Source: Sedimentisphaerales bacterium | GTDB lineage: Bacteria; Planctomycetota; Phycisphaerae; Sedimentisphaerales; SM23-30 | Assembly: GCA_016928435.1 (NCBI GenBank) | Contig: JAFGKT010000064.1 | Span: forward strand, 2,753 to 66,752 | Length of the DNA: 64,000 nt | Direction: 5' to 3' | Shown: positions 1-64,000 of the stretch, in pieces | How positions within the stretch are numbered: position 1 is the first letter of the stretch | Layout of the letters: every line of letters begins with the position of its first letter | Program-made: the position numbers and the translations under genes | Notes under the pieces: model-generated | The model's input: only the letters and a program-made list of their open reading frames with translations | Database searches by the model: none | Told to the model about the DNA's origin: nothing

Positions 1-2909
1 AAAGTAAGGGGAAGGTGGCGGAGTTATTGGGGGCGTTTTTAGAGCAGGAAGGGGAGCGGATAACGGCGGCGCGGATATTGGCGGAACGGATGGCAGCAAT
101 AGCACGGCTGCTGCGGGGAATGATAGAAACTACGTTTGAGGCGGAAGGTGAGAAGGGGTCTTTGCATGGGCAGTTGGAAGCGTTTAGGAAGGTGCTGCTG
201 CATGACTTGGAGGAGAAGGAATTCGCGGATATGTACGCGCAGACAATATGTTATGGACTGTTCGCAGCGCGTTGCCATATTAATGATATGAGTTTGATGG
301 GGAAAGATGAACACGCGGTTTTTCATGGGCGGGACGGCAAGCGGGAAGAATTTACACGAGAGCACGCGGGGTATTTGCTGCCTAAGACGAATCCGTTTTT
401 GCAGAAGTTGTTCCATCATATCGCGGGGCCTGACTTGCCGAGTGAGATAGCTTGGCTGGTGGATGATTTGGTGGCGGTGTTGCAACGGGCGGCGATGGAT
501 AAGGTATTGAAGGGGTTCGCAAAGGAAAGTAAGCGAAAGGATCCGGTGATCCATTTTTATGAAACGTTTTTGGCAGAGTATGACCGGAAGTTGCGGGAGA
601 GCCGGGGGGTTTATTATACGCCGGAGCCGGTGGTGGGGTATATTGTGCGGAGTGTGGATTATATTTTGCGGACGCGGTTTGGATTGAAGAAGGGTTTGGC
701 GGATGAGAGTAAGGTGCGGCTGAAGGTGGAGCGGGACAAGAAACAGGGCAAGGGCAAGACGGTTGACTGGAAGGAAATACATAAGCTGTTGATACTGGAT
801 CCGGCGACGGGGACAGGGACGTTTTTGCATGAGGTGGTGGAACAGATACACAAGAAGTTTGCACGGAACAAGGGGGTTTGGAATGGGTATGTGCGGGATC
901 ATTTATTGCCGCGAGTTTATGGGTTTGAGCTGATGATGGCACCGTACGCGATGGCGCATATGAAGATGGGGTTGCAGTTGGCGGAGAGTGGGTATGACTT
1001 TGGCAGTGATGAACGGCTGCGGATATTTTTGACGAATACGTTGGAAGAAGCGGGGGAGGTGTCGGATAGCTTGTTCGCCCATTTTCTTACGGAAGAAGCA
1101 CGAAAGGCAAATGAGGTAAAGAGAGATTTACCGGTGATGGTGGTATTGGGTAATCCGCCTTACTCAGGACTTTCGGCAAATATGAATGAATGGACAGAAA
1201 CACTGTTGAAACAGAAGTTGCCGGGGGAGAACGGGGCACAGAGTTACTATGAAGTAGATGGACAGCCATTGGGGGAAAAGAAAGTATGGCTCCAAGATGA
1301 TTATGTGAAGTTCATCCGGTTTGGGCAGTGGCGAATTGAGCAGACGGGAAGCGGAGTGATGGCATTCATCACGAATCATGGTTATCTAGATAATCCTACA
1401 TTCCGAGGGATGCGACAAAGTTTACTGCAAACGTTTGATGAAATCTACATTGTGGACTTGCATGGAAACAACAAAAAAAAGGAAACGTGTCCTGATGGAT
1501 CGGCCGACAAAAACGTATTTGATATTCAACAGGGTGTGGCCATTGGGATATTTATAAAGAACGGTGCAAAGGGCAAGAATGGTATAGTGTACCATACGGA
1601 TTCATATGGAACACGTGAAACAAAATACGAATGGCTTGCCAGTAATGATATGGAGAAAACACAATGGACATGTTTGAGCCCAAATTCGCCATATTATTTC
1701 TTCGTTCCGAAGGATGAAAAAGTAAGAGGGGAATATGAAAGGTATTCAAAGATTGTTGATATTATGCCGGTGAATTCATCGGGAATAGTGACCGCACGAG
1801 ACAGTTTTGTCGTGGAATTTGATGAGAATGTTCTAGTAGAACGGATAGGTGAATTTCGTATCCCAGAGCTCAGTGATGGTGATATACGAAATAGGTATTT
1901 TCAGGGCAAGGGGTCAGCGAAGTATTTGCCGGGTGATACACGGAGTTGGAAGATTGCTGAAGTGCGGAAGAAGGTTGCGTCAGATCCGGATTGGAAAATC
2001 AGAGCAAGAGATTTGCTTTATCGACCATTTGACACGCGAAAAGTGTACTATACCGAGTGGATGGTTGACTGGCCAAGAACAGAGATTATGGGGCATATGT
2101 TGGCTCGTGAGAATCTGGGATTAGGCACTACGCGTTCGATTGAAATAGGGAGGGGATGGGAGCATGTTTTCTGTACGAAGAATATGATTCAACATCATAC
2201 TGTCTCTCTGAAAGAAGTAAATTATCTTTTTCCTCTTTACCTTTACCCCAGTGAAGCGAATCAGGATTTATTTGATGCTGAGGATGGTGGCGAAGGTGAA
2301 GGGGGAAGAAAAGCGAATTTGAATGAGGATTATGTAGCGGAGTTAGCGGGCAAGGTTAAGATGGAGTATGTGGGGGACGGCAGAGGCGATTTGAAGGGGA
2401 GTTTTGGTCCTGAGGACGTATTGGCTTATATATATGGTGTGTTTCACAGTATGGCTTATCGGGCGCGGTACGCGGAGTTTTTGAAGATTGATTTTCCTCG
2501 GGTTCCTTGGCCTAGCGGCAAGGTTATGTTTCGGAAGTTTGCGGAGGCGGGTCATGAGTTGATGGGATTGCATTTGTTGGAGGCGGCGGTGTTGGAGGAT
2601 GAGGGGCGTCGGCCGCGGTTTGATGTGGAAGGTGATATGGAGGTGGCGAAGGGTTATCCGAAGTATGTGGCGAAGGCAGGGGAAGCGGGGAAGGTTTATA
2701 TAAACGGAGAGCAGTATTTTGAGGGGGTAGAGAAGGCGGTTTGGGAGTTTCAGGTTGGGGGTTATCAGGTATGTGAGAAGTGGTTGAAGGATAGGCGGGG
2801 GCGAAAGTTGAGTTATGATGATATCGATCATTATCAGAAGGTGGCGGCGGCGCTGGGTGAGACGGTGCGGATAATGGGTCAGCGGTTTATGGATGAGCCT
2901 TGGGAGTGA
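1..2909 (+). CDS. N6-adenine DNA methyltransferase module of a type ISP / type IIG-like restriction-modification enzyme (5' end probably outside window)
   Basis: Track ORF 15..2909 stays open in frame back to base 3. AdoMet motif I LLILDPATGTGTF (786-824). Motif IV NPPY (1152-1163). C-terminal block IDFPRVPWP ... GGYQVCEKWLKDRRGRKLSYDDIDHY, which I recognise from type ISP/IIG enzymes. Confidence 0.8.
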   Translation, partial: SKGKVAELLGAFLEQEGERITAARILAERMAAIARLLRGMIETTFEAEGEKGSLHGQLEAFRKVLLHDLEEKEFADMYAQTICYGLFAARCHINDMSLMGKDEHAVFHGRDGKREEFTREHAGYLLPKTNPFLQKLFHHIAGPDLPSEIAWLVDDLVAVLQRAAMDKVLKGFAKESKRKDPVIHFYETFLAEYDRKLRESRGVYYTPEPVVGYIVRSVDYILRTRFGLKKGLADESKVRLKVERDKKQGKGKTVDWKEIHKLLILDPATGTGTFLHEVVEQIHKKFARNKGVWNGYVRDHLLPRVYGFELMMAPYAMAHMKMGLQLAESGYDFGSDERLRIFLTNTLEEAGEVSDSLFAHFLTEEARKANEVKRDLPVMVVLGNPPYSGLSANMNEWTETLLKQKLPGENGAQSYYEVDGQPLGEKKVWLQDDYVKFIRFGQWRIEQTGSGVMAFITNHGYLDNPTFRGMRQSLLQTFDEIYIVDLHGNNKKKETCPDGSADKNVFDIQQGVAIGIFIKNGAKGKNGIVYHTDSYGTRETKYEWLASNDMEKTQWTCLSPNSPYYFFVPKDEKVRGEYERYSKIVDIMPVNSSGIVTARDSFVVEFDENVLVERIGEFRIPELSDGDIRNRYFQGKGSAKYLPGDTRSWKIAEVRKKVASDPDWKIRARDLLYRPFDTRKVYYTEWMVDWPRTEIMGHMLARENLGLGTTRSIEIGRGWEHVFCTKNMIQHHTVSLKEVNYLFPLYLYPSEANQDLFDAEDGGEGEGGRKANLNEDYVAELAGKVKMEYVGDGRGDLKGSFGPEDVLAYIYGVFHSMAYRARYAEFLKIDFPRVPWPSGKVMFRKFAEAGHELMGLHLLEAAVLEDEGRRPRFDVEGDMEVAKGYPKYVAKAGEAGKVYINGEQYFEGVEKAVWEFQVGGYQVCEKWLKDRRGRKLSYDDIDHYQKVAAALGETVRIMGQRFMDEPWE

Positions 2910-3072
2910 TGGTTGTTGATGTTCGAACCTCCGAGTGAGTGACTCGGGGGCTAACTGGGTGTTGTGCCATAGTATCATCTTGACCTAATGGCAGATGAGT
3001 TGTTAGAATAATCATGCGGATTGGCTGTAGGGGGGTATGCATTGCGATTTTTGGTATTTTAGAAGTTAGGAT

Positions 3073-4092
3073 TTGGATTTGGCGACATTGAAAGATATTG
3101 CGGAGGCGTTGAATTTGTCGCGGCAGACGGTGTCGCAGATATTGCGGAATCCGAGCCACAATTCTTATTCGGCGGAGACACGTAAAAAGGTTTTGAATGT
3201 TGCCAAGGAGTTGAATTATGTGCCGAATATTTTGGCGCGCGGGTTGGCGCAGGGCAAGACGCATGTTTTGAGTATGGTTGTGCCTTGGAATACTCCGGAA
3301 CTGATGGACACGGCTCAGCGGTCGGCGAAGCAGTTTGGTTATGGTATGATGGTGCAGTTTACGCCGACGCCTGATGTTGAATCGGAAGTTAAGGAGTTGA
3401 TGATCGCGGCGGAACGTCGGGTGGATGGAATCATCTGGATGCCGGTGGTTACTGAGCCGAACCCGACGCGGAGCAAAGTACTGGCGCAAATCCAGGGGAT
3501 GGGCTTGCGAATTGTTTTATTAGAAACATGGGCGCCGGAATTAGCGGAGGCTGATACGGTGCGTTTTGACTATAGCAGCGGAGCTAGGCAGGCGGTTGAA
3601 CACCTTAAGGGACAAGGTTATGAGTTAGTTGTGGCTGTGAGTCATACGAAACACGATCCGCATGATGATCGTGATGAAAGTTTTTTGCAGGCTTGCCGAG
3701 ACTGTGGAGTTGAAGGGCGGTTAGTTTGTGCTGAACCTATGCAATGCACCCCGGATGTTATTGTTCCGATTCTCGATGATGCTCGGTGTCCGGTGGCTTT
3801 TTACTGCGATACTGATTTGTTTGCCCTGGATGTGCTGATGATAGTCAAGGGACAGGGTAAAATTTTGCCGGAGGATGTCGGGGTTGTCGCGGTGGGTGAT
3901 CTGATGATCGGTAATAGGTACCGTACGGGAGAATTGGCGCATCCGAAACTGACTGCTGTGCCGCGTCCCTTTGGCGCGATGGCGGAGCGGGCAATCGATT
4001 TGCTGGTGCGAAAGAAGTCGGATGATGGGCCGCAACATGTGACGATTCCGATGTCTTTGACTGAACGGGATTCGACCAGGCGACGGGGATGA
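3073..4092 (+). CDS. LacI family transcriptional regulator
   Basis: N-terminal HTH ATLKDIAEALNLSRQTVSQILRN followed by a periplasmic-binding-protein-like ligand domain. TTG start per track. Confidence 0.85.
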   Translation: MDLATLKDIAEALNLSRQTVSQILRNPSHNSYSAETRKKVLNVAKELNYVPNILARGLAQGKTHVLSMVVPWNTPELMDTAQRSAKQFGYGMMVQFTPTPDVESEVKELMIAAERRVDGIIWMPVVTEPNPTRSKVLAQIQGMGLRIVLLETWAPELAEADTVRFDYSSGARQAVEHLKGQGYELVVAVSHTKHDPHDDRDESFLQACRDCGVEGRLVCAEPMQCTPDVIVPILDDARCPVAFYCDTDLFALDVLMIVKGQGKILPEDVGVVAVGDLMIGNRYRTGELAHPKLTAVPRPFGAMAERAIDLLVRKKSDDGPQHVTIPMSLTERDSTRRRG

Positions 4093-4227
4093 CGGGACGG
4101 GGCGTTTGGATGGTAGGGGTTTGTTTGGGTTTTTGGTGGACATGGGGGTGGTTTGGGTTTACAAATGGAGGATAGTTGGGCGGGGATGGTGCAGGTTTGC
4201 GAGTAGTGCTGAGATGGGGTATGGCGG

Positions 4228-4716
4228 ATGAAGGTATTAGGTGTTGATCCGGGATTGCGGACGAGCGGCTACGCGGTGGTGGAGTCGCGTGGGCGTGGTT
4301 TGACGATTTTGGACGCTGGGGTTTTTCGGGCGGATGTGAAGTTGGCTTTGGCGGCGCGGTTGGGGCAGTTGTATGATGATGTTTCTCGGTTGTTGGATGA
4401 GCATAGGCCGGGCGTGATGGCGGTGGAGGAGTTGTATGCTCATTACAAGCATCCGCGGACGGCGATACTGATGGGTCATGCTCGCGGGGTGTTTTTGCTG
4501 GCGGCGCATGAGCGGGAAGTGCCGGTTTATGGTTTCGCGGCAACACGGATCAAGAAGAGTTTGACGGGCAATGGTCGGGCGAGTAAGGAACAGATGCAGC
4601 GGGCGGTGCAGTTGCAGTTGGGGTTGGCGGCGGTGCCGAGGCCGGCTGATGTGGCCGATGCGCTGGCGATAGCGATGTGCTGTTTGAATGAAAGACGCTT
4701 GGAAAGTTTGGCGTGA
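4228..4716 (+). CDS. ruvC: Crossover junction endodeoxyribonuclease RuvC
   Basis: MKVLGVDPGLRTSGYAVVE N-terminus, about 160 aa, directly upstream of ruvA-ruvB. Confidence 0.93.
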   Translation: MKVLGVDPGLRTSGYAVVESRGRGLTILDAGVFRADVKLALAARLGQLYDDVSRLLDEHRPGVMAVEELYAHYKHPRTAILMGHARGVFLLAAHEREVPVYGFAATRIKKSLTGNGRASKEQMQRAVQLQLGLAAVPRPADVADALAIAMCCLNERRLESLA

Positions 4717-4741
4717 CGGTGAAGATTAACAGCAGGAGAGT

Positions 4742-5374
4742 ATGCTTAAGATGATAGCGCGGATAATTGGGATATTGGAAGAGCTGGATACCGATAGCAA
4801 TGTGGCGTTGGTGGAGGTGGGGCAGTTGGGTTATGAGGTGATGGTGCCGGGCTATGCGGTGAGTGATTTGTCGGCGCGGGTGGGGCGCGAGGTAGTGCTG
4901 TATTGTTTGGAATATTATGAGGCGAGCGGCGGGATTGGGGGGAATTTGATACCGCGGATAATAGGGTTTCCGCAGGCGCAGGACAAACAGTTTTTTCAGC
5001 GGTTTATTAAGGTTAAGGGGATTGGGGTGCGTAAGGCGTTACGGGCGTTGTCACGACCGATCGGGGAGATCGCGGTCGAGATAGAAACCGGGGACACCAA
5101 GATGCTGGCTACGCTGCCTGAGATTGGCAAGCGCACGGCGGAGCAGATTGTGGCCGAGCTTAAGGGCAAGGTGGAGTTGTTCGCGTTGTCGGGCAAACAT
5201 TTGGTGGCGGAGCATAAGCCGTTGAGCGATGCGGCTCGGGAAGCGCTGGTAATTCTGCTTCAGTTAGGCGAGAAGGAAGTCGAAGCCGAAGCATTGATTC
5301 AGCAGGTGTTGGAGGATAAACCTGAGATAACTACGGACGCGTTGGTGCAGGCGGTGTATCGCTTAAAAGGTTAA
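4742..5374 (+). CDS. ruvA: Holliday junction branch migration complex subunit RuvA
   Basis: MIARIIG..., HhH region KVKGIGVRKALRAL / LPEIGKRTAEQIV, 3-domain size. Alternative ATG at 4751. Confidence 0.9.
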   Translation: MLKMIARIIGILEELDTDSNVALVEVGQLGYEVMVPGYAVSDLSARVGREVVLYCLEYYEASGGIGGNLIPRIIGFPQAQDKQFFQRFIKVKGIGVRKALRALSRPIGEIAVEIETGDTKMLATLPEIGKRTAEQIVAELKGKVELFALSGKHLVAEHKPLSDAAREALVILLQLGEKEVEAEALIQQVLEDKPEITTDALVQAVYRLKG

Positions 5375-5416
5375 GCGCTTCAGGACAGATTAGCGCCTTG
5401 AGATATAAGGAACGAT

Positions 5417-6454
5417 ATGGCGATAGAACGGATAATTGACGGCGGGTCGCGGGGCGGTGATGAGGATCATTATGATTTGGCGTTGCGGCCTCAGTCGTTG
5501 GATGAATGTATTGGTCAGGAGAAGCTGTTGGCGAAGATAAAGATTGCGCTGACGGCGGCGAAGCAGCGTAATGAGCCGGTTGAGCATATATTGCTGCATG
5601 GCCCGCCGGGGTTGGGCAAGACTACGCTGGCGCATGTGATCGCGCATGAGATGGGGGCGCATTTGAAGACCAGCAGCGGGCCGGCGCTGGTGCGTACGGG
5701 GGACTTGATGGGGATACTGACGAATTTGCAGCACGGGGATGTTCTGTTTATCGATGAGATTCATCGGTTGCCGACGGTTGTGGAGGAGTTTATTTATCCA
5801 GCGATGGAAGACTTCAAGGTGGACTTTACGGTCGATAGCGGCATGCATGCGAAAACGATTAATATTCCGTTGCAGCCTTTTACGTTGATTGGGGCGACGA
5901 CGCGGGCGGGGCTGATTTCGTCGCCGTTGCGGGCGCGGTTTGGGATACAGCATCATTTGGAGTTTTGGTCGTTGGAGAATTTGCAGCAGTGTTTGCAGCG
6001 TTCGGCGCGGATGCTGGGGGTGGAGTGTAAGGAAGAGGCGTTGGAGGTGATTAGCAGTTGCTGCCGGGGTACGCCTCGGATTGCGAACCGTTTGCTGCGG
6101 CGGGTGCGCGATTACGCCCAGGTGCGCGGAGATGGCAAGGTGACAACGGAGTTGGCGCGAGCGGCGCTGCGGATGGAAGAGATTGATGAATTGGGGTTGG
6201 ATCGGTTGGATAGGGCGTTTTTGGAGAGTTTGATTACGACGTATAAAGGCGGCCCGGCAGGTATAGAGGCGCTCGCGGCAACGCTGGGTCAGGAGCGCGA
6301 TACGCTTGAAGATGTGGTGGAGCCGTATTTACTGCAGATTGGTTTTGTGGCGCGGACACGACAAGGGCGGGTAGCTACGGACGCGGCATATGGGCATTTG
6401 GGAATTAAGCCCAGTGGTCGCAAGGTGGTGGATGATGAGGGGTTGTTTGATTAG
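5417..6454 (+). CDS. ruvB: Holliday junction DNA helicase RuvB
   Basis: AAA+ Walker A GPPGLGKTTLA, Walker [26 protein letters not shown] winged-helix motif. Confidence 0.96.
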   Translation: MAIERIIDGGSRGGDEDHYDLALRPQSLDECIGQEKLLAKIKIALTAAKQRNEPVEHILLHGPPGLGKTTLAHVIAHEMGAHLKTSSGPALVRTGDLMGILTNLQHGDVLFIDEIHRLPTVVEEFIYPAMEDFKVDFTVDSGMHAKTINIPLQPFTLIGATTRAGLISSPLRARFGIQHHLEFWSLENLQQCLQRSARMLGVECKEEALEVISSCCRGTPRIANRLLRRVRDYAQVRGDGKVTTELARAALRMEEIDELGLDRLDRAFLESLITTYKGGPAGIEALAATLGQERDTLEDVVEPYLLQIGFVARTRQGRVATDAAYGHLGIKPSGRKVVDDEGLFD

Positions 6455-6551
6455 AGGGGGGTTGAGAAATCCTAACGGACAGTGGAAGATAGGTGGTTTT
6501 GATTATGATTGCAGGCTCCTCACGCATGTCATGATCAAGAGGAGGTGAATT

Positions 6552-6803
6552 GTGAAATATGTATTTGCCGTGTTTGGAGTCTTGGTGATATTATGCACTT
6601 CATTCTTTTGTGGAATAGCGTTGGGGGATTACATTCACCCATTTATGCTAATTTGTGTTATATTCGCGATAGACGCGATATGTTTTAGTACAGAAAAGTT
6701 GCGCAGCCTTCTTAATCTTGTAGCTGTGGTTGTTCTTTCATTAGCGTTTATATGTGGTTATTGCCTTGGCTATGTTGCGCCTGGCATTGGCTTTCATCCA
6801 TAG
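6552..6803 (+). CDS. Hypothetical small membrane protein (3 predicted TM segments)
   Basis: GTG-start ORF in an AT-rich islet. Hydrophobic segments are present but no recognisable family. Confidence 0.35.
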   Translation: MKYVFAVFGVLVILCTSFFCGIALGDYIHPFMLICVIFAIDAICFSTEKLRSLLNLVAVVVLSLAFICGYCLGYVAPGIGFHP

Positions 6804-7035
6804 AAGGTTAGTAATTGACCACGAGGCTTGTGTTTTTGTTATATAGAATATCTAGTCACTCAACTGGGCATAGAGAGTTCGCAAGATACATTGTCTTGTC
6901 AGATTGATTCCTAGGGTCGTTTTGAAGAACTGGAGTCCAGAGGGTTTGTACATTAGCATATTGGTTGATTGAAGGCAGTGAGTTTTGACGACCCCCTGAC
7001 AGGTCAGGGGGCTAACTCTGCGGATGATTGTGAGA

Positions 7036-8412
7036 TTAGTGAGCGACGGGGGTGCCGAGGACGGATTTGAGGTCGTCGAGTTTTTGGTCGAGGGTGTCGG
7101 GGGTTTTGGCTTCGACGTTTAGGCGCAGGAGCGGTTCGGTGTTGGAGGGGCGGACGTTGAACCACCAGTCTTGATATTGGACGGTAACGCCGTCTAGGTG
7201 ATCGATTTGGGCGTCGCTGTATTTTTGGGCGAGTTGGTCCATTGCTGCTTGTTTGTCTTCGACTTCGAAGTTCATTTCGCCTGATGATGAATAGCGGCGG
7301 AGGGGTTTGAGGATTTCGCTCATGGGTTTGTCATTCATGGAGAGGACGTTGATGAGATGGGATAGGGTTATCATGCCGGAGTCTGCGAAGTAGTTATCGC
7401 GATAGTAGAAGTGGCCGGACAGTTCACCGCCGAATACTGCTTTGGTGTCTTTAAGGGTTTTTTTCATGAACGCGTGGCCGACCCGGTCGCGACGGGGGAT
7501 GCCTCCGTGGTTAGCTACTTCTTCTTTGACGACCCAACTGGAACGCAGATCGTAAACGATGGTTGAGCCGGGATTTTTTTCGAGGAAGTAATTTGCGAAC
7601 ATCGCGGTGAGGATATCGCAGCCGACGGTTTGGCCGGTCTCGTCGATAACGATAAGGCGGTCGGCGTCACCATCGAAGCAAATACCGACGTCAGCTTTTT
7701 TGTCGATAACGGTTTGTTTTAGTTCGGCGAGATTAGATTCGACTAGGGGATTGGGGTCGTGTTTGAAAGTGCCATCGTGGGTGAAGTTTAGCGTAGTGAG
7801 ATCGAGGTTGAGGTCGCCGAATATTGCGGGTACTGATTTACCGGCCATGCCGTTGGAGGCATCGATGACAATTTTAAGTTTTTTGTAGTTGGGCTGGAGG
7901 AAGTTTAGAACGTGGCGGCGATATGGATCGGTGAGGTCTTGCTGGGTTACGGATCCGTTGCCGGCCGCGGCTTTGTGGCGCAGGGCCAGGGCGATATGTT
8001 GGATTTCCTTTAGGCCGGTATCTGCGCCGACGGGTCGGGCGTTTTGGCCTGAAATTTTGCAGCCGTTATATTGAGCGGGGTTGTGGCTGGCGGTGATTTG
8101 AACGCCGCCGCATGTCTGGAGGTGGTTGATAGCGAAGTAGATTTGAGGAGTGTCTATCATACCGATATCGATGACGTTGGCGCCGGAAGCGTTCATGCCG
8201 GCAATGAGCGCTTCAGCCAGGGCAGGGCTATGAGATCGCATATCACGACCGACGACAAGAGACTGGGCGTTGCTTTGACCTCGCTGAATGCCCTGAAGTA
8301 GGGAGCGGAGGAACTGAGCGGTGGCGTGGCCGATTTTCCAGGCGGCGTCTTCGTCGATCTGTTCAGGGTATAGGCCACGAATGTCATAAGCTTTGAAGAT
8401 TTTTGAGTCCAT
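7036..8412 (-). CDS. Phosphomannomutase/phosphoglucomutase (alpha-D-phosphohexomutase family)
   Basis: Active-site loop TASHNPAQYNG, metal loop FDGDADR, sugar loop GGELSGH. Confidence 0.92.
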   Translation of the reverse strand: MDSKIFKAYDIRGLYPEQIDEDAAWKIGHATAQFLRSLLQGIQRGQSNAQSLVVGRDMRSHSPALAEALIAGMNASGANVIDIGMIDTPQIYFAINHLQTCGGVQITASHNPAQYNGCKISGQNARPVGADTGLKEIQHIALALRHKAAAGNGSVTQQDLTDPYRRHVLNFLQPNYKKLKIVIDASNGMAGKSVPAIFGDLNLDLTTLNFTHDGTFKHDPNPLVESNLAELKQTVIDKKADVGICFDGDADRLIVIDETGQTVGCDILTAMFANYFLEKNPGSTIVYDLRSSWVVKEEVANHGGIPRRDRVGHAFMKKTLKDTKAVFGGELSGHFYYRDNYFADSGMITLSHLINVLSMNDKPMSEILKPLRRYSSSGEMNFEVEDKQAAMDQLAQKYSDAQIDHLDGVTVQYQDWWFNVRPSNTEPLLRLNVEAKTPDTLDQKLDDLKSVLGTPVAH

Positions 8413-8485
8413 GTTTGTGTCCTTGGTTAGTCCTATAGGGCTTGGTTACTTCAGGGATGGCTTGGGCGCCTTCGTTGGAATGACG

Positions 8486-8806
8486 CTAACGGAATAAATT
8501 GTCGTCGGGGTTATCGGAGTTCTCATCGATGTCGTCATCGTCATTGTTTTGATATTTCCAACTATCGGCATCATCAATGTCGTCCATTTCATGCTGCATA
8601 AATTTAAACATTTTTTCCTGCATAGGCGCGAGCTTGCGATACCAGTTGAGGGTGGCTTGGTAGCCTTGTACGAGGGCATCGAGACGGAGGAGTTGCCATT
8701 TTTGGAGGCATTCGGGTTCTTTGACGGTAGTGAAGGGGTTGCATTTGAGGGTAATGCGGCCGTTGGGTTCTTGGATGAAGAATTCGCAATCTTGGCATTG
8801 GATCAT
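8486..8806 (-). CDS. Hypothetical Cys-containing protein with acidic C-terminal tail
   Basis: The internal ATG at 8806 is preceded by AAGGA (reverse strand reads AAGGAAAATTACC-ATG). The track start at 8860 lacks an RBS. No family recognised. Confidence 0.5.
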   Translation of the reverse strand: MIQCQDCEFFIQEPNGRITLKCNPFTTVKEPECLQKWQLLRLDALVQGYQATLNWYRKLAPMQEKMFKFMQHEMDDIDDADSWKYQNNDDDDIDENSDNPDDNLFR

Positions 8807-9006
8807 GGTAATTTTCCTTAGAACCCCGTTAGGCCCAGCGCGATATTGGTCTGGCATCACATGTTTTTAGGTTCGTTTGGGTTATTAATAAGAGGTTGTA
8901 TGCTAAAGCAAAACGGGGGAGTAATCAAGAGCGGGCTGGGCGGGGGCGGTGATGTTTTGCATTGAGGCGCTATGGGATACTCTGTTTTAGGGCGCGATGG
9001 CAGATA

Positions 9007-9038
9007 CAAAAAAAAGAGGCAGGTTTTGGGCCTGCCTC
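9007..9038 (-). terminator. Rho-independent terminator downstream of flgM
   Basis: Stem GAGGCAGG (9016-9023) / CCTGCCTC (9031-9038). On the minus strand it is followed by a T8-9 run (plus-strand A run 9007-9015). Confidence 0.6.
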
Positions 9039-9255
9039 AATAAAGGAGTATGCTGTTAATCTAGGAGAATTTCGCCGGTGTCAGAAATCTTTACCACAGG
9101 CCATATTAAGCCAAAAACGGTGTTAATAGTGGTGGCAGCGGAGTTTTGACGCCGGCGTCAGGGTCTTGATTTTTTGAAAAGCGTTAGCGGTTGTATTGGT
9201 TTTAGAGCTATTATAAGGCTCTTTTAAGATTATTTTTGGAGTTAATTAAAATACT

Positions 9256-9546
9256 CTAGAGTTCTTCTTCGAGCATATTGTCGATAGCTTGGGAGAGTGC
9301 GGAATCCATATCGTAGTTGCCGTCCGCGAGTGCTTGGCGGATTTGTTCGACCTTTTCAAACCTGATATCGGGCATCTGCGCGATTTGGCTGAGATATCGG
9401 GCGATCGAAGAAATTTCGACTTGATCTGCTTTCTCACCAGGTTGCGAAGCTGGGGATGCCTGGGGCGCGGCGTCAGAGGATGCCGGCTTGGGGGCATTTA
9501 TAGACCCTAGCTTGGGATAGGAGTTTATGCCATTAATGTTGTTCAT
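9256..9546 (-). CDS. flgM: Anti-sigma-28 factor FlgM
   Basis: About 96 aa. C-terminal KVEQIRQALADGNYDMDSALSQAIDNMLEE matches the FlgM sigma-28-binding helices. ATG at 9546 is preceded by GGAAAGGAAAAA. Confidence 0.7.
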   Translation of the reverse strand: MNNINGINSYPKLGSINAPKPASSDAAPQASPASQPGEKADQVEISSIARYLSQIAQMPDIRFEKVEQIRQALADGNYDMDSALSQAIDNMLEEEL

Positions 9547-10176
9547 AACGCTGTTTTTCCTTTCCAACAGTCACATACGTTTACTCTGCTTTACATTACC
9601 CCGGACGGCCTTAAACTGAAGGACATGAGCAATGAAGTAAGGTGTTTTGGATCAGGCATGTTCATGCTGTGGATTTTTTGCTCAAGTCGGTTCAGCCTTC
9701 TGCATTGGCTATCCAGGGAATATCATCGACTGTTTTTAACAGAATCTTGAGAAAAATAAGATTGGTTGAAAGTGGGGTTTCAGGGTTGATATGGTGGTTT
9801 CTGGGGTGGTTATAGGAACTTAATGTCCGGGCCTGAGGGTGTTTGGATAAGGGGGTTGCGACACCTCCTATATTCTCCATGTTGCCTGTATTGCCAGCGA
9901 TTGAGTCCGATAAGTGTTGGATTTGATGGGATTTGGATTTATTGGTTGGTTTTGTGGTTTTTGCGTTATGCTTATCGGTGGTTGGGACGGTGATGTAGGC
10001 GATTGCGTAGTAAGCTGGGGGCGTCTATAATTGATTGTGATATTTCTAAGGATTTTTACACAATTTGAGTGAAACGCGGGCGAAAAGCTCTGAATAGCGG
10101 CCGATTTTTCCGGTTAGATATCGGATTTCTGGGTCTATTTGGATGTTCCGCTGGTGCTATCAAGAGAGAAAGTTTT

Positions 10177-11187
10177 ATGAGCAAGCGTGACTACTATGAG
10201 GTTTTGGGGGTCAGCCGTGACGCCTCGCCGGAGGAGATCAAGAAGAGCTATAGGAAGTTGGCACGGAAGTATCATCCGGATGTAGCAGGGAAAGATCCCA
10301 AGGCGGCGGCTCAATTCAAGGAAGTTAAGGACGCGTATGATGTGTTGAAGGACAAGAAGTCGCGTGCTTCTTATGATCGGTTCGGCCATGCAGCGGAGCA
10401 TATGGGGGGTTGGTCCGGCGGCGGCGGAGAAGGAGGAGGCGGTTTTGGTGGTCAAGGTTTCGATTTTTCGGATATTTTTGGCGGCATGAGGGGTGGTCGC
10501 GGCGGTCGGCGGAGTAATGTCAAGATTAACCTGGGCGATTTGTTTGGCGGCATGGGCGGCGGTGGTGATGAAGATGAGGTTTTCGAGCGTTTGCGCGCGC
10601 AAGGCGGCGGGGCTCGAAGGCGTGGTGAAGATCTAGAACATAAAGTGCGCATTGGTTTTGAAGAAGCGATTCATGGTTCTACGCGTGATGTGGTTTTGAC
10701 CATGCCTCAAGCGGACGGCAGTCGTAAGCAAGAACATTTGAGTGTTAAGATTCCAGCGGGAGTGGATACCGGGAGCAAGATTCGGGTTCGGGGCAAGGGT
10801 CAGCCGGGTATGGGCGGAGACAATGGTGATTTGATCATCAAGGTTGTGGTAGGTGAGCATCCGTATTTTAGGCGGGACGGAGATCGGATAGATTTGGATG
10901 TTCCGGTGACTTTAGCGGAAGCGACGCTGGGCGCTAAGGTGGACGTTCCGACATTGACGGGGATGACGACGGTTACGATACCGCCTGGCAGCAGCGGCGG
11001 AAGCAAATTGCGGTTGAAGGGCAAAGGTGTGAAAGACAACAAGACGGGCAAGACGGGTGATATGTATTTGACGTTGAAGGTGGTATTACCACGAGATTTG
11101 GATGCTGAGTCGCGGAAGTTGGTGAAGCAATTTACGGATTTGAATCCTCAGCCGGACGTGCGTGATGGTTGGAAGCGTTCACAGTAA
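10177..11187 (+). CDS. DnaJ-class co-chaperone lacking the zinc finger (CbpA-like)
   Basis: J domain with HPD (RKYHPDVAG), Gly-rich linker and two C-terminal beta domains, but no CxxCxGxG repeats. ATG at 10177 gives [12 protein letters not shown]. The last four codons and the stop lie inside repeat copy A. Confidence 0.85.
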
Positions 11188-11422
11188 AGAGAACCACTAA
11201 TTGACACGAATAGTCACGAATATAGCTGCCATGGGCAGGGAGAAAGCACGAGGCAATAGTCTTGGGTGCAGTGTAGGCGAAAAGGTCAGGGATGTTTAAC
11301 ATCGCGAAAAGACGCGAAACATACGAAAGATAAGCACGAATTGATACGAATGGGCACGAATAAAGCAGCAGGTTGTGAGCGGCTATTGGTATTGATGTAG
11401 GTGCGAGAGCGTGAACGGTTAC
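11173..11422. mobile_element. MITE-like repeat, copy A (no intact target-site duplication seen)
   Basis: Aligns with 16975-17225 and 29075-29300. Left end AAGCGTTCACAG, right end GTGAACGGTTAC (inverted CGTTCAC/GTGAACG). Subterminal CACGAAT/CACTAAT heptamers. Confidence 0.6.
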
Positions 11423-11920
11423 GGAGTTAATTTTCAGGTTAGTTTTGGTATTGATTGTATAAGGGGTTTATTGTTGCGTTGGTGGCTATTGGTGATATTG
11501 CTGTTGGGGATAGCGGGGTGGGCGGCGGCGGATGGCCAGGTAGAAACTGGGGACACACAATCAGTAGTGGAGACCTACGGGTCGGCGGAAATAGAGAGGG
11601 TGGAGGGTTTTGAATTGGGAGGCGAAGTTGTCGCTGACGCATGCACGGTGTTGGATGAAGGTTCGCAGGTTGACGAAGACGCATCGATGGAGGAGAAGCG
11701 AGGGCGGTATAAACTGGCGTTGATGGTAATGCTGTTTGGGATCGCTGGATTGTTTTTGATGTTTTTTCTGGTTACGCTGTTACGGATAAGCAGGTTTCAC
11801 AGGCGGCGTTTGGGTTTGGGGGCTAAGCGAGAGAAGACGCAGTATATTGATGCTTGGAGCAAATATCGCATAAAAGATGGTATGTTGGATGACGACAAGG
11901 GGGAAGATGATGACGGATGA
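11411..11920 (+). CDS. Hypothetical membrane protein (start uncertain)
   Basis: N-terminal hydrophobic LLRWWLLVILLLGIAGWAAA, second TM LALMVMLFGIAGLFLMFFLV, acidic tail. The track GTG start lies inside the repeat terminus, so the real start is probably downstream. The 3' end overlaps the rnpA start. Confidence 0.4.
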   Translation: MNGYGVNFQVSFGIDCIRGLLLRWWLLVILLLGIAGWAAADGQVETGDTQSVVETYGSAEIERVEGFELGGEVVADACTVLDEGSQVDEDASMEEKRGRYKLALMVMLFGIAGLFLMFFLVTLLRISRFHRRRLGLGAKREKTQYIDAWSKYRIKDGMLDDDKGEDDDG

Positions 11921-12290
11921 ACGGCAGCGTTACAGGTTGGGTGCGAAGCAGCGGTTGAAGAAGGGTTGGCAGTTTCGGACGGTATTCGATGACAAGGTGA
12001 GTGTTGCTGACGGTCGGTTGGTGATTTACGGTCGGTTGAACACGGTTGGTTGGTCGCGGGTTGGTTTGAGTGTTGGTCGCAAGTTAGGCGGCGCGGTGGT
12101 TCGGAATCGCTATAAGCGCGCATTGCGTGAGGCGTTTCGTTTGTCGCAGCATGATCTGCCTATGGGGGTGGATTATGTATTGATACCACGAAAGGTGGAT
12201 ATTTGTTCGGTGGAAGATTATAAACGGTCGTTATTGAGTTTGGGCGAACGTTTGGGGTCACTTTTGTCGCGGCGTGAAGCAAGAGGCTGA
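11907..12290 (+). CDS. rnpA: Ribonuclease P protein component
   Basis: RNR motif [15 protein letters not shown], about 125 aa, followed by yidD. ATG 11907/11910 follows AAGGGGG. Confidence 0.85.
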
Positions 12291-12292
12291 AG

Positions 12293-12505
12293 ATGGTGTG
12301 GCTGTTGCAAAAATTGATACGTTTTTATCAGTTGGCGATATCACCTTGGTTGCCTAATGCTTGTCGTTTCACGCCGAGCTGTAGTGCTTACGCAATGGAG
12401 GCACTGGCGCGACATGGGGTGTTGCGTGGTATGGGGTTGACTTTGTGGCGGATTATGCGTTGTCATCCATGGAGCAAGGGCGGCTATGATCCGGTGCCTG
12501 ACTAA
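12293..12505 (+). CDS. yidD: Membrane protein insertion efficiency factor YidD
   Basis: [15 protein letters not shown] ... [14 protein letters not shown] signature. Confidence 0.93.
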
Positions 12506-12659
12506 GCAGGGTTGGTCTGTCGGAGAAGTGTGATCCATCGATTTAGTTGTGTTTTGGGAAAAGACTATTCAAGTGGGTCGGTATCGGTTATACTTCTGTT
12601 TTGCCTGTCGTTTCTTTATCTTTATTTGTTCACCTGTATTGTGACAGCGGGGTACTTCG

Positions 12660-14069
12660 ATGGTAAAACCTGAAAAAGAATTGCGTGATCGTCATGATCT
12701 GCTGGACCAAATAGAGCATTTGATCGAAGCGGAAGACATGGACGCTTTGCGCACGCTGTTGACGAGTTCGCGTAATAGCGATGTCGCTGAGGTTATGGAG
12801 GTTCTGGACGAGGTTGCACGGCAGGTTTTGTTTGATGTTTTGGATCCGGAGGAAGCGGGGGATATTCTGGACCGAGTAAACGAAGCGACCCGAAGCGCGG
12901 TAGTTGAGGATTTGAGCAGTGAGGAACTAACGGGGATTTTGGCGACGCTGCCTCCGGATGAAGCTGCGGACGTTATAGGTGAGCTGAGCGAGGAACAAAG
13001 CGAAGAAGTTCTTGATAGTATTCAGCGGGCGGGTTTGGACGAAGTCGCGAAGCTGCTGTTGTATGAAGAAGACACGGCCGGCGGTATCATGACGACGCAG
13101 ATGGTGGCTGTGAAGGAGACTGATACAGTTGCCGACGCCATTACGCAGATACGTGAATCAAATCCGAAAGATGAGTTTTATGTGGTATTTGTGGTTGATG
13201 ATAAAGGCATTCTAAAAGGGACACTGGGGATTCATGAGTTACTGCGTCAAGGCCCGAATACAGTGGTGTCTAAGGTGATGGAAGCTGATCCATTCCAGGT
13301 AAAAGTGGATGCGGACCAAGAAGAGATCGCGAATTTATTCCGCAAGAATGATTTGTTGGTTGTGGGTGTGGTGAACACCGATGGGGTATTGGTTGGGCGG
13401 ATTACGGTTGATGATGTTGTTGACGTAATGGAAGAGGAAGCGGAAGAAGACGCGTTGGTGATGGCTGGGACTCACCCCGCGGAATTGGAGACTCGCGGTT
13501 TGTTTCGGGCGGCACGTGTGCGTTTACCTTGGCTGTTGACTTGTATGGTGGGTTCGATGTTTTCGGGTGTGGTTTTGATTTCGTTGTTCCAGTCGAACTT
13601 TCAGCCGGCCCAGTGGTTCAGTATCTTCATGTTTTTTCCGGCAATAGTAGCGATGGGTGGAAACAGCGGGTTACAGACCTCGACCATTGTAGTTCGCGGT
13701 TTAGCGACTGGGGATTTGGTTCGGATATCGTTTGGTCAGGTTTTTATGCGTGAAAGCCGGATCGCGTTGATCGTTGCCTGCGTTTGCGGCTTGATGGCAG
13801 GTTTGGTTTCGGGGATTAGCCTGCATTTTTGGCCGCCGATGAATTTTTCGATAGCTGAGGCACCGGTTTTGGGGCTGTCGATAGCGTCGGCGATGTTCTT
13901 AGGGATTATGCTGTCGACGACCTTGGGGTTTATACTGCCTTTTCTTTTTCGGCGGATCGGGATTGACCCTGCGGTAAGCAGCGGTCCTTTGGTCACGACA
14001 ATGAACGACGCTTTGGGATGTCTGGTATATTTGAGTTTATCTTGGTTTTTGTTGAGACTGTTCACATGA
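12660..14069 (+). CDS. mgtE: Magnesium transporter MgtE
   Basis: Acidic MgtE N-domain, tandem CBS region, TM domain with AMGGNSGLQTSTIVVRG. Confidence 0.93.
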   Translation: MVKPEKELRDRHDLLDQIEHLIEAEDMDALRTLLTSSRNSDVAEVMEVLDEVARQVLFDVLDPEEAGDILDRVNEATRSAVVEDLSSEELTGILATLPPDEAADVIGELSEEQSEEVLDSIQRAGLDEVAKLLLYEEDTAGGIMTTQMVAVKETDTVADAITQIRESNPKDEFYVVFVVDDKGILKGTLGIHELLRQGPNTVVSKVMEADPFQVKVDADQEEIANLFRKNDLLVVGVVNTDGVLVGRITVDDVVDVMEEEAEEDALVMAGTHPAELETRGLFRAARVRLPWLLTCMVGSMFSGVVLISLFQSNFQPAQWFSIFMFFPAIVAMGGNSGLQTSTIVVRGLATGDLVRISFGQVFMRESRIALIVACVCGLMAGLVSGISLHFWPPMNFSIAEAPVLGLSIASAMFLGIMLSTTLGFILPFLFRRIGIDPAVSSGPLVTTMNDALGCLVYLSLSWFLLRLFT

Positions 14070-14215
14070 TGTGGGGCGGGGGTGGCATGTGTGCGTAACA
14101 GCTTGTTAATGCTTGGTTTAGGTTTCAATTCCGAATAAGGTTAAGCTGATTGAGATGGTTTTGCGATAGAATTTGTGGTTCATGAATATTTAACAAAAGA
14201 TTGTGAGAAAAGGGT

Positions 14216-14243
14216 TTGACAGTTTTTGGTCGGCTGTTATACT
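14216..14243 (+). promoter_or_regulatory. Candidate sigma-70 type promoter for rplM-rpsI
   Basis: TTGACA (14216-14221), 16-nt spacer, TATACT (14238-14243), about 100 nt upstream of the rplM ATG. Confidence 0.4.
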
Positions 14244-14343
14244 GTATGGCTTGCAACTAGGGGCGGGGCTAAGGTTGCGCGGTTGGGTTGGCGTTGATGT
14301 CAACCCGGAAGAATATAGTTAAATAGGTTGAAAGAATAAGAAG

Positions 14344-14790
14344 ATGCAGGCTCGACATCAGAAGACAACTCTGGCCCAAAACGATGTGGATAATAAGCAA
14401 TGGTATGTTGCGGACGCAGACGGCGCGATTTTAGGCCGTCTGGCTGTCAAGATCGCGATGATCCTGATGGGCAAACATCGTCCGGAATATACTGCTCACG
14501 TTGACACGGGTGATTTTGTAGTAGTTTTGAACGCTGAGAAGGTGAAGGTTACGGGCCGTAAGGCTGAGACCCGCACTTATGATTACTACACGTATCACAT
14601 GGGGGGGCACCGTTCGGTGAGTTATAATGATATGCTGAAGAACAAGCCGGAGAAGGTAATCAGCGAAGCGGTTCGGCGTATGCTGCCTAAGACGAAATTG
14701 GGCAGGCAGATGTTGAGCAAGCTGAAGGTTTACCGTGGTGGTGAGCATCCCCATTCGGCTCAGCAACCTACGGCTTTGGAGTTGAATTAG
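14344..14790 (+). CDS. rplM: 50S ribosomal protein L13
   Basis: KQWYVADADGAILGRLA ... KLKVYRGGEHPH, conserved L13 sequence. Confidence 0.97.
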   Translation: MQARHQKTTLAQNDVDNKQWYVADADGAILGRLAVKIAMILMGKHRPEYTAHVDTGDFVVVLNAEKVKVTGRKAETRTYDYYTYHMGGHRSVSYNDMLKNKPEKVISEAVRRMLPKTKLGRQMLSKLKVYRGGEHPHSAQQPTALELN

Positions 14791-14857
14791 TAAATTTAGT
14801 TTTTTTCGATATTGGTAATATAAGGCATTTTGCCAGTGTAGTTTTGAGGAATAAGCA

Positions 14858-15385
14858 GTGGTAGAACAGCAAAACGAAGGCGTACCGTTGATTGATCCTA
14901 GTATTGTTGGTTCGGTTGAGCCGACAGGTGGTTCAGTCAGTGAAGGCAGTTTGGACAATCAAAGGCGTCAGCAGCCGACCGCGGCGCAATTGAAGCCGGG
15001 ACAATATTGCTGGGGTACCGGCCGTAGGAAGTGTTCGATTGCTCGGGTTCGGGTTCGTCCGGGCGAAGGCAACATTGTTATAAACGGCAAGGCTATGGAA
15101 GCGTATTTTCCGACGGTCGCCACGCAAAACGCGGTTAAAGCTCCATTGGAAGTCACTGATTGTGCCGGTCGTTTTGACGTATTTGTGAATGTAACGGGCG
15201 GCGGTCCTACGGGGCAGTCCGGTGCGGTATTATTGGGATTGGCGCGAGCTTTGGCTGCGGCTGATCCGGATACTTTCGCGTCCTTGCGTGACGCGGGCTA
15301 TCTGACTCGTGACTCACGTATGGTAGAACGCAAGAAATACGGTCAGAAGGGCGCTCGCAAGCGTTTCCAGTTCTCGAAGCGTTAA
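14858..15385 (+). CDS. rpsI: 30S ribosomal protein S9 (with N-terminal extension)
   Basis: C-terminal [19 protein letters not shown] ... [25 protein letters not shown]. About 45 aa of extra N-terminus; GTG start. Confidence 0.95.
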
Positions 15386-15415
15386 TTTACCAGTTTTATG
15401 CTGGATGCGATATAC

Positions 15416-15452
15416 GGGCTGCTGTTTCGTTTGGAACGGCAGCCTTTTTTTT
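15416..15452 (+). terminator. Rho-independent terminator of rplM-rpsI
   Basis: Stem GGCTGC (15417-15422) / GCAGCC (15439-15444) followed by T8 (15445-15452). Confidence 0.75.
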
Positions 15453-15552
15453 GGGTGGATTTTGGCTGAGCGGTTGGTGGTTGACAGTTTTTGTGGTAGG
15501 ATACGATTGGCTTTTGGCTCAGGGAAAAGTCTAGTGATAGGGATTGTCGCGC

Positions 15553-16965
15553 ATGCATACGCTATTTTTATGTTGGCGATACTTACGGAAGCGTCGGATA
15601 GTTTGGTTTCCGATTGTTGCGGTGATGCTTTGTGTGGCGTTATTGATAGTGGTTACGAGTTTGTTTGACGGTTTTGTGGCGAAGTATTTGGAGTCTCAAC
15701 AGCGATTTTTTGGGGAGATCACTCTGACGCCGCCACGTGCGATGACGGGTTATGTGGACTTGGCGGACCGTTTGAGTGCATTGCCGGAGGTAGCGGTAGC
15801 CACACCGGTGGCGCGTACGGGTGGGTTGTTGTATTTAGGTCGAGGTGATGTTCGTGGGGTACAGCTTTTAGGGATTGATTTGGCGGCGCGCTGTCAGGAT
15901 GAAGAATTCGCGGCGGGTTTGGTCTTGCAGAAAGACGCATCGGAGCCGAGTTTTGCGCTGCCTGAGGCGGTGCGGGAGCGTGCGCGATCTTGGCTGGAAC
16001 GCAAGTTGCGGCGTGAAGTTGCGGATGATGACTTACCTACGGGTGCGATCTTGGGCATTGGGGTTTTGGTTGAGCCGGACGATTTGACGGATGCGTATGA
16101 TGTTGAGGAGATTCGTGATTTGCTGGCGGATCGTTCGACGGGTATGAGTATAACCGCTGGTCGGATAGTCGATGGTGCAGACGGTCGCAGCGCGGTTCGC
16201 CGGACGGGTGTATGTTGGCCGGTGGATGTGGTGGAAACAGGATTAGATGAAGCTGACACAAGTCATGTATATTTACCCTTTGACTACGTGGCGGATTTAA
16301 TAGGGACAAGTGAATGGGGAAAGCCATCCTGTATTGCTCAGATACATATAACCTTAGCGGAGGGTTATTCTCGGGGTGAGGTAATACAAAAGGTTCGCGC
16401 GGCATGGCAGATTTTTGCGCGAGAAAACTTGGGTTGGGATACAATTTGGGCGAATATGGTGGTGATAGAATCACAGGATGAGAGCCGTTGGGCGAAATTG
16501 TTAACGTATGAAATCCAGAAGCAATTAAGAGTTATGCAAATGATTTTGGGTTTGATTTGTTTAGTTGTTATTGTGTTGGTGTTTGTGGTGCTGTTTATGA
16601 TAGTTTTGCAGCGGCGGCGTGATATAGGGATTGTGCGCAGTGTTGGTTCATCGCGTTGGGGAGTGGCGATGGTTTTTATCGGTTATGGCGGCGCGATAGG
16701 TTTGGTTGGCGCGGTTTTGGGATTGATCTTAGGAGCATGGGCAACTAAGAATATTACGATGTTAGAAGGTGTATTGACACGCATTTTGGGTTTCAAGGTT
16801 TGGCGCAGCGGTGTTTATATGCTCCGTGAGATACCGAATGAAATATCCTGGGGTGCGGTATGGTGGATTATGTTGGCGGGTGTTTTGGCGGCGGTGGTTG
16901 GCGCGTTACTGCCGGCGGTGAAAGCGGCACGGATGCAGCCGGCTTCGGCTTTGCGTTACGAATAA
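15553..16965 (+). CDS. ABC transporter permease, FtsX/MacB (LolC/E-like) family
   Basis: N-terminal LCWRYLRKRR TM1, large periplasmic loop, C-terminal 3-TM FtsX domain ending AARMQPASALRYE. ATG at 15553 (track TTG 15544). Confidence 0.85.
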   Translation: MHTLFLCWRYLRKRRIVWFPIVAVMLCVALLIVVTSLFDGFVAKYLESQQRFFGEITLTPPRAMTGYVDLADRLSALPEVAVATPVARTGGLLYLGRGDVRGVQLLGIDLAARCQDEEFAAGLVLQKDASEPSFALPEAVRERARSWLERKLRREVADDDLPTGAILGIGVLVEPDDLTDAYDVEEIRDLLADRSTGMSITAGRIVDGADGRSAVRRTGVCWPVDVVETGLDEADTSHVYLPFDYVADLIGTSEWGKPSCIAQIHITLAEGYSRGEVIQKVRAAWQIFARENLGWDTIWANMVVIESQDESRWAKLLTYEIQKQLRVMQMILGLICLVVIVLVFVVLFMIVLQRRRDIGIVRSVGSSRWGVAMVFIGYGGAIGLVGAVLGLILGAWATKNITMLEGVLTRILGFKVWRSGVYMLREIPNEISWGAVWWIMLAGVLAAVVGALLPAVKAARMQPASALRYE

Positions 16966-16974
16966 TGTGTTATG

Positions 16975-17225
16975 GTAACCGTTCACTGTAAAATGAACCA
17001 CGAATAGACACTACTATTCACTAATTAAGATTTAGCTGCCAGGGGCGAAAGCGAAGGAATAGTTGGTTAGTTGGGAGTATAATTGGAAAAGAAGGTCAGG
17101 AAATTATAAGTTGCGGATGACACGGATGATTGCGGATTCTTTTGTTTGGGATCGTAAATTTACGAATGGACACGAATAAATAGATTGAGTTGGTTGATTT
17201 GTGGGTGCGATCGCATGAACGGTTA
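16975..17225. mobile_element. MITE-like repeat, copy B, flanked by 9-bp direct repeat TGTGTTATG
   Basis: TSD at 16966-16974 and 17226-17234. Termini TAACCGTTCA / TGAACGGTTA are inverted (10/10). Lies between the stop of permease 1 and the ATG of permease 2. Confidence 0.75.
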
Positions 17226-17231
17226 TGTGTT

Positions 17232-18587
17232 ATGTATAAATTATTATTAATCTGGCGATACTTTGTAGCTAAGCGAGTGGCGCTGTTGGCGGTAGCGGCA
17301 GTGGCGCTGGTGGTGATGTTGGTGCTGGTTGTGTTGAGCGTCATGTCGGGGTTGTTGGAGAATACGCGCAGCCGAAATCATCGTTGGACGGGTGATGTGG
17401 TGCTATCGCGGGCGTCGCTGGTTGGTTTTCCTTTTTATGATGAGTTCATTGCTGAGTTGGAGGGGCATGCGGAGGTTGCTAGGGCAACGCCTGTAGTTAA
17501 GACGTATGGATTGATAGAACAGCGTAACACAACGATCGAGTTGTATGGGTTGCGCATGGATGAGTTTTGCAGGGTTACCGGTTTTCGGGAAACTCTGCAT
17601 AGATTCAAGGATCGGCCGTCCGTGAGCTTTATGCTTGAATCGGAATTGTATGTGACGTTAAGCGAAGAAGCTCGAGGGCGGGGTTGCATTGTGGGTCATT
17701 ATATGCTGGATGATGATATAGGAGATTCAGAACGTGAACTGATGGCGCATTATCCGTTGGGTTGGAACATGACGGTTTTTGGTTTAAGCAGTCAAGGAGT
17801 GCTGTTAGGTTCGGATATGGGTTCGAGTCAGCGGTTTTGGTATGTTGATGATTCGGACAGTGGTTTGCCTCGCGTGGACGGGGTGGCGGTGTATGTGGAC
17901 TTTGATGAATTGCAGCAGTTATGTTTTATGAATGGTGTGGATGGTGAGCCGGCGCGGGCGAATGAGATTCGGGTGTGTTTGGCGGATGGGGTGGACGCGG
18001 TTGAAGGGGAAGCAGTGGTGCAAAGGGTGTGGGGAGATTTTGTGGTGGGCAAGCGCGAATTGGGGCAGGCGCGTTTGTTGGAAGATGTAAGAGTGCAAAG
18101 TTGGCAAGAGTTTCGGCGCAGTTACATAGCGCCAGCGGAAAAAGAGCGGAATTTGATGGTGGTGGTGTTTTGTATGATCGGGGTGGTGGCGGTGTTTGTG
18201 GTGTTCGCGATATTTTACATGATTGTGATGGAAAAGGTGAAAGATTTGGGGGTGATCAAAAGCGTGGGTGCTTCGGGTTGGAGTTTGGGACAGGTGTTTT
18301 TAGGCTATGGAATATTGGTTGGGTTAGTTGGAGCGTTGATTGGTTCGAGCTTTGGAGTGTTGATTGTACGGAACAGCAATGAAATCGAAGCGGTTTTGCA
18401 TCGGTGGTTTGGGTTTCAATTATGGAACCCAGCAGTGTACGCGATTGATAAGATACCGGATGTAGTATATTACGGTCAGGCATTGGTGATAGGATTAGCG
18501 GCGATTGGGGCGTCGGTTTTGGGAGCGATAATACCGGCTTGGCGAGCAGCGCGTTTGGAAGTGGTGGAGTCGCTACGAGTAGAATAA
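17232..18587 (+). CDS. ABC transporter permease, FtsX/MacB (LolC/E-like) family
   Basis: MYKLLLIWRYFVAKR TM1, periplasmic loop, FtsX C-terminal domain ending AARLEVVESLRVE. ATG at 17232; the track start 17190 lies inside the repeat. Confidence 0.85.
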   Translation: MYKLLLIWRYFVAKRVALLAVAAVALVVMLVLVVLSVMSGLLENTRSRNHRWTGDVVLSRASLVGFPFYDEFIAELEGHAEVARATPVVKTYGLIEQRNTTIELYGLRMDEFCRVTGFRETLHRFKDRPSVSFMLESELYVTLSEEARGRGCIVGHYMLDDDIGDSERELMAHYPLGWNMTVFGLSSQGVLLGSDMGSSQRFWYVDDSDSGLPRVDGVAVYVDFDELQQLCFMNGVDGEPARANEIRVCLADGVDAVEGEAVVQRVWGDFVVGKRELGQARLLEDVRVQSWQEFRRSYIAPAEKERNLMVVVFCMIGVVAVFVVFAIFYMIVMEKVKDLGVIKSVGASGWSLGQVFLGYGILVGLVGALIGSSFGVLIVRNSNEIEAVLHRWFGFQLWNPAVYAIDKIPDVVYYGQALVIGLAAIGASVLGAIIPAWRAARLEVVESLRVE

Positions 18588-18753
18588 GGTGCGAACCGCA
18601 CTGGTAGATTGACCGACGAGACTCGGTTTGGTGATGACGCTTCCGCTGGGCGCTGCCATATTGAGTATCTAGGTTTTGGTACGCGGTTCTATACAAGGTG
18701 CGAACCGCCCTGATAATGAGCATGAAAAAACCTTAAATTGACGGCGAGGTTGT

Positions 18754-19452
18754 ATGTCAGACAAAAGTGATATAATTATCAAAGCGCAAGGCATTCACAA
18801 AAGCTATACGTTGGACAAACGTAAGCAGGTGGTTTTGCATGGTGTGGATTTGGAAGTTGGGCGGGGTGAGTTTTTGGCGGTAATGGGCAGCAGCGGCAGT
18901 GGTAAGAGTACGCTTTTGCACATATTGGGGTTGCTGGATAAGCCGGACCAGGGGCGGGTGGATTTTGAAGATCGATCGGTTTTTGATTTGAGCGGTTTTC
19001 GGCAGGATCGGATACGCAATAGGGAGATTGGTTTTGTCTTTCAGTTTTATCATTTGCTGCCTGAGTTGAATGTGTTGGAGAATGTGTTGTTGCCGATGAT
19101 GGTTCGGTCGTCGTTGCTATCGTGGTTTGGCACGAGACGACAGGCGAAGCGGCGGGCTCGGGAATTGGTTGAGGAGGTAGGTTTGGGGTCGCAGACAAAG
19201 CAGCGTCCGGCGACTTTGAGCGGGGGTGAGCGTCAGCGGGTGGCGTTGGCTCGGGCGCTGATGGCGGACCCGAAATTATTATTAGCGGATGAGCCGACAG
19301 GAAATCTTGACTCTGCGTCAGGAAAAGCTATTCTAGAGTTATTAGGCCGACGGAACAAGGCCGGCCAGACGATAGTCATGGTGACGCACGACCATTCGGT
19401 TGCGGCTTTGGCTGAGCGAAAACTGGTTCTCCAGGATGGGGTTTTGAGCTAA
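18754..19452 (+). CDS. ABC transporter ATP-binding protein (LolD/MacB-type)
   Basis: Walker A GSSGSGKST, signature LSGGERQR, Walker B LLLADEPTGNLD. Confidence 0.92.
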   Translation: MSDKSDIIIKAQGIHKSYTLDKRKQVVLHGVDLEVGRGEFLAVMGSSGSGKSTLLHILGLLDKPDQGRVDFEDRSVFDLSGFRQDRIRNREIGFVFQFYHLLPELNVLENVLLPMMVRSSLLSWFGTRRQAKRRARELVEEVGLGSQTKQRPATLSGGERQRVALARALMADPKLLLADEPTGNLDSASGKAILELLGRRNKAGQTIVMVTHDHSVAALAERKLVLQDGVLS

Positions 19453-19527
19453 AAACACAGAAAATGTTGTTTCTGTGGCCGAATGTTGGAATTTAGGAAA
19501 TATAGGCATTATAGAAAAGGTTATCGT

Positions 19528-20385
19528 ATGGGTTTGAAGATATGGCTAAACGACAAGTTGGTTGATGAGGCTGATGCGAAAGTTTCGGTTTTTGATCATG
19601 GTTTGCTCTATGGCGACGGTGTTTTTGAGGGGATTCGCGTTTATAGCGGCAAGGTTTTTGAACTGAAGGCTCACATTGACCGGCTTTATGAGTCAGCGTC
19701 GGCGATCCGGTTGAAGATGCCGGTTGATCGGGAGACGATGACTGATTATCTGCTGCAGACGGTGGCGGCGAACAATCTGGATGACGGTTATGTTCGGTTG
19801 GTGGTGACTCGCGGGGTTGGGACGCTGGGTCTGAATCCGCTGGTTTGCGAGAAGGGGCAGATTATAATTATTGCCGCGACGATCCAATTGTATCCGCGGG
19901 AAATATACGAGAATGGTCTGAAGGTTATCAGTGCCAACACGATGCGGAATCATCCTTTGGCGGTTAGTCCACAGATCAAGAGTCTGAACTATCTGAACAA
20001 CATATTGGCTAAGCTGGAAGCCTTGGATCGCGACATGTTGGAAGCAATCATGTACAACCACATGGGGTATGTGGCTGAGGCTACTGGTGACAATGTTTTT
20101 GTTGTGAGAGCCGGTAAGGTTTATTCGCCTCCTATCTCTGCAGGTTCGCTGGAGGGGATTACTCGCGCGGTGGTGATTAAGTTGGCGCGTGAGTTGGGTT
20201 ATGATGTTCTGGAGCAGAATTTGACTCGCTACGATCTTTATGTGGCTGACGAGATATTTTTGACGGGTACTGCGGCGGAAGTTATCGGGGTGGTTGAGAT
20301 TGACGGTCGCACGATTGGAATGGGTAAGCCTGGTCCGATTACGCGCGAATTGCTGGCTAAGTTTGAGGCTTATGTTCGACAATAG
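19528..20385 (+). CDS. ilvE: Branched-chain amino acid aminotransferase (class IV)
   Basis: GLLYGDGVFEGIR, VRLVVTRG, EATGDNVFVV, LEGITR motifs. ATG at 19528 follows GAAAAGG. Confidence 0.88.
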   Translation: MGLKIWLNDKLVDEADAKVSVFDHGLLYGDGVFEGIRVYSGKVFELKAHIDRLYESASAIRLKMPVDRETMTDYLLQTVAANNLDDGYVRLVVTRGVGTLGLNPLVCEKGQIIIIAATIQLYPREIYENGLKVISANTMRNHPLAVSPQIKSLNYLNNILAKLEALDRDMLEAIMYNHMGYVAEATGDNVFVVRAGKVYSPPISAGSLEGITRAVVIKLARELGYDVLEQNLTRYDLYVADEIFLTGTAAEVIGVVEIDGRTIGMGKPGPITRELLAKFEAYVRQ

Positions 20386-20487
20386 AGCATAAGTAAGCGT
20401 TCACAGACAGTCAGCATGGGCTGATGATCCCATCCTATGGGACTATGTTCGGCCATAGAATTTGAGTCGCAGGGATCGGATTAGGAT

Positions 20488-21186
20488 ATGAGTCAAGTTA
20501 GAGCATTGCTTTTTGATTTCGGCGGGACGTTGGACAACGACGGAGAGCATTGGTTTGCGCGGCTGTATCGTTTGATGACAAAGCAAGGGTGTGGTTTGGA
20601 TTGGGAAGTGTTCGCGGAACATGCGGACTTGGTGGCGCGGAGTTTGGAGAATTTCGCAGATACGGCGACGTTGCTGATGGGGGATTTGGTGCAGCGGATT
20701 TGTGAACAATTGCATGAGCGTTTGTTGGCGGTGGAAGGCAATGGCGGTGTTGGTTGGCAGCCGACAGAGATTGCTGGGTTGTTTATGGCTGAGTCTGAGC
20801 AGTATCTATCGCGTAACAAAGATGTGTTGCGAGATTTGGGGAAGCGGTATCGTTTGGGCTGTATCAGTAACAATTGGGGCAATACCGCGGGTTGGTGCGC
20901 GGAATTTGGTTTGGATAAATATTTTGAGACGATGATTGATTCTACGGTGGTTGGCGCTGCCAAGCCGGACCGGAAGATATTTGACGCGGCGTTAACAGAT
21001 ATGGGTTTGGCTGCGGACGATTGCGCATACGTCGGCGATTGGTTTGGAGCGGACATGGTAGGCGGGCGCGGCGTGGGGATGAAGACGGTTTGGCTGGATG
21101 ACGGCGCGAAAAACTGCCCGGATGAATCGATGGTGGACTATCGGATCAAGAGTTTGTTGGATTTGGCGGCGTTGGAGTGGGGGTAA
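20488..21186 (+). CDS. HAD family hydrolase
   Basis: Motif I LLFDFGGTL, motif III/IV KPDRKIF ... YVGDWFGADMVG. Confidence 0.8.
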   Translation: MSQVRALLFDFGGTLDNDGEHWFARLYRLMTKQGCGLDWEVFAEHADLVARSLENFADTATLLMGDLVQRICEQLHERLLAVEGNGGVGWQPTEIAGLFMAESEQYLSRNKDVLRDLGKRYRLGCISNNWGNTAGWCAEFGLDKYFETMIDSTVVGAAKPDRKIFDAALTDMGLAADDCAYVGDWFGADMVGGRGVGMKTVWLDDGAKNCPDESMVDYRIKSLLDLAALEWG

Positions 21187-21197
21187 AAAGCGGGGAT

Positions 21198-21214
21198 GGT
21201 GGGCATGGCCCACC
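21198..21214. terminator. Hairpin between convergent genes (possible bidirectional terminator)
   Basis: GGTGGGC-ATG-GCCCACC perfect 7-bp stem. Flanking U-runs are weak. Confidence 0.35.
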
Positions 21215-21220
21215 CTACTT

Positions 21221-22747
21221 TTAGAGTGAGACGGTTTCGGGGACCGGTTTTTGTGGGGTGGTTTTTTCTTTGTCGCCGGCGCGGCGTGCGAAGCGTTGCT
21301 GTTGGCGTTCTTTGACGAATTCGCAGAACTGCTGATTATCTTTGCTCCATTTTTTCATGATGGTTTTGACTGCGCGTAAACCGATAATGACTTCGTTAAT
21401 TTTGTCCCAAAGTGTAATAGGTCTTTTGAGCAGCAGTTTGAGGGTTAGAGGGTCCCATCCGCCTCCACGGTAGAATTTTTTGTGGGCTTGAAATACGACG
21501 TTTTGGAAGTCTTCGATTTCCATACGACCATGGGTGTAAGTGACGTGACAGGCATCATACCAGTCCCAGTCGTTGGGGAAGTCGTTGAGCAATAGATGTG
21601 GTTTCATCTCGTCGAACATTTCTGTGCCGGGGTAAGGTGTCAGGACGGTGATTTGCAGAGTTTGGATGTTGCAGTTTTTGGCGAACTTGACGATGTTCTC
21701 AGCGGTTTGTGCGTCTTGTTGCGGGCCCATGACAAACATCGCATGTATCCAGAAGTTGTATTCATGGAGGATTTTGGTGTCTTCTTGGAGACGGCTGACG
21801 AGGGTGTTTTCTCCTTGGTAGCCTTTGTGCCATTGTTTTGCGGTTTCATCATCGATGGTTTCGTAGCCGACATATAGCCCGGTGCATCCGGCATCTTGGA
21901 GAGCTTGGAGGAGTTCGTTATCTCGCTCATTGCGTTTGCTGTTGGTCCAATGGAGATCGACGCGGACTTGGATATTGAACATCAGGTTCATTGGCGTGAT
22001 ACGTTGGCATAGTTCTTTGGCCCAGCTTCGGCTTGCGGTGAAATTGTCATCGTAGAAGAACATATATCGGAAGCCACGTGAGGCATAGACTTTGAGGTCT
22101 TCGTGTACTTTTTCGACGGACTGGCGTCGGACTTTTCGGCCGAACATTTGTGTGACCGTGCAATAAGTGCAAGCGTGAGGGCAACCGCGAGATGCCATGA
22201 CGGGCAATTCATATAGTTCGCGTTTGCGGCAACTCTTAACGAGTTTGTCAAATTCGTGTACGAGAAAATGGTTTAGGGTTGGTATGGCGTCGAGGTCTTG
22301 AGGAGGTTCGGGTTGGACGATGCCGGGCTCGACTTGGCCGGCGGCGATATCTACAATAATGTTTTCGGCTTCACCTCGTACAACGATGTCGGCGTGTTCG
22401 ATCGCTTCATCAGGGCAGAAGGTGGCGTGTACACCGCCGATAACGACGGTTACGTTGGGCATGGCTTGTTTGATTTGATCGGCGAGTTCATAACCGCGTC
22501 GGGCGGTTGAGGTCATGATGCTGATGCCGATGACATCGGCGGTTTCGAGGTCTTGCCATATCTGAGGATCAGATTGGAGCGGGCCTGAGATGTTTTCGTT
22601 ATAGATTAGGACGTCGCAGTTTTGCTGTTCGAGAATGGTTGCCAAGGTAATCGGGCCGAGCAGAGGCCAACGAGTGATCCAAGCGTTGAGCGGACGTTCG
22701 GGACGACCTTGAGGTTCAACGAAGCGGACCTTTCTGTTACTGAGCAT
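21221..22747 (-). CDS. B12-binding domain-containing radical SAM protein
   Basis: N-terminal cobalamin-binding Rossmann region (IGISIMTSTARRGYELADQIK ... VVIGGVHATF). Radical SAM cluster motif CPHACTYC. Confidence 0.85.
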   Translation of the reverse strand: MLSNRKVRFVEPQGRPERPLNAWITRWPLLGPITLATILEQQNCDVLIYNENISGPLQSDPQIWQDLETADVIGISIMTSTARRGYELADQIKQAMPNVTVVIGGVHATFCPDEAIEHADIVVRGEAENIIVDIAAGQVEPGIVQPEPPQDLDAIPTLNHFLVHEFDKLVKSCRKRELYELPVMASRGCPHACTYCTVTQMFGRKVRRQSVEKVHEDLKVYASRGFRYMFFYDDNFTASRSWAKELCQRITPMNLMFNIQVRVDLHWTNSKRNERDNELLQALQDAGCTGLYVGYETIDDETAKQWHKGYQGENTLVSRLQEDTKILHEYNFWIHAMFVMGPQQDAQTAENIVKFAKNCNIQTLQITVLTPYPGTEMFDEMKPHLLLNDFPNDWDWYDACHVTYTHGRMEIEDFQNVVFQAHKKFYRGGGWDPLTLKLLLKRPITLWDKINEVIIGLRAVKTIMKKWSKDNQQFCEFVKERQQQRFARRAGDKEKTTPQKPVPETVSL

Positions 22748-23061
22748 GCGATGTTTCCTTTTGTCGGAGTTGATTCGAGGCGAAATTTATTCTTTTCTTA
22801 TCCTGTTGGGGTAAATAGAAAGATTTACCAATCTCTTGTGAAACGTTAATCATGGAAATAGCGTATTGTACTAGAAGACAGCGGGTTTAGAAACGCAAAA
22901 ACGACGTGGAATTTGGTGGTTGGCAAAGTTTGGTATAGGGGTTATATTGGGCGGCACATTGTGGTTAAGAGATTTGACGGGCGCCGGGTTTTTTTGTGTA
23001 AGTGATTTTATCGCAAGCGTTTACGTTGAGTAGTTCATAAGGTTATGTTCTAGGTCTATGG

Positions 23062-23090
23062 CCATCCCAACCTTAGGGGATGGTTTTTTT
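23062..23090 (+). terminator. Intrinsic terminator hairpin 22 nt upstream of the isochorismatase-operon start (candidate attenuator)
   Basis: Stem CCATCCC (23062-23068) / GGGATGG (23077-23083) followed by T7 (23084-23090). Confidence 0.6.
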
Positions 23091-23112
23091 GTGGACATAG
23101 AGCAAGGCCTTT

Positions 23113-23778
23113 ATGAAGCGTAAGTATTTTGATATTAATGATTTAACGAAGCAAGGGCCGGTTTTGCGCGGTGAAGCGGGGGCGACGGGGGGCAGATTTC
23201 GTTTTGATTTGGGTCGAGCAGGTCTATTGTTGTTGGACATGCAGAGGTATTTTTTGGATCGGGAGGGGCACGCATGGATTCCGAGCGGGGAAGTGATTTT
23301 GCCCGGGTTAGTGCGGTTGGCGGAAGTGTTTGGGCGGGCGGGTCGGCCGGTGGTTTTGACGCGGCATTTGAACAATGAGGCGGACGCGGGGATGATGGGA
23401 TGTTGGTGGCGCGGATTGATTGAGCGAGAGCGGCCGGACAGTGAAGTAGTGGGGCAGTTGGCGGATTACGCGGCTCGCGGGGAGGCGCGATTGCTGGAGA
23501 AGGAACAGTATGACGCGTTTTATGAGACGGATTTGGAGCAGTGGCTGCGGGCGCAGGGTGTGGAGCAGATTGTGATCGGGGGCGTGATGGCGAATTTGTG
23601 TTGTGAGACGACGGCGCGAAGCGGTTTTGTGCGGGGGTTCGAGGTGTTCTTTTTGGTAGATGGCACAGCGGCGTACAATCGGGAATTGCATTTAGCGACA
23701 TTGCGGAATATTGGTTTTGGTTTTGGGGAGTTGGTGACGGTGGCTGAGGTGGCGGCGATGATGGGGGATGATAGATGA
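23113..23778 (+). CDS. Isochorismatase-family (cysteine) hydrolase
   Basis: Catalytic-triad context LLLLDMQ, KEQYDAF, VMANLCCETTARS. Confidence 0.85.
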   Translation: MKRKYFDINDLTKQGPVLRGEAGATGGRFRFDLGRAGLLLLDMQRYFLDREGHAWIPSGEVILPGLVRLAEVFGRAGRPVVLTRHLNNEADAGMMGCWWRGLIERERPDSEVVGQLADYAARGEARLLEKEQYDAFYETDLEQWLRAQGVEQIVIGGVMANLCCETTARSGFVRGFEVFFLVDGTAAYNRELHLATLRNIGFGFGELVTVAEVAAMMGDDR

Positions 23779-24665
23779 TGTGTAAAGATGTGGTGATAGT
23801 AGGCGCGGGAGCCGCGGGCTTGGCGGCTGGCTTGCAGTTAAAGCGGTATGGTCGAGATGTGATGGTGTTGGAGGCGGCGCACATCGGAGGGTTGTTGCAC
23901 AACGCGAACTTGGTGGAGAATTATCTAGGGACAGGCAAGGCGGTTGGTGGGGTGGAACTGGCTGAGCGGATGGCGAGGCAAGCGGATGAGGTTGGGTTGG
24001 AGATACGCGGGGAAGAAGTGTTGGAGGTGAAGTTGGGCGATGATGGTTGGCAGGTGTGCAGCGGGGCGGGGGAATATAAAGCGTCGGCGGTGGTGGTAGC
24101 TTCGGGTACGGTGGCTAAGGGGTTGGAAGGGGTGGTGGTTGAAGATGAGGTTAGCGAATGGGTGCGGTATGAGGTGGTGGAATTAGGGGATGTGAGCGGC
24201 GGTCTGATAGCGATTGTGGGGGCGGGTGACGCGGCGTTTGATTATGCGTTGAACTTGGCGGGGCGGGACAATCGCGTGGTGATTATGAATCGAGGCAGTG
24301 AAGTGCGGGCGTTGAGGTTGTTAGTGGAGAGAGTAGGGGAGGATGAGCGAATTGAATATCGGGAAGGGGCAGCGGTAAAGGCGGTGCGAGTTGGGAAAGC
24401 GAAGCATGTATTGGTGGAGTGGGAGTGCGGTAGCGAAGTGGGCAGGGAAGAATTTGATTATGTTTTGGGTGCGATTGGTCGGGAAGCACGATTGGAATTT
24501 TTGGCAGAACGGTGGCATAGTGCGGGCATAGACGACGAAACGGCGGGTTTGTTTATGGCGGGGGATGTAGTGAATGGGCGTTATCGTCAGGCAGCGATAG
24601 CGGTGGGGGATGGTTTGCGAACAGCGATGAAGGTGCAAGAGTTTTTGCAGGAAAGACGAATATGA
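23775..24665 (+). CDS. NAD(P)/FAD-dependent oxidoreductase (thioredoxin-reductase-like fold, no CxxC)
   Basis: GxGxxG VVIVGAGAAGLAAG and a second dinucleotide motif AIVGAGDAAFDYA. The start overlaps the upstream stop by 4 nt. Confidence 0.8.
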   Translation: MMCKDVVIVGAGAAGLAAGLQLKRYGRDVMVLEAAHIGGLLHNANLVENYLGTGKAVGGVELAERMARQADEVGLEIRGEEVLEVKLGDDGWQVCSGAGEYKASAVVVASGTVAKGLEGVVVEDEVSEWVRYEVVELGDVSGGLIAIVGAGDAAFDYALNLAGRDNRVVIMNRGSEVRALRLLVERVGEDERIEYREGAAVKAVRVGKAKHVLVEWECGSEVGREEFDYVLGAIGREARLEFLAERWHSAGIDDETAGLFMAGDVVNGRYRQAAIAVGDGLRTAMKVQEFLQERRI

Positions 24666-25606
24666 AGATTATTTCTAAGGTAGTCAACGACGCGGTGGCG
24701 TCGGTTTATGTGGCTGAATTTAGCGAAGGTCGCCGGGTGGAGTTTGTAGAGTCGGTGCAGCCGCCTTTGTCTCGTGACAAGAAGTGGGTGGTGATTGTAT
24801 CGACGTTGTTTGGTTGCCCGGTGGGTTGTAAGATGTGCGACGCGGGGGGCGGTTACGCGGGTCAGTGCAGCGCGGATGAGATGCTGGCGCAGATTGATTA
24901 TTTGATTGGTACACGTTTTCCGAATGGGAAGGTGGAGACGGAGAAGTTTAAGGTGCAATTCGCGCGGATGGGTGAGCCGGCGTTTAATGGGGACGTGTTG
25001 GCGGTTTTGGAGCAGTTGCCTGGCCGATACGGGGTGGATGGTTTGATACCGTCGGTTTCGACGATTGGGCCTAGCGGGCGGGAGGCGTTTTTTGAAAAGC
25101 TGTTGGCGATCAAACAAGAGTTGTATGGGGGCGGGTATTTTCAGATGCAGTTTTCGCTGCACAGTACGGATGAAGCGAAGCGGGATTGGCTGATACCGGT
25201 ACGCAAATGGAGTTTTGAGCGGATCGCGGAATACGGTGAAGCGTTTTGGGAACCGGGCGATAGGAAGGTGACGTTGAATTTCGCGTTGGGTAAGGATGTG
25301 CCTTTGGAGGCGGGGGTGTTGAAGCGTTATTTTGATCCGCGGAAGTTTGTGGTTAAGATTACGCCTTTGAATCCGACGTATAACGCGGCTGCGAATGATT
25401 TGGTTTCGCATATTGATCCAGATGCAGATTGCAGGGATGACGCGGTGTTGCAGGATTTACGGCAAGCGGGGTACGATGTGATTTTGAGTATCGGTGAGGT
25501 GGAGGAGAATAAGATCGGCAGTAATTGCGGGCAGTATTTGGCGCGGTATATGGAAGCGGATCGGGCGGTTGAAGGAGGTTATAGTTATCCGGTGGAGCAG
25601 ATGTGA
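24662..25606 (+). CDS. Radical SAM protein, RlmN/Cfr-like core
   Basis: CX3CX2C = CPVGCKMC. MGEPAFN, SVSTIG, QFSLHS and TPLNPT blocks parallel RlmN. C-terminal NCGQY resembles the RlmN AACGQL. The start overlaps the upstream stop by 4 nt. Confidence 0.75.
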   Translation: MKIISKVVNDAVASVYVAEFSEGRRVEFVESVQPPLSRDKKWVVIVSTLFGCPVGCKMCDAGGGYAGQCSADEMLAQIDYLIGTRFPNGKVETEKFKVQFARMGEPAFNGDVLAVLEQLPGRYGVDGLIPSVSTIGPSGREAFFEKLLAIKQELYGGGYFQMQFSLHSTDEAKRDWLIPVRKWSFERIAEYGEAFWEPGDRKVTLNFALGKDVPLEAGVLKRYFDPRKFVVKITPLNPTYNAAANDLVSHIDPDADCRDDAVLQDLRQAGYDVILSIGEVEENKIGSNCGQYLARYMEADRAVEGGYSYPVEQM

Positions 25607-25614
25607 GAGTCGGC

Positions 25615-26187
25615 TTAATCGTTGTGTTTTTGGCGTAGTCGGTTGCTTAGGCGGAGCATGATTTGGACGCGTTCGGTTTCGTTGAGCCAATCTTGGGTGA
25701 CGGCGGCGATTTCTTCGGCTGGGGGCAGGAACAAACCGGTGGAGCAGGCGCTGCCTAGCTGCTGCTGGGCGAGGGCGCGGTAACGGTTGAGAGTGCGGTC
25801 GCCATACGCGGCGCAGAAGGCGAAGTCTTCAGCGAGGAAAAGGGCGACGGGTACTCGGGTGCCGGCGCAGATTGTTATTTGGTCGCGAAGTTGGGGTGCG
25901 GAATCGCGGTCGATGAATCGGAGGTTAATTTGGGGACAGGCGTTGGCGATTTGGGCGATGATGGGGCCTTGAGCTACGCAGTCGCCGCAACCTAGGGTGC
26001 TGGAGACGAGGATGTTCATTTGGCGTGTGAAGGTATCTAGGAGTTGTTTTTGCTGGTTGGTGAGTTGGACGGCGTTGTAGGATGTGGTCCAGTTTTGTTT
26101 TTGTTGGTCGCTGCCGGTAGCGATGTATTGTTCGTAGGGCAGAGCTTGTTGGAAGAACTGTTCTAGTTGGTCGGTGGTAAGAGGCAT
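25615..26187 (-). CDS. Thioredoxin-like family protein
   Basis: CGDC redox motif in LGCGDCVAQGP; about 190 aa; last gene of the minus-strand operon. Confidence 0.6.
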   Translation of the reverse strand: MPLTTDQLEQFFQQALPYEQYIATGSDQQKQNWTTSYNAVQLTNQQKQLLDTFTRQMNILVSSTLGCGDCVAQGPIIAQIANACPQINLRFIDRDSAPQLRDQITICAGTRVPVALFLAEDFAFCAAYGDRTLNRYRALAQQQLGSACSTGLFLPPAEEIAAVTQDWLNETERVQIMLRLSNRLRQKHND

Positions 26188-26212
26188 AAGATTATCCTGC
26201 TTGGTCTGGCGG

Positions 26213-27358
26213 TTAAGATTGCGCGGGACGGGAGCGGACGAGTTTGAGCATGACGATGATGGTGATGAGGCAGATAACAGCTAGGATGGCAAAAGCGATG
26301 ATAGCGGAATTATGATTTTGTACTTGCCAACCGGTGGTGGAGTTTGGGTTGTAGATATCTAGATTGCCTGCGATGTCGCGAGAGAGATAATAAGTGCGTA
26401 TGTGTTGACGTACGATTAGATTTCCGGCGAGGCTGAGGGCGGTCAGAATGGTGGTGATGGCCAGGGAGAAGCGGCCGGCGGCTTTGAATGCGGCGACGAT
26501 GCCGGTCAGTAGAGCTAGGCCGATCAGAAACAGAGAAGCGTACCAAATTATGGATATGGAATTTGAGGTATGAAGGAGTTGGGATTGCAGGGGCTTCGGT
26601 AAGGTTTGGAGATACCAGATGGTAAAGGCGATTTGCAGAGGGAGGCCAAGGAAGAAGTATTGCAGGCCGATGCGCGTGGCGTGGCGGTTGATGTTAGTTT
26701 GAGTGAGTTGGGAATCAGGGGCGGGTTTGGATCGGCTTAGCCAAGCCCAGGCTAGTCCGCCCAAGGTGATAATGATGGCGAGATTATGCAGCAATCTTGG
26801 GCCTACGATGGGGTCGGGAACGTGCAGGGCGGAGGTGTGGCGATGAAACTCGATCCAGTGTTCCGGTTGGATGGTGAGTACGGAATTATTGGTCATGATG
26901 TAAAGGATGGCGATGAATGCCAGGGGCATGAGCAATGTGCAAATGAAACCGATTAGGCTTTGCTTGAGGCGAGCGAGATAGGTGCTGATGAATCCGATGA
27001 GCAGCAGGGCGAGTACGGCTAGCCAAAACGGGGCGATGAAGATAGAAGCGGTATAGAACCACGGTCCGTACAGGCATTGGGTAAAAAGCAATGGCGCGAC
27101 GCCGAAGTTGATGGCCAAGGAAATACACAACGGCAAGGAACGGAGCGCGCGGCTGTTTATTTGTCGGTCGATTTCGGAGCGATTACGCAGAAGCAAGCAG
27201 CGCAATAGGAGGATGCAAGATATTCCGACAACGGCGCTGACGAAGATTAGGTGAATCCAGAAGGTTATGGTGGAGAGAGTTACCAGCAGCCACGCAGGAG
27301 CGGGCAGAGCGAGATGTTGGTAGGCTGGGATGTGAGGGGCGGCGGCAGCAGCTATCAT
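26213..27358 (-). CDS. Polytopic membrane protein (possible partner subunit of the bd-like oxidoreductase)
   Basis: About 9-10 hydrophobic segments. Its start overlaps the upstream gene stop by 4 nt (27355-27358). No family motif recognised. Confidence 0.6.
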   Translation of the reverse strand: MIAAAAAPHIPAYQHLALPAPAWLLVTLSTITFWIHLIFVSAVVGISCILLLRCLLLRNRSEIDRQINSRALRSLPLCISLAINFGVAPLLFTQCLYGPWFYTASIFIAPFWLAVLALLLIGFISTYLARLKQSLIGFICTLLMPLAFIAILYIMTNNSVLTIQPEHWIEFHRHTSALHVPDPIVGPRLLHNLAIIITLGGLAWAWLSRSKPAPDSQLTQTNINRHATRIGLQYFFLGLPLQIAFTIWYLQTLPKPLQSQLLHTSNSISIIWYASLFLIGLALLTGIVAAFKAAGRFSLAITTILTALSLAGNLIVRQHIRTYYLSRDIAGNLDIYNPNSTTGWQVQNHNSAIIAFAILAVICLITIIVMLKLVRSRPAQS

Positions 27359-28998
27359 GGCAACGGCTCCCAGTTATCTTTTGCGGTGATGGGTAAGAGG
27401 TTGACACGGTTGGCTTGGTCGTCGAGTGTTTCATGGCAGCGTGAGCATTGGCCGTCGAGGGTGTGCATGAAGTAAGCGAGATCGTCACGGTCGTTGGGTG
27501 AGCCGAAGAATGGGGGCATAAAACCGCGGAAGCTTTCGAGGTGTTCGAGCGAACGGGCGAGCATGGTTGGGGTCCAGTTACGGACGAGTGGTTTGATGGC
27601 GTTGTAGCCATCGAAATCGTGGCAGCGGAGGCATTGGGCGTTGTAAATCCATTGGCCGCGGATTGCTTGGCCGGTGCGATGCTGACGAAGCAGGTTGGCG
27701 AATATCAAGGGGTCTTGAGTGTAGAACTCGGCCTCGCTAATGGTGAACTCAGCGAGATGGGCGCCTTGACGATCGAGAGGCAGTTGCGCGACGGTCAGGC
27801 CCAGCTCCAGGGCGATAGCTTGCGGATCGGTGACGATGGGGATGTTTACATCGATGGGGTTTATGGCCCAGGGATGGAATCGCAGTACGGTGTCGTTGGG
27901 GACGGGGCCGGTATAGGGCAGATCGCGGAGTTGGGCGATGGTGGCTTCACGACGTATGGGTTGCTGGGCGGTGAGAGTGTCGCGTATGGCAGGTGCTTGG
28001 GATTTGAGTATGCCGTTGCTGTAAACGTGATTCCAGATGAGGTAAGGTTTGCGCATTCCTTCGCGAACGAATTCGGATGCGCCGGTGGCGATAAATGCCA
28101 AGATTAGCAGCAGCAACGCGGTGCCAAGTGTTACGGAATGTTTGCGGACAATAATGAAGGTGTAGCTATAGAAAGCGATGAGGGTGAAACCTACCAGAGC
28201 GAAGGCGAAGAGCAGTCCCATTACGACGGAGCCGCCGGTAAGATAGGATAACGACAAAGGCGGGCAGCGGAAAAAGTACCATACGGCGGCGGGTATAGCC
28301 AGGACAAGCGGCAGAAGGGCTTTGCCAGCCAGTTGGGTTAGGCGATCACGTTCGGCGGGGGTGTATTTACGGGAAGCGTTGATAAGAACCAAGGCAAAAA
28401 GTGCGCCGAGAGTGAGAGCGCTGATGGTGCGAAGGATAAGCGAAGGCCAATAGGCTGGGTTGAACAATCCGGGCCAGAAAGAGAATGTGAAAGGGGTGGT
28501 GGATGAATCGAAGATGTGGCCAGGGGTTATCATGAAAGTCAATATGCCGTTGATTACCACCAGCGAGAGGAAAGCGGACACGGCGTACACCCAGCCGATG
28601 AAACAATGAGCTCGGGGCGAAATGGTTTTCCAAGTGTAGTAATAGAGATATCCGGAAATGATTTCGACGGTGAACAAGAGCCATTCGAGGGCCCAGGCCC
28701 AGAGGAACAGGTGGATGAGTATGGAGGTGGTTTCGGGACTGACGATAGAGATGGAAAACCAGATGCCTACGCCGGTGACTACACCGCCGATCAGAGGAAG
28801 CAATATGATTAGTTTGCTGTTATCGCGGAGAAATTTTTGGATAGCGGTGTCGTTGTGTCTGAGGGCGTGGGTTTCGGCGATGGCGTTGAACAGTCCGGCC
28901 CCCACAGCGAAGTGCGCTATGAACACATGGACGATGGCGATCGAGGCGATGACCATCGCGCCTCCGAAATAAGGCAGATACCAAATAGGATAATCCAT
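27355..28998 (-). CDS. Cytochrome bd-type (CydA-like) membrane subunit fused to a C-terminal dihaem cytochrome c domain
   Basis: The N-terminus (IAIVHVFIAHFAVGAGLF ... WAWALEWLLFTVE) resembles CydA helices. Two CxxCH motifs: CLRCH (27619-27633) and CSRCH (27433-27447). Confidence 0.7.
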   Translation of the reverse strand: MDYPIWYLPYFGGAMVIASIAIVHVFIAHFAVGAGLFNAIAETHALRHNDTAIQKFLRDNSKLIILLPLIGGVVTGVGIWFSISIVSPETTSILIHLFLWAWALEWLLFTVEIISGYLYYYTWKTISPRAHCFIGWVYAVSAFLSLVVINGILTFMITPGHIFDSSTTPFTFSFWPGLFNPAYWPSLILRTISALTLGALFALVLINASRKYTPAERDRLTQLAGKALLPLVLAIPAAVWYFFRCPPLSLSYLTGGSVVMGLLFAFALVGFTLIAFYSYTFIIVRKHSVTLGTALLLLILAFIATGASEFVREGMRKPYLIWNHVYSNGILKSQAPAIRDTLTAQQPIRREATIAQLRDLPYTGPVPNDTVLRFHPWAINPIDVNIPIVTDPQAIALELGLTVAQLPLDRQGAHLAEFTISEAEFYTQDPLIFANLLRQHRTGQAIRGQWIYNAQCLRCHDFDGYNAIKPLVRNWTPTMLARSLEHLESFRGFMPPFFGSPNDRDDLAYFMHTLDGQCSRCHETLDDQANRVNLLPITAKDNWEPLP

Positions 28999-29074
28999 AA
29001 CAGCGTTCCTCAGAAGCGTTTATAAATCGCCTCATAGGATGCCGGAAAACAGGGCGGTTGTCAAGGGTTTAGAT

Positions 29075-29300
29075 AAGCGTTCACAGCAAAGAGAACCACT
29101 AATTGACACTAATATTCACTAATATAGCTGCCAGGGGCATGATAACGGCAAAAGTGGTTAGTCGGTGAGCATAAGGAAACAGATAGCTCAGAGAATAATT
29201 AACCACAAAAGAACGCGAAAGATAAACACAAATAGCTAAGAATAGGCACGAATAAAGGCATTATTGATTCATTAGCGGTTGCTAGAGCGTGAACGGTACT
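29075..29300. mobile_element. MITE-like repeat, copy C, flanked by 9-bp direct repeat GGTTTAGAT
   Basis: TSD at 29066-29074 and 29301-29309. Ends AAGCGTTCAC / GTGAACGGTACT. Three CACTAAT heptamers near the left end. Confidence 0.75.
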
Positions 29301-29561
29301 GGTTTAGATTTCTTTAAGGGGACAGGGGTTTGCTGGTCGGCATAATCGATACATTCGTTACATTACTCAAGGTCGGGCAGGTGAGTTCAGGGAAAATGGT
29401 TGAGATTTTTGAAGTCGCGTTGCCGGGAGGGTATTTGAATATTATGTTTAAGGCAGTTAGTGAGGCATTTGAGTTGATTGAGTCATGGTGGGGTGACTTT
29501 GGTTTAGGGCAGGGAGGCCTAGATTTGTCCTATTATTTTGGACAGCGAAGGATCCAGGGTT

Positions 29562-29816
29562 ATGAAAGGCAGACGAAGAAACAGTTTATTTAAGATATTA
29601 TTGGGTTTTATGGCAGGGGTTATTGTCGCGTTGTGTTTGCTGGTGCCGGGCAAGGTTGGACCGACGGTTCTGGTTTGCGGCGATGAACGGGCGCAATGTG
29701 ACCAACTGGATCGCGTAGGGGCACAGATAGAAAGCCTGAGCGATCGGGCAGTGGGATATGTTGGTGACGCCGGCTCTTACGTGCGAGAGCGTATATCGAA
29801 TTGGTCCGGAGAGTAG
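29562..29816 (+). CDS. Hypothetical small membrane-anchored protein
   Basis: MKGRRRNSLFKILLGFMAGVIVALCLL signal-anchor. Followed by its own terminator at 29860-29894. Confidence 0.45.
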   Translation: MKGRRRNSLFKILLGFMAGVIVALCLLVPGKVGPTVLVCGDERAQCDQLDRVGAQIESLSDRAVGYVGDAGSYVRERISNWSGE

Positions 29817-29859
29817 TATTACTCTGGACGATTCGTTGGTAAATATTACACCTTTTTCG

Positions 29860-29894
29860 AGCCCGCTTGTTTTTGGATGAGCGGGCTTTCTTTA
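29860..29894 (+). terminator. Rho-independent terminator
   Basis: Stem AGCCCGCT (29860-29867) / AGCGGGCT (29880-29887) followed by a TTTCTTT run. Confidence 0.6.
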
Positions 29895-30073
29895 TGCGCT
29901 GGTATGGTGGAGTGAGCGGATTTGTTTGGTTGGTGTTTGAGCAGCCTTTAGCTGTGCGAAAGGGTGCCACCCGGAAAGGTGTTTGGGTTTGGGGGGTTGA
30001 CAAAAATAGCCGAAGCGTTTAGATTGGCATTGGTAGCGAGGATATTTAGCAGTTTTTTGCCGACTTGGAGGCT

Positions 30074-30673
30074 ATGATGGATATAAAGAGCCGGGGTGTG
30101 CAAACGCGCGAGGCGATTTTGAAAGTATCAGCCCAGTCGTTCACTATACATGGTTATCGTGACACGAGTCTGAGTGATATTCTAAGTGCGGTGGCGATTA
30201 GCAAGGGGGCTTTTTATCATCACTTCAAAAGCAAGGAAGAAATGGCGCTGGCGGTTCTGGATGAGGTTCGTGATGATTTTGCCTCGATATTTGAGGAGGC
30301 CACCGCGAATTTAGCTTCGTCCGATGAGCATTTGCGGGCTGTGCTGCGTAAGTTAGCGGATTTGCACAATGGTGGGCAATGGACTAAGGGGGTGTTGCTG
30401 GCGCGTCTGGTTCAAGAAACTTCAGCCGAAGAAGGGTTATTAGCGGATCGTGTTCGGGAGGTGGTGGCGTGGTTGTTGGGTGTTTTGGATTCATTGGTGA
30501 AGGCGGCACAAGACGGTGGGAAGGTACGTAATGATTTGCCGAGCGATGCGGCGGCAAGTTTGATATTATCGACTTGGTTCGGCGCCGCGGGGTTGAACGG
30601 ATTGCAGCACGAAGCCTTTTCTTTGGAGGTGGTGTTTGGTGCAATTATGGCCTTGCTGAATATAGATGGATGA
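30074..30673 (+). CDS. TetR/AcrR family transcriptional regulator
   Basis: HTH TSLSDILSAVAISKGAFYHHFKSKEE. A candidate promoter TTGACA-16-TTAGAT lies at 29997-30024. Confidence 0.88.
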   Translation: MMDIKSRGVQTREAILKVSAQSFTIHGYRDTSLSDILSAVAISKGAFYHHFKSKEEMALAVLDEVRDDFASIFEEATANLASSDEHLRAVLRKLADLHNGGQWTKGVLLARLVQETSAEEGLLADRVREVVAWLLGVLDSLVKAAQDGGKVRNDLPSDAAASLILSTWFGAAGLNGLQHEAFSLEVVFGAIMALLNIDG

Positions 30674-31456
30674 TATGGTGAAGTGCAGCAACTGTGAAGA
30701 TGAATCTGTTCGAGCTCGGGATCGAATGGCTGAAGAATTTGTGCGGGCTGGTTTGCGTCCGGGCGGGGTGGCTTTGGTGCATTCGTCTTTGCGATCTTTG
30801 GGGCTGGTACCGGGCGGCGCGGATACGGTTATAGAAGCATTAAGGACGGCTTTGGGCAGTGGGGGCACGTTGTTGATGCCGGCTTTGAGTCATGAATTCG
30901 TCAATTATGAGCAACGGATATTTGATGTTTTGCGCACACCTTCTTGTGTTGGGGCGCTGACGGAGGTTTTTCGCTGCCGGTCAGGGGTGCTGCGTAGTTT
31001 GCATCCAACGCATTCGGTTTGCGGGATTGGTCCGGCAGCGCAAAGAATACTAAGTGAACATCATTTGGATAGCACGCCGTGCGGTGAGCGGTCACCTTTT
31101 AGGCGTTTACGAGATATTGACGGACAGATTGTTTTTATTGGCTGCGGCACGCGCTGTAACACGTCGATGCATGGCGTGGAGGAATTGGTAGAACCGCCTT
31201 ATTGTTTGGCGCGGCAGTTAGTTATACGTTAATAACCAGGGACGGACAAGAAATCGACGTTCGTTGTCGGCGTCATAGTTTTCGGGGTTGGTTGCAACGT
31301 TATGATCGGGTTGTCAAATTATTGAAGGCTGGGGAGTATCACAAAGGCCAAGTGATGAATGCCGAGGTGGAGATAATGGATGCGTCGGCGGTTTGGGAGC
31401 GGGGATTGTCGGCATTGAAGCGTAATGCTTTCGCGTTGGTTGATCCAGTGCGTTAA
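30666..31456 (+). pseudogene. AAC(3)-family aminoglycoside N-acetyltransferase, interrupted by a 1-nt frameshift near 31200-31204
   Basis: Track ORFs 30666..31232 and 31202..31456 carry the N- and C-terminal halves of one AAC(3)-like protein (VALVHSSLRSLG ... GTLLMPALS ... HGVEELVEPPY | LFGAAVSYTL ... QRYDRV). The joint reads CCTTATTGTTTGG. The likely true start is ATG 30726. Confidence 0.7.
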
Positions 31457-31474
31457 GGTCAGCGGCATTGGTGT

Positions 31475-32866
31475 TCAAGATACAATTTCTTGGGCGGCGG
31501 GGTCAACTTCGAGTTGGAAGTGTTTCATTTTTTTGTATAGGGTGGTGCGGTTGATGCCGAGCATTTCGGCGGTCATTTGGCGATTCCAATTGTTTTGCTG
31601 GAGCGCGGCTTTGATGATTTTACGTTCAGGTTCTTCGAGGGCTTCGCGCAAGGTCATTGGTTTGAAAATATCGTCGCTTTGCTGTTTAGAGAATTCGACG
31701 ATATGAGGGGTAAGGTCTTCAGGCTGGATGATTGCATGCTTGCTGAGCAAGACGGCGCGTTCGACGACGTTTTCGAGTTCGCGCACATTGCCGGGCCAAT
31801 TGTAGGCTTCCAAGTATTTGATAGTTTCGTGGGCGAATCCGGTTTTTTCTTTTTCGTGATGGGCGCACATTTTTACGAGGAATCTTTCAGCCAATAGCGG
31901 TATATCGGTTCTGCGCTGGGCCAATGAAGGTAATTCAATGTTGACTACATTGATGCGATAAAATAAGTCTTGGCGGAAGTTGCCGGCTTGGACTTCACCG
32001 GCTAGGTCGGCGTTGGTTGCCAGCAGTACACGCACATCCACGGTACGAGTTTCATTGCTTCCTACAGGTTCAAACTGCTTTTCTTGGAGAACTCTTAGGA
32101 GTTTGACTTGGAGACTGGGCGAAGCGGAGTTGATTTCGTCAAGAAAGAGGGTTCCCTCGTTTGCAGCTAGGAATTTACCTTCTTTGTCGGCGACGGCACC
32201 GGTGAATGAGCCTTTGGTATGGCCGAACAATTCGCTTTCTAACAGTGTTTCCGGCAGAGCGCCGCAACTCATTTCGATAAAGGGTTTGTCCATGCGATTG
32301 GAACGATGGTGGATGGACCGGGCGATTAGACTTTTACCGGTTCCGCTTTGGCCGGATATTAACACGGTTGCTTTGCTGTCAGCCACGGCTTCGATGAGGT
32401 CAAAGATCTTGAGCATTTTATAATCTTGGCCGACGATGTTTTCCAAGCCGAAACGGTTTTTGAGTTGGTCGCGCAAGTTGCGATTTTCCTGGAGGAGCAT
32501 TTGCTGATCTAAGGCTCGCTTGACAATCATTCGGATTTCATCATCGACGATGGGCTTGGTAAGATAGTCGTAGGCGCCCATTTTGATGGCTTCGACGGCG
32601 GACTCGATGGTGCCGTAGCCGGTGATAACGATAGTGACAATTTCGGGATAGCGTTTGCGAATAACGCGCAGCAGTTCAAAACCATCCACCTCGGGCATGT
32701 TGACGTCGGTTATGACCAGGTTGAACTTTTGTTTCTCCAGTTGTTTGAGTGCCGCGGTGAATCCATCGGCCCCGACGGCGTTAAATCCCTCGAGCTTGAG
32801 AAACTCACAGAGAGAATCTTGAATGATTTGGTCGTCGTCAACAACAAGGATATTCTTATTAGCCAT
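31475..32866 (-). CDS. Sigma-54-dependent response regulator (NtrC family enhancer-binding protein)
   Basis: Receiver domain (ITDVNMPEVDG), AAA+ Walker A GQSGTGKS, sigma-54 contact loop GSFTGA, C-terminal Fis-type HTH MLGINRTTLYKKMK. Confidence 0.93.
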   Translation of the reverse strand: MANKNILVVDDDQIIQDSLCEFLKLEGFNAVGADGFTAALKQLEKQKFNLVITDVNMPEVDGFELLRVIRKRYPEIVTIVITGYGTIESAVEAIKMGAYDYLTKPIVDDEIRMIVKRALDQQMLLQENRNLRDQLKNRFGLENIVGQDYKMLKIFDLIEAVADSKATVLISGQSGTGKSLIARSIHHRSNRMDKPFIEMSCGALPETLLESELFGHTKGSFTGAVADKEGKFLAANEGTLFLDEINSASPSLQVKLLRVLQEKQFEPVGSNETRTVDVRVLLATNADLAGEVQAGNFRQDLFYRINVVNIELPSLAQRRTDIPLLAERFLVKMCAHHEKEKTGFAHETIKYLEAYNWPGNVRELENVVERAVLLSKHAIIQPEDLTPHIVEFSKQQSDDIFKPMTLREALEEPERKIIKAALQQNNWNRQMTAEMLGINRTTLYKKMKHFQLEVDPAAQEIVS

Positions 32867-32921
32867 ATTCGTTTTGATCCTGTTTGCGTTACTTTTTACT
32901 TAAGATGTTTTCGGAAGGCAA

Positions 32922-34082
32922 TTATTCGGTCCGGAAGCTGGTGCATAGCAACGGTATGGTAACGGTAAACTTCGCGCCGCCTTGTGGATGATTTTGGGCG
33001 GTTATTTGTCCATTGTATTTTTCGATGATATCTTTGCAGATCGCCAGTCCCAGGCCGGTTCCTTTGCCGGGCGCTTTGGTGGTAAAGAAGGGTTCAAAGA
33101 GCTTTTCCCGGACTTCATCGTTGAGTCCCATTCCGGTATCGCAGAAATCGATCACTGCATCATTGCTGGTACATAGGGTAGTTATGGTGAGTTGGCGTTG
33201 TTGAGTGGGCGGGCAATGCTCGACCATGGCGTCGATGGCATTCTTTATTAGGTTGCAGAAGACTTGGAACATATTTCCGGAGCGGATATTGGGCATAGCT
33301 GAGGCATAGTTGCGAATGATTTCGACGTTGTTATTGACGGCTTGGGCTTCGAGGGTTTTGACGGCTTCTTCGACGATCTTGTTTATGTCGGCTTCGGCGG
33401 CGGCGGAATAGGTGCTGCGGGAGAATTCCAGCAGTTCGCCGATGATGTGTACCATTCTTTGCAGGCCGACGCGTGATTGCTTAAGGTAGCGGTCAATTTG
33501 CTCGAGTTGCTGTTGGTCGGCGATTCTAATGGCCAGATTGATGTATCGCAAGATGCCGTCCAAAGGGTTGTTGAGTTCGTGGGCGACTCGGGCGGCGAGT
33601 TTGCCTACGCTGGCTAATCGCTCAGCGTCAGCCAAGTCAGTTTGCATGGTGACGCCGGCGGTAATATCCTGAAAAGCCAAAGCTCCCCGCGCAACGTCGT
33701 TTTTGAGCTGCTGTTCCAGCGGAGTGCAGATCATACGCAATATTCTGGTTCGTTTGGAATTGCTGTAGCGGATTTCATCGTAGCTTTTAGACTTGTCTTG
33801 GTCGAGGGTGTCTTCCAATAGGGATTGCCAATCGGTTGCTTCGTCGCTTGTGGAACATGATTGTAATATTTCGAGGATATTCTCACATGGGCCGAACATT
33901 TCTTGGGCGGCTGGGTTGGTGGTGATGGTGTCGAAGTTTCGGTCAAAGGTGATGACCGCCAGGGGCAAATGCGCGATGATTTGCTCAGCGATAGTGGGGT
34001 TGGCGGGAAGCCCAGCGGTGGATTGGTGTTGTGGTTTCTCAGGCATATGTGAGTATTGTGTCCTGCAAAGTGTTGATTGCAT
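32922..34082 (-). CDS. Sensor histidine kinase (PAS-HisKA-HATPase, apparently cytoplasmic)
   Basis: H-box [10 protein letters not shown]-box [10 protein letters not shown]-boxes DTGMGL and GTGLGLAI. No obvious TM segments. Alternative ATG at 34046. Confidence 0.9.
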
Positions 34083-34543
34083 TCATCACGCAAAGCGGCA
34101 TGCGGTGTTTGATCAAGGGTGCTAATCCAGCTATTATCATTGGTATCACCGTAGCGGTCTCAAGTCAAGCAAGAGAGTAGTATTTTCTCAACATCGACAA
34201 ATAAACATGCTGTCTAAACGCAACATGGAGAATTTAGGAATATAATTTTTGCTTATGGCGGCGATTAGCAGATTTTCGGTCTTTTCAGCATCTTGGCGGG
34301 GGATTATTGGCGAATAAAGAGGGTGATTTTTGGGGGCAGTACAGAATCTGGTGGGTGAAGGCAAAAATGAGAGATAATTTTTTTGTACTTAAGGTCTGTC
34401 CTATTTGCGGTTTACGACATTAGGCCAATTGTAGATGGCGACGTAGCGTTTTTTTTTCTTGGAAAGTTGAGGTTATCGGGCTATTATTATTCATAGATGA
34501 CAGAGGCAGCGCCACTGTTATCGAGAGAGAGAGACAATGGGGA

Positions 34544-34573
34544 GAGAGCTAGGGCTAACCTGGCTCTTTTTTT
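34544..34573 (+). terminator. Orphan terminator-like hairpin in a gene-free region
   Basis: GAGAGCTAGG (34544-34553) / CCTGGCTCTT (34559-34568), 8/10 pairs, loop GCTAA, then a T run to 34573. No ORF of 60 aa or more lies upstream on this strand. Confidence 0.4.
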
Positions 34574-34687
34574 ATGCGCGGAGATAATGGAGCGGCCCGG
34601 GGGTATTTTTGTGTAAGTGTTTTATTGGTTGGGTTTTGCGCTGGTTGGCGGAGTGGGTGTTGATTGGTTTGTAAGCGTTGGCAGGAA

Positions 34688-34740
34688 AGGGAACCGCGTG
34701 GGTAACTTTGAACATCTTGTTCAAAATTACCCACCCTACC
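34688..34740. repeat. Palindromic repeat element, copy 1 (37-nt hairpin core)
   Basis: GGGAACCGCGTGGGTAACTTTGAACA-TCT-TGTTCAAAATTACCCACCCTACC. Arms pair 16/17. Second copy at 35852-35902. Confidence 0.7.
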
Positions 34741-34888
34741 AAAGGCTAAGTGGTTTGGTTTTGAGGATTGACGCCGGCGGGGGTAAACTATATAAAGTCT
34801 TCTATGTGGCTCATTTAGATGCGTTTGCTGGTGCTGTTTGCTGGAGCGACATAATTGGAATAGGATTCGTTTTGTAATTGGAGGTGTG

Positions 34889-35761
34889 ATGTTTATTGAT
34901 ATTCACGCTCATTCTTATCGGGATCCGGCCCCTCGTTCGGCGGGCCAGACAGTGACGATCACGCCTGATGTTTTGCTGGGACTGTACGATAAGTATGAGA
35001 TCGATCGGGGGGTGTTGTTGCCCTTGGTGAATCCGGAGGTTTATCTGCCGCAATCGACAGAGGAGATTTTGGCGATAGTGGCTGAATATGGAGAGCGGCT
35101 GATACCATTTTGTAATGTTGATCCGCGGGCGATTACGAATTCAGCGGATGCGCCGTTGGGTGATGTTTTGCGTTATTATAAGGATAGGGGCTGCAAGGGG
35201 ATCGGCGAGGTGATGCCGAACTTGCCTTTTACCGATCCGTTGGTTCAGAATTTGTTTAAGCATGTGGAAGAGGTGGGGATGCCTTTGATCTTTGATATTT
35301 CTGATCGGATCGGGGGCGATTATGGATTGTATGATGATGTGGGTCTGCCTCAATTAGAGCGGTGTTTGCAGCGTTTTGGCAAATTGAAGATATTGGGGCA
35401 TGGGCCTGCTTTTTGGTCGGAGATTGGGCAATTGGAGACGCCCACGGACCGAGCGGGCTATCCGAAGTATCCGATCAAGGAAGAAGGGGTAGTGCCGAAG
35501 TTGCTGCGGCGGTACGAAAATATGTACGGCGATCTCTCGGCTGGGAGCGGCTTTGGCGCTTTGGCACGCGACCGGAAGTTCGCGGTGGAGTTTCTCAATG
35601 AATTTCAGGATAAGTTGTTGTTTGGGACGGATCTTTGCGTGGCTGAGGGCAAAGTGCCGTTAGCGGGATTCCTGAAGGAATTGAAGGCTGAGGGGAAACT
35701 GAGCGCTGAGGCGTTTGAAAAGATCGCTTGGCGTAACGCTGCGGAGATGTTGGATTTATAG
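34889..35761 (+). CDS. Amidohydrolase-family metal-dependent hydrolase (TIM barrel)
   Basis: N-terminal MFIDIHAHSY (HxH metal motif). ATG at 34889 follows GGAGGTGTG. Confidence 0.75.
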   Translation: MFIDIHAHSYRDPAPRSAGQTVTITPDVLLGLYDKYEIDRGVLLPLVNPEVYLPQSTEEILAIVAEYGERLIPFCNVDPRAITNSADAPLGDVLRYYKDRGCKGIGEVMPNLPFTDPLVQNLFKHVEEVGMPLIFDISDRIGGDYGLYDDVGLPQLERCLQRFGKLKILGHGPAFWSEIGQLETPTDRAGYPKYPIKEEGVVPKLLRRYENMYGDLSAGSGFGALARDRKFAVEFLNEFQDKLLFGTDLCVAEGKVPLAGFLKELKAEGKLSAEAFEKIAWRNAAEMLDL

Positions 35762-35851
35762 GGTGCGAATCGCACAGATAGATTTATTGACGATCGACGG
35801 TTGGGCTATGGTGTTTCTGCTGGTTGTTGCAACAGTTGGGGCGATTGATCA

Positions 35852-35902
35852 GGGAACCGCGTGGGTAACATTGAACAAGATGTTCAAAATTACACACCCT
35901 AC
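35852..35902. repeat. Palindromic repeat element, copy 2
   Basis: GGGAACCGCGTGGGTAACATTGAACA-AGA-TGTTCAAAATTACACACCCTACC. Same orientation as copy 1, but the 3-nt loop is complemented (TCT versus AGA). Confidence 0.7.
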
Positions 35903-36314
35903 CGGTTTGATTGGGGGGTGGGAATAAGTTTTTTTGGCCCGGTTTTATATTATCGGACGTTGGGGGTGGTGTAATCGTTACAGAGTGACTTGGACTGGTT
36001 TTAGGGGGCGTGCGGATGGGATAAGATGCGGGGTTAATTTGCATCTCGGGGGTTTATATTTTAGATTACAGATGAGAGATATACCTACTTAGGTATGGTT
36101 TCTTTGGCATGCCCTTACGGAGGCATTTCGACGCTGGGCAGAATCTACGTCGAATGTTGCTGATCCCCTAGAAGAAATACAGTAGAAGCGGCGCGCGCTT
36201 AGCGCCGTCGGCGGACGGTCTCTATCGCATGGATTGATGGTTGGTTTTGGATCCCGACTATTGACTTAGTGCATATAGAGATGGGATTCGTCATTAGAAA
36301 TACATAGCGCCCTA

Positions 36315-36365
36315 AGGAGGCACAGTTGTAATCGTTGCGCGGTTATGGCTGTGCCTCCTTTTTTG
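36315..36365 (+). terminator. Rho-independent terminator upstream of fliC (orphan)
   Basis: Stem AGGAGGCACAG (36315-36325) / CTGTGCCTCCT (36349-36359) followed by T6. No ORF of 60 aa or more lies upstream on this strand. Confidence 0.65.
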
Positions 36366-36452
36366 CGCGCCTGTTGCGCGTGAGTTGGCGGGTGCTATGT
36401 GAACAAGGCAGTCTAGATTTCAAAGTAAATCTCGATCGTAGGAGCGCACAAA

Positions 36453-37865
36453 ATGTTAACTCTAAACAATCCCAGTATGTACAGCTTGCTGAGCAATCTT
36501 TCGAAAACCAGTTCGGCTTTGTCGATTTCCAATATTCGTTTGAGCAGCGGCTTGCGTGTTAATAGTGCCGCGGATGATCCATCGGGTATAATCGCGGCGG
36601 CACGCTACGCATCACATTTAGAGACAATTGACGCCACAATAAGTAACGCTAATCGCATTAGCAGTATAGCCTCCACGGCTGACGGTGCCCTATCGGAAAT
36701 AGGTTCTTTGTTGGCAAGCATTGAAGCGAATGTTATCGCGGCTTCGGGTGACTCGGCAACTTCGGCGGAAATCGCGGCGTACCAGGAGAACATTGATTTA
36801 GCTGTCGATGCGATTGATCGCTTGGTGGACACGACAAGTTTTGACGGACAGCGTTTGCTGGATGGTACTTTGGCTTATAACACCACAGGGGTGGACACAG
36901 ATGATATCGGCAGTTTGAGTATTCGCTCAGCGAATACCAGCAGCGGTTCGATTTCAGTGGAAGTCAGCGCGACAGGCGGCAGTCAGGCTTCGATTACGTT
37001 TGACGCTGTGACTATCGCAGTTGATACGACGATGACGATAACCGGTCCGGACGGCAGCGCGACGGTTGAGTTTACGGCAGGCGATACTAAATCCGACATT
37101 CAAACGGCGATAAACGCGGTGACTGCTGAGACAGGGGTGACGGTGGAATATGCCGGGGGGGCGGCTGATTTGTATCTTAAAACTGAAGACTACGGCTCGG
37201 ATATGACCATAACGCTGAATGTTACCGAAGGAGCGTTTGCGACGGTGGGCGGTGTTACCACAGCCAGCGGTGATGACGGAACAACCACCGTTAACGGTAC
37301 AGCGGTGACACGAGGCAGCGACCATCAGTATTACTATAATAGTTCCGGTATGAGTATGCAGTTTTCTTTGACGGATTCGTTCTTTCAAAGCGGCGGCAAT
37401 ACGACCTTCAGTGTTAGCGGCGATGGTTCGGGTTGGGCTTTGGATACGACAGCTTCAGGGCAACTTAACTTTGGTATTGATTCGTTGGATCCGACCTCAT
37501 TGGGCACCAGCTCATTGGGATATCTCAGTTCATTAAAGAGCGGCGGCGCCAACGCCATGAGTACGGGTAACTTCAGTGCGGCTGAGGATATCGCGGAATA
37601 CGGAATTAGTAGAGTATCGACCGAGCGTGCGCGTATCGGAGCTTTACAGAGTTATACCATTGGCAGTACGATCAATTCACTTACCGATACCAAAGAAGCT
37701 ACAACTACCGCGCTGAGTAATATTATGGACCTGGACTATGCGACGGAAACCGCCAACAATAATCGTCTGCAAATGATGATGGAAGTGGGAGCGTCGATTT
37801 TGGCGTCAATGAGCCAGTTGCAGGGTAATTCGGTATTGACGTTATTGGGTGGTATCTCCCGGTAG
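36453..37865 (+). CDS. fliC: Flagellin
   Basis: Conserved N-terminal D0/D1 (LSSGLRVNSAADDPSGIIAA) and C-terminal (ETANNNRLQMMMEVGASILASMSQLQGNSVLTLL) regions with a variable T/S/G-rich centre. Confidence 0.92.
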   Translation: MLTLNNPSMYSLLSNLSKTSSALSISNIRLSSGLRVNSAADDPSGIIAAARYASHLETIDATISNANRISSIASTADGALSEIGSLLASIEANVIAASGDSATSAEIAAYQENIDLAVDAIDRLVDTTSFDGQRLLDGTLAYNTTGVDTDDIGSLSIRSANTSSGSISVEVSATGGSQASITFDAVTIAVDTTMTITGPDGSATVEFTAGDTKSDIQTAINAVTAETGVTVEYAGGAADLYLKTEDYGSDMTITLNVTEGAFATVGGVTTASGDDGTTTVNGTAVTRGSDHQYYYNSSGMSMQFSLTDSFFQSGGNTTFSVSGDGSGWALDTTASGQLNFGIDSLDPTSLGTSSLGYLSSLKSGGANAMSTGNFSAAEDIAEYGISRVSTERARIGALQSYTIGSTINSLTDTKEATTTALSNIMDLDYATETANNNRLQMMMEVGASILASMSQLQGNSVLTLLGGISR

Positions 37866-38237
37866 TTGCGTTTGTGGGGTAGGTAGACTCCGATTTTGGG
37901 TGTCCCTATTTTATTGGTGGATTGTTACGGAGCAATACAAACAGGGACGGATAGGGATTGGTGATTAGTTCCACCAGGGTGGAATCCCCGCGCTTACGCT
38001 TGGGGCTCTGATTGGCGTGAGGCGGTGGGGGCAGGGGGTGTGTATGGTGGGTGAGGGGATATTTTAGTATGAGAATTTTTGAGTTAAAAACTTGCTGTTG
38101 GGCAATACAAGTGTATATAGTAAATATTGTGCGGCATCGTATGCGGCATAAACCATACTGTTAGGGTATGATTGGTGTTAATTCTTGGGCTGTCGGGCTG
38201 TTGGAGTTATGGCGGCATATTCGAGATGAGGTTGGCT

Positions 38238-40085
38238 ATGGCGACGTATGAAGTGGTGTTTGAGCCGGATGGGGTGAAAGCCAGGGTGGCGGCGGGGGTT
38301 ACGATTATGGATGCCGCCAATAGCGTGGGGATCATTTTGGACGCGGTTTGCGGCGGGGCGGGGACATGCAATAAATGTTTGGTTGAAGTGGATGGTATGG
38401 GCCGCAAGGTGCGCGCGTGCCAAACCAAGGTTGATTGTGACATGGTGGTCACAATTCCTGAAGGTTCGCGTTTCTTCGAGCAGAAGATATTGCAGGAAGG
38501 CATAGCCGCGGACAGCAAGCTCGATCCGCTTATCTGCAAACATCATGTGATTTTGAGCCCGCCGGAATTAGCTGACTTGCGCAGCGATGCGCAACGTTTG
38601 ATCGACGCGGTTGACGTGGACGCCAAGGATCGACACCAATGTTGTCGGTGCCACGATCATGCGGGTACGGCTTCGGGCAGTACAACATTGGCGACAGGAT
38701 TATTGAAGTCTCTGCCGGCGTTATTTCGAGCCCATAATTTCGCGATCACAGCGACTTGCTGCAGCGGTCGAATTTTCGCCTTGGAACCGGGCGATACTAC
38801 GTCAACGCTTTTTGGCGCGGCAGTGGATGTGGGTACTACTACGGTGGTGCTGCAGTTAGCGGATTTGAACAGCGGCGCGGTAGTGGCACGGGCCTCGGCA
38901 GCGAATCCTCAGGTGGCGTTTGGTGACGATGTTATAAGTCGGATCGATTACACACGCGAAAACGCTGATGGTTTGGGGGTGTTGCAGAGGCGGATAATTG
39001 ATTGTGTGAATAAGTTAGTGGCCGAGGTATGCGAAAAGTCTTTGGTGAAACCTTGGCAAATATATGAAATGACGATCGCTGGGAACGCGACGATGCAGCA
39101 TTTGTTCTTGGGTATTCCCGTTGAACAGATTGCTCAGGCGCCTTATGTGGGTGTGTTTTCCAGCGGAGTTAATGTGCCGGCTGATACTTTGGGTTTGAAC
39201 ATTCATCCGCAAGGCAATGTTTATGTTATGCCCAGTGTCGCGGCGCATGTGGGCGGCGATACGGTGGCGGTTGCTTTGGCGACGGCGATGAAGCACAGTG
39301 ATAAAATAAACTTAGCGGTTGATATCGGCACTAATGGTGAGTTGGTTTTGGGCAATAAGGATAGGCTCTTGGCGTGCAGTACCGCGGCGGGTCCGGCGTT
39401 TGAAGGCGCGCGGATTCAGCATGGTATGCGCGGTGCAAGCGGTGCCATCGAACGGGTTCATATAAATGACGATGTTGTCATTGGGGTGATCGGCGGGGGT
39501 AAGCCTAGTGGTATCTGCGGCAGTGGTTTGATCGACGCGATTGCGGAGTTGATTAAATCTCAGGTTATTGATGTTACGGGCCGACTTTTGGAGCCGAATG
39601 ATTTGCCTAGTTCGGTACCGGCGGCGGTGAAAGATCGCGTGATTGTTGGCGAAGACGGCAAGACGGCGTTTGTGTTAGCGCGGGCGGCGGAGACGCAGCA
39701 AGGCCATGATATTATCTTGACGCAAAGAGATATCCGGGAAGCGCAGTTAGGCAAAGCCGCGATTCAAGCGGGGATCGTTACGCTGATGAACGAGTTTGGT
39801 GTGCAATTAGAAGATATTGACAGGTTGTATTTAGCGGGTGCGTTTGGTAATTATATTCGGGCGGAGAGTGCGTGTGCGATTGGATTGTTGCCTGAAAAGA
39901 TGCCTCTAGATCGGATCCAGTTTGTTGGTAATGCCGCGGGTGCCGGCGCCAAGGAAGTTTTGCTCAACCGTCAAGCTCGTATGCACGCGGAGGAATTGGG
40001 GGCGCAGATTGAGTACGTGGAATTGGCCGGCCGAGCGGACTTTCAGAATGTTTTTAGCGAATGCATGATGTTTGGTGAGTTTTGA
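38238..40085 (+). CDS. 2Fe-2S ferredoxin domain + ASKHA ATPase protein (DUF4445 / RACo-like corrinoid activation family)
   Basis: N-terminal plant-type ferredoxin CGGAGTCNKCLV ... ACQ, then an ASKHA fold with AVDVGTTTVV and VDIGTNGELVLG. ATG at 38238 follows GAGG. Confidence 0.8.
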   Translation: MATYEVVFEPDGVKARVAAGVTIMDAANSVGIILDAVCGGAGTCNKCLVEVDGMGRKVRACQTKVDCDMVVTIPEGSRFFEQKILQEGIAADSKLDPLICKHHVILSPPELADLRSDAQRLIDAVDVDAKDRHQCCRCHDHAGTASGSTTLATGLLKSLPALFRAHNFAITATCCSGRIFALEPGDTTSTLFGAAVDVGTTTVVLQLADLNSGAVVARASAANPQVAFGDDVISRIDYTRENADGLGVLQRRIIDCVNKLVAEVCEKSLVKPWQIYEMTIAGNATMQHLFLGIPVEQIAQAPYVGVFSSGVNVPADTLGLNIHPQGNVYVMPSVAAHVGGDTVAVALATAMKHSDKINLAVDIGTNGELVLGNKDRLLACSTAAGPAFEGARIQHGMRGASGAIERVHINDDVVIGVIGGGKPSGICGSGLIDAIAELIKSQVIDVTGRLLEPNDLPSSVPAAVKDRVIVGEDGKTAFVLARAAETQQGHDIILTQRDIREAQLGKAAIQAGIVTLMNEFGVQLEDIDRLYLAGAFGNYIRAESACAIGLLPEKMPLDRIQFVGNAAGAGAKEVLLNRQARMHAEELGAQIEYVELAGRADFQNVFSECMMFGEF

Positions 40086-40142
40086 GTAAGGGGTGCTTGA
40101 GGAGGCGTAGTTGCGGTAGTGGGGGCGATGTAGGACTCGATT

Positions 40143-40673
40143 ATGCTAGAGTTTATTACCGACAGGCAAATATATGACCAGGTGATTGTGGAGCGGTTGC
40201 CCGCGGCGAAGGAGTTTGTTTGGCTGGCGACGGCGGATTTGAAGGACCTTTATGTGGATAAGCCCAAACGACGGAACATGGTGCCGTTGTTGGAGGTGTT
40301 GTCGGATTTGATCGATAACCATGTGGCGATTCGTTTGCTGCACGCCAAGGAGCCGGGCCCGGCGTTTAGGCGCGATTTCGATCGGTATCCCAGTTTGCTC
40401 ACGGGTTTGGAGCGGATACTATGTCCGCGGGTGCATTTTAAGTCGGTTATTGTGGATGGGCGTTTCGCGTATTCGGGCAGCGCGAACTTGACCGGCGCGG
40501 GGATGGGGGCCAAGAATGCCAATCGGCGGAATTTCGAGGCCGGGTTCATCACTACCGACCTCGAATTGATCGAGCCAATTATGGAACAGTTCGATTCTGT
40601 TTGGCGAGGCGAACATTGTCCTGGTTGCCGGCGCAAAGAGTTTTGTGCTGACTACAAAGACATGAACGGTTAA
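40143..40673 (+). CDS. Phospholipase D-family (Nuc-like) single-HKD protein
   Basis: HKD motif HFKSVIVDGRFAYSGSANLT (HxK-x4-D-x6-GSxN), 176 aa, C-terminal CPGC...C cluster. Confidence 0.8.
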   Translation: MLEFITDRQIYDQVIVERLPAAKEFVWLATADLKDLYVDKPKRRNMVPLLEVLSDLIDNHVAIRLLHAKEPGPAFRRDFDRYPSLLTGLERILCPRVHFKSVIVDGRFAYSGSANLTGAGMGAKNANRRNFEAGFITTDLELIEPIMEQFDSVWRGEHCPGCRRKEFCADYKDMNG

Positions 40674-40680
40674 CTCGTTT

Positions 40681-43266
40681 TTACTTATCGAAGGTGAAGC
40701 TGTGTGCTTGGGCGTCGATTTTTACGGTGTCGCCGTCGGTGTATTGGCCGGCCAGGATTTTTTGGGCGAGGGGGTTTTCCAATTTTTGCTGAATGGTGCG
40801 TTTTAATGGCCGGGCGCCATAGGAGACGTCGTAGCCTTCTTCGAGGAGCATGTCTTTAGCGGCATCGGATATTTGCAGTTGCAGGTGTTTTTGTGCCATT
40901 CGTTTTTGCAGATAGCCCAGTTGTATGTCCACGATTTTGCGCAGTTGTTCTTGGCCGAGCGGATGGAAGACGATGGTTTCGTCCACACGGTTAAGGAACT
41001 CCGGGCGGAAGAATTGTTTGAGTACATCTTTGACATGGGCTTCGATTTCCCAGTCGGCTCCTTTTTCTTCGCGGAGTTTTTGGATTTGGGCGCCGGCGAT
41101 ATTGCTGGTCATGATGATAAGGGTGTTTTTGAAGTCGACGGTTCGGCCGTGGCCGTCGGTCAATCGGCCGTCGTCCAGCACTTGCAGCAAAACATTAAAT
41201 ACATCGCGATGGGCTTTTTCAATTTCGTCGAGTAAGATTACGCTATATGGTTTGCGTCTGATAGCTTCGGTGAGTCGGCCGCCTTCTTCGTAGCCGATGT
41301 ATCCGGGAGGCGCGCCAATCAACCGGGCGACGCTGTGTGGTTCCATGAACTCACTCATGTCGATACGCACCATGGCGTTTTCGTCGTTAAATAAGAATTC
41401 CGCCAGGGCACGGCTGAGTTCGGTTTTGCCTACGCCGGTCGGGCCTAAGAAGATGAAGCTGCCCATCGGTCGATTAGGATCGCCCAGTCCGGCCCGAGCG
41501 CGACGTATAGCATTGCTTACGGCTTGGACGGCTTCTTCTTGGCCGACGACTCGCTTGGATATCTCCGTTTCCATGTGCAGCAGTTTTTCCATTTCACCGG
41601 TGAGTAGTTTGCTAACCGGTATGCCGGTCCATTTAGCGACGACATGGGCGATTTCATCTGGGGTGACTTCTTCTTTGACCAGGCTGTTGCCGTTATGTTG
41701 CTGAGCGGCTTTTTCTTGAGCTTGTTCAAGATTTTTTTGTAACTCCGCGATTGTGCCATAACGCAACCTCGCTGCGGTTTCCAAGTCGCCGCGGCGCTGG
41801 GCTTCTTCTAGTTCGCGTTGAGCTGTGTCAATTTGTTCTTGGATGTTCTTAGCTTCTTTGAGCAGACCGGTTTCGGCTTCCCAACGGGCCGTCAAGGCGT
41901 GGTCCTGTTCTTCCAGGTCAGCTAACTGTTCTTGCAGTTTTGCCAACCTTTGTTTGGATGCTTTGTCAGTTTCTTTTTTGAGTGCTTCGCGTTCGATTTG
42001 CAGTTGCATTATTCGACGGCGCAGCTCATCGAGTTCACTGGGCAGCGAATCGTTTTCGATGCGCAAACGCGAGGCGGCTTCGTCGATGAGGTCGATAGCT
42101 TTGTCAGGCATGAATCGGTCAGCGATATAGCGATTGCTCAGGGTTGCCGCGGCGACCAAGGCGCTGTCGGTGATACGCACACCGTGATGAATGTCGTAGC
42201 GTTGTTTTAATCCGCGTAATATCGCGATGGTGTCTTCGACGGAAGGTTCATCAATAAGAATCGGTTGGAAGCGTCGTTCCAGGGCGGCGTCTTTTTCGAT
42301 GTATTTACGATATTCGTCCAGAGTGGTGGCGCCGATACATCGCAGTTGTCCGCGCGCCAGGGCGGGCTTGAGCAGGTTGCCCGCATCGACGGCGCCTTCG
42401 GCTTTGCCGGTACCGACTACCAAGTGCAGTTCGTCAACAAATAGAATGATCTGGCCATCGGAATCGGTGACTTCTTTAAGCACAGCTTTGAGACGGTCTT
42501 CGAATTCGCCGCGAAACTTTGCGCCCGCAATCAAAGCGCCCATATCCAAACCGATAACCCGTTTGTCTTTTAAGCCCGCGGGCACATCGCCGTTAACAAT
42601 ACGTTGGGCGAGACCTTCGACGATAGCGGTTTTACCTACACCTGGTTCACCGATCAGGACAGGGTTGTTTTTGGTACGCCGGCCTAGCACCTGCATGCAA
42701 CGGCGGATTTCCTCATCGCGACCGATGACCGGGTCGAGTTTGCCTTTGCGGGCTAGTTCGATCAGATCGATGCCGTACTTTTCCAGGGTTTGATATTTGT
42801 TTTCGGGATTGGCATCAGTCACTTTTTGTCCGCCGCGAATTTCCTGCAAAGCCGCGAGTACCTCATTGCGATTGACAGCGTTGACTTCAAGCAGTTCCTT
42901 GGCAGGACTGGGTACTTCCAGCAACGCCAACAGAATATGCTCGGTGCTGAGATATTCATCTTTGAGGGTGTCCGCTTCTTTGTTGGCTTGGATCATTACC
43001 TTCTGCAGGGCTGCGTCGCCGGTCAGTTGGCCTGCCCCGCTGACTTGGGGTAAGCGATCCAATTCGTCTTTGGTCATACTGATAATTTGGTCAACATTAC
43101 AGCCGGTTTTGTTCAGTATGGCGGGGACTATACCGCCTTGGGCGTCTTGGAAAAGTCCAGCCAAGACGTGAAGCGGGGTGAGATTGGCGTGGCCGGAGTT
43201 CGTGGCGATTTCCTGGGCGGTGGCCAAGGCTTGCTGAGCTTTGATTGTCATTTTTTCAAATCGCAT
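40681..43266 (-). CDS. clpB: ATP-dependent chaperone ClpB
   Basis: Clp N-domain, NBD1 GEPGVGKT, long middle coiled coil, NBD2 GPTGVGKT, 861 aa. Confidence 0.97.
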
Positions 43267-43391
43267 AATTTATTCCTTTTATATGCTGCTGTCCGTTAGT
43301 GGTTTAGCTGTCGCCGGTGGTGTTATGCAGTTTGGGCCCTTTCGCGTTGGCTGTAACAGGCAATATATTCCACCATACTCAAAGTCTTGTT

Positions 43392-43407
43392 CGCAAATAC
43401 CGTGCCA
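43392..43407 (-). promoter_or_regulatory. Sigma-54 (-24/-12) promoter candidate for clpB
   Basis: The minus strand reads TGGCACGGTATTTGCG, matching TGGCACG-N4-TTGC with exact GG/GC spacing. It lies about 125 nt upstream of the clpB ATG. Confidence 0.65.
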
Positions 43408-43494
43408 TAAAGCGGATGTTTTGTTTAAGTATTTGTGGTAAAAGGCTTTATATTGCAATGGTTTTTGGAGAAGATTTGACGGAGTTTAAAAGTC

Positions 43495-43597
43495 TGCCAT
43501 TGTGGCATGAAATAGGTCCAGTTTGCGGCTGTGGCAGTTGGACTTTATACAGCCTGTCAGGTTGGCACGGACATCTGCCAACATTGCCACAGTGGCA
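43495..43597. promoter_or_regulatory. Cluster of TGCCA/TGGCA palindromes (candidate enhancer-binding-protein sites)
   Basis: TGCCA-TTG-TGGCA (43495-43507), TTGGCA-N8-TGCCAA (43562-43581), TGCCA-CAG-TGGCA (43585-43597). All lie midway between the two sigma-54 promoter candidates. Confidence 0.45.
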
Positions 43598-43697
43598 GGC
43601 TATCCCTGAGGGCGGATGGGTGAGACGATAATTGTCAATAGCGTAAAATGTTTTACAGCAATAGTTTACGATCTAGTACGAAGGTTTGTAGTTTTTC

Positions 43698-43713
43698 TGG
43701 CATTGTCTTTGCT
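43698..43713 (+). promoter_or_regulatory. Sigma-54 (-24/-12) promoter candidate for groEL-groES-groEL
   Basis: TGGCATTGTCTTTGCT matches TGGCAY-N5-TTGCW with exact spacing. It lies about 115 nt upstream of the groEL ATG. Confidence 0.6.
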
Positions 43714-43804
43714 TTGTGTGACGACATAGAGTCGGAGTCTAGCCTGACTCCGTGGCAAAGAATAAATCGGTAGTGACAATTTGAGTTACTTTTAAATCCG
43801 CTAG

Positions 43805-45526
<1,722 letters not shown>

Positions 45527-45627
45527 TAGTTCTTGCCTTAGCGGCCCCTGAGTAAATACCAACTGTAATATAGTTAAGTAGAAGTTTTTACATAAAACCA
45601 GATTTTTAATCATAGGAGTTTAGAAGT

Positions 45628-45918
45628 ATGAAGGTTAAGCCATTAGATGATAGAGTGTTGGTAAAGCAGTGTGATGCCGAGACTAAAACGGCCGGCGGTA
45701 TTGTTCTGCCTGATTCTGCCCAAGAGAAGCCTCAACGCGGCATCGTGCAACAATGCGGCCCGGGCAAAATGCTCGACAGCGGCGAACGTGGCGGCATGAG
45801 TGTCAAAAGTGGCGACGAAGTCTTCTACGGCAAATATGCCGGTACGGAAGTCCAAATCGATCAAGAGACCTACGTTATTCTGCGGGAAAGCGACATTTTG
45901 GCGATCCTGACCAAGTAA
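45628..45918 (+). CDS. groS: Co-chaperonin GroES
   Basis: MKVKPLDDRVLVK ... GDEVFYGKYAGTEV, 96 aa. Confidence 0.96.
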   Translation: MKVKPLDDRVLVKQCDAETKTAGGIVLPDSAQEKPQRGIVQQCGPGKMLDSGERGGMSVKSGDEVFYGKYAGTEVQIDQETYVILRESDILAILTK

Positions 45919-46036
45919 CGGTTATTATCGCAATTAAAGCAAAAACTCTTAAGCCGGTTTGTCGGCGGGGTACAAGATGTGCTGACGTGAAAACGTGACG
46001 CGGATTTGACCCTCAGAGATAGAATGGAGTTATATA

Positions 46037-47647
46037 ATGGCCAAGCAAATGATGTTTGATGATGCCGCCCGAAAAGAAATTCAGGACGGCCTGATGCGGC
46101 TGGCTTCAGCGGTGAAGGTTACGATGGGGCCGACGGGTCGTAACGTGATCCTGCAGAAAAGTTTCGGTTCGCCCCGTGTCACCAAAGATGGTGTTAGTGT
46201 TTCCAAAGAAATCGAACTGCCCGAGCCTTTTGCCAACATGGGCGCGAAAATGGTGAATCAAGTAGCCAGCAAGACCAGTGATGTGGCCGGTGACGGCACA
46301 ACCACGGCTACGGTTCTTGCCGAAGCGATCTACACCGAAGGGCTCAAATATGTTGCCGCGGGTGTAAATCCCATGTCGCTGCAGCGCGGTATTAACAAAG
46401 CTGTCGCGGTGGCGGTAGAGTCAATCGCCAAGCAGAGCAAAAAGGTTAAAGGCAGCGACGATATCGCCAAGGTCGGTGCTATAAGCGCCAATAACGATCC
46501 GCAGATCGGCAAGCTTTTGGCTGAAGCCATGGACAAAGTCGGCAAGCAGGGCGTTATCGAAGTCGAAGAAGGTAAAGGTATCGAGACTGAACTGGAAGTT
46601 GTCGAAGGTATGCAGTTCGACAAAGGTTTTCTGTCGCCTTACTTTATAACCAAGGCCAGCAGTATGGAAGCCGTTCTGGAAGATTGCTATATTCTCATTC
46701 ACGAGAAGAAGATCAGCAATCTGCGGGAGTTGGTTCCGTTGCTGGAAAAAATCGCCGGCTCCGGCAAGCCGTTGTTGATGATTGCTGAGGATGTTGAAGG
46801 CGAAGCCCTGGCGGCTTTGGTTATCAACAAGCTGCGCGGCGTGCTGCACGTTTGTGCGGTTAAAGCTCCCGGCTTTGGTGATCGTCGCAAAGCCATGCTG
46901 GGTGATATCGCGGCGTTAACCGGCGGGCAAATGATCAGCGAAGATCTGGGCTTGAAACTGGAAAACATCGAAATGTCCCAATTGGGCCAAGCTCGTCGTG
47001 TTGTTATCACCAAAGAGAACACCACGATTGTCGATGGTGCCGGTGCCAAGAAAGATATCAAAGCCCGCATCAATCAAATCGAAAGTCAAATTGAAAAAAC
47101 CACCAGCGATTATGATCGTGAGAAACTACAAGAGCGTCTCGCCAAGTTAACCGGCGGCGTTGCTGTTGTAAGAGCCGGTGCTCCAACCGAAACCGCGATG
47201 AAGGAACGCAAGGATCTGTTGGAAGACGCTCTGCATGCAACCCGGGCCGCGACCGAAGAAGGTGTAGTACCTGGCGGCGGCGTGGCGTTGCTGCGGGCGA
47301 TTAAGACGGTTCAGCAGGCGCAAAAGGATATCGTCAACGACGAGAAATTCGGTTTCGAGATCATCGCCAAAGTACTAAAGGCCCCGGCGCGTCAGATTGT
47401 CGAGAATAGTGGTGCCGACGCGGCCATGGTGATTTCAGAGCTGATGGAGAAAACCGGCTCGGCTGGGTATAATGCCGCCAAGGGTGAGTTTGTTGACATG
47501 CTAGAAGCTGGTATTATCGACCCTGCCAAGGTTACCCGCGCTGCTTTGCAGAACGCCGGCAGCGTCGCTGGGCTTATGTTAACAACCAAGGTTCTGATTA
47601 CCGATCTCAAAGATGATGAAGAACCTGTGCAGGGCGCGATTAGCTAA
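46037..47647 (+). CDS. groL: Chaperonin GroEL (copy 2, acidic tail, no GGM repeats)
   Basis: [34 protein letters not shown]. Ends [14 protein letters not shown]. Confidence 0.97.
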
Positions 47648-47942
47648 CATCTAAGTGGAATGTCCGGATGATATTTTCCGGGTTCTGTTTAGATACTGAT
47701 CGTTGCTTGTTGATGAAGTAATTTGACAGCCGTGGTCACGATGTTGGCTCTGTATGATTGCTCGCAAAATGCTATATGATCTAGAATAGCGTTAGCGGGA
47801 CTAAATCAAACAGGCAAGACATCGTGGCCGACGGTGGTTTTTGTTTCGAGAACAATTCTCGATATGCAAACTGAGGCTATGCGACGGCGCAATTTGCCGT
47901 TTTTGGGTCATTGGCCCATAGCTGTTGTTTTGGATGGGCTTT

Positions 47943-49097
47943 ATGGCAGCAACCAAACGCGACTACTATGAAGTGTTGGGCGTTAAACGCGATTCCAGCC
48001 CGGAAGACATCAAACGCGCCTATCGGCGTTTGGCGATGAAATATCATCCGGATCGCAACCCAGACCAGCCCGAATGTGAGCAGAAGTTCAAAGAATGCGC
48101 TGAAGCCTACGAAGTACTCAGCGACTCGCAAAAACGACAGCAGTATGATCGTTTCGGCCATGAAGGACTGCGCGGCAGCGGAATGCACGACTTCTCGCAT
48201 ATGCGCTCCGATGATATCTTCAGCATGTTCGATGATATCCTGGGTGGTGTTTTTGGCGGTGGTCGTCGGCGCGGTGGTCGATCGGGCAACCGTGCGGCTC
48301 GCGGTTATGATATCGAAACCCAAGTCACCATCAGCATGCAAGAAGTACTCAGCGGCGTAGAAAAGCTGCTGGAGTTCAAGCGACGTGATCTTTGCCCGCA
48401 ATGCAAAGGCAGCGGCGCCGAGCCTGGTCATGATCGTGAACCTTGTGCCCAGTGTGGCGGTCAAGGCCAAGTAGCCCAATCAGGTATGGGCGGACTGTTT
48501 CGTATGGTTACCACTTGTCCGCGTTGTAAAGGCGCAGGCAGTGTAGTAACTCATCCGTGCAAAGCATGTCATGGTCAAGGAATGGTCGAGAAAGAGCGTA
48601 AGCTGACTCTCAAGATTCCCGCCGGCATTAGTGACGGACAAGCAGTTCGGGTTACCGGTGAAGGCGAACCCGGCCAGCACGGCGGTCCATCGGGTGATTT
48701 GTATTGCTATGTTAGAGTGAAGGGGCACGATTTTTTGCATCGCGAAGGCGATGACTTGGTAGTGCGTTTGCCGATAAGTTTCAGCCAAGCGGCATTAGGC
48801 GCTACCGTTGAAGTACCTTCTTTGTCCGGTCGGCGCGAAATAGAAATACATCCGGGTACGCAGCATGGCGCGGTGATCGAAGTCAAAGGCCAAGGTTTAC
48901 CCAATATTCGTAGCGGCCGGCGCGGTTCGCTGCTGGTGCAGGTTTTGATCGAGATTCCTAAGAAGCTCAACAAAGAACAGAAGAAGCTGTTGCGGCAATT
49001 TGCCGAGACCGAAGATAAAACTGTATTGCCGGAAAGCAAAGGGTTTTTTGATAAACTCAAAGATTACTTTGCCGGCGAAAGTCACAATTCCAACTAA
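47943..49097 (+). CDS. dnaJ: Molecular chaperone DnaJ (type I, with zinc finger)
   Basis: J domain HPD (KYHPDRNP), G-rich linker, four CxxCxGxG repeats ([32 protein letters not shown]). Confidence 0.96.
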
Positions 49098-49123
49098 ATG
49101 CTTTACGCTGTAAATGAGTTATT

Positions 49124-49744
49124 ATGAGTAGCAAAAAGGATAAAAAAGCGGGTAAGTCAATTCCGATTGAATCTGCGGAAGAATCTATTGATTCAGCTCA
49201 GCCCACAGAGGGTCAGCCGGAATCGCAATCTCCGGAAGTTGTCGAAGAACCAGCGGCTGAGCCTTCGTTAGAACAACAGTATGAGCAGTTGAAAGCGAGA
49301 TATCAACGCCTGGGTGCCGACTACGCCAACTACCAGAAACGCAGTCAGCGCCAGATTGAACAGGCGTCTCAGTTCGCCCAGGAAAGTGTTGTTCGGGCCA
49401 TTTTGCCGGTTCTGGATAATTTTGATCATACTTTGGTTCAGGGCAGCGAGGATATGAATCCCGCGGCAATTCTGCAAGGGGTCCAAATTGTTTACGATCA
49501 TCTGACCAAGACTCTCAGCGGTTTTGGTATGGAGCGGGTGGCAGTCAAAGTGGGTACTGATTTTGACCCCACCATTCACGAAGCGGTTCTACATGAAGAA
49601 AGCGCTGAATTGGAGCCTAACCAAGTTGTCCGCGAGTTAGCTGCCGGTTACACAATGAACGAACGTACGATTCGTCCAGCCAAAGTTTCCGTTGCCAAGG
49701 CGCCCAGTGAACCGCAGACCGAAGAAGAAACGACGGAAGAATAA
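49124..49744 (+). CDS. grpE: Nucleotide exchange factor GrpE
   Basis: Coiled-coil region followed by the GrpE beta domain (VVRELAAGYTMNERTIRPAKVSV). Follows dnaJ. Confidence 0.9.
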   Translation: MSSKKDKKAGKSIPIESAEESIDSAQPTEGQPESQSPEVVEEPAAEPSLEQQYEQLKARYQRLGADYANYQKRSQRQIEQASQFAQESVVRAILPVLDNFDHTLVQGSEDMNPAAILQGVQIVYDHLTKTLSGFGMERVAVKVGTDFDPTIHEAVLHEESAELEPNQVVRELAAGYTMNERTIRPAKVSVAKAPSEPQTEEETTEE

Positions 49745-49968
49745 TTACTAACTGCCCATATAGGTTTTGTCAACTTTCGCAGTTTTGAACGTCAAAATAT
49801 GCACTCAGAAGTGCCTTTCTATCGCATACGTATTTTTGTTCGTCTTCGAGCATGCTTTCGAAAGCGACAAAAAACAATCAGATCCCTTCAAAAGGTACTT
49901 CCGCTATGAAACCCGACAATGTAAATCAAGAAAAAGTGCGAAGTCGCACGTTTTTATGTGAGTAAAAA

Positions 49969-50325
49969 ATGCCGACCTACGAATACAAATGCGAAGCTTG
50001 CGGTCACGATTTCGAGCAGTTCCAATCTATCACTGCTGATCCGATTCGCAAATGTCCAGCTTGCGGCAAAAACAAAGTCAAAAGACTGATCGGAATGGGA
50101 GCCGGGCTGATATTCAAAGGCTCGGGGTTCTATCAAACGGATTACCGCAGCGAAGGCTATCACAAAGCCGCCAATGCCGATAAGAGTTCCGCTTCCAGCA
50201 GCAGTGCCAAGAGCACCGATAGCGGTTCCAGTAAGAATAGCGATTCTAGTTCCAGCGGTTCGAGTTCTTCTTCAGGCGGCAGCGGCGGTTCTGGTTCGGC
50301 CGGCCAATCTAAGAGCGATTCATAG
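49969..50325 (+). CDS. FmdB-family zinc-ribbon protein with Ser-rich tail
   Basis: MPTYEYKCEACGHDFE ... KCPACG signature. The C-terminal half is an S/G low-complexity region. Confidence 0.85.
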   Translation: MPTYEYKCEACGHDFEQFQSITADPIRKCPACGKNKVKRLIGMGAGLIFKGSGFYQTDYRSEGYHKAANADKSSASSSSAKSTDSGSSKNSDSSSSGSSSSSGGSGGSGSAGQSKSDS

Positions 50326-50388
50326 GTTGATTGTGAATCGGCGCGATTTGCGTTTTGGTGTTTGCTGTTTTTTTAGGTGCGCATCTCT

Positions 50389-50574
50389 ATGGCTCAATTT
50401 CGCTGTCCTATTTGTCGTAAAGTCTTCTCAGATGTCGCTGGCTCGGATGTGTCTTTTTTGCCTTTTTGCAGCGAGCGTTGCCAATTAATAGATTTGGGAA
50501 ACTGGTGCGACGGCCGCTATAGCATTCCCGTGGAAGAAGATTCTGATTCCACGATCCCGCCTTTGGATGATTAA
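50389..50574 (+). CDS. yacG: DNA gyrase inhibitor YacG (zinc-binding)
   Basis: CPICRK ... PFCSERCQLIDLGNW motif, about 60 aa. Confidence 0.8.
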   Translation: MAQFRCPICRKVFSDVAGSDVSFLPFCSERCQLIDLGNWCDGRYSIPVEEDSDSTIPPLDD

Positions 50575-50715
50575 TCAGTCGTCGGTTTCCCAGACCGCCG
50601 ATTCATCCGGGGCAACATTTCTTTGCTTTTATCTGAATTAGCTGTTAATCTGACATGGGCATGTTCGTGAACATTGCCTGGCAAGTATGTGATTTTCTTT
50701 GGAGCCGGCTGATCC

Positions 50716-51555
50716 ATGGCTGAGATACCGCGCAATTCCGCTGACCTTACAAGTCAATCAAACTCTCCTGACGCGGCTTTAGACAACACAACCGAGCTTT
50801 ATAGTTCAGATAAGTATATCACCCACTATCCGACACTTTTTACTGAGCATTCCGCGTGGAAGATGACCAAGCTGTGTCCGCCTCTGGATATTTGGCACAA
50901 GCAGCTTGCTACGAGTACACAGCAAGTAGGATTGCTCGATGTTGGGGGCGGTGCCGGTCTAATTCTAAAAGCCACCGCTGAGCATATCCAAAAAGCGTAT
51001 GGTTGTCAGGTACGCAAATACGCTTTGGATTTGAGCCCAGCCATGCTGGAAACCCAGCGACAAAATAACCCCGATCTAATTGAAGCTCTCCAGCAAGATA
51101 TTACCGCTACTGGTTTTCCTGACAAAACCTTTGATCTGACTTTAATGATCGATGTTTTGGAGCATGTGCCGGACCCCGAGGCGGTTTTGCGGGAGCTGAA
51201 GCGCATTTCGCATTATGTACTTTTGAAGGTTCCGCTGGAGGATCATTTGGTCAATCGTCTTTCGGATTTCCTTAACCGGGGACAGACGCGCCGAAGCCAC
51301 CGTGAAATTTTGGGCCATGTCAACTTTTACACAGCGTCTTCACTTCGCCGTCAATTAACCGGTCATCTGGGCCGAGTTTTGCATTTTGATTATACCAATG
51401 CCTTTGAGTTCACGCTCCGTAGCGAACCGACGCAGCCCAAAGCCGTTTTGCGTCTGGTCAACCGGTTGTGTCGCGGTTTGTATCGTTTTTCACCTCGTGT
51501 CGCATCCGGGGTGTTCACGGATTTTGCCGTGGTTCTGGTTTGCTGTAATCCTTAA
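50716..51555 (+). CDS. Class I SAM-dependent methyltransferase
   Basis: Motif I LLDVGGGAGL and post-I acidic loop. The substrate is not inferable. Confidence 0.8.
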   Translation: MAEIPRNSADLTSQSNSPDAALDNTTELYSSDKYITHYPTLFTEHSAWKMTKLCPPLDIWHKQLATSTQQVGLLDVGGGAGLILKATAEHIQKAYGCQVRKYALDLSPAMLETQRQNNPDLIEALQQDITATGFPDKTFDLTLMIDVLEHVPDPEAVLRELKRISHYVLLKVPLEDHLVNRLSDFLNRGQTRRSHREILGHVNFYTASSLRRQLTGHLGRVLHFDYTNAFEFTLRSEPTQPKAVLRLVNRLCRGLYRFSPRVASGVFTDFAVVLVCCNP

Positions 51556-51691
51556 AGCCTCAGCAGTCAGAGCTTTACGGATAGGGGGTTTTTGCTTGAG
51601 TTACGCCGATATTGCCGATAATATTGTTGGTGTTACCAATTTGAAGCGTTTTTCAACACGGATGATCCATTTGTAGGAGGCCAGGAAGGCC

Positions 51692-53575
51692 GTGAAAAAA
51701 CAAGATAGTACCGGGCAATTGGGTTTTGCCTTTGAATCTGAGCAGGAGTCTGTCGCTACCATCGTGAAACCGACCAAGAAGAAGAAAAAGACCACAGCGA
51801 AAAAAACCGCAACCGATAAAGGCAAAACCGATAAACTTGTCTTGCCCAGCAAAACCAAGCCGGCAAAAAAAGAAAAAGAAGATCCGATTATCAAGAAGCG
51901 CAAGCAGAAAGATATAGTTCGGAAAAAAATAGAGCAAATTTCGGAAGACAAGATTGAAGCCCAAGCTCAATTAATGGCTTCCAAGCAGCGTGATATAAGC
52001 GTCAGTGAGTTTTTTGCCAAGAATCGTCATCTCTTAGGTTTTGACAATCCCCGTAAAGCCCTGTTGACCGCGGTCAAAGAAGCGGTGGACAATTCTCTGG
52101 ATGCTTGCGAAGAAGCTCAGATTCTCCCGGTCATTGAAGTGGGTATTACCCAGACTGCTGACGACCGTTTCAGAATATGGATCCAGGATAACGGTCCGGG
52201 TATCGTCAAACAGCAGATTCCTAATATTTTCGGCCGATTGCTTTACGGCAGTAAGTTCCATACCTTGCGTATGGCGCGGGGTCAACAAGGCATAGGCATA
52301 TCCGCGGCCGGCATGTACGGTTTGCTCACCACCGGTAAGAGTGTAAAAATCACCAGCCGGACCGGCCCGCGCAGCCAAGCCCACTATTACGAACTGCAAA
52401 TCAATACCCAAAAGAATCGTCCGGAGATCATCGAAGACCGTGTGACTGACTGGGAGGCTTCCAGCGGCACACGGGTAGAAATTGAAATGGAGGCTCGCTA
52501 CCAGCGCGGTCGACAAAGCGTCGATGAATACCTTGCCCAAACCGCTATCGCCAATCCACATGCGGAATTTCGTTACGTTCAACCCGATGGCCAGGTGTTG
52601 ATCTACGAACGCTCGGTACCGGATGTTGTCGAAGTACCTAAAGCCGTCAAGCCTCATCCTTATGGCGTGGAACTGGGCGTACTAATGAAGATGGCCAAAG
52701 ACACCCCCGAGAAAACCATGACATCGTTTCTTAGCGAAGAGTTTTCGCGGGTTAGTTCCAAGGTTTCCCAAGAGATTCTCGACAAAGCCAAAATCTCCGC
52801 GCGTAAAAACCCATCGACCATAAACCATGCCGAGGCGGAAAAGCTCTATCGGGCTATCAACGACACTAAAATAATGGCGCCTAGTACCCGTTGTGTGGTT
52901 CCCATAGGTGAAGACGCTTTGCTCAAGGGGCTGCAGCAGGTGGTTGAAGCGAGCTTTTACACGGTTTGTACTCGTCCGCCGGCGGTTTATCGCGGTAACC
53001 CTTTCCAGATCGAAGCCGGTTTAGCCTACGGGGGCAAACAACAAAATGATATCGAAGAAGAAGACTTCGAGCTTGGCAAAAACGGCAATGGCAACGGCAA
53101 TGGTAATGGCAATCAAGAACAAATGCGCGTGTTGCGTTTCGCTAATCGCGTGCCGTTGCTTTATCAGCAGTCAGCCTGTGGTATTTTCAAAGCTGTCACC
53201 CAGATGAATTGGCGTTTGTATGGTCTGTCGCAGAGCCGCGGTTCGCTACCGGCAGGTCCCGTTACCGTTATGGTGCATATAGCGTCCGTATGGGTGCCGT
53301 TTACCTCCGAAAGCAAAGAAGCTGTCGCTCATTATCAGGAAATTCTCAAAGAAGTGAAACTCGCTCTGGGTGAATGCGGTCGGCGGTTGGGTACGTACCT
53401 GCGCGGCCAAAAACGCCGGCGCGACGAATCGCTCAAACGCAGCTATATCGAAAAATATCTCCCAGCTATCGGCGAGGCGCTGCGTGATATCCTGTCGCTC
53501 AAAGACCAACAAGTTGACACCATGTTGGAGCATTTGGAGTATGTCTTGGAACACAGCCGCAGCACCAAGATATGA
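51692..53575 (+). CDS. top6B: DNA topoisomerase VI subunit B (GHKL ATPase) with Lys-rich N-terminal extension
   Basis: Bergerat fold: N-box KEAVDNSLDA, G1 QDNGPGI, G2 GQQGIGISAAG. Transducer motif WVPFTSESKEAVA. GTG start at 51692 follows AGGAAGG; an alternative ATG at 51974 would remove the K-rich region. Confidence 0.85.
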   Translation: MKKQDSTGQLGFAFESEQESVATIVKPTKKKKKTTAKKTATDKGKTDKLVLPSKTKPAKKEKEDPIIKKRKQKDIVRKKIEQISEDKIEAQAQLMASKQRDISVSEFFAKNRHLLGFDNPRKALLTAVKEAVDNSLDACEEAQILPVIEVGITQTADDRFRIWIQDNGPGIVKQQIPNIFGRLLYGSKFHTLRMARGQQGIGISAAGMYGLLTTGKSVKITSRTGPRSQAHYYELQINTQKNRPEIIEDRVTDWEASSGTRVEIEMEARYQRGRQSVDEYLAQTAIANPHAEFRYVQPDGQVLIYERSVPDVVEVPKAVKPHPYGVELGVLMKMAKDTPEKTMTSFLSEEFSRVSSKVSQEILDKAKISARKNPSTINHAEAEKLYRAINDTKIMAPSTRCVVPIGEDALLKGLQQVVEASFYTVCTRPPAVYRGNPFQIEAGLAYGGKQQNDIEEEDFELGKNGNGNGNGNGNQEQMRVLRFANRVPLLYQQSACGIFKAVTQMNWRLYGLSQSRGSLPAGPVTVMVHIASVWVPFTSESKEAVAHYQEILKEVKLALGECGRRLGTYLRGQKRRRDESLKRSYIEKYLPAIGEALRDILSLKDQQVDTMLEHLEYVLEHSRSTKI

Positions 53576-53611
53576 CCAGCCTGAATATCGCTGCTATGGG
53601 AGAGTCAGCCA

Positions 53612-54448
53612 ATGAGTTATCTTGAAGCGATTCTGTTGGGCATTGTTCAAGGCCTAACCGAATTTCTCCCAGTCTCCAGTTCCGGCCATCTTGTGATCCT
53701 CCAGCACTGGTTCAAACACAACCCCGATGACCCAGCTATGATACTTTTCGATCTGGCGCTGCATCTGGGTACCGTGGTCGCGATACTTTTCTATTATCGC
53801 CACAGCATAAAGAAGTATTTTCAGCACCTATTCACCAGCCTTGCCGACCTGAACCACCCCGGCAAGCTCTATCATCAATCCGCGAGTATTCGTTTTACTC
53901 TCTTAGCGGGCATTGCGATTGTGGTGACGGGTCTTTTCTATGCTCTGTTCAAAGATATCGTCGAAAAAGGTTTCGAAAAGGCCTGGATTGTGGCGGTGTG
54001 TTGGCTCATCACCGCGGCGGTGTTGTTGCTGACTGACCAGCGCAAACACGCCCGGCGGAGTCTTAGGCAGTTTGGTATCATCGCGGCGGTGTTGGTGGGG
54101 TTGGCCCAAGGAGCGGCATTGTTTCCAGGTATTTCACGCAGCGGATCGACTATTTGTGTGGCGGTTCTGCTGGGTTTGCATCGGCGCTGGGCTGGGGAGT
54201 TCAGTTTTCTTATCGGCGTCCCGGCGATTCTGGGTGCCGCCCTGCTGAAAGGCAAAGAATTCTTCGAGCTTGACCATTCCGCCTTGGACTGGGGACCCTT
54301 ATTGGCGGGTTCTGTCATCAGCGCGGTGGTGGGGTTGGCGGCCTTATCGCTGTTGATATGGGCTCTGCGTAGGGCGAAACTAAAATATTTTGCAGCGTAT
54401 TGTGCTGTAATTGCAGTAGTTACGTTAATCGTGCTGGCTGTGCATTAG
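53612..54448 (+). CDS. uppP: Undecaprenyl-diphosphate phosphatase
   Basis: GIVQGLTEFLPVSSSGHL and PGISRSGSTI motifs; 8 TM. Confidence 0.95.
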   Translation: MSYLEAILLGIVQGLTEFLPVSSSGHLVILQHWFKHNPDDPAMILFDLALHLGTVVAILFYYRHSIKKYFQHLFTSLADLNHPGKLYHQSASIRFTLLAGIAIVVTGLFYALFKDIVEKGFEKAWIVAVCWLITAAVLLLTDQRKHARRSLRQFGIIAAVLVGLAQGAALFPGISRSGSTICVAVLLGLHRRWAGEFSFLIGVPAILGAALLKGKEFFELDHSALDWGPLLAGSVISAVVGLAALSLLIWALRRAKLKYFAAYCAVIAVVTLIVLAVH

Positions 54449-54615
54449 CCGTGAGATTATTCTTTTCTGGCTTGATTGTCCGCTGACAGAGCAAATACGA
54501 CCCACCCCTGGGTAGAGATTTTCGTTGCCCTAGAGGCCCTGCTAGGCGTATAATCATCTGTGTGTATAATGAATTGTGATCGGTGTAATCACTTGGCAGT
54601 TAAGGAATTAACTAG

Positions 54616-55368
54616 ATGGCAACATCCTTCGCGTCGTTTTGCGACGATTTCTACATCAACATGAACCTCAACACCGAGTTGGAATTGCCTACCGAGCGCG
54701 ATACGGTCCTCCATTTCTTTGAGCGTATCCAAAGGCAGTTCCCTACAATGAGCAACTTCTACCAGCGTGAGACCGGCGAGTTTTGTCTGGATGAAGATCG
54801 CGAGTTGGGTAGTTATCGGTGGGTTTCTATTGAGGCTGATCGGATTTGCAGCGGCCATGTCAACCCCGAAAGCATCGAACAGGCCGACGAACAGCATCGT
54901 CTGATTCTCGAACTGGCCCCTTTTGCGCTAGGGGTCAGCCATCTCGATGTGGATTCCCTGGACGTTTTGTTCGGAATGGACTTCGACTATCAAGGCAACC
55001 ATGACGAAATCTTGGCTGAAGCCCTGTTCCGCGATAGTCCTTTCGCTACCTTTATGGACATACCCGGTGCTAAGCCCCTTAGTTTTGACCCCGCCATTAT
55101 GGTAAGCCTTACTGAGAATTGCCGACGCCAAGCCCGAATCTCTTTTGAATCGCGTACCGGGGCCTATCAATTACGCAGCGGCAAATTCAAAGAAGAAGAC
55201 CAACTCAGTCTCTATCTTTGCGTGCGCCAATATCCCGAGCCTCTTACTCGTTTCGCGGCCATTGATTCCTATAATGAGCAACGCGATCTTTGTATCGAGC
55301 TGATGAGCGATCGGGTAATCCCCGCATTTGTCACTCCTATCCAGGGCGTGATCCGTCAACGTCAATAA
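54616..55368 (+). CDS. Hypothetical protein
   Basis: 250-aa ORF whose codon style matches its neighbours. A candidate promoter TTGCCC-18-TATAAT lies at about 54524-54553. No family recognised. Confidence 0.6.
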   Translation: MATSFASFCDDFYINMNLNTELELPTERDTVLHFFERIQRQFPTMSNFYQRETGEFCLDEDRELGSYRWVSIEADRICSGHVNPESIEQADEQHRLILELAPFALGVSHLDVDSLDVLFGMDFDYQGNHDEILAEALFRDSPFATFMDIPGAKPLSFDPAIMVSLTENCRRQARISFESRTGAYQLRSGKFKEEDQLSLYLCVRQYPEPLTRFAAIDSYNEQRDLCIELMSDRVIPAFVTPIQGVIRQRQ

Positions 55369-55454
55369 TCCAAAATAGCCTTATTTTCACGCCGACGTCA
55401 TCACTTCTGTTTCAATTATCACCGTTTTTTCTGTCGCGTGCTTTCCCTATGCGC

Positions 55455-55494
55455 AAAAAAAACGCAAGCTCAGCCGCAAAAAGGACCGAGCTTG
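55455..55494 (-). terminator. Rho-independent terminator on the minus strand (orphan)
   Basis: Stem CAAGCTC (55465-55471) / GAGCTTG (55488-55494). On the minus strand the hairpin is followed by CG + T8 (plus-strand A8 at 55455-55462). Confidence 0.5.
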
Positions 55495-56144
55495 CCTGTT
55501 TTGGTTAGCCGCTGTTATCCTGGAAGCTTTTTTCTTCCTCAGCGCCCAACAGCTAAATGCTGTATTAAAAGGCTGTGCTAAAACACAGTCTTGAGGTGCC
55601 CATTGGATGGGCAAAAAACTATGTGATTGTATGCGGTCCTACTCCAATGGCGGACCACGAAAAATGCGATTTCAACGATAGGCGACTCCTTTCGCAATTA
55701 AGTCCAAGGGTGACCCAAAACACGGTGCAAATGCATTTGCTTAACACCATTATTCTAACACACACTAAGCCAAAAAGCAAGCAATCTGCGAACTTTGTGG
55801 ATTTAATAAAATCTTGTCAGCAAAGAAGTTCCGATAACTATCGGCAAGCTGTTTTCAGTTGTGTTTGACAAGCAAATATGGTAGGCCCGTAAGGCGGTCC
55901 TGTCTTATTCCCTGCTTTATTTTCGCCATTCAATTTGGCCAAACAATTCTCTGAAAACCCGGTCTGATTCGCTGATTTTATGAGGTTGTATTCCCATCGG
56001 TTTTGCGTCTATTACCCAGCTTTGTCCGGCTGGGCAAATTGCCCTGATCCTCCTGATAGTACTTGCAATTGACCGCGGATCATGGCATCATTGCACTTTT
56101 GGATTAGGTCTATATAAATGTCATTTGATTTCGAGGAATCAAAA

Positions 56145-57032
56145 ATGAGTATTGTTGCCACCGGAAGTAAAGTTAGTCGGCAAAATGCCTGGATCATATT
56201 GATCATGTGTGTGGCCTTTGGCCTGTATTTTGCCTATGACGGCTATATGAGCGAAGACTATCAACGCCGTCATGTCGAGTGGCCCGTCAAGCCCGGTGAT
56301 TTCAATGATCCGGTCGCCTTTGCTGTGGATTTGAGGCTCGGCACCACTCCGGAAGCGCAGCATCTGTTCAGCCAACTTTCTGAGCCCAGCCAAAGTCTTC
56401 TGTTGTCTATGAATCCCGCCGCCGCCCGTGGTTCGGAAGAATTCGCGCAACAGCTCGCCGACGAACTCAATATGCTTATGAATCGTGACAATCTATTCCG
56501 GGACAGTCCTATTCCGCAAGATCAACTCAGTGATGAGACCAAAGAATTGATGAGTCGCGGCACAATGCCGGTAGAAGACATAATAATCTTGAACCATATG
56601 ATACTCATCGATAGTTTTCCGAATCATATAAAACCCAGTACTTGGCACGATGGCCAAGCAACGGCCAACTTGAAGTTCAATCGCTACTATGGTCCCGCGG
56701 TATGTGCCTTGGTGGCGTTGTATTTCCTGGCTGTTATCGTCCGGATTCCTTCATATCGTATCGAAGCCGATGAGACCGGGTTGAAATTCCACTCCGGCCT
56801 AAAGGTACCCTACAGCGCCATCCAGCAAATCGACAACCGGTTGTTCGAGAAAAAAGGTCGTTTCACTATAACCTATGACGATAAAGGTGCCGGCAAAACT
56901 TTGACACTCTCGCGCACTCAATATGACAACCTTGGTGTCATTCTCGCTGAAATAATCAAGCAGACCGGTGCCGCGCCGTCTTCAGAGCCGGCAGCCGAGG
57001 ATACCGCCACGCCTGACGACAGCCAAGCGTAG
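56145..57032 (+). CDS. Hypothetical membrane protein
   Basis: ATG at 56145 is preceded by GAGGAA. There is an N-terminal TM (AWIILIMCVAFGLYFAY) and a second TM (GPAVCALVALYFLAVIV). No family recognised. Confidence 0.6.
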   Translation: MSIVATGSKVSRQNAWIILIMCVAFGLYFAYDGYMSEDYQRRHVEWPVKPGDFNDPVAFAVDLRLGTTPEAQHLFSQLSEPSQSLLLSMNPAAARGSEEFAQQLADELNMLMNRDNLFRDSPIPQDQLSDETKELMSRGTMPVEDIIILNHMILIDSFPNHIKPSTWHDGQATANLKFNRYYGPAVCALVALYFLAVIVRIPSYRIEADETGLKFHSGLKVPYSAIQQIDNRLFEKKGRFTITYDDKGAGKTLTLSRTQYDNLGVILAEIIKQTGAAPSSEPAAEDTATPDDSQA

Positions 57033-57050
57033 TGGCATAAGTCTGGTTCT

Positions 57051-59225
57051 ATGACTTCCTCCAATCAACCGTCTATTGACCCAACGACTGAAATACGTTT
57101 CTTGCGCGGCGTCGGTCCTCGCCGGGCGGAGCTGTTCGCCCAACTGGGGGTTCATACCGTAGCGGATTTGCTGGAATACTATCCGCGCGATTATCAATTC
57201 ATGCCGCCGCTTTGCCTTATCTCCGAGTTAGCGCCGGATTTGAACGTTGCTGTTGCCGGGCGTATCGATTCTTTGAATTTCAATCGTCGCAGCCGACCGC
57301 CTCGCTTCGAGGTGCGGTTGGAGGACAATACCGGCAGTTGCCGACTAGTGTGGTTTCACGGCGCGTATCTCAAGGACAAATTCATCCCCGGCGATACCAT
57401 TGCCGCTTGGGGTAAGGTCAGCCGTTATCACGAAACCCTGCAAATAATCAATCCCAAGTGGACTCGCGTCGAAGATGCCGACGACTTACTTAGCCGTCAG
57501 GATACCGCTCGCGCGGTTTACCCTGCCACTGCGGATTTATCATCCAGCCAAATCGGCGGTGTGATTCGCAATTCAATTGACGCGATAACCGCCGGCGTGC
57601 CCGAACGCTACCCGGACGCATTCATCAAAGCCAAAAAGTTCCCCTCTCGCGCCGATGCCTTACGTTGGATCCATTGCCCGAGCGACGAAGATCAAATTAA
57701 TGCCGCCCGTCGTCGATTGGTGTATGATGAGCTTTTTCTGATGGAACTGGGCATCGCTCTACGCCGTGAAGCGGTGCGTATCATACAGCCTGCCTATCCT
57801 GTCGCGGTCGATGAGCGTTTGGACAAGCGAATTCGTCGGCTTTTCCCTTTCTTACTCACCGACGCGCAAAACCGGGTAATCGACGAAATCGCTGCGGACA
57901 TGGCTCGTTCTGAACCGATGAACCGTTTACTTCAGGGCGATGTCGGCTCGGGCAAGACTGTGGTAGCTTTGTACGCCACGCTTGCCGCCATCGGCAATCA
58001 ACGCCAAGTCGCCATAATGACCCCTACCGAAATCCTCGCTGAACAGCACTTTCTCAGCGTCGAACGTTATTTGCGTAATAGCCGGGTCCGTCGGGTGCTG
58101 CTGACCGGAGGATTGACGGGCAAAAAACGCGCCGAACTGATGAGTCAAATCGACCAAGGCGAAATCGATCTTGTAGTCGGCACCCAGGCTTTGCTGCAAA
58201 AAGACGTCACGTTCAACAATCTTGGTTTGGTGGTGATCGATGAACAGCACAAGTTCGGCGTACGTCAGCGCCAACGTATTCGCGGCAAAGACGTAGCGCC
58301 CCATTATCTGGTTATGACCGCTACGCCGATCCCTCGCACCTTAGCTATGACAGTATTCGGCGATTTGGAGGTTTCGGTGATTGACCAATTACCGCCGGGC
58401 CGACGCAGTATCGAAACCCGCTACGTTGCCCCTGAGCAAAAGCAAAAGGCCTTTGATTTTATCCGCCAAAAGGTCAAGCAAGGCCAGCAGGTCTATTTTG
58501 TCTATCCCCGTGTCCAGGATGCCGCCGCTGATGCCGAAGCTGATCTCGATGCCGACGCTGAGCTGTTTGACGCTTACGATCTGCCCCCGGCCGTCGATAA
58601 ACAAACTTACGCCAAAACCCTCAAGGCCGCGATTGTCGAACACAAAGTTTTGCAGAACGAAGTTTTTCCCGAGTTTACCGTAGGTCTAATCCATGGCCAA
58701 ATGGACCATACCGACAAGCAACACGCCATGGATGATTTCCGCAATCACAAAATCGATATTTTGGTCGCCACCGTGGTAATCGAAGTCGGCGTCGATGTCC
58801 CTAACGCTACCATCATGGTGATCGAACACGCGGAGTATTTTGGCTTGGCCCAGTTGCACCAATTGCGTGGACGTATCGGACGGGGTGATAAACAATCTTA
58901 TTGCCTGCTATTCGGCGAGCCCCGCAACGAAATCGCCCAACAGCGTCTCGATACCATGGTACAAACCTGCGATGGTTTTCGCATTGCCGAGCAGGACTTA
59001 CGTCTCCGCGGCCCGGGGCAATTCTTCGGTGCCGCCCAGCACGGTCTGCCGGAACTCAAAATCGCTGATCTGCTCAGAGATACCGACCTGCTCCGCATGG
59101 CCCGCCGCGACGCTTTCGACTTAGCCCGCCAAGACCCCCATCTCCGTCAGGCGCATAATCAGGTGTTGCGTAAGGATCTGCTCAAGAGATTTGGCCCAGG
59201 ACTGCCCCTGGTGGATGTCGGCTGA
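57051..59225 (+). CDS. recG: ATP-dependent DNA helicase RecG
   Basis: Wedge-domain N-terminus. Helicase motifs [38 protein letters not shown]. Confidence 0.96.
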
Positions 59226-59552
59226 AGCCTGCCCGGGCCTAAAACTTGCTCGTAGAGTCCCTTCCTTTTATACGCGTAAATGGTATTGTAGGCTTCACTT
59301 AAAACTTGGTGAAGTATTACCCGCCCGGCAGACTCTCTCCACAGCAACCCAATAACGTCCCAACCACGGCATCTTGTCCCAATTAACCCAACAAAAAAAC
59401 GCCTTAATTTAAGTTCACCCAAAAAACATGACGAAACCACCCTGTAGCAATCAACATCTGATAGTTTGAAGCCTAGCAAAAAGTATAAAAAAGCTGAGAT
59501 TTTGCTGGAAATTCTACAGTGTATTTTGCTAAGCTCAAATATTGATATCTTA

Positions 59553-59777
59553 CTATGACAGGGATCTTCCTGCCACAGTGAAGAACAATATAGTCGTTTT
59601 GGTATCAGTATGAGTTTGGGTATAGTGCCTTAACCGGTTTTGACGTTTGGCTCCATAGGTCAATGCGTTGCCATACTTAAATTCACAACACAGCTTGATC
59701 GCTGGCTGGATGTTGTAATCATGGCCGCTGCTGAAGCCATGGCTCAGTTTCGAGCGCTGCCTAATACAGACGCTCAC
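59553..59777 (-). pseudogene. Possible degraded IS5-family transposase fragment
   Basis: The track ORF translation GHDYNIQPAIKLCCEFKYGNALTYGAKRQNR ... ILFF loosely parallels the D(R/K)GYD ... IRxL ... KG ... IPPKRNR ... ERFF C-terminal region of IS5/IS427-type transposases. It lies in an AT-rich, gene-free stretch. Confidence 0.25.
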
Positions 59778-59951
59778 CGTGGGGGTCTTCTTCGTGATGA
59801 CTCATCGGGGATTTACTGCGCGCCGGCGTCCGCAATCATAGCTGGAGAGTTATAAAAAGAGTCCGGACAGTTACACCTCGGCCCGCAGGGGTCGCGCTGC
59901 ACCAAGGCTTAGAAACAGCATATTGGTGCAGCGGCAGGATAAACTAAACAA

Positions 59952-62279
59952 ATGTCTGTTGCCCCTTCGCAGTTGCTTAATCGTCAGATACCGGAAGAAC
60001 TGGCGGTAATGTTGCGTCGCCGCGGCGTAGAGCCCAGCCAGGCCTGGCTCTGCGTGGAAACCGATTTGAACCTCGCAGGCCAATTCGAGCGAGTCTTTCT
60101 CTTGGTTTTTGAACGGCGGCTTATTGTGGCCGGCATGGCTTGGGGCGATCAATCACGACTTATTCGTATCGATCTGCCTCGCGATAACATCACTCAGGTG
60201 CGTACACGCGGCGGGGTGGGCGGCGGTTTTCTCGAAGCTGTCGTTAGTGGTATTGCCGTTGACTTTATGACCTTTAGCAACGGCTTAGCGGACACTTTCG
60301 CCAAAGTCGCTCGTAAACTAAACGACTGGTGCGAAAACAAACCTGTCAGCGTCGGTATCGAAGACGATTACAATCCCCGCAAGTGCCCAGTTTGCGGCAT
60401 GACCCTGCAGTTTCCCGGCGATGTCTGCCGACGCTGTGCCAAACAAGGAGCAGTACTTTGGCGCGTGATAAAGCTAATGAAGCCCTATTCTGCCAAAGCC
60501 ACCTTGATGATGCTCTTTGTGCTGTTCGGCATCGCTTTGAGCTTAGTGCCCCCCAAGCTCACTCAATATCTTATTGATAAAGTACTCACTCCCGTATTGA
60601 GCGATGATGGCGCCGCCCGCTCCGACGCCATCAAATGGCTTATTATGCTGGTCGCTGCTCTGCTTGGCGTATATGTGCTGGGTATGGTCGTAACAATGAT
60701 TCGCGGCTTGCTCTCAAGTTTCGTGGGTACCCAGATATCCTTCGATATGCGCGCTCGTGTTTTCGATCACATCACCAAGCTCGGCATCTCCTATCACGAC
60801 CGTTACAGCCCGGGCCAACTTATGACCCGAATCTCCGGTGACACCGCCGCCCTACGCGGATTCGTCGATCAACTTACCTCAGGCTTCTTGGCTCAACTCA
60901 TTACCGTAGTCGCCGTCGGTGTCATTATGTTCTCTCTAAGCTGGAAACTCACTCTTTACACCCTGGCGCCGGCACCTTTGGTTATTGCCTCGGCGGTCTT
61001 TTTCTACGCTCGCGTACGCCCGCGCTACAGTCGTATTTGGGATGCGCAAAGCAAATTGTCCGGCGTACTCAGCACCATTCTTTCCGGTATTCGTGTAGTC
61101 AAAGCGTTCGGCCAAGAACTCCACGAACGCAATCGCTTCACCGGTTCCAGCGAGCATCTGCAAAATAGCGAACGTAATGTCGAATATGCTGTGTGGAAAT
61201 TTACCCCCGCCATGGGACTGCTCTTCCAATTGGGCAGTATCATCGTATGGTTTGTCGGCGGAAAAGACGTACTCGACAGCCAACTCACTCTCGGTGAGCT
61301 TATCGCCTTTTTGGGTTACTTGGGAATGTTCTACGCTCCGTTGGGCACGCTCACCCAACTAACCACTTGGCTCACCAGTTTCCTCACCGCCGCTCAACGT
61401 ACATTCGAAATCCTCGATACCCGCCCCGATGTCGATAGCTCCGAAAACGCTAAAAGTGTCGAAGCCCAAGGTGCCATCACCTTCAAAAACGTTACCTTTG
61501 GCTATAATCGTCACGAGCCTATTCTCCGCGACGTCTCTTTCAAAATCAAGCCTGGTGAACACATCGGGATTGTCGGCAAAAGCGGCTGCGGCAAAACCAC
61601 GCTCGTCAATCTCATCAGTCGTTTCTACGACACCGACCGCGGCCAAGTGTTGATCGACGGTGAAGAAATCCGCAACCTCAACGTCGATGATCTCCGCCGC
61701 AGCATCGGTGTGGTCCTACAAGAGCCGTTCTTATTCCGAGGCACTATTTCCGCCAACATCACCTACGGTCAACACAATGCCACCCCCGAGCAAATCATTA
61801 CCTCCGCCAAAGCCGCTAATGCCCACGACTTTATCGCTCGTCTGCCCCTGGGCTACGACACCTATATCGGCGAACGTGGGGCGGGCCTATCCGGCGGCGA
61901 ACGCCAGCGAATCTCCATTGCCCGGGCTCTATTGTTTGACCCCAAAGTCCTAATCCTTGACGAAGCAACCAGTAATGTCGATACCGAAAGCGAAAAACTT
62001 ATTCAAGACGCCCTTGTGCGAATAACTTCCGGCCGCACCACCATCGCCATCGCCCACAGGCTAAGTACCCTCAAAAACTGCGATCGAATCTTCGTTATGG
62101 ACCGCGGCTCCATCATCGAACACGGTTCCCATGAAGAGCTTATGGAGCAAAAAGGTTTGTATTATCGCCTCGTCAAAATCCAAACCGAACTGTCCAGCGA
62201 ACCCAGCATCGACGTACTCACCGCCGAGGACGAGGAAGAAAAAGAAAAAAACGCTAAAAAACGGAAAACAAAATCGTAA
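59952..62279 (+). CDS. ABC transporter ATP-binding/permease (exporter type) with ~170-aa N-terminal extension containing a zinc ribbon
   Basis: Extension with CPVCG ... CRRC, then a 6-TM exporter domain. NBD with Walker A GKSGCGKTT, signature LSGGERQR, Walker B LILDEATS. Confidence 0.9.
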   Translation: MSVAPSQLLNRQIPEELAVMLRRRGVEPSQAWLCVETDLNLAGQFERVFLLVFERRLIVAGMAWGDQSRLIRIDLPRDNITQVRTRGGVGGGFLEAVVSGIAVDFMTFSNGLADTFAKVARKLNDWCENKPVSVGIEDDYNPRKCPVCGMTLQFPGDVCRRCAKQGAVLWRVIKLMKPYSAKATLMMLFVLFGIALSLVPPKLTQYLIDKVLTPVLSDDGAARSDAIKWLIMLVAALLGVYVLGMVVTMIRGLLSSFVGTQISFDMRARVFDHITKLGISYHDRYSPGQLMTRISGDTAALRGFVDQLTSGFLAQLITVVAVGVIMFSLSWKLTLYTLAPAPLVIASAVFFYARVRPRYSRIWDAQSKLSGVLSTILSGIRVVKAFGQELHERNRFTGSSEHLQNSERNVEYAVWKFTPAMGLLFQLGSIIVWFVGGKDVLDSQLTLGELIAFLGYLGMFYAPLGTLTQLTTWLTSFLTAAQRTFEILDTRPDVDSSENAKSVEAQGAITFKNVTFGYNRHEPILRDVSFKIKPGEHIGIVGKSGCGKTTLVNLISRFYDTDRGQVLIDGEEIRNLNVDDLRRSIGVVLQEPFLFRGTISANITYGQHNATPEQIITSAKAANAHDFIARLPLGYDTYIGERGAGLSGGERQRISIARALLFDPKVLILDEATSNVDTESEKLIQDALVRITSGRTTIAIAHRLSTLKNCDRIFVMDRGSIIEHGSHEELMEQKGLYYRLVKIQTELSSEPSIDVLTAEDEEEKEKNAKKRKTKS

Positions 62280-62385
62280 TGTGCCTATAATACAAAATGT
62301 GGCTGCAACGATTAATTGTCACTGAACGACATAAACTACCATGTACAAATTACGGAGCAGAAAAGCCAAATAGGGAGTTTCAGTT

Positions 62386-62937
62386 ATGACTCACACTATC
62401 CAAGAGCCGGAGACGTTACCCATTGACCCCACGCAAATCCGCTTTCTAACTCCGGATATGTGTCAGATACACTTAGGCGCCCACGACGCCCTCCACGTCA
62501 CCGTCAAAAACGAACGCATCTACGGCGGCGTCTATGCTACGCGTATTTTTCCGGTTGGTCATCCTGGCAAGTTTATCTCCTTGATTTACATTGGTCCCGA
62601 CGGCAAAGAAACCGAGGTCGGTATTATCCGCGAACTGGAGGAATTCCCCGAAAAGGCTGTGCAATTGATTCAAGAATCCCTCCAACGCCGTTACCTGGTC
62701 CGCAACATCAGCAAGATTAACAAGGTCGGCCTAAAGTACGGCTTTATCGCCTTCGAAGTCGTAACCGATAAAGGCCCCTCCGAGTTTTTCATGTATTGGC
62801 AGCATGACAAAGCCCACGATTACGGAGTCAATGGCAAGGTGCTGCTCGATGTGGACGACAATCGCTATATGATTGCCGATATCGACCAACTGAGTGCCCG
62901 CGAAAAAGCTGATTTCCAACGTTTCATCTACTGGTGA
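62386..62937 (+). CDS. DUF1854-like protein (ABC-transporter-associated)
   Basis: About 180 aa directly downstream of the ABC exporter, ending ADFQRFIYW. The family assignment is from memory of DUF1854 sequences and is not verified. Confidence 0.55.
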   Translation: MTHTIQEPETLPIDPTQIRFLTPDMCQIHLGAHDALHVTVKNERIYGGVYATRIFPVGHPGKFISLIYIGPDGKETEVGIIRELEEFPEKAVQLIQESLQRRYLVRNISKINKVGLKYGFIAFEVVTDKGPSEFFMYWQHDKAHDYGVNGKVLLDVDDNRYMIADIDQLSAREKADFQRFIYW

Positions 62938-63578
62938 TTGTCGCGGATCAACTCCACAAACCGGCAATAGCATAAAAGTGTCCGTCTAAACTCTTTTCCG
63001 CGTTTTTCCAGCAATAAAAGCTGCTGCGACCCGCTGGAACCTATCGGCGCCACCATCTTACCACCTTCAGCCAGTTGTTGCTCCCAGCGTTTGGGTATGC
63101 TTTCCGCCGCCGCCGTCGCTATAATCCGATCGAAAACCATCTCAACCGGCCAACCCCGACTGCCGTCGCCAATCAAATACTCAACATTATCGATCCCCAA
63201 AGCCTCTAAGTTTCTCCGCCCCTGCTTGGCCAAACTCGCTATGCGCTCAATCGTATAAACTTTCCCCGCCAACCCAGCCAGAATCGCTGTTTGATAGCCG
63301 CAGCCGGTCCCAATTTCCAGTACCTTATGGTCGCTCCTCACGTCCAGCTTCTCGCTCATCAACGCCACGATATACGGTTGAGAAATAGTCTGGCCCTCTT
63401 CCAACAACACCGGATTGTCATCGTAGGCGTAACTACGCCGATCCTGTGGAATGAACAACTCTCGCGGCAGACGCCCCATCACCTCCAACACTCTCTCATC
63501 GGCTATCCCCCGACCCCGCAATTGCCTATCCACCATCAAGCGCCGTTGCGTTGCCCATTGCTCCGCTTGGTTCGACAT
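62928..63578 (-). CDS. pcm: Protein-L-isoaspartate O-methyltransferase
   Basis: TISQPYIVALM and VLEIGTGCGYQTAILA motifs. ATG at 63578 gives about 217 aa (the track start 63740 adds an unlikely extension). The 3' end overlaps the convergent DUF1854 gene by 10 nt. Confidence 0.92.
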   Translation of the reverse strand: MSNQAEQWATQRRLMVDRQLRGRGIADERVLEVMGRLPRELFIPQDRRSYAYDDNPVLLEEGQTISQPYIVALMSEKLDVRSDHKVLEIGTGCGYQTAILAGLAGKVYTIERIASLAKQGRRNLEALGIDNVEYLIGDGSRGWPVEMVFDRIIATAAAESIPKRWEQQLAEGGKMVAPIGSSGSQQLLLLEKRGKEFRRTLLCYCRFVELIRDNHQ

Positions 63579-63675
63579 TGCGCCCGTCTTCCTGCTTTGA
63601 TCCCCCGGTTTTTCGCAATTGCTTTCCTCCCCCAGCGACATCCCAAATTCGTCAACGGCGCGATTATTCCCCTGG

Positions 63676-64000
63676 TTACCGTCCGTCATCTTCCAAAGTC
63701 TCGCTCGTGTTCTCGGCATTCTCATCCAAGGCATCATCATTCGGTTCCGGCGCCGCTATCGAAAGAGGCTTCATGATGCCGTTAAGACCATGCCCGCTCC
63801 GCGGCTTTGGCAACTGACCACCTTCGACCTGAAAATCCGCCAACCGATTGGCGCCCGCTTGAGCCCCGAACTTCAATGTCCCAATATCAATAATCCCGCT
63901 ACCGTTATTATGTTCTGCCTGCGCAGTGCTGGGCGATGCTGACTGTTCGGTTTCCACCGGCCCGCAACTGCCACCGCCATCCCCTGTTAACGACTTATAC
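63676..64000 (-). CDS. Hypothetical protein, C-terminal part (ORF open to the right window edge)
   Basis: The reading frame of track ORF 63676..63957 continues without a stop to base 64000. It uses G-ending codons, like pcm. No family recognised. Confidence 0.35.
   Translation of the reverse strand, partial: YKSLTGDGGGSCGPVETEQSASPSTAQAEHNNGSGIIDIGTLKFGAQAGANRLADFQVEGGQLPKPRSGHGLNGIMKPLSIAAPEPNDDALDENAENTSETLEDDGR

Follow-up and report, generated by a model that had tools for sequence, protein, structure and literature searches.

At positions 10177 to 11187 of the window, by which is meant the whole 64-kb stretch of DNA that was analysed, lies a gene for a CbpA-type DnaJ protein. It is followed by a segment of 250 bp, then by the gene for a small conserved membrane protein, and then by rnpA and yidD. 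The segment is one of three in the window that align with one another from end to end. The second sits between two FtsX/LolE-type permease genes of one operon, with an ABC ATPase gene following the permease pair, and the third lies in the divergent spacer that precedes a cytochrome bd-like gene on the minus strand (27355-28998). All three lie on the plus strand, in each case in the orientation of the downstream gene. The genes and segments concerned are as follows.

10177 to 11187, plus strand: CbpA-type DnaJ gene, with J domain and DnaJ_C and no zinc finger, starting at ATG 10177
11173 to 11422, plus strand: copy A of the element, 250 bp (alignment, profile match)
11471 to 11920, plus strand: small conserved membrane-protein gene downstream of copy A, likely start at TTG 11471 or 11474
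16975 to 17224, plus strand: copy B of the element, 250 bp (alignment, profile match)
29075 to 29300, plus strand: copy C of the element, 226 bp (alignment, profile match)

The end-to-end alignment, first proposed in a sequence-only reading of this DNA, is real. Mean column identity is 72% across the three aligned copies, which are mutually 64-70% identical over their whole length. A profile built from them recovers exactly these three from the window (E 3e-70 to 2e-66) and detects no fourth copy in the 64 kb, the next-best match having an E value of 0.38. The limits given earlier for copies A and C hold, while copy B ends at 17224 and not at 17225 once the duplication that flanks it is excluded. 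Copies A and B are found, identical, on a 12-kb contig of run SRR13394437, and the DnaJ protein has a 100% identical counterpart in a metagenome-assembled genome named Sedimentisphaerales bacterium (Phycisphaerae, Planctomycetota). The copies have a GC content of 0.40-0.47, against 0.51 for the window. No open reading frame is conserved when A, B and C are compared, and no copy can encode a transposase. Miniature inverted-repeat elements (MITEs) range from about 50 to 600 bp (PMC6382973), and at 250, 250 and 226 bp, with no transposase gene, the three copies fall within that range. The description of the family as undescribed agrees with the absence of any match in Rfam 15 or in the literature searched.

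Each of the three copies is bounded by a 12-bp imperfect terminal inverted repeat, (G/A)TAA(C/G)CGTTCAC ... GTGAACGGTTAC, which contains the inverted termini CGTTCAC and GTGAACG recognised previously. The left end reads AA(G/C)CGTTCAC...GAACCAC and the right end GTGAACGGT. The GAACCAC head stands 8-9 bases inside the left end and is followed by three CAC(G/T)AAT heptamers, spaced at exactly 10 nt, and then by a 14-nt core, TAGCTGCCA.GGGC, found at 11223 in copy A, 17033 in copy B and 29125 in copy C. Some 65 poorly conserved nucleotides separate the core from a second array of five or six units, which has the same orientation as the first and a phase of about 10 nt, and which includes variant units (CGCGAAA in copy A, CGGAT-type in copy B). 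Its last unit, GGCACGAATAAA, is present near the right end of the copies. Every shared feature listed in the sequence-only reading is present, and the same-orientation heptamers indeed form two clusters per copy at 10-nt spacing. The individual parts are located as follows.

11171 to 11182, plus strand: left terminal inverted repeat of copy A, GGAAGCGTTCAC
11191 to 11221, plus strand: left heptamer array of copy A, with GAACCAC head and units at 11195, 11205 and 11215
11223 to 11236, plus strand: conserved core of copy A, TAGCTGCCATGGGC
11303 to 11361, plus strand: right array of copy A (CGCGAAA twice, TACGAAA, CACGAAT, TACGAAT, CACGAAT)
11411 to 11422, plus strand: right terminal inverted repeat of copy A, GTGAACGGTTAC
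16995 to 17025, plus strand: left array of copy B
17112 to 17177, plus strand: right array of copy B, three CGGAT-type units (17112-17137), then TACGAAT and CACGAAT
29093 to 29123, plus strand: left array of copy C, three CACTAAT units
29204 to 29253, plus strand: right array of copy C, oriented as the left array, degenerate

Within the window no three-unit array occurs outside copies A-C. A longer inverted repeat of about 50 bp was also considered and rejected: similarity between the ends beyond 12 bp was matched by 173, 236 and 40 of 1000 shuffles for A, B and C, respectively, and is thus not significant in A and B and marginal in C. The window holds another small repeat, unrelated to the heptamer element, in the form of two 53-nt copies (34688-34740 and 35851-35903) that are 91% identical and stand on either side of an amidohydrolase gene, just before a flagellin gene; each forms a 37-nt palindrome of its own, GTGGGTAAC..TTGAACA..TGTTCAA..TTACCCAC.

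Copy A is fused to the gene on its left. The DnaJ protein ends in D-G-W-K-R-S-Q-stop, and its last four codons and TAA are element bases 11173-11187, which align with non-coding bases in copies B and C. The proposal that copy A supplies K-R-S-Q-stop is therefore sound. It had also been claimed that the insertion replaced the native 3' end of the gene. A replacement did take place, and what it affected can be judged from 16 homologues, in which the conserved end NPQxDxRxxW is followed in most cases by 0-3 variable residues; the tail that was exchanged is therefore trivial and dispensable. On the right flank of copy A, GG-AGT-TAA could be a remnant of an original ...W-S-stop. The host sequence immediately to the left of the element (11159-11172), GCGTGATGGTTGG, codes for V-R-D-G-W and resembles the element's right end, GCGTGAACGGTTACGG (11409-11424). 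The CbpA-type protein is a second J-protein encoded here, since a canonical zinc-finger dnaJ is present in a chaperone cluster at 40684-49741. The cluster also comprises clpB on the minus strand, grpE, groES and two groEL paralogues, the first of which ends in a GGM-type repeat (45440-45520).

On the other side of copy A, the downstream reading frame had been taken to start inside the right terminus. This is true of the longest possible frame, which opens at GTG 11411, and not of the likely start. The frame is homologous to a 138-residue protein of the related locus L157 (E 5e-8), and an AAGGGG motif stands directly before TTG 11471/11474, where a hydrophobic N-terminus begins. On the basis of the L157 homologue and the AAGGGG motif, the gene probably starts at one of these two codons, outside the element.

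Evidence of how the segments reached their present positions comes from their flanks. Copy B is bordered by a perfect 10-bp direct repeat, ATGTGTTATG, and copy C by a perfect 9-bp direct repeat, GGTTTAGAT; neither had been noted in the sequence-only reading.

16965 to 16974, plus strand: left 10-bp duplication of copy B, ATGTGTTATG, beginning with the final base of the upstream stop codon
17225 to 17234, plus strand: right 10-bp duplication of copy B, containing the ATG (17232) of the downstream permease gene
29066 to 29074, plus strand: left 9-bp duplication of copy C, GGTTTAGAT
29301 to 29309, plus strand: right 9-bp duplication of copy C

The frequency of such repeats was estimated from 200,000 random site pairs drawn from the window, with offsets of 0-8 nt from either anchor. 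Repeats of at least 10 bp arose with a frequency of 3e-4 per site and those of at least 9 bp with a frequency of 8.7e-4. The last two bases of each repeat can alternatively be read as element ends, which would reduce the duplications to 8 and 7 bp; the argument for insertion is unaffected by this choice and stands. At copy A a search of the flanks detected no target-site duplication, in agreement with the earlier remark that it has no intact one.

At site B the original sequence can be rebuilt. One duplication holds the stop codon of the upstream gene, the other the ATG of the downstream gene. Removal of copy B with one repeat gives ...TACGAATAA-TGTGTT-ATGTATAAATTATTATTAATCTGG, in which six bases separate the stop codon from the start codon. 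Copy B thus sits in what is otherwise a 6-nt spacer between the permease genes. The site is empty in all three relatives compared (L158, L159 and L160), where the permease spacer measures 9-62 nt (11 nt in L158, 9 nt in L159 and 62 nt in L160) as opposed to 266 nt here. In L158, whose permease is 75% identical, the junction reads TAA-11 nt-ATGTATAAGTTATTATTAATCTGG, where ATGTATAAGTTATTATTAATCTGG is the start of the downstream gene, and matches the site rebuilt without copy B.

In two of the three relatives compared, site A is empty, the spacer measuring 30 nt in L157 and 67 nt in L155; gene order in L157 is that of the window (flgM, dnaJ, small ORF, rnpA, yidD, mgtE, rplM, rpsI). In the third, L156, the DnaJ gene (protein 58% identical) is followed by a spacer of 254 nt (10382-10635). 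An exact TGAACGGTTACG, the 12-mer of the window element's right terminus, lies near the 3' end of this spacer, the rest of which shows weak similarity to the element with a profile score that is not significant (nhmmer E 3.3). The L156 spacer may be a decayed copy of the element at the same site, or may reflect an old or repeated insertion. Gene order around site C is not conserved in the relatives, which precludes a comparison there. No arrays were found in approximately 90 kb of sequence from relatives. Rather than carrying the same sequence at the same sites, as the sequence-only reading had envisaged for DNA that is not mobile, relatives are empty at five loci corresponding to sites A and B. 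MITE-like mobility is thus supported by the duplications at B and C, by empty orthologous sites and by related elements in the planctomycete genome AUK119, which are described below.

The likely origin of the three segments, in our judgement, is the insertion of a MITE of 226-250 bp, a DNA transposon that is not autonomous. Its transposase would be encoded elsewhere in the genome, and would cut the target with a stagger of 9-10 bp and join the element ends to it. The CAC(G/T)AAT heptamers, phased at 10 nt and so all on one face of the helix, would be its predicted binding sites, and the requirements in cis for movement would reside in the sharply conserved parts of the element, namely the termini, the left array, the TAGCTGCCAGGGGC core and the last unit GGCACGAATAAA. 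The duplications are perfect, yet the copies differ from one another by 30-36%, which implies that the source elements had already diverged. Consequences for the host appear mild, amounting to a swap of the DnaJ tail at copy A and an intra-operon insertion at copy B. The orientation shared by the copies would fit one that permits transcription to pass, although, the copies being three in number, chance may account for it.

An enzyme that could mobilise the element was sought at several levels. Neither the window ORFs tested, nor the AUK119 locus (L017), nor the surroundings of arrays yielded a transposase, and a longer element sharing these termini did not turn up in the window, at the AUK119 locus or near arrays. 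Pfam families were surveyed in 197 ORFs lying no more than 300 nt from an array, among the matches listed, and none was a transposase; the ORFs between array pairs among the same matches contained none. Among these matches, array pairs 0.6-4 kb apart were seen in L154 alone, a phage head module.

The ends of IS21, Tn7 and Mu carry several subterminal transposase-binding repeats, mirrored at both ends. Short repeats just inside the terminal repeats, bound by transposase, also occur in the MITE Emigrant with Lemi1 (PMC1636448), and the heptamer arrays of the window element resemble them in position. In Emigrant/Lemi1 the repeats are mirrored, whereas the second array of the window element is a direct one. 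Mirrored arrays of the Emigrant, IS21, Tn7 and Mu kind are found only in the AUK119 relatives, and binding here is a prediction. The second array in the same orientation is contrary to what mirrored transposase sites would predict.

The closest parallel as regards the element as a whole is MITEAba12 of Acinetobacter (PMC6382973), which is likewise small, non-coding, bounded by terminal inverted repeats and AT-richer than its host. Some copies of MITEAba12 (40%) have 9-bp target duplications, and it too can fuse to neighbouring genes and so alter gene ends (PMC6382973). Its copies are nearly identical and its 16-bp repeats match those of the parent ISAba12 (PMC6382973), whereas the window copies are 64-70% identical and have 12-bp repeats for which no parent was found. 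The 12-bp repeat is also shorter than the 15-30 bp quoted for MITE terminal inverted repeats (PMC3733652). Unlike MITEAba12, the window element has an interior with two same-orientation phased heptamer arrays.

It is these arrays that connect the element to sequences elsewhere. Whole-element copies, searched for by an exact pattern of left array and core, gave no matches in the genome collection, and an exact pattern of terminus and array head gave none in metagenomes. The terminus pattern matched the genome collection 19 times, about the number expected by chance, and was real only in L017, from the Planctomycetota metagenome-assembled genome AUK119. Here, two elements of about 190-235 bp lie between unrelated genes. 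They carry the terminus and a three-unit array at both ends, in inverted orientation, and have no flanking duplications. As far as sequence comparison can tell, these two elements, with arrays inverted at both ends, are the closest relatives of the window element. Their layout is a classical one, and the presence of terminus and array at both of their ends shows that the combination is a conserved end structure.

The array alone is far more widespread. The pattern GAACCACKAATNNACACNAATNNNCAC matched 14 viral contigs and at least 120 from metagenomes, where a rough estimate from the number of specified bases predicts a few matches or fewer per collection by chance. Among the matches listed, the consensus is GAACCACGAAT-GR-ACACGAAT-NN-ACACGAAT, and the positions that the pattern leaves unspecified show a strong bias, the third unit being CACGAAT in 77-99% and the spacers mostly G and A. 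Variant heptamers include CACTAAT, CACAGAT and CACGGAT. The contigs among these matches range in GC content from 30% to 67%. Arrays are mostly arranged as inverted pairs beside ordinary genes, single arrays also being common among the matches listed, and a tolerant detector identified at least 56 elements with inverted arrays on both sides, 70-500 bp apart. Comparison of copies shows that array families differ in the 5-25 nt of terminal sequence outside the arrays. No duplications of at least 6 bp were found around the widespread pairs, nor any of 2-5 bp at the array edge. A BLAST search with the array consensus found no match in phage and plasmid collections, where the low-complexity filter may mask such a query. 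The motif has no match in Rfam and no description in the literature searched, and no description of the array was found in literature on GxxExxY/PDDEXK_3 or on MITEs or palindromes of Planctomycetes and Verrucomicrobia.

Several arrangements recur among these matches. The number of units varies, reaching six or more in L045 and L147 (L023 and L067 are further cases), and direct copies of the array occur in tandem about 85-540 nt apart, in L038 (4764 and 5306) with identical flanks; this suggests that arrays may arise by local duplication or slippage. In L066 (4238-4564) and L080 (8431-8761) the arrangement is nested, with an outer CACGAAT array pair enclosing an inner CACAGAT pair; the element is common to the two loci and the flanks are different. 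In the related viral contigs L154 (3483-3509 and 6558-6584), L141 and L143, arrays are located between portal, MuF-like and SUKH-family genes of a head-morphogenesis module, and each adjoins a second, outward-facing array remnant. Array neighbours are ordinary genes of many kinds, the sole recurrent small family being the GxxExxY PD-(D/E)XK nuclease (TIGR04256, PDDEXK_3), at no fewer than five loci. It adjoins an array in L042 (105-482), L044 (156-605) and L059 (283-729), as well as in L030 and L118; in L044 the nuclease gene lies between two inverted arrays, and several of the nuclease reading frames begin within the array (M-D-T-N-E/T-H...). Other open reading frames run through arrays (L033, L077, L090, L094 and L125), giving the recurrent peptides IRVHSWF, IRVHSCPFVV and PRMDTNGHEW, and such read-through frames are likely to appear in annotations as spurious or extended "hypothetical proteins".

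At variable positions, the two arms of an array pair are barely more alike (0.60) than after random re-pairing (0.53), which indicates that the constraint acts on the units and not on base pairing, and so favours recognition of the DNA by a protein. Together with the 10-nt spacing, which places all units on one helix face, this leads us to infer that the phased heptamers are binding sites of the mobilising protein. This inference is weakened by the direct second array and by arrays elsewhere that lack duplications, since the existence of array-bearing elements without duplications means that arrays may not be a transposition signal at all.

The main alternative is accordingly one in which the arrays are cargo. 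They would be sites for a DNA-binding protein of the host or of phages, such as a regulator, a nucleoid protein or a partition-like protein, and the termini would merely carry the module. This is possible, though we hold it with considerable reserve. It would account for the exact 10-nt phasing, for the constraint on units instead of pairing, for the occurrence of arrays elsewhere without duplications or a transposase, and for the spread of the array, with its biased free positions, over contigs with GC contents of 0.30-0.67, of which 14 are viral and at least 120 come from metagenomes. Single arrays, moreover, show a modest bias toward the orientation of the flanking gene (103 vs 64 among the matches listed). 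However, no candidate protein is found among the array neighbours in these matches, the neighbours being unrelated housekeeping genes, and relatives are without arrays at the same sites, so that the host genes evidently do not need them.

The layout of the widespread array pairs recalls that of REP and REPIN sequences, which are dispersed in intergenic regions, singly or in inverted pairs, in many phyla including the PVC group (PMC3733652). The elements might then belong to a class of this kind, moving as single-stranded hairpins under the action of an HUH-type (RAYT-like) enzyme or another that does not make staggered cuts. The 56 or more inverted array pairs, 70-500 bp apart, could indeed form hairpins, single arrays are common too, and the pairs elsewhere lack flanking duplications, as do REPs, which are defined as 20-40-bp palindromes tagged GTAG or CGTC (PMC3733652). 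The window copies, by contrast, make 9-10-bp duplications at B and C and have ends without a GTAG or CGTC tag, a distinction that follows from the definition in PMC3733652. The arrays consist of 10-nt units in tandem behind a GAACCAC head, are not palindromes themselves and do not keep their arms complementary, and among the matches listed no HUH gene adjoins an array. A REP-like origin is therefore improbable.

Less probable still is that the segments are small-RNA genes or a shared 5' leader whose CACGAAU repeats bind an RNA-binding protein. Each copy shares the orientation of the gene that follows it, the fold of copy A is somewhat better than those of its shuffled versions (z = -2.7), and a local hairpin can be drawn in the right halves of A and B. 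Most half-element folds, however, are no better than those of shuffles, and the consensus fold has a penalising covariation term of +2.67, the terminal stem alone being shared. The elements have no match in Rfam 15 at the gathering threshold or even at E <= 1, and the array hairpins gave either nothing or generic hairpin (microRNA precursor) matches alone. Scans for sigma-70 promoters and intrinsic terminators within the elements were negative, the downstream genes are functionally unrelated, and exact 10-nt phasing suits double-stranded DNA better than RNA.

That the segments are conserved, non-mobile regulatory DNA, duplicated together with gene promoters, is scarcely credible: the right-terminus 12-mer does recur in the equivalent spacer of one relative (L156), but duplications flank copies B and C, five relative loci are empty and copy B lies within a 6-nt intra-operon spacer. 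An integron attC site was also considered and rejected, as the ends CGTTCAC / GTGAACG do not follow RYYYAAC / GTTRRRY and the neighbours (rnpA, rplM, rpsI and a lolE-like gene) are core genes and not cassettes.

The MITE interpretation thus stands for the three window copies, which constitute a previously unlisted family that is ordinary in kind. The genome itself is little affected: its core loci hold three elements, old-looking but cleanly inserted, one altering the tail of a protein and another interrupting an operon. The more interesting result is the widespread array module on which the element is built, which is common in environmental bacteria and phages and extends outside the coordinates considered in the sequence-only reading. 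We suggest, tentatively, that the array marks a large and as yet undescribed superfamily of small elements, mobile or bound by protein, distributed across several phyla of bacteria and their phages and recognised by one conserved protein. Should this be the case, the window MITE would be one branch with its own added 12-bp termini, and the PD-(D/E)XK GxxExxY genes that start in arrays could belong to the system. An almost invariant 31-nt motif common, among the matches listed, to contigs of 30%-67% GC and to phage contigs implies a conserved, still unnamed partner protein, which would explain a common intergenic feature in poorly studied phyla (Planctomycetota and probably others). It would also provide a marker for mis-annotated open reading frames that run through the repeats.

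Follow-up and report, generated by a model that had tools for sequence, protein, structure and literature searches.

A MITE-like element at the stop/start junction of a LolC/E-like permease pair in a Sedimentisphaerales bacterium

The window (the whole 64-kb stretch of DNA analysed here) contains an operon of two FtsX-domain permease genes followed by the gene for an ABC ATPase (Table 1). In both permease ORFs the FtsX domain is C-terminal and the best models are lolC/E. The TIGR02212 lolCE scores are 153 and 136 bits, both below the equivalog cutoff of 362, and the TIGR02211 LolD score of the ATPase is 243 bits, below its cutoff of 308. With scores under the NCBIfam cutoffs, the putative designation LolCDE-like is justified by the architecture of the operon. 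Such an operon is probably essential. An earlier note on this DNA had recognised a two-permease ABC operon, and the profile searches agree, placing LolC/E-like FtsX permeases ahead of a LolD-like ATPase. A public record (P0001) holds the same 451-aa permease 2, from the same ATG, at 100% identity.

Table 1. Features of the permease operon, of the element within it and of the related copies, in positions of the window
Feature	Coordinates	Strand	Detail	Evidence
Permease 1, LolC/E-like, FtsX domain	15554..16965	+	ORF opens at TTG 15544; first ATG 15554; TAA 16963-16965	Pfam FtsX 4e-15; TIGR02212 lolCE 7.6e-45
Permease 2, LolC/E-like, FtsX domain	17232..18587	+	intact, 451 aa	Pfam FtsX 1e-10; TIGR02212 1.1e-39; homologues align over 100% of query
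LolD-like ABC ATPase, operon gene 3	18754..19452	+		Pfam ABC_tran 7.5e-36; TIGR02211 LolD 1.8e-72
Copy B, probable MITE	16975..17225	.	251 bp, non-coding, 40% GC	nhmmer against three-copy profile, E = 5e-59; aligned with copies A and C
Target-site duplication, left copy TGTGTTATG	16966..16974	+	ATG 16972-16974 derives from the former start codon by duplication
Target-site duplication, right copy TGTGTTATG	17226..17234	+	ATG 17232-17234 is the permease 2 start codon
Left terminal inverted repeat TAACCGTTCA	16976..16985	+	inside the 12-nt end GTAACCGTTCAC; 10 nt, 100% complementary
Right terminal inverted repeat TGAACGGTTA	17216..17225	-
Left subterminal block, copy B	16999..17025	+	three CACNAAT-type heptamers in 10-nt phase: CACGAAT 16999, CACTACT 17009, CACTAAT 17019
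Right internal heptamer block, copy B	17161..17177	+	TACGAAT, CACGAAT; direct, not inverted, relative to the left block
11-codon decoy ORF MVTVHCKMNHE*	16972..17007	+	starts at the duplicated ATG and enters the element	read from sequence
Copy A, probable MITE	11171..11422	.	252 bp, no flanking duplication	contains the stop codon (11185-11187) of DnaJ/CbpA-like ORF 10069-11187
Copy C, probable MITE	29075-29300 (29066..29309 with duplication)	.	226 bp	exact 9-bp GGTTTAGAT at 29066-29074 and 29301-29309
Solo end GTAAGCGTTCACAG	20393..20406	+	14 nt	just 3' of an aminotransferase gene

From the permease 1 stop to the permease 2 start the spacer measures 266 nt, and 251 nt of it (copy B) lie between two copies of the 9-mer TGTGTTATG. 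The left copy stands directly 3' of the permease 1 TAA (16963-16965). On both strands of the 64-kb window this 9-mer occurs twice, at 16966 and 17226. Because an A precedes both occurrences, the perfect direct repeat extends to 10 bp (ATGTGTTATG, 16965-16974 and 17225-17234), which gives copy B a duplication of 9 or 10 bp; the duplication length of the family is probably 9. By our own calculation, nine identical bases outside both ends of a defined element would arise by chance with a frequency of 4^-9, or about 4e-6 per register. The earlier note had placed the 9-mer after the TAA and again at the permease 2 ATG, around an element of 251 bp in a spacer of 266 nt, and these positions and sizes are all borne out by the sequence. 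It had also called the duplication a perfect 9 bp; the repeat is indeed perfect, but its length has to be given as 9 or 10.

Copy B begins with GTAACCGTTCAC and finishes with CATGAACGGTTA, with 10-bp terminal inverted repeats that match perfectly (10/10). The only ORF wholly within it, of 38 aa, is non-conserved. It is one of three full copies in the window, which also holds a solo end that is a probable remnant of another copy. The copies are 226-252 bp long and non-coding, their GC content is 40-47% against 51% for the window, and their terminal inverted repeats are 10-12 bp. Copies A, B and C align over their full length, the ends being conserved and the middle variable. The inverted repeats match at 9/10 positions in copy A and are imperfect in copy C (AAGCGTTCAC / GTGAACGGTACT). 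Over the first 65 nt copy A is 92% identical to copy C and 69% identical to copy B.

Every copy (A, B and C) carries the left block of three CACNAAT-type heptamers at 10-nt spacing, and in each a second block follows 130-162 nt downstream of the first in the same orientation. Matches to the CACNAAT-type pattern number 10, where 0.8 would be expected by chance. Since the second block is direct, only the outer 10-12 nt of the element are inverted. A right heptamer block in direct orientation is not what an insertion sequence reduced by simple deletion would typically show.

The flanks of the copies show how the family came to be dispersed. Copy B is bounded by ATGTGTTATG, of 9-10 bp, and copy C, at the same element boundaries, by GGTTTAGAT, of exactly 9 bp; no flanking duplication of at least 7 bp was found for copy A in any register, so that the constancy of the duplication length is judged from two informative copies, B and C. 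The perfect duplications at B and C differ in sequence, which shows transposition, not site-specific integration or recombination. On this point the earlier note, which had read the repeat as the footprint of transposition, is upheld.

Removal of the element and one repeat restores GAA TAA TGTGTT ATG TAT AAA, a 6-nt junction (TAA, TGTGTT, ATGTATAAA) that includes CGAATAATGTGTTATGTATAAATT. The sequence targeted consisted of the 6-nt spacer and the ATG at a tight lolC/E-like junction, in a reconstructed region with a GC content of 29% against 51% for the window. The duplication begins right after the stop codon and includes the ATG, and both proteins are therefore unchanged. The permease 1 C-terminus (...LRYE*) is conserved in the relatives L002, L003, L004 and L030 and the permease 2 N-terminus (MYKLLLIWRYF) is likewise conserved in relatives, from which it follows that the insertion lies exactly between the native stop and start and alters neither protein.

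Orthologous junctions were compared in genomes whose permease 2 is 55-75% identical at the amino-acid level. In L002, the closest relative, TAA is followed by 11 nt and ATGTATAAG; this nearest compared empty site comes from a genome at 75% protein identity and not from the same species. In L004 and L005 (58% identity) 9 nt separate TAA from ATG. The junction is 43 nt in L030 and L031 (55%), 62 nt in L003 (61%) and about 150 nt in L032 and L033 (57%), which represent another Sedimentisphaerales genome from the same sample. The element is at none of these orthologous junctions (L002, L003, L004/L005, L030/L031, L032/L033), and none of the relatives' spacers (L002-L005, L029-L033) is related to it by nhmmer. 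Comparison thus points to a junction that, like that of L002, was tight before the element was inserted. The earlier note had predicted a tight 6-nt junction on removal of the element, and the 11 nt of L002 and the 9 nt of L004/L005 resemble it; it had also proposed looking for an empty site in relatives and named a spacer shared by all of them as the result that would count against insertion. None of the relatives compared has the element, and no such shared spacer was seen.

The same comparison bears on the possibility that the spacer is ancestral and was deleted in the relatives, the flanking 9-mers being a coincidence or a duplication by slippage. The junction ranges from 9 to about 150 nt among Sedimentisphaerales, so spacers at this position do come and go. 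The spacer seen here, however, is one member of a repeat family that is dispersed and has inverted-repeat ends, the direct repeat falls exactly at the boundaries of the element, copy C has an independent 9-bp repeat of its own, and the long spacers of the relatives gave no match to the element. We regard an ancestral spacer as highly improbable. The variation has a second consequence. Long spacers at the permease junction are tolerated in Sedimentisphaerales and tight coupling is not obligatory there; relatives have 43, 62 or about 150 nt at this point, so the insertion did not have to be severely harmful.

An artefact of assembly was also considered, in which a repeat was collapsed or mis-joined at the junction. 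In its favour, the sequence comes from a metagenome-assembled genome, and mis-assembly classically occurs at repeats. Against this, the Logan assembly of the same run (SRR13394437) agrees without a difference over 5,083 nt that take in the element, both assemblies having been built from the same reads. The Logan contig is 12 kb long and, by its coordinates, spans copy A too. A mis-join would not yield a perfect target duplication with both ORFs intact, and copy B is clearly diverged, being further from copy A over the first 65 nt than copy A is from copy C. It is extremely unlikely that the insertion was produced by assembly.

[quoted passage not shown] The earlier note had called it a MITE, and the three full copies and solo end, non-coding, AT-enriched and with terminal inverted repeats, favour that name. 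We conclude with high confidence that copy B is a non-autonomous DNA transposon of this class.

Elements distantly related to the family are found in another Planctomycetota genome. A scan with CGTTCACNGNAAANNGAACCAC of species-representative genomes, to which the source genome evidently does not belong, gave 19 single matches in unrelated phyla, against about 17 expected by chance on our own estimate (18 specified bases, 2 x 596 Gb). Among the 19, one alone, in L021 (Planctomycetota MAG AUK119, JAGGWF010000055.1), is related to the family of the window. This contig has two elements of 190-220 bp, both between same-strand genes for SPFH-domain proteins. They share with the window copies an end module of about 50 nt (CGTTCAC…AAA…GAACCACGAAT…ACACTAAT), and the left heptamer block is present in them too. 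Unlike the window copies, their two ends are inverted copies of this module, giving inverted repeats of 36-43 nt as opposed to 10-12 nt; their flanking repeats are degenerate, and a direct second heptamer block is found only in the window copies. In metagenomes, a 20-base pattern matched four contigs that represent one orthologous locus, where a solo 50-nt module stands upstream of a gene; no transposase-bearing element is present in these four contigs. The viral contig collection gave no match. The end module is thus common to a wider set of Planctomycetota elements that are non-autonomous, and among these the window family is a structural variant.

No transposase was detected among 30 large window ORFs scanned with Pfam, all of which are housekeeping or of unknown function, the scan having covered ORFs other than 57051-59225, 59952-62279 and 62928-63740, the chaperone-region ORFs 43829-45526, 46037-47647 and 47925-49097, and several short ones. 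An autonomous partner with matching ends was not found among the window ORFs scanned, and the collection scans returned non-autonomous relatives only.

Scanning of copy B for transcription signals revealed no promoter-like or terminator-like site at the threshold used. A perfect TATAAT at 17079-17084 was rejected as a feature of the family, as it has no -35 partner and is not conserved in copies A and C. Rfam gave no match at the gathering score in the whole window and none at E <= 1 in 16900-17300, and the folding energy of the element RNA is unremarkable (z = -1.26). The element as a structured RNA was rejected on the absence of an Rfam match and this ordinary folding energy.

These data bear on whether the element has been domesticated as a cis-regulatory or RNA module, with the heptamers binding a host regulator or a structured transcript controlling permease 2 and lolD; a transposon origin is compatible with such a role. 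The arrangement of the heptamers is suggestive, with two blocks per copy, up to three heptamers in a block, a 10-nt helical phase and the excess of matches over chance given above. A solo 50-nt module is conserved upstream of a gene at the single locus represented by the four metagenome contigs, and elements lie at same-strand gene junctions in both genomes. If the repeated subterminal sites were bound by a transposase, however, they would be no less expected. Conservation is poor in the middle of the element, the scan of copy B gave no promoter-like site, its TATAAT at 17079 is not kept in the other two copies, and neither Rfam nor folding energy points to a functional RNA. Domestication therefore seems unlikely to us, and we retain the reading of copy B as a MITE.

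Upstream of the permease 2 ATG there is no Shine-Dalgarno motif, either in the filled junction or in the reconstructed pre-insertion junction. In a crude gene set for the window such a motif precedes 23 of 42 genes, against 11% of random 15-mers. The earlier note's remark that no obvious ribosome-binding site precedes permease 2 thus holds for the ancestral arrangement as well. Its further suggestion, that expression of permease 2 may depend on the element, is plausible but weakened, because no promoter-like or terminator-like site was found in the element and because the spacers at this position in other Sedimentisphaerales, 43, 62 and about 150 nt long, are unrelated to it.

We propose that a transposase supplied from elsewhere, probably of the DDE type, would recognise the 10-12-bp terminal inverted repeats and probably also the adjoining phased CACNAAT heptamers. 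Staggered cuts of 9 (or 10) bp would be made in an AT-rich target, the element joined in, and the target duplicated on repair of the stagger. Members of IS1, IS4, the IS903 group of IS5, IS256 and ISAs1 make duplications of 8-10 bp. The resulting 266-nt spacer would be untranslated. With neither a terminator-like nor a promoter-like site found in the element, and with its folding unremarkable, transcription of the spacer would most likely come from the promoter of the operon, by read-through. The ancestral 6-nt junction probably used termination-reinitiation, because permease 2 lacks a Shine-Dalgarno motif while 23 of 42 window genes have one. That coupling would now be broken, and permease 2 would need de novo initiation at a start that lacks the motif. 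Ribosomes that reinitiate may be captured by the 11-codon ORF, which runs from the duplicated ATG at 16972 to 17007. The insertion probably persists given that neither coding sequence is disrupted and the lineage tolerates long spacers.

The element could also be other than neutral here. Its terminal inverted repeats are predicted to form an 11-bp stem in the mRNA, the probability of which is 0.93, 0.65 and 0.25, falling as more flanking sequence is folded. Speculatively, this pairing might bring the stop and the start close together: with about 230 nt looped out by the stem, the stop would lie within about 15 nt of the permease 2 ATG, and termination-reinitiation coupling would be kept. Alternatively, a DNA-binding protein attracted by the phased CACNAAT heptamers might take over the control of permease 2 and lolD. 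We consider such non-neutrality, by either route, to be decidedly improbable. Were either reading true, the MITE family would be a self-accommodating insert able to colonise the junctions of essential operons.

The insertion of copy B leaves the current understanding of MITEs unchanged. Its value lies in a clear, annotated footprint of transposition in the poorly studied Sedimentisphaerales (Planctomycetota, class Phycisphaerae), and the 9-bp duplication together with the GTAACCGTTCAC ends defines what to seek in the missing transposase. The locus also offers a natural experiment on translational coupling, in which 260 nt now part a once tightly coupled junction that lacks a Shine-Dalgarno motif, with both ORFs intact; it could serve to gauge the dependence of such operons on coupling. 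For annotation, the repeats account for anomalously long intergenic spacers in this DNA and, at copy A, for an altered 3' end of a gene. A literature search for the end sequences returned unrelated primer sequences only, and no description was found of this family or of any MITE family in Sedimentisphaerales. The MITE family with these ends is previously undescribed; the kind of event is well known.

Correia elements duplicate a TA dinucleotide, not 9 bp. In Neisseria these small inverted-repeat elements are co-transcribed with their neighbours, and their protein-binding and RNA-processing sites can alter operon expression (PMC10969869). The window element resembles them in being small and in having inverted repeats (PMC10969869). 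A closer match in the mode of insertion is MITEAba12 of Acinetobacter, a bacterial MITE that makes 9-bp target duplications, prefers AT-rich targets and keeps the duplication at only some of its copies, all of which is also seen in the window family (PMC6382973). MITEAba12 is 113 bp long, has 16-bp inverted repeats of the GGCTTTGTTG type and has a known parent, ISAba12 (PMC6382973). The window family, in contrast, is 226-252 bp, with GTAACCGTTCAC ends, phased CACNAAT heptamers and no identified parent.

For insertion within an operon, the parallel is Chunjie, a MITE from Geobacter uraniireducens Rf4 (Chen et al. 2008, Genetics 179:2291), compared here as it is described in a review (PMC10969869). 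In that description Chunjie is like copy B in its size (about 235 bp), its lack of coding sequence, its terminal inverted repeats and its flanking direct repeats (PMC10969869). It belongs to another phylum, and the copy reported disrupts one of two phosphate-uptake operons (PMC10969869). Unlike Chunjie as the review presents it, copy B sits exactly on a stop/start junction and has duplicated the start codon.

Both junctions of the lol-like operon appear to have been enlarged by repeats. The permease-1/permease-2 junction carries MITE copy B, and the spacer between permease 2 and the LolD-like ATPase gene lolD, which contains a short direct repeat (table below), is 166 nt long in the window, compared with 11 nt in L002, the closest relative, and 9 nt in a second relative (L004). 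The initial 66 nt of this spacer are 73% identical to the sequence immediately 3' of the stop codon (35761) of an amidohydrolase gene. The short hairpin GGTGCGAAYCGCAC… looks like a second small repeat family that begins immediately 3' of stop codons, and its presence behind permease 2 would account for the enlargement of the second junction.

Coordinates of repeats, spacers and associated genes in the window and in other genomes
Feature	Location	Position	Description
53-nt repeat, two copies	window	34688-34740; 35851-35903	91% identical
21-nt direct repeat AAGGTGCGAACCGC…	window	18586-18606; 18695-18715	90% identity; within permease 2-lolD spacer (18586-18753)
Sequence resembling permease 2-lolD spacer	window	35758-35823	at end of amidohydrolase gene
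DnaJ/CbpA-like ORF	window	10069-11187	J domain and complete DnaJ_C domain
Unrelated AT-rich spacer, ~150 nt	L032/L033 (GCA_016934515.1)	2316-2465	permease-1/permease-2 junction
Two MITE-like elements	L021 (JAGGWF010000055.1, Planctomycetota MAG AUK119)	2350-2573; 4780-4967	

The same amidohydrolase gene (34838-35761) is flanked on either side by copies of a 53-nt repeat, each enclosing the 37-nt near-palindrome GTGGGTAACTTTGAACATCTTGTTCAAAATTACCCAC. This repeat is the third small repeat family in the window.

The permease-1/permease-2 junction also holds a long spacer in L032/L033, another Sedimentisphaerales genome from sample SRR13394437, which is the source of the window as well. Its spacer may represent a different insertion at the site where copy B sits in the window; the permease-2 start in this genome was set too far downstream by the gene caller.

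Copy A (11171-11422) extends into a coding region. The TAA of the DnaJ/CbpA-like ORF (11185-11187) falls within the element, which therefore supplies the final ~5 codons. A target duplication was looked for at the flanks of copy A and none was found.

Elements built on the same end module occur in another planctomycete. The two L021 elements have inverted repeats of 36-43 nt made of the module common to the window's MITE family, and both are inserted between SPFH/Band-7 genes on the same strand; the repeat flanking the second is degenerate (~11 nt, ATCCT(C)TTTTAG). In four JGI metagenome contigs with common flanks (L025-L028, e.g. Ga0190284_1000096), the 50-nt end module (CAGCGTTCACGCAAAAAAGAACCACGAATAAACACTGATAGACACTAATG) stands alone and is conserved ~50 nt 5' of an ATG; it may have been co-opted there, or it may be a remnant.

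Upstream of the lol-like operon, the sequence directly 3' of rpsI (15386-15450) was read by eye as a hairpin with a run of T behind it (GGCTGCTGTTTCGTTTGGAACGGCAGCCTTTTTTTT). This has the appearance of an intrinsic terminator, in which case the operon would have its own promoter in 15450-15550; a TTGACA, also read by eye, lies at ~15483 in this interval.

The palindromic octamer GCGATCGC, highly iterated in cyanobacteria, occurs only once in the 64-kb window, at 17207-17214 inside copy B and adjoining its right inverted repeat; this is probably coincidence. Elsewhere, ORFs 43829-45526 and 46037-47647 form a paralogous pair with common repeats 2,205 nt apart (72-73% identity), and a 9-nt tandem repeat near the 3' end of the former (45440-45520) encodes Gly-Gly-Met. 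Judged only from repeats, 47925-49097 would be a second DnaJ-type J-domain gene and the pair putative GroEL-like paralogues, Gly-Gly-Met repeats being typical of GroEL C-termini.

Follow-up and report, generated by a model that had tools for sequence, protein, structure and literature searches.

A flavoprotein of the thioredoxin reductase (TrxR) fold and a short radical SAM enzyme of the RlmN/Cfr clan form the obligate core of a module that is horizontally widespread and is shared by hundreds of anaerobes, both bacterial and archaeal, with an isochorismatase-fold cysteine hydrolase as a frequent third member (~80% of loci). In the radical SAM enzyme, the [4Fe-4S]/SAM site is canonical, and Cys289 is the one and only additional cysteine that is invariant. 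As a best guess, we take the module to be a self-contained radical SAM system that consumes electrons and whose target is not rRNA A2503. The features below come from a window of 64,000 nucleotides, the whole stretch of Sedimentisphaerales bacterium DNA that was analysed.

22920..22948, + strand: promoter-like site TTGGCA-17-TATATT, 165 nt 5' of the first gene (consensus scan, 10/12 matches; tentative)
23060..23095, + strand: terminator-like hairpin and T-run in the leader, with a 9-bp stem, 5 G-C pairs and a TTTTTGTGG tail (tentative)
23113..23778, + strand: ORF1, isochorismatase-fold cysteine hydrolase, 221 aa (PF00857, 1.8e-33)
23775..24665, + strand: ORF2, low-Mr TrxR-fold FAD/NAD(P)H flavoprotein without CxxC, 296 aa (profile, hhalign, AF2)
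24662..25606, + strand: ORF3, radical SAM enzyme of a distinct RlmN/Cfr-related family, 314 aa (profile/HMM, alignment, AF2 and Foldseek)

The three ORFs lie where a sequence-only reading of this DNA had placed them, and the 4-nt overlaps that it had taken as signs of a coupled operon are both present as ATGA junctions, gatagATGAtgtgt at 23775-23778 between the hydrolase and flavoprotein genes and cgaatATGAagatt at 24662-24665 between the flavoprotein and radical SAM genes. The three genes form a translationally coupled operon; at 2.5 kb, this compact and self-contained module is directly testable via heterologous expression. Since promoter-like sites are no more numerous in the region than in shuffles, the one at 22920..22948 counts as weak evidence. 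The leader hairpin, which sits just 5' of the first start codon, is tentatively proposed as a possible attenuator, and the leader (22950-23115) has a folding z of -3.15. No riboswitch was matched by Rfam in the window at the gathering threshold, in the leader at E-values up to 5 or in 14 homologous loci, and the defence-system models of PADLOC returned nothing meaningful. A Thioredoxin_9 gene (25615-26187) converging on the operon has a homologue in no other locus and was excluded from the module.

Co-conservation was assessed on 160 loci from other genomes and metagenomes, drawn as two independent sets of 80. The flavoprotein gene lies 5' of the radical SAM gene in 122 of the 124 loci with room for it (98%), and the hydrolase gene does so in 88/111 (79%), with the same gene order in both sets. 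The sequence-only reading had made its case depend on the trio being conserved together in other genomes, and this is what was found, in an arrangement far beyond chance. The flavoprotein stop and the radical SAM start overlap by 4 nt in 66 loci and by 1 nt in 29. In some proteins, the partners are even fused, either flavoprotein to radical SAM enzyme (Pyr_redox_2 plus radical SAM; P0124 and P0148) or radical SAM enzyme to Isochorismatase (P0153, P0154, P0168, P0178 and P0189). The ~20% of loci that are without a nearby hydrolase suggest that this third member may be accessory.

Beyond these three families, the module is context-free. All-versus-all clustering of the neighbours in 82 loci gave no conserved fourth gene and only the three families themselves, and a Pfam census of 97 upstream neighbours yielded 130 families, none of them in more than seven loci. 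A saccharopine-dehydrogenase-like gene, DUF3786, adenosine deaminase and FolP/FolK were considered as general partners and rejected as lineage-specific only. Among individual loci, FolP is translationally coupled 5' of the hydrolase gene in two from Dehalococcoidia, with FolK and PTPS in the vicinity of one of them; in another (L010), FolK and FolP lie 3.6 kb downstream, and in a further one (L099), TrpE/PabB-like and TrpG/PabA-like genes follow the radical SAM gene, which brings the folate-linked loci to 4/160. The family itself is large (>5,500 protein clusters in the databases searched), and matching stretches occur in at least 570 genome records of a one-genome-per-species collection. A search of the literature combining radical SAM with isochorismatase, TrxR-like or RlmN-like enzymes retrieved no description of the trio, in agreement with the remark in the sequence-only reading that no described pathway is known to contain it.

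The radical SAM enzyme resembles RlmN and Cfr at a distance. ORF3 is without a Pfam match and has weak RlmN/Cfr matches in NCBIfam, scoring 41.1 bits against TIGR00048 (cut-off 290) and 30.9 against CfrAB (cut-off 530). All the RlmN/Cfr core motifs quoted in the sequence-only reading are found in it (GCPVGCKMC, MGEPAFN, SVSTIG, QFSLHS and TPLNPT), together with the C-terminal NCGQY. Profile alignment to Escherichia coli RlmN (hhalign, probability 96%) sets Cys52/56/59 under Cys125/129/132, Ile45 under Cys118 and Cys289 under Cys355, SNCGQY lying over AACGQL, so that the isoleucine at the Cys118 position and the retained Cys355-like cysteine were both rightly recognised. The N-terminal domain is absent, also as proposed: the TIGR00048 match begins at model position 84 (query residue 16), the hhalign match begins at RlmN residue 110 (query residue 37), and ORF3 counts 314 aa against 384 for RlmN. 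The AF2 model (pLDDT 93) retrieves RlmN as its best Foldseek matches (6fz6, 5hr6 and 3rfa, TM 0.65-0.69), followed by Cfr (0.58) and the next radical SAM family (0.48), spore photoproduct lyase being one of the weaker hits; in sequence, ORF3 and RlmN share 18-22% identity. Within the family, conservation is high, with 56-65% identity across phyla, archaea included. Cys52/56/59 and Cys289 are invariant in 163/163 sequences, Cys289 being set in an invariant IGSNCGQ[YF] loop, and the RlmN Cys118 position is L, I, M, T or V in all 163 and never Cys. Nor does a substitute for Cys118 occur elsewhere in these 163 sequences, which have only four conserved Cys columns; an equivalent cysteine at another position is what the sequence-only reading had named as the finding that would speak against it.

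Class A radical SAM methylation, as carried out by RlmN and Cfr, is a textbook two-cysteine mechanism and underlies Cfr-mediated multidrug resistance. In RlmN, Cys355 is the methyl carrier and Cys118 acts as the base by which the enzyme-substrate adduct is resolved (PMC5130265, PMC12871812); the sequence-only reading, which called Cys118 methyl-carrying, had thus swapped the two roles. It follows that the family keeps the carrier cysteine and is without the resolver. Since RlmN loses its activity in the C118A variant, which traps a covalent crosslink (PMC5130265; title of PDB 5hr6), an enzyme with a natural non-Cys residue at that position needs another way to finish the reaction.

These features bear on the simplest explanation of ORF3, namely that it is a divergent or truncated housekeeping RlmN/Cfr, methylating A2503 or A37, with unrelated genes as neighbours. 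JGI pipelines do annotate many family members as '23S rRNA (adenine2503-C2)-methyltransferase', and RlmN/Cfr provide the best NCBIfam, PDB and fold matches. However, the identity is low, the score falls far short of the curated cut-off (41 versus 290 bits), as expected from the earlier suggestion that ORF3 is not a bona fide RlmN, and the N-terminal domain is missing. Moreover, Cys118, which is required for RlmN methylation (PMC5130265), is replaced in every member, and the supposedly unrelated partners accompany the gene in 98% and 79% of loci, at times as fusions. Already contradicted by score, Cys118 and N-terminal domain, a housekeeping identity is in our view very improbable.

The flavoprotein is a TrxR relative deprived of its disulfide. 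ORF2 matches Pyr_redox_2/3, scores 130 bits against TIGR01292 (TrxR; cut-off 343) and is aligned by hhalign with the whole of E. coli TrxB at a probability of 99.7%. Its AF2 model (pLDDT 91.5) reaches a TM of 0.87 to TrxR 5mh4, in the FR conformation; the two-domain fold is complete and the GxGxxG and GxGxxA motifs are conserved. As the sequence-only reading had it, CxxC is lacking: the CATC of TrxB aligns to 'YE--V' in ORF2, where the family conserves 'YEV', and no invariant Cys is present among 33 or among 71 homologues. At the position of the TrxR HRRxxxR motif for the NADPH 2'-phosphate, the family consensus is 'ILNRG', with one Arg kept and the others lost. Matches to TrxR-type ferredoxin-NADP+ reductase (FNR) chains are weak and confined to the N-terminal 185 residues (E 2.5e-7 to 9e-5), whereas TrxRs reach 1e-26.

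The assignment of ORF1 as isochorismatase-like is borne out by a score of 116.5 bits against PF00857 (Isochorismatase; cut-off 27). The columns of the Asp42-Lys130-Cys163 triad are at least 95% conserved among 51 homologues, the 'CCETTAR' motif is conserved, and the nucleophile Cys of PncA, 3irv and 3hb7 has Cys163 as its counterpart in the alignment. Alignment of 'AHIGCMTTA' of EntB to 'ANLCCETTA' of ORF1 places Cys163 over Gly. All curated equivalog models were missed widely, the best being BiuH with 59 bits for a cut-off of 370.

We propose, with a probability of roughly 40% for the proposal as a whole, that the module combines Cys289-assisted radical chemistry with a flavoprotein redox partner and a hydrolase on a substrate other than A2503 or A37. 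The radical SAM enzyme would perform neither rRNA A2503 nor tRNA A37 methylation, and its substrate would probably be a small amide-bearing N-heterocycle. Its chemistry might consist either of a class-A-type methyl/methylene transfer via S-methyl-Cys289 or of an H-atom relay through Cys289. The flavoprotein, having no dithiol to pass electrons to thioredoxin, would be a redox partner dedicated to this enzyme and driven by NAD(P)H. It would deliver electrons to the [4Fe-4S] cluster, and resolution of the enzyme-substrate adduct, the task of Cys118 in RlmN, may draw its reducing equivalents from the same source. Finally, the hydrolase would use its Cys163 nucleophile to cleave an amide (or thioester) bond of either the substrate or the product. 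As the genomic context is uninformative, a role in small-molecule metabolism, to which the sequence-only reading had pointed, stays at plausible; folate/pABA- or purine-related substrates are the sole contextual hints for a small N-heterocycle.

The conservation of the radical SAM enzyme across phyla would also fit a macromolecular target, and this counts against our proposal. On this alternative, which we hold to be rather unlikely, a tRNA, rRNA, DNA or protein would be modified, the radical SAM enzyme adding a one-carbon unit, the flavoprotein reducing the intermediate and the partners replacing the missing N-terminal domain in recognition. A mean column identity of 67%, a context-free distribution such as RNA-modification genes typically have, and closest solved structures that are RNA methylases all argue in this direction. 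The nearest sister clade, found in prophage and phage DNA-replication/modification modules near DNA methylases and thymidylate synthase, likewise hints at nucleic-acid substrates rather than metabolites. However, profile searches with Pfam and NCBIfam revealed a nucleic-acid-binding domain in none of the three proteins, and a cysteine amidohydrolase would have no obvious role in such a process. Besides, the mildly acidic pI of the family (median 5.8), although not diagnostic, gives RNA binding no support.

Our proposal also has to be weighed against a different use of Cys289. Spore photoproduct lyase shows that a lone conserved cysteine close to a radical SAM site can donate an H atom, and by this analogy Cys289 could do so and need not be a methyl carrier. 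The radical SAM enzyme could then be a lyase or oxidase in a salvage or catabolic module, removing an H atom from a heterocycle obtained by import or salvage (e.g. a 7-deazapurine, a pterin/folate fragment or a pyridine amide), with Cys289 as H-atom donor or relay, the flavoprotein taking up or returning the electron, and the hydrolase cleaving the imine or amide that results. Fusions of more distant clan members to a QueT-type transporter component (PF06177, above the Pfam cut-off) or to an MTA/SAH (5'-deoxyadenosine) nucleosidase are an argument that enzymes of the short RlmN-like clan can use imported small molecules as substrates. One relative resides in a phage QueC/QueF/formyltransferase cluster and another beside NAMPT, NUDIX and NAD kinase genes; the folate/pABA-type neighbours mentioned above and a patchy, context-free distribution typical of salvage or accessory functions also count in favour of such a module. 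Against this, no transporter is conserved beside the family, the folate links are restricted to four loci, and the invariant IGSNCGQ loop is the hallmark of class A methyl carriers. We regard such a lyase or oxidase as rather unlikely, to the same degree as the macromolecular alternative.

In this respect, QueL (Clostridioides difficile CD1682, UniProt Q186P0) is a characterised radical SAM queuine lyase whose free nucleobase substrate is taken up via an ECF transporter. Its putative link to our system would run through the QueT fusions of distant ORF3 relatives, and QueL is catalogued under a different InterPro entry (IPR006638). The lead was set aside as unproven: the relatives closest to the QueT-fused domain are prophage genes that have DNA methylases and not queK/qrtT as neighbours, and Q-salvage genes were found neither beside the family in the neighbour census nor beside the prophage sister clade.

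Within the proposal that we favour, a more specific and quite doubtful version would make the family a new sub-class of radical SAM methylases. A methylene radical formed on S-methyl-Cys289 would attack an sp2 carbon of a small N-heterocycle, the covalent enzyme-substrate thioether would, for want of Cys118, be resolved reductively by the fused or coupled TrxR-fold flavoprotein, and an amide of that molecule would be the target of the hydrolase, in a step of anaerobic cofactor biosynthesis or salvage. If true, this step would have gone unrecognised in hundreds of uncultured lineages. In a large natural family, the carrier cysteine is kept, the resolving cysteine is universally absent, and a disulfide-less flavoprotein and a cysteine hydrolase have been recruited. 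This pattern points either to a different completion of the same chemistry or to a different reaction on the same scaffold. Either outcome would add to the reactions known for the clan, and thousands of automatic '23S rRNA A2503 methyltransferase' annotations would be corrected.

Compared with known systems, each component departs from its relatives. ORF1 shares its fold and D-K-C triad with isochorismatase-like cysteine hydrolases (PncA 1im5, Pseudomonas syringae 3irv, RutB 8bkd and N-carbamoylsarcosine amidase 1nba), and the 'CCETT' motif with 3irv, but its family has an N-terminal extension and an H-x-N...M..WW motif of its own and has a radical SAM enzyme as its linked or fused partner. 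True isochorismatases (EntB, PhzD, VibB) hydrolyse a vinyl ether without a nucleophile Cys; EntB and PhzD have Gly at the position taken by Cys in ORF1. ORF2 has the two-domain FAD/NAD(P)H fold of low-Mr TrxRs (TIGR01292; PDB 5mh4, 1f6m and 4zn0) and differs from them by the replacement of CATC by 'YEV' and of HRR by 'LNR'. Like ORF2, TrxR-type FNRs (PDB 3lzw, 3ab1 and 5ygq) are devoid of a redox-active disulfide; they carry a C-terminal flavin-stacking extension, and ORF2, with 296 aa, does not reach the 332-360 residues of its FNR matches in the PDB. For the reductive step, ThyX and TrmFO, in which reduced flavin, and not an enzyme thiol or base, turns a one-carbon unit on a heteroaromatic carbon into a methyl group, offer a mechanistic analogy that is purely hypothetical here. 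They have no sequence or fold relationship to the trio, and their carbon comes from methylene-tetrahydrofolate and not from SAM via a radical. Finally, ORF3 has in common with RlmN/Cfr (TIGR00048, NF000424; PDB 3rfa, 5hr6, 6fz6 and 9p0p) the CX3CX2C cluster motif, the SAM-binding core motifs (MGEP, S-x-S-T, F-S-[LI]-H and [TI]PxNP), the core fold and the C-terminal loop cysteine in CGQ aligned to Cys355. In contrast to them, its family is far below the curated HMM cut-offs, has neither the N-terminal accessory domain (the first ~80-100 residues of RlmN) nor, in 163 members, an equivalent of Cys118, and always comes with a flavoprotein, as partner or fusion, and mostly with a hydrolase as well.

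The radical SAM (rSAM) enzyme encoded by ORF3 belongs to a distinct RlmN/Cfr-related family with one extra invariant cysteine. The family's obligate coupling partner is a disulfide-less TrxR-fold flavoprotein, and in most cases there is a second one, a cysteine hydrolase. The three genes ("the trio") are laid out as follows:

23113-23778, + strand: ORF1, hydrolase, 221 aa
23775-24665, + strand: ORF2, flavoprotein, 296 aa
24662-25606, + strand: ORF3, radical SAM enzyme, 314 aa

The 4-nt overlaps noticed in the sequence-only reading were confirmed, with ATGA at both the ORF1/ORF2 and ORF2/ORF3 junctions. Only 8 bp lie between the end of ORF3 and a convergent gene's stop codon, and upstream of ORF1 lies a 365-bp gap that contains a promoter-like site and, 18 nt before the ORF1 ATG, a terminator-like hairpin with a T-run. 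The operon leader (22950-23112, + strand) folds better than shuffled sequences (z = -3.15) and matches no Rfam family; it could act as an attenuator, or be a riboswitch not yet classified. No riboswitch was found at 14 homologous loci. Beyond the gap is a divergent B12-binding radical SAM gene (21221-22747, - strand) with HpnJ as best match (128 bits vs a cut-off of 578). This gene is probably unrelated to the trio, since just two of the 160 other loci (L070, L099) have a weakly similar one close by. In the annotation of this Sedimentisphaerales (Planctomycetota) MAG contig, ORF3 is a 'hypothetical protein' and ORF2 an 'NAD(P)/FAD-dependent oxidoreductase'.

The window itself (1-64000) displays an extreme strand compositional asymmetry. 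The GC skew of the + strand is 0.3-0.47 over the first 40 kb (2-kb windows), reaches 0.5-0.78 at third codon positions irrespective of the coding strand, and declines gradually to ~0 at 44-54 kb and -0.45 at 60-64 kb, a trend also followed by non-coding DNA. The switch of sign is thus smeared over ~25 kb with no step, and protein composition is visibly biased. Positions 26213-28998 (- strand) encode a 547-aa protein whose N-terminal region resembles cytochrome bd subunit I and whose C-terminal domain is a cytochrome c (CBB3-type); the next gene, overlapping by 4 nt, is that of a 381-aa multi-pass membrane protein without family match. The two genes make up an unusual, oxidase-like pair.

ORF3 has no Pfam match at E 0.01, and its top PDB sequence match is an RlmN (E = 1e-4). 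Its AlphaFold model (pLDDT 93, built from a 25-sequence alignment) is nearest to the solved RlmN folds 6fz6, 5hr6 and 3rfa (TM 0.65-0.69, identity 18-22%), ahead of Cfr (TM 0.58) and of the next family, SuiB (0.48), yet its NCBIfam matches to RlmN/Cfr models are weak (41 bits vs 290). Profile-based alignment pairs Cys52, Cys56 and Cys59 of ORF3 with Cys125, Cys129 and Cys132 of E. coli RlmN (probability 96%), Cys289 (SNCGQY) with Cys355 (AACGQL), and Ile45 with Cys118, in agreement with the earlier assignment of both sites. Every one of 163 family members retains Cys52, Cys56, Cys59 and Cys289; at position 45 they have L, I, M, T or V but never Cys, and no further Cys-rich column offers an equivalent cysteine elsewhere. 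ORF3 lacks the N-terminal domain, since its alignments start only around RlmN residues 84-110; this is consistent with the lack of an RNA-binding extension already remarked upon. By contrast, the description of Cys118 as the methyl-carrying residue reverses the two roles. In RlmN, a first SAM methylates Cys355, the 5'-dA radical takes a hydrogen from mCys355, the resulting methylene radical adds to adenine C2, and Cys118 deprotonates and resolves the adduct; accordingly, the C118A variant makes no m2A and is trapped as a covalent enzyme-RNA complex (PMC12871812, PMC5130265, PDB 5hr6). Given these roles, the invariant Cys289 and the lack of Cys at position 45, the rSAM family keeps the carrier without the resolver. 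Three defining features are missing (Cys118, the N-terminal domain and a score above the HMM cut-off), from which we infer that the family does not consist of rRNA/tRNA adenine methylases.

The rSAM family is large, with more than 5,500 protein clusters at E <= 0.001; among representatives at 50% identity, the profile search retrieved 2,490 at that threshold, 160 of them at E <= 1e-30, and in a one-genome-per-species collection at least 571 stretches encode a relative. Among the matches listed, it occurs mainly in Chloroflexota (Anaerolineae, Dehalococcoidia), but also in Acetothermia, Fraserbacteria, Cloacimonadota, Zixibacteria, Latescibacterota, Eisenbacteria, WOR-3, Thermodesulfobacteriota, Pirellulales and, in archaea, Thermoplasmata and Heimdallarchaeota. 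Sampling 80 genome loci and 80 independent metagenome loci showed that the trio recurs. In 122 of the 124 loci with enough sequence, the rSAM gene is preceded by the flavoprotein gene (directly adjacent in 120), whose stop overlaps the rSAM start by 4 nt in 66 loci and by 1 nt in 29; 88 of 111 loci have the hydrolase gene. Fusions join the flavoprotein to the rSAM enzyme (P0124, P0148) or the latter to the hydrolase (P0153, P0154, P0168, P0178, P0189). Clustering of all neighbours yields these three families and no other conserved one; 130 Pfam families are represented among 97 upstream neighbours, each in at most seven loci. Together, these observations define the flavoprotein-rSAM pair as the core and the hydrolase as a frequent third member of a module that is context-free and apparently mobile.

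Sporadic neighbours were recorded as well. Two Dehalococcoidia loci (L055:3676-6957, L059:1452-4754) show translational coupling between the hydrolase gene and that of FolP (dihydropteroate synthase), and in one of them FolK and a PTPS/QueD-family gene are close by as well. In L010, FolK and FolP are found 3.6 kb downstream, and in L099 a stand-alone rSAM gene precedes CooC-like ATPase, TrpE/PabB-like and TrpG/PabA-like genes. A link to folate/pABA is possible from these 4 of 160 loci. A DUF3786 gene recurs in about 12 loci, mostly Anaerolineae-type (upstream on the same strand in L028, L049, L064-L066, L077, L135, L137, L154 and L170, downstream in L147, on the opposite strand in L001), and an adenosine deaminase gene adjoins the trio in two. 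All these hints are weak and too few to name a pathway.

Both partners have the folds first proposed for them. ORF2 is a complete low-Mr thioredoxin reductase fold (hhalign probability 99.7% across E. coli TrxB; 130 bits vs TIGR01292, below the cut-off of 343), whose AlphaFold model (pLDDT 91.5) superposes on L. lactis TrxR in the FR conformation (TM 0.87) and on the E. coli TrxR-Trx complex (0.85). However, a conserved 'YEV' stands in place of the CATC redox centre and 'LNR' in place of HRR, and no cysteine is conserved in the flavoprotein family; the protein would be unable to reduce thioredoxin by the TrxR route. ORF1 is an isochorismatase-fold protein (PF00857, 116.5 bits) in which Asp42, Lys130 and Cys163 are each at least 95% conserved among 51 homologues, within the family motif GVmthlCCEtTARsAF. 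In Pyrococcus PncA and the cysteine hydrolases 3irv and 3hb7, the nucleophilic Cys occupies the position of Cys163, whereas EntB and 7l6j have Gly there; ORF1 is therefore of the cysteine amidohydrolase type and not a true isochorismatase. It approaches no curated NCBIfam equivalog (best BiuH, 59 bits vs 370).

That the flavoprotein is so strictly coupled, and sometimes fused, to the rSAM enzyme fits a role as its dedicated NAD(P)H-driven redox partner. Such a private reductase would make most sense if the reaction consumed electrons stoichiometrically, as would be the case if a covalent Cys289-CH2-substrate adduct, resolved by Cys118 in RlmN, were here resolved reductively. The hydrolase probably breaks an amide or thioester bond in the substrate or product. 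Alternatively, the invariant Cys289 might serve as an H-atom relay in lyase or salvage chemistry, or the module might have a macromolecular target.

More distant relatives gathered with the family profile (~1e-33 to 1e-40) include QueT-rSAM and QueT-rSAM-MTA/SAH-nucleosidase fusions, as well as phage genes located in a QueC/QueF/formyltransferase cluster, in a NAMPT/NUDIX/NAD-kinase cluster and in replication modules. Eight relatives were read by eye: the cysteine of the C-terminal CG[QNK] is retained in all, and the position aligned to RlmN Cys118 is not Cys in any. P0253 and P0266 combine in one polypeptide a QueT-type ECF substrate-capture domain, a short RlmN-like rSAM domain and an MTA/SAH (5'-deoxyadenosine) nucleosidase, and P0225 the first two only; on domain content, this layout would amount to a membrane-anchored 'import and radical-process' machine. 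Used as query, the QueT-fused domain retrieves a large family of ~318 aa. Two of its members were checked, and both are located in prophage-like regions of gut-type Firmicutes, with DNA methylases and a PAPS-reductase-like gene as neighbours and no queK/qrtT adjacent. This clade of short RlmN-like rSAM proteins also has no Cys118 but retains the C-terminal Cys. Its checked members (L175-L179, L086-L093) belong to phage/prophage modules for DNA replication/modification, where the neighbouring genes encode DNA methylases, a PAPS-reductase-like protein, thymidylate synthase and, at one locus, QueC/QueF; a role in nucleic-acid modification seems possible.

Regarding known systems, the characterised queuine lyase QueL, considered here by its catalogue entry only, is placed under IPR006638, and no link to the short RlmN-like relatives can be claimed. 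The component folds themselves are known. The literature searches yielded neither a pathway with this trio, as the sequence-only reading had supposed, nor a description of the combination, of the universal loss of the resolver with the carrier kept, or of such a breadth of distribution.

Follow-up and report, generated by a model that had tools for sequence, protein, structure and literature searches.

Our data show that an operon from a Sedimentisphaerales (Planctomycetota) MAG encodes two adjoining membrane proteins, of 547 and 381 amino acids, whose sequences make them clearly a new member of the OR-C1a/OR-C1b family of the cytochrome bd superfamily, and no new kind of system. The explanation that we favor, and consider reasonably probable, is that the two proteins would form a heterodimeric bd-type O2 reductase fed by haem c, with the quinol site replaced. 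Cytochrome bd oxidases attract study both as drug targets and for scavenging O2 at high affinity, and to our knowledge all characterised members oxidise quinol. If our reading is true, OR-C enzymes are copper-free, cytochrome-c-fed oxidases, adding to the aa3- and cbb3-type enzymes a third way for electrons of cytochrome c to reach O2. The OR-C class was named in 2021 from phylogenomics (Murali, Gennis & Hemp; bioRxiv 10.1101/2021.01.16.426971); our scan detected the branch in at least 550 species-level genomes, and no purified or assayed OR-C enzyme was found in the papers searched. The present locus offers a compact OR-C1 example from a probably anaerobic Planctomycete.

We analyzed the locus within a 64-kb stretch of DNA (the window). 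The three open reading frames of the original prediction were found at their given positions, all co-directional on the minus strand:

27355..28998, minus strand: OR-C1a gene, 547 aa (ORF)
27466..27666, minus strand: cytochrome c domain, OR-C1a residues 445-511 (Pfam Cytochrome_CBB3)
27619-27633, minus strand: CLRCH, OR-C1a residues 456-460, first CxxCH
27433-27447, minus strand: CSRCH, OR-C1a residues 518-522, second CxxCH
27355..27465, minus strand: OR-C1a C-terminal tail, residues 512-547 plus stop codon, clade-specific
26213..27358, minus strand: OR-C1b gene, 381 aa (ORF)
25615..26187, minus strand: Thioredoxin_9-family gene, 190 aa (ORF)

The 4-nt overlap claimed for the first two genes was borne out: in CCATGATAGCT, the ATGA at 27355-27358 is common to the TGA stop codon of OR-C1a and the ATG start codon of OR-C1b. 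The Thioredoxin_9 gene starts 25 nt downstream of the end of OR-C1b. Upstream of OR-C1a, we sought inverted repeats that might form an operator for a nearby TetR gene and found none, and promoter-like sites were no commoner there than in shuffled sequence. Small plus-strand ORFs and a terminator-like hairpin separate the TetR gene from the operon, so that the two are not directly divergent. Genes for cytochrome c, Rieske/cytochrome b or ACIII were absent from the 64-kb window, and we saw no CydX/CydS gene.

The OR-C1 assignment draws on the signature residues, on the architecture, and on the gene of the partner. All nine residues of the published OR-C1a signature (H24, E105, E112, S145, H131, Y119, Y121, V77, and W80) are present at identical numbering, the eight TM helices are followed by a C-terminal extension with CxxCH that is predicted to be periplasmic, and a gene for a CydA paralogue is adjacent.

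The CydA-like N-terminal helical region on which the original prediction depended was recovered by a Pfam HMM, by a profile search against solved structures, and by fold. Pfam Cyt_bd_oxida_I (PF01654) matches OR-C1a residues 17-204 (E 2.7e-16), corresponding to profile positions 6-194 of 418 only, and the OR-C1a family profile matches Geobacillus CydA (5DOQ_A; E 1.9e-9) and mycobacterial CydA (E 2e-6). An NCBIfam scan of all three proteins gave zero matches, including none to an NCBIfam cyd model. An AF2 model of OR-C1a (pLDDT 86, pTM 0.83) shows eight TM helices, and its best ten Foldseek matches are CydA chains (probability 1.00), with CydB structures as the next ten; sequence and fold are both positive for homology to CydA across the first four TM helices. 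An hhalign alignment equates H24, E105, E112, and H131 with H19, E99, E107, and H126 of E. coli CydA, and by the published table S145 is equivalent to E. coli S140. The first four residues are kept in 195-201 of 202 homologues, and the set including S145 in 183-201 of 202. We also identified a motif, E313-G-M-R316-K-P-Y, that resembles E. coli E445-Y-G-R448-Q-P-W and in which E313 and R316 are invariant (202/202 homologues). The equivalence of E313 with E445 draws on this likeness and on a non-significant HMMER stretch (the second domain of the profile search against structures); Murali et al. 2021 tabulate no E445 equivalent for OR-C1a (bioRxiv 10.1101/2021.01.16.426971).

With the active-site residues kept, OR-C1a lacks the haem b558 ligands and the Q-loop. 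The position of the b558 ligand His186 (the Geobacillus b558 His) is taken by R190, which is invariant in 202/202 homologues; no equivalent of Met393 is present; and the TM6-TM7 loop, of just 13 residues, includes no Q-loop. Lysines and arginines number 11 in the cytoplasmic loops and 0 in the periplasmic loops, which by the positive-inside rule places the CxxCH motifs outside the membrane, and the haem c domain is accordingly predicted to be periplasmic and not cytoplasmic. The OR-C1a signature, the missing Q-loop and b558 ligands, and the periplasmic CxxCH together support the cytochrome-c-linked branch of the bd superfamily that had originally been proposed for this protein.

After the eight TM helices come a periplasmic linker and a monohaem class-I cytochrome c domain: Pfam Cytochrome_CBB3 (PF13442) matches OR-C1a residues 445-511 (E 1e-9), and PDB matches of the family profile include cytochromes c6 and cy as well as CcoP. 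The first CxxCH is the sole one inside the recognisable cytochrome c domain and is universal among the 202 homologues (C456, C459, and H460 in 202/202); the axial Met494, within an FMPPF motif, is kept in 201/202. The protein had been described as fused to a dihaem cytochrome c, and both CxxCH motifs are indeed where this description put them. Pfam recognises just one cytochrome c domain, though, and the second motif lies outside it, 7 residues past the recognisable domain in a low-confidence tail (pLDDT 40-71), so that on sequence a dihaem cytochrome c is plausible and not established. A chance CxxCH is unlikely, since OR-C1a has just six cysteines and four of them sit in the two motifs; from composition, we estimate a chance expectation of ~0.002 per protein. 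Among the 23 closest homologues are all 16 sequences that have a tail CxxCH. It follows the first motif at a distance of 62-69 residues (+62 exactly in 14), with the consensus G-x-C-[ST]-x-C-H-x-N-[LIV]-D-D-x-G-N ... D-W-E. His512 covaries perfectly with the motif, being found in 16/16 tail-bearing sequences and essentially absent from the others. These alignments identify the tail CxxCH as part of a short clade-specific tail, with no sign in the sequence of a second cytochrome c domain.

The 381-amino-acid protein had been described as a polytopic membrane protein with no recognisable motifs. It is polytopic, with nine predicted TM helices of which eight are common to OR-C1a, but the description missed its identity as well as the invariant H36, R188, R317, and R321, an invariant GVAPLL segment, and the near-invariant H191. 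No Pfam or NCBIfam model matches the protein. An hhalign comparison of the OR-C1b family with the OR-C1a family gave a probability of 97.9 % (E 3.3e-13, 280 columns), and the best 14 Foldseek matches of its AF2 model (pLDDT 88.6, pTM 0.88) are all cytochrome bd subunits (CydA/CydB). The OR-C1b profile had only chance-level sequence matches among solved structures, and hhalign comparisons of the family with E. coli CydA (E 0.11) and CydB (E 0.26) were not significant; because significant similarity to canonical CydA/CydB is lacking, we tie OR-C1b to the bd superfamily through OR-C1a and the predicted fold. Profile comparison and model thus identify the protein as a divergent CydA paralogue, the known partner OR-C1b, and its gene adjoins OR-C1a in ~76 of 80 related loci. 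The extra C-terminal helix is predicted to bring the C-terminus back to the cytoplasm. Bacteroidota OR-C1b proteins have a cytochrome c domain in place of TM9, which fits a chain that emerges from helix 8 on the periplasmic side.

We examined gene neighbourhoods in relatives. Three genomes, probably related among themselves, encode 46-47 % identical enzymes and have one or more rubrerythrin genes and a flavodiiron protein gene directly upstream. In 11 of 80 loci, all distant, the order is OR-C1b, Rieske, cytochrome b, OR-C1a, and in these interleaved loci the fused haem c domain would stand at the cytochrome c1 place of a quinol-to-O2 chain. The rubrerythrin/flavodiiron neighbourhoods suggest a role for the enzyme, and the Rieske/cytochrome b operons suggest an upstream donor.

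We propose that electrons would enter on the periplasmic side through a covalent haem c in the C-terminal domain of OR-C1a, which would functionally stand in for three elements of classical bd oxidases, the quinol site, the Q-loop, and haem b558; in the tail-bearing clade, the C-terminal tail would probably contribute a second haem. The electrons would then reach a di-haem site of bd type, located close to the periplasmic face among helices 1-4 and 8, with H24, E105, and E313 as candidate ligands. There, O2 would be reduced to water with cytoplasmic protons supplied by the E105/E112/H131/S145 channel, and turnover would therefore be electrogenic. OR-C1b would occupy the structural place of CydB and, given the invariant H36 and near-invariant H191, may bear haem. 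What our data show is the family membership of the two proteins, their architecture and topology, the conservation of residues, the pairing of the subunits, and the gene neighbourhoods; in the scheme itself, we infer haem occupancy, O2 as the substrate, and which way electrons flow, and it is from the conserved residues that we extrapolate to O2 reduction. Reduction of O2 with electrons from cytochrome c, in scavenging or respiration, is the function that we consider most likely. Sedimentisphaerales are described as mostly fermentative anaerobes, which, like the absence of cytochrome c, Rieske/cytochrome b, and ACIII genes from the window, weighs against the scheme. The host is probably an anaerobe; high-affinity O2 scavenging is the most likely physiological role here.

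The same architecture could instead act on another substrate, reducing H2O2, NO, or nitrite or serving a peroxidase-type detoxification with no O2 reductase activity, an alternative that we consider unlikely. Canonical bd oxidases have peroxidase and catalase side activities, which count in its favor, and the neighbours in the sister genomes, peroxide reductases (rubrerythrins) and O2/NO reductases (flavodiiron proteins), would fit a general defence against oxidative or nitrosative stress. Murali et al. 2021 conclude that the conserved site was 'adapted to multiple functions' (bioRxiv 10.1101/2021.01.16.426971). However, the O2-reduction and proton-channel residues are retained at 96-100 %, we found no sequence feature for another substrate, and the 64-kb window holds no genes of N-oxide metabolism.

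The third gene bears on two further alternatives. As originally predicted, it encodes a thioredoxin-like protein with a CGDC motif (residues 67-70; C67 and C70), matching Pfam Thioredoxin_9 (PF14595; E 3.7e-18, 66.1 bits against a cut-off of 25). Its place in the operon is not conserved: the gene follows OR-C1b only in the close relatives L001, L002, L082, and L086, 4 of the ~86 loci examined, and L086 is a second assembly of the present organism. It is a narrow lineage neighbour and no conserved part of the system, and the protein is probably a lineage-specific accessory, whose role in the OR-C1 system could be assigned by inference only. We found no signal peptide, TM segment, or hydrophobic segment, and the protein is for this reason predicted to be cytoplasmic; the missing signal peptide or membrane anchor also rules out a ResA/CcmG-like role in cytochrome c maturation. 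Among solved structures, the uncharacterised PA1234 (1Z6N) comes closest, with an E of 0.22 that is not significant. A convergent TrxB-like flavoprotein gene (23775-24665) was ruled out as a thioredoxin partner, as its inspected translation has no CxxC active site; nor is it conserved beside the thioredoxin gene in L001, L002, and L082.

A cytoplasmic CxxC protein encoded directly next in the present clade would suit OR-C1a/b acting as a transmembrane redox conduit that links periplasmic cytochromes, through haems in both subunits, with a cytoplasmic partner, possibly the thioredoxin-like protein, in either direction. In OR-C1b, His36 falls at the CydA haem-ligand position, His191 approximately at the b558-ligand position, and position 313 is Met in 188/203 sequences; Desulfobacterota versions have as many as 8 CxxCH motifs, in which they resemble other electron-transfer modules that face the periplasm. 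We nonetheless hold a conduit to be improbable: every conserved ligand lies near the periplasmic face and none near the cytoplasmic one, linkage of the thioredoxin gene is so rare, the OR-C1b protein here has Asn at 313, and a conserved glutamate proton channel would be senseless in a pure electron wire. About equally improbable, in our estimate, is a multi-haem machine in which OR-C1b would be a second haem subunit (His36/His191) and no passive scaffold of CydB type, joined by the tail CxxCH-His512 pair and the Thioredoxin_9 protein. Its donor or acceptor would be something other than soluble cytochrome c and O2, the machine for example exchanging electrons between periplasmic haems and cytoplasmic thiols in a fermentative anaerobe with no conventional respiratory chain. 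That the protein is an ordinary quinol-oxidising cytochrome bd with the cytochrome c domain as an add-on, as its NCBI and JGI annotation ('cytochrome ubiquinol oxidase subunit I') and Pfam CydA match would have it, is very improbable and already contradicted by the sequence, in which the Pfam match ends at profile position 194 of 418, Q-loop, His186, and Met393 have no counterparts, no cyd model matches, and no canonical CydB is present.

Comparison of the proposed haem c-fed O2 reductase with known systems leaves the OR-C1 classification unchanged and refines what merits testing, with the E313/R316 motif and R190, the tail CxxCH/His512 pair, and the gene contexts as experimental handles. Canonical CydAB (E. 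coli bd-I, 6RKO; Geobacillus, 5DOQ) has the same fold in both subunits, an N-out topology, the same TM1 His ligand, two TM3 glutamates and TM4 His/Ser proton-channel residues, and an E-x-G-R-x-P-W-like motif. In contrast, OR-C1 lacks the quinol site, Q-loop, haem b558 ligands, and ninth CydA helix; electrons would enter through the fused haem c; and in place of the haem-free CydB there is a CydA-like paralogue whose TM1 His is conserved. The archaeal CydAA' (qOR4a/qOR4b) and the CydAA'-type OR-N enzymes are likewise heterodimers of two CydA paralogues in which the 'b' (A') subunit lacks the proton-channel glutamates and keeps the TM1 histidine, but CydAA' still oxidises quinol through a Q-loop, and OR-N enzymes have 10-14 helices and no fused haem c. 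These pairs arose by independent duplications (bioRxiv 10.1101/2021.01.16.426971).

CcoP of the cbb3-type oxidase and, in bc-oxidase supercomplexes, the cytochrome c1/cy-type domains are also membrane-anchored class-I cytochromes c (Cytochrome_CBB3) that feed electrons from the periplasmic side into a terminal oxidase, as we propose for OR-C1. This likeness is functional only and limited to a ~70-residue domain, and the OR-C1 catalytic subunit is of bd type, with no copper and no haem-copper fold.

With published OR-C1 the present copy has in common the eight-helix CydA core, the absence of Q-loop and b558 ligands, the periplasmic CxxCH, and the adjoining OR-C1b. It comes from outside the main hosts named in the published text, which are Acidobacteria, Desulfobacterota, and Campylobacterota (bioRxiv 10.1101/2021.01.16.426971). 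It further differs in its second CxxCH, a short tail motif paired with His512, in a ~50-residue extra linker insert in OR-C1a, in the ninth helix of OR-C1b and the Thioredoxin_9 gene that follows, and in the invariant, E445/R448-like E-x-x-R-x-P-Y, a motif that the paper lists as absent.

We found all three co-directional minus-strand ORFs of the original prediction, at exactly the predicted coordinates. OR-C1a and OR-C1b are named after classes of the cytochrome bd superfamily:

27355-28998, minus strand: OR-C1a, a CydA-like protein with a C-terminal cytochrome c domain (547 aa)
26213-27358, minus strand: OR-C1b, a membrane protein (381 aa)
25615-26187, minus strand: Thioredoxin_9 protein (190 aa)

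The OR-C1a and OR-C1b genes share four bases (ATGA), as predicted, and the Thioredoxin_9 gene starts 25 nt past the OR-C1b gene. Both expected CxxCH motifs of OR-C1a are in place, CLRCH at residues 456-460 and CSRCH at residues 518-522, with agreeing nucleotide positions, and together they hold four of the protein's six cysteines. Proteins identical to the 547-aa and 381-aa products are publicly deposited from a metagenome-assembled genome of Sedimentisphaerales (Planctomycetota), the longer one annotated as "cytochrome ubiquinol oxidase subunit I" and the shorter as "hypothetical protein".

The proposed CydA homology of OR-C1a is borne out by both profile searches and predicted fold. Pfam Cyt_bd_oxida_I matches residues 17-204 (E = 2.7e-16) over profile positions 6-194 of 418 only, so the likeness is confined to the first half of CydA. 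A profile built from 36 homologues matches the CydA structures of Geobacillus (E = 1.9e-9) and Mycobacterium (E = 2e-6), and structure matches of the AlphaFold2 model (pLDDT 86, pTM 0.83) rank ten CydA proteins first, followed by ten CydB proteins. Alignment with E. coli CydA by hhalign pairs H24 with H19, E105 with E99, E112 with E107, and H131 with H126; of 202 OR-C1a homologues, 201, 199, 195, and 198 share them, respectively. The original prediction had singled out the heme b ligands and the Q-loop for comparison: R190, which is kept in 202/202 homologues, takes the position of the heme b558 histidine in an alignment with Geobacillus CydA, and the TM6-TM7 loop, the long Q-loop of quinol oxidases, has 13 residues in OR-C1a. 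Model and hydropathy both give eight helices, with 11 Lys/Arg in the cytoplasmic loops versus 0 in the short periplasmic loops. This distribution predicts a periplasmic N-terminus and a periplasmic C-terminal region from residue 313 on, with both CxxCH motifs in it, matching the placement on which the original prediction depended.

All nine residues of the published OR-C1a reference table (H24, E105, E112, S145, H131, Y119, Y121, V77, and W80; Murali, Gennis & Hemp, 2021, bioRxiv 10.1101/2021.01.16.426971) are present in the window protein with identical numbering, and the 547-aa protein, a CydA of the OR-C1a type, fits the subfamily description in that work. The same study lists no OR-C1a equivalent of the heme b595 ligand E445. 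We identified the motif E309-F-V-R312-E313-G-x-R316-K-P-Y in 202/202 OR-C1a sequences, at the periplasmic end of helix 8. Its second half resembles E. coli E445-Y-G-R448-Q-P-W, where the HMMER alignment is non-significant alone, and at the level of this motif E313 may be the equivalent of E445.

Pfam detects a single Cytochrome_CBB3 domain in OR-C1a (residues 445-511), in which C456, C459, and H460 are invariant and Met494, part of an FMPPF motif, is found in 201/202 homologues; this is an ordinary monoheme class-I cytochrome c domain. Past this domain comes a C-terminal tail of ~35 residues, modeled with low confidence, which carries the second CxxCH at an offset of +62 from the first. While 139 of the 202 homologues contain one CxxCH, 46 contain two, 11 three, one four, and five eight, the tail CxxCH occurs in just 16, all within the 23 closest (offset +62 in 14, +64 in one, and +69 in one). 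With its pattern G-x-C-[ST]-x-C-H-x-N-[LIV]-D-D-x-G-N ... D-W-E, the tail holds a clade-specific site, not a second cytochrome c domain. All 16 tail-bearing sequences have His512, modeled as the last residue of the domain's final helix, and it is nearly absent otherwise (2/8 tail-less close relatives). That residue and tail vary together speaks for a functional tail, with His512 as a candidate distal ligand. The original description of a diheme cytochrome c thus holds for the presence of both motifs and fails for their location, the second sitting outside the domain; judged by sequence, a diheme OR-C1a is plausible, at roughly an even chance or better.

Pfam and NCBIfam scans of OR-C1b gave zero matches, and a single-sequence search returned only 20; relatives of this protein diverge quickly. 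A profile of these 20 aligns with that of OR-C1a along 280 columns, from helix 1 to helix 8 (97.9% probability, E = 3.3e-13), and OR-C1a and OR-C1b HMMs cross-match each other's proteins among the best 80 of at least 550 loci. The first 14 PDB matches of the OR-C1b AlphaFold2 model (pLDDT 88.6, pTM 0.88) are exclusively cytochrome bd subunits (TM-scores 0.46-0.71), and, aligned directly, the OR-C1b sequence shows no significant similarity to E. coli CydA or CydB. The transitive link via OR-C1a and the predicted fold place OR-C1b in the bd superfamily as the paralogous partner of OR-C1a. OR-C1b has nine helices; in Bacteroidota relatives a cytochrome c domain replaces helix nine, independent support for the chain being periplasmic once past helix 8. 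Searching with a profile recovered over 1,190 family members (E <= 1e-10), and in all of them the membrane part lacks Pfam annotation. Invariant or near-invariant residues are H36, G86-V-A-P-L-L, W112, Y127, R188, H191, R317, and R321, of which H36 aligns with OR-C1a H24 and H191 falls at most one position from the expected b558 histidine site. Position 313 is Met in 188/203 family members and Asn in the window copy; if Met313 is a heme ligand, the window copy has lost it.

The OR-C1a signature and the OR-C1b partner support the original proposal of a cytochrome-c-linked bd branch known from comparative genomics. As a well-preserved representative of the family set up by the 2021 work, the locus is no new system; the OR-C family is widespread, known from genomics, and its function is predicted from sequence. 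We found no report of biochemical work on any OR-C enzyme in the literature searched, and later papers cite the class merely as a phylogenetic label. To this the window clade adds the tail heme motif, the His512 covariation, and a thioredoxin neighbor.

Scanning one genome per species, we found at least 550 OR-C1a relatives, and we analyzed the neighborhoods of the best 80. These span Planctomycetota, Omnitrophota, KSB1, Acidobacteriota, Desulfobacterota, Zixibacteria, Calditrichota, and other groups. OR-C1b adjoins OR-C1a in ~76 of these best 80 and is the sole conserved neighbor. Among the loci examined, each numbered and with its own local coordinates, a Thioredoxin_9 gene follows OR-C1b solely in L001, L002, L082, and L086, the last being a second assembly of the window organism. 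The Thioredoxin_9 protein sequence revealed no signal or anchor, and its closest solved relative is the uncharacterized PA1234, with a non-significant score. We regard the protein as a lineage-specific accessory, possibly with a role in thiol-based oxidative-stress defense.

In 11 of the best 80 loci (L011, L024, L026, L041, L042, L048, L051, L062, L072, L076, and L080), from at least six phyla, the gene order is OR-C1b, Rieske, cytochrome b, OR-C1a, and the genes overlap or abut. Such an order points to a quinol-to-O2 module complete in itself, where the fused heme c would act as cytochrome c1. We found no mention of this interleaving in the text or supplements of Murali, Gennis & Hemp (2021). 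The module is duplicated in some genomes: L011 (Omnitrophota; 2540-9443) has the four-gene version followed directly by a plain OR-C1a and OR-C1b pair, and L022 (7001-10729) has two tandem OR-C1a genes followed by a single OR-C1b.

Three genomes have genes for rubrerythrin (one or two) and a flavodiiron protein (FDP) immediately upstream of OR-C1a/b and in the same orientation:

L083, 1419-4797: rubrerythrin(s) and FDP
L084, 3082-5730: rubrerythrin(s) and FDP
L085, 3977-5721: rubrerythrin(s) and FDP

Rubrerythrin and FDP form the classic O2/peroxide defense set of anaerobes. The FDPs combine Lactamase_B, ODP, and Flavodoxin_1 domains, and the OR-C1 enzymes of these larger genomes are 46-47% identical to those of the window and carry the tail motif. 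The wider comparison thereby lends contextual support to the donor side through the Rieske/cytochrome b operons, and to the physiological role through the rubrerythrin/FDP neighborhoods.

Our preferred explanation, which we consider rather more probable than its alternatives together, is that OR-C1 is a periplasm-fed, electrogenic bd-type O2 reductase with a scavenging role. Electrons would enter from the periplasmic side through the fused heme c of OR-C1a, perhaps via two hemes in the tail-bearing clade, and pass to a bd-type di-heme site with ligands H24, E105, and E313. O2 would be reduced there with cytoplasmic protons delivered via E105/E112/H131/S145, which would make turnover electrogenic, and OR-C1b would occupy the structural place of CydB. 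The host is probably anaerobic, given the corrinoid activase and B12-dependent radical-SAM genes in the window and the description of Sedimentisphaerales as largely fermentative, and O2 scavenging is the likely role there. That the enzyme acts on another oxidant (H2O2 or NO, for example) seems unlikely to us, and a transmembrane electron conduit involving hemes in OR-C1b and the Thioredoxin_9 protein somewhat less likely still. The ordinary quinol oxidase of the current annotation is hardly credible, since OR-C1a is missing the Q-loop and b558 ligands.

We found no respiratory genes near the OR-C1 operon in the window. Its surroundings encode radical-SAM enzymes, an isochorismatase, transporters, a sigma-54 two-component pair, flagellin, a corrinoid reductive activase, and a heat-shock cluster, and include the following features:

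10069-11187: second DnaJ-like gene
23775-24665, plus strand: thioredoxin-reductase-like flavoprotein (Pyr_redox_2/3, 296 aa) without a CxxC active-site motif
29330-29888, plus strand: two small overlapping ORFs (87 and 92 aa), the second with a hydrophobic segment, between the OR-C1a and TetR genes
29859-29888: terminator-like hairpin (13-bp stem) after these ORFs
29997-30025: promoter-like site, TTGACA-17-TAGATT
30065-30673: TetR gene
30666-31456, plus strand: aminoglycoside 3-N-acetyltransferase-family gene, apparently split into overlapping ORFs (30666-31232 and 31202-31456)
40681-49744: heat-shock cluster with ClpB (minus strand), DnaJ, GrpE, and tandem GroEL paralogues (43829-45526 and 46037-47647)
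51692-53575, plus strand: protein with a topoisomerase VI B-subunit transducer domain and a GHKL ATPase domain

The flavoprotein shares a plus-strand operon with the isochorismatase and a weakly RlmN/Cfr-like radical-SAM protein, convergent to the Thioredoxin_9 gene, an arrangement that is not kept in relatives. Because the small ORFs and hairpin intervene, the TetR gene is not directly divergent from the oxidase operon. ORF 30666-31232 matches profile positions 1-160 of 232 only, and the split is a probable frameshift or assembly error. Proteins like the one at 51692-53575 are uncommon in bacteria. Plus-strand GC skew is 0.3-0.47 across the first ~36 kb (~0.16 in two 2-kb windows), crosses zero at ~44-55 kb, and has dropped to -0.45 by 60 kb; up to ~35 kb, third codon positions show values of 0.47-0.78 in all genes but one (10069-11187, 0.33), on either strand. 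This looks like a replication-linked mutational bias far beyond that of typical bacteria, one that switches polarity (at an origin or terminus) within the window.
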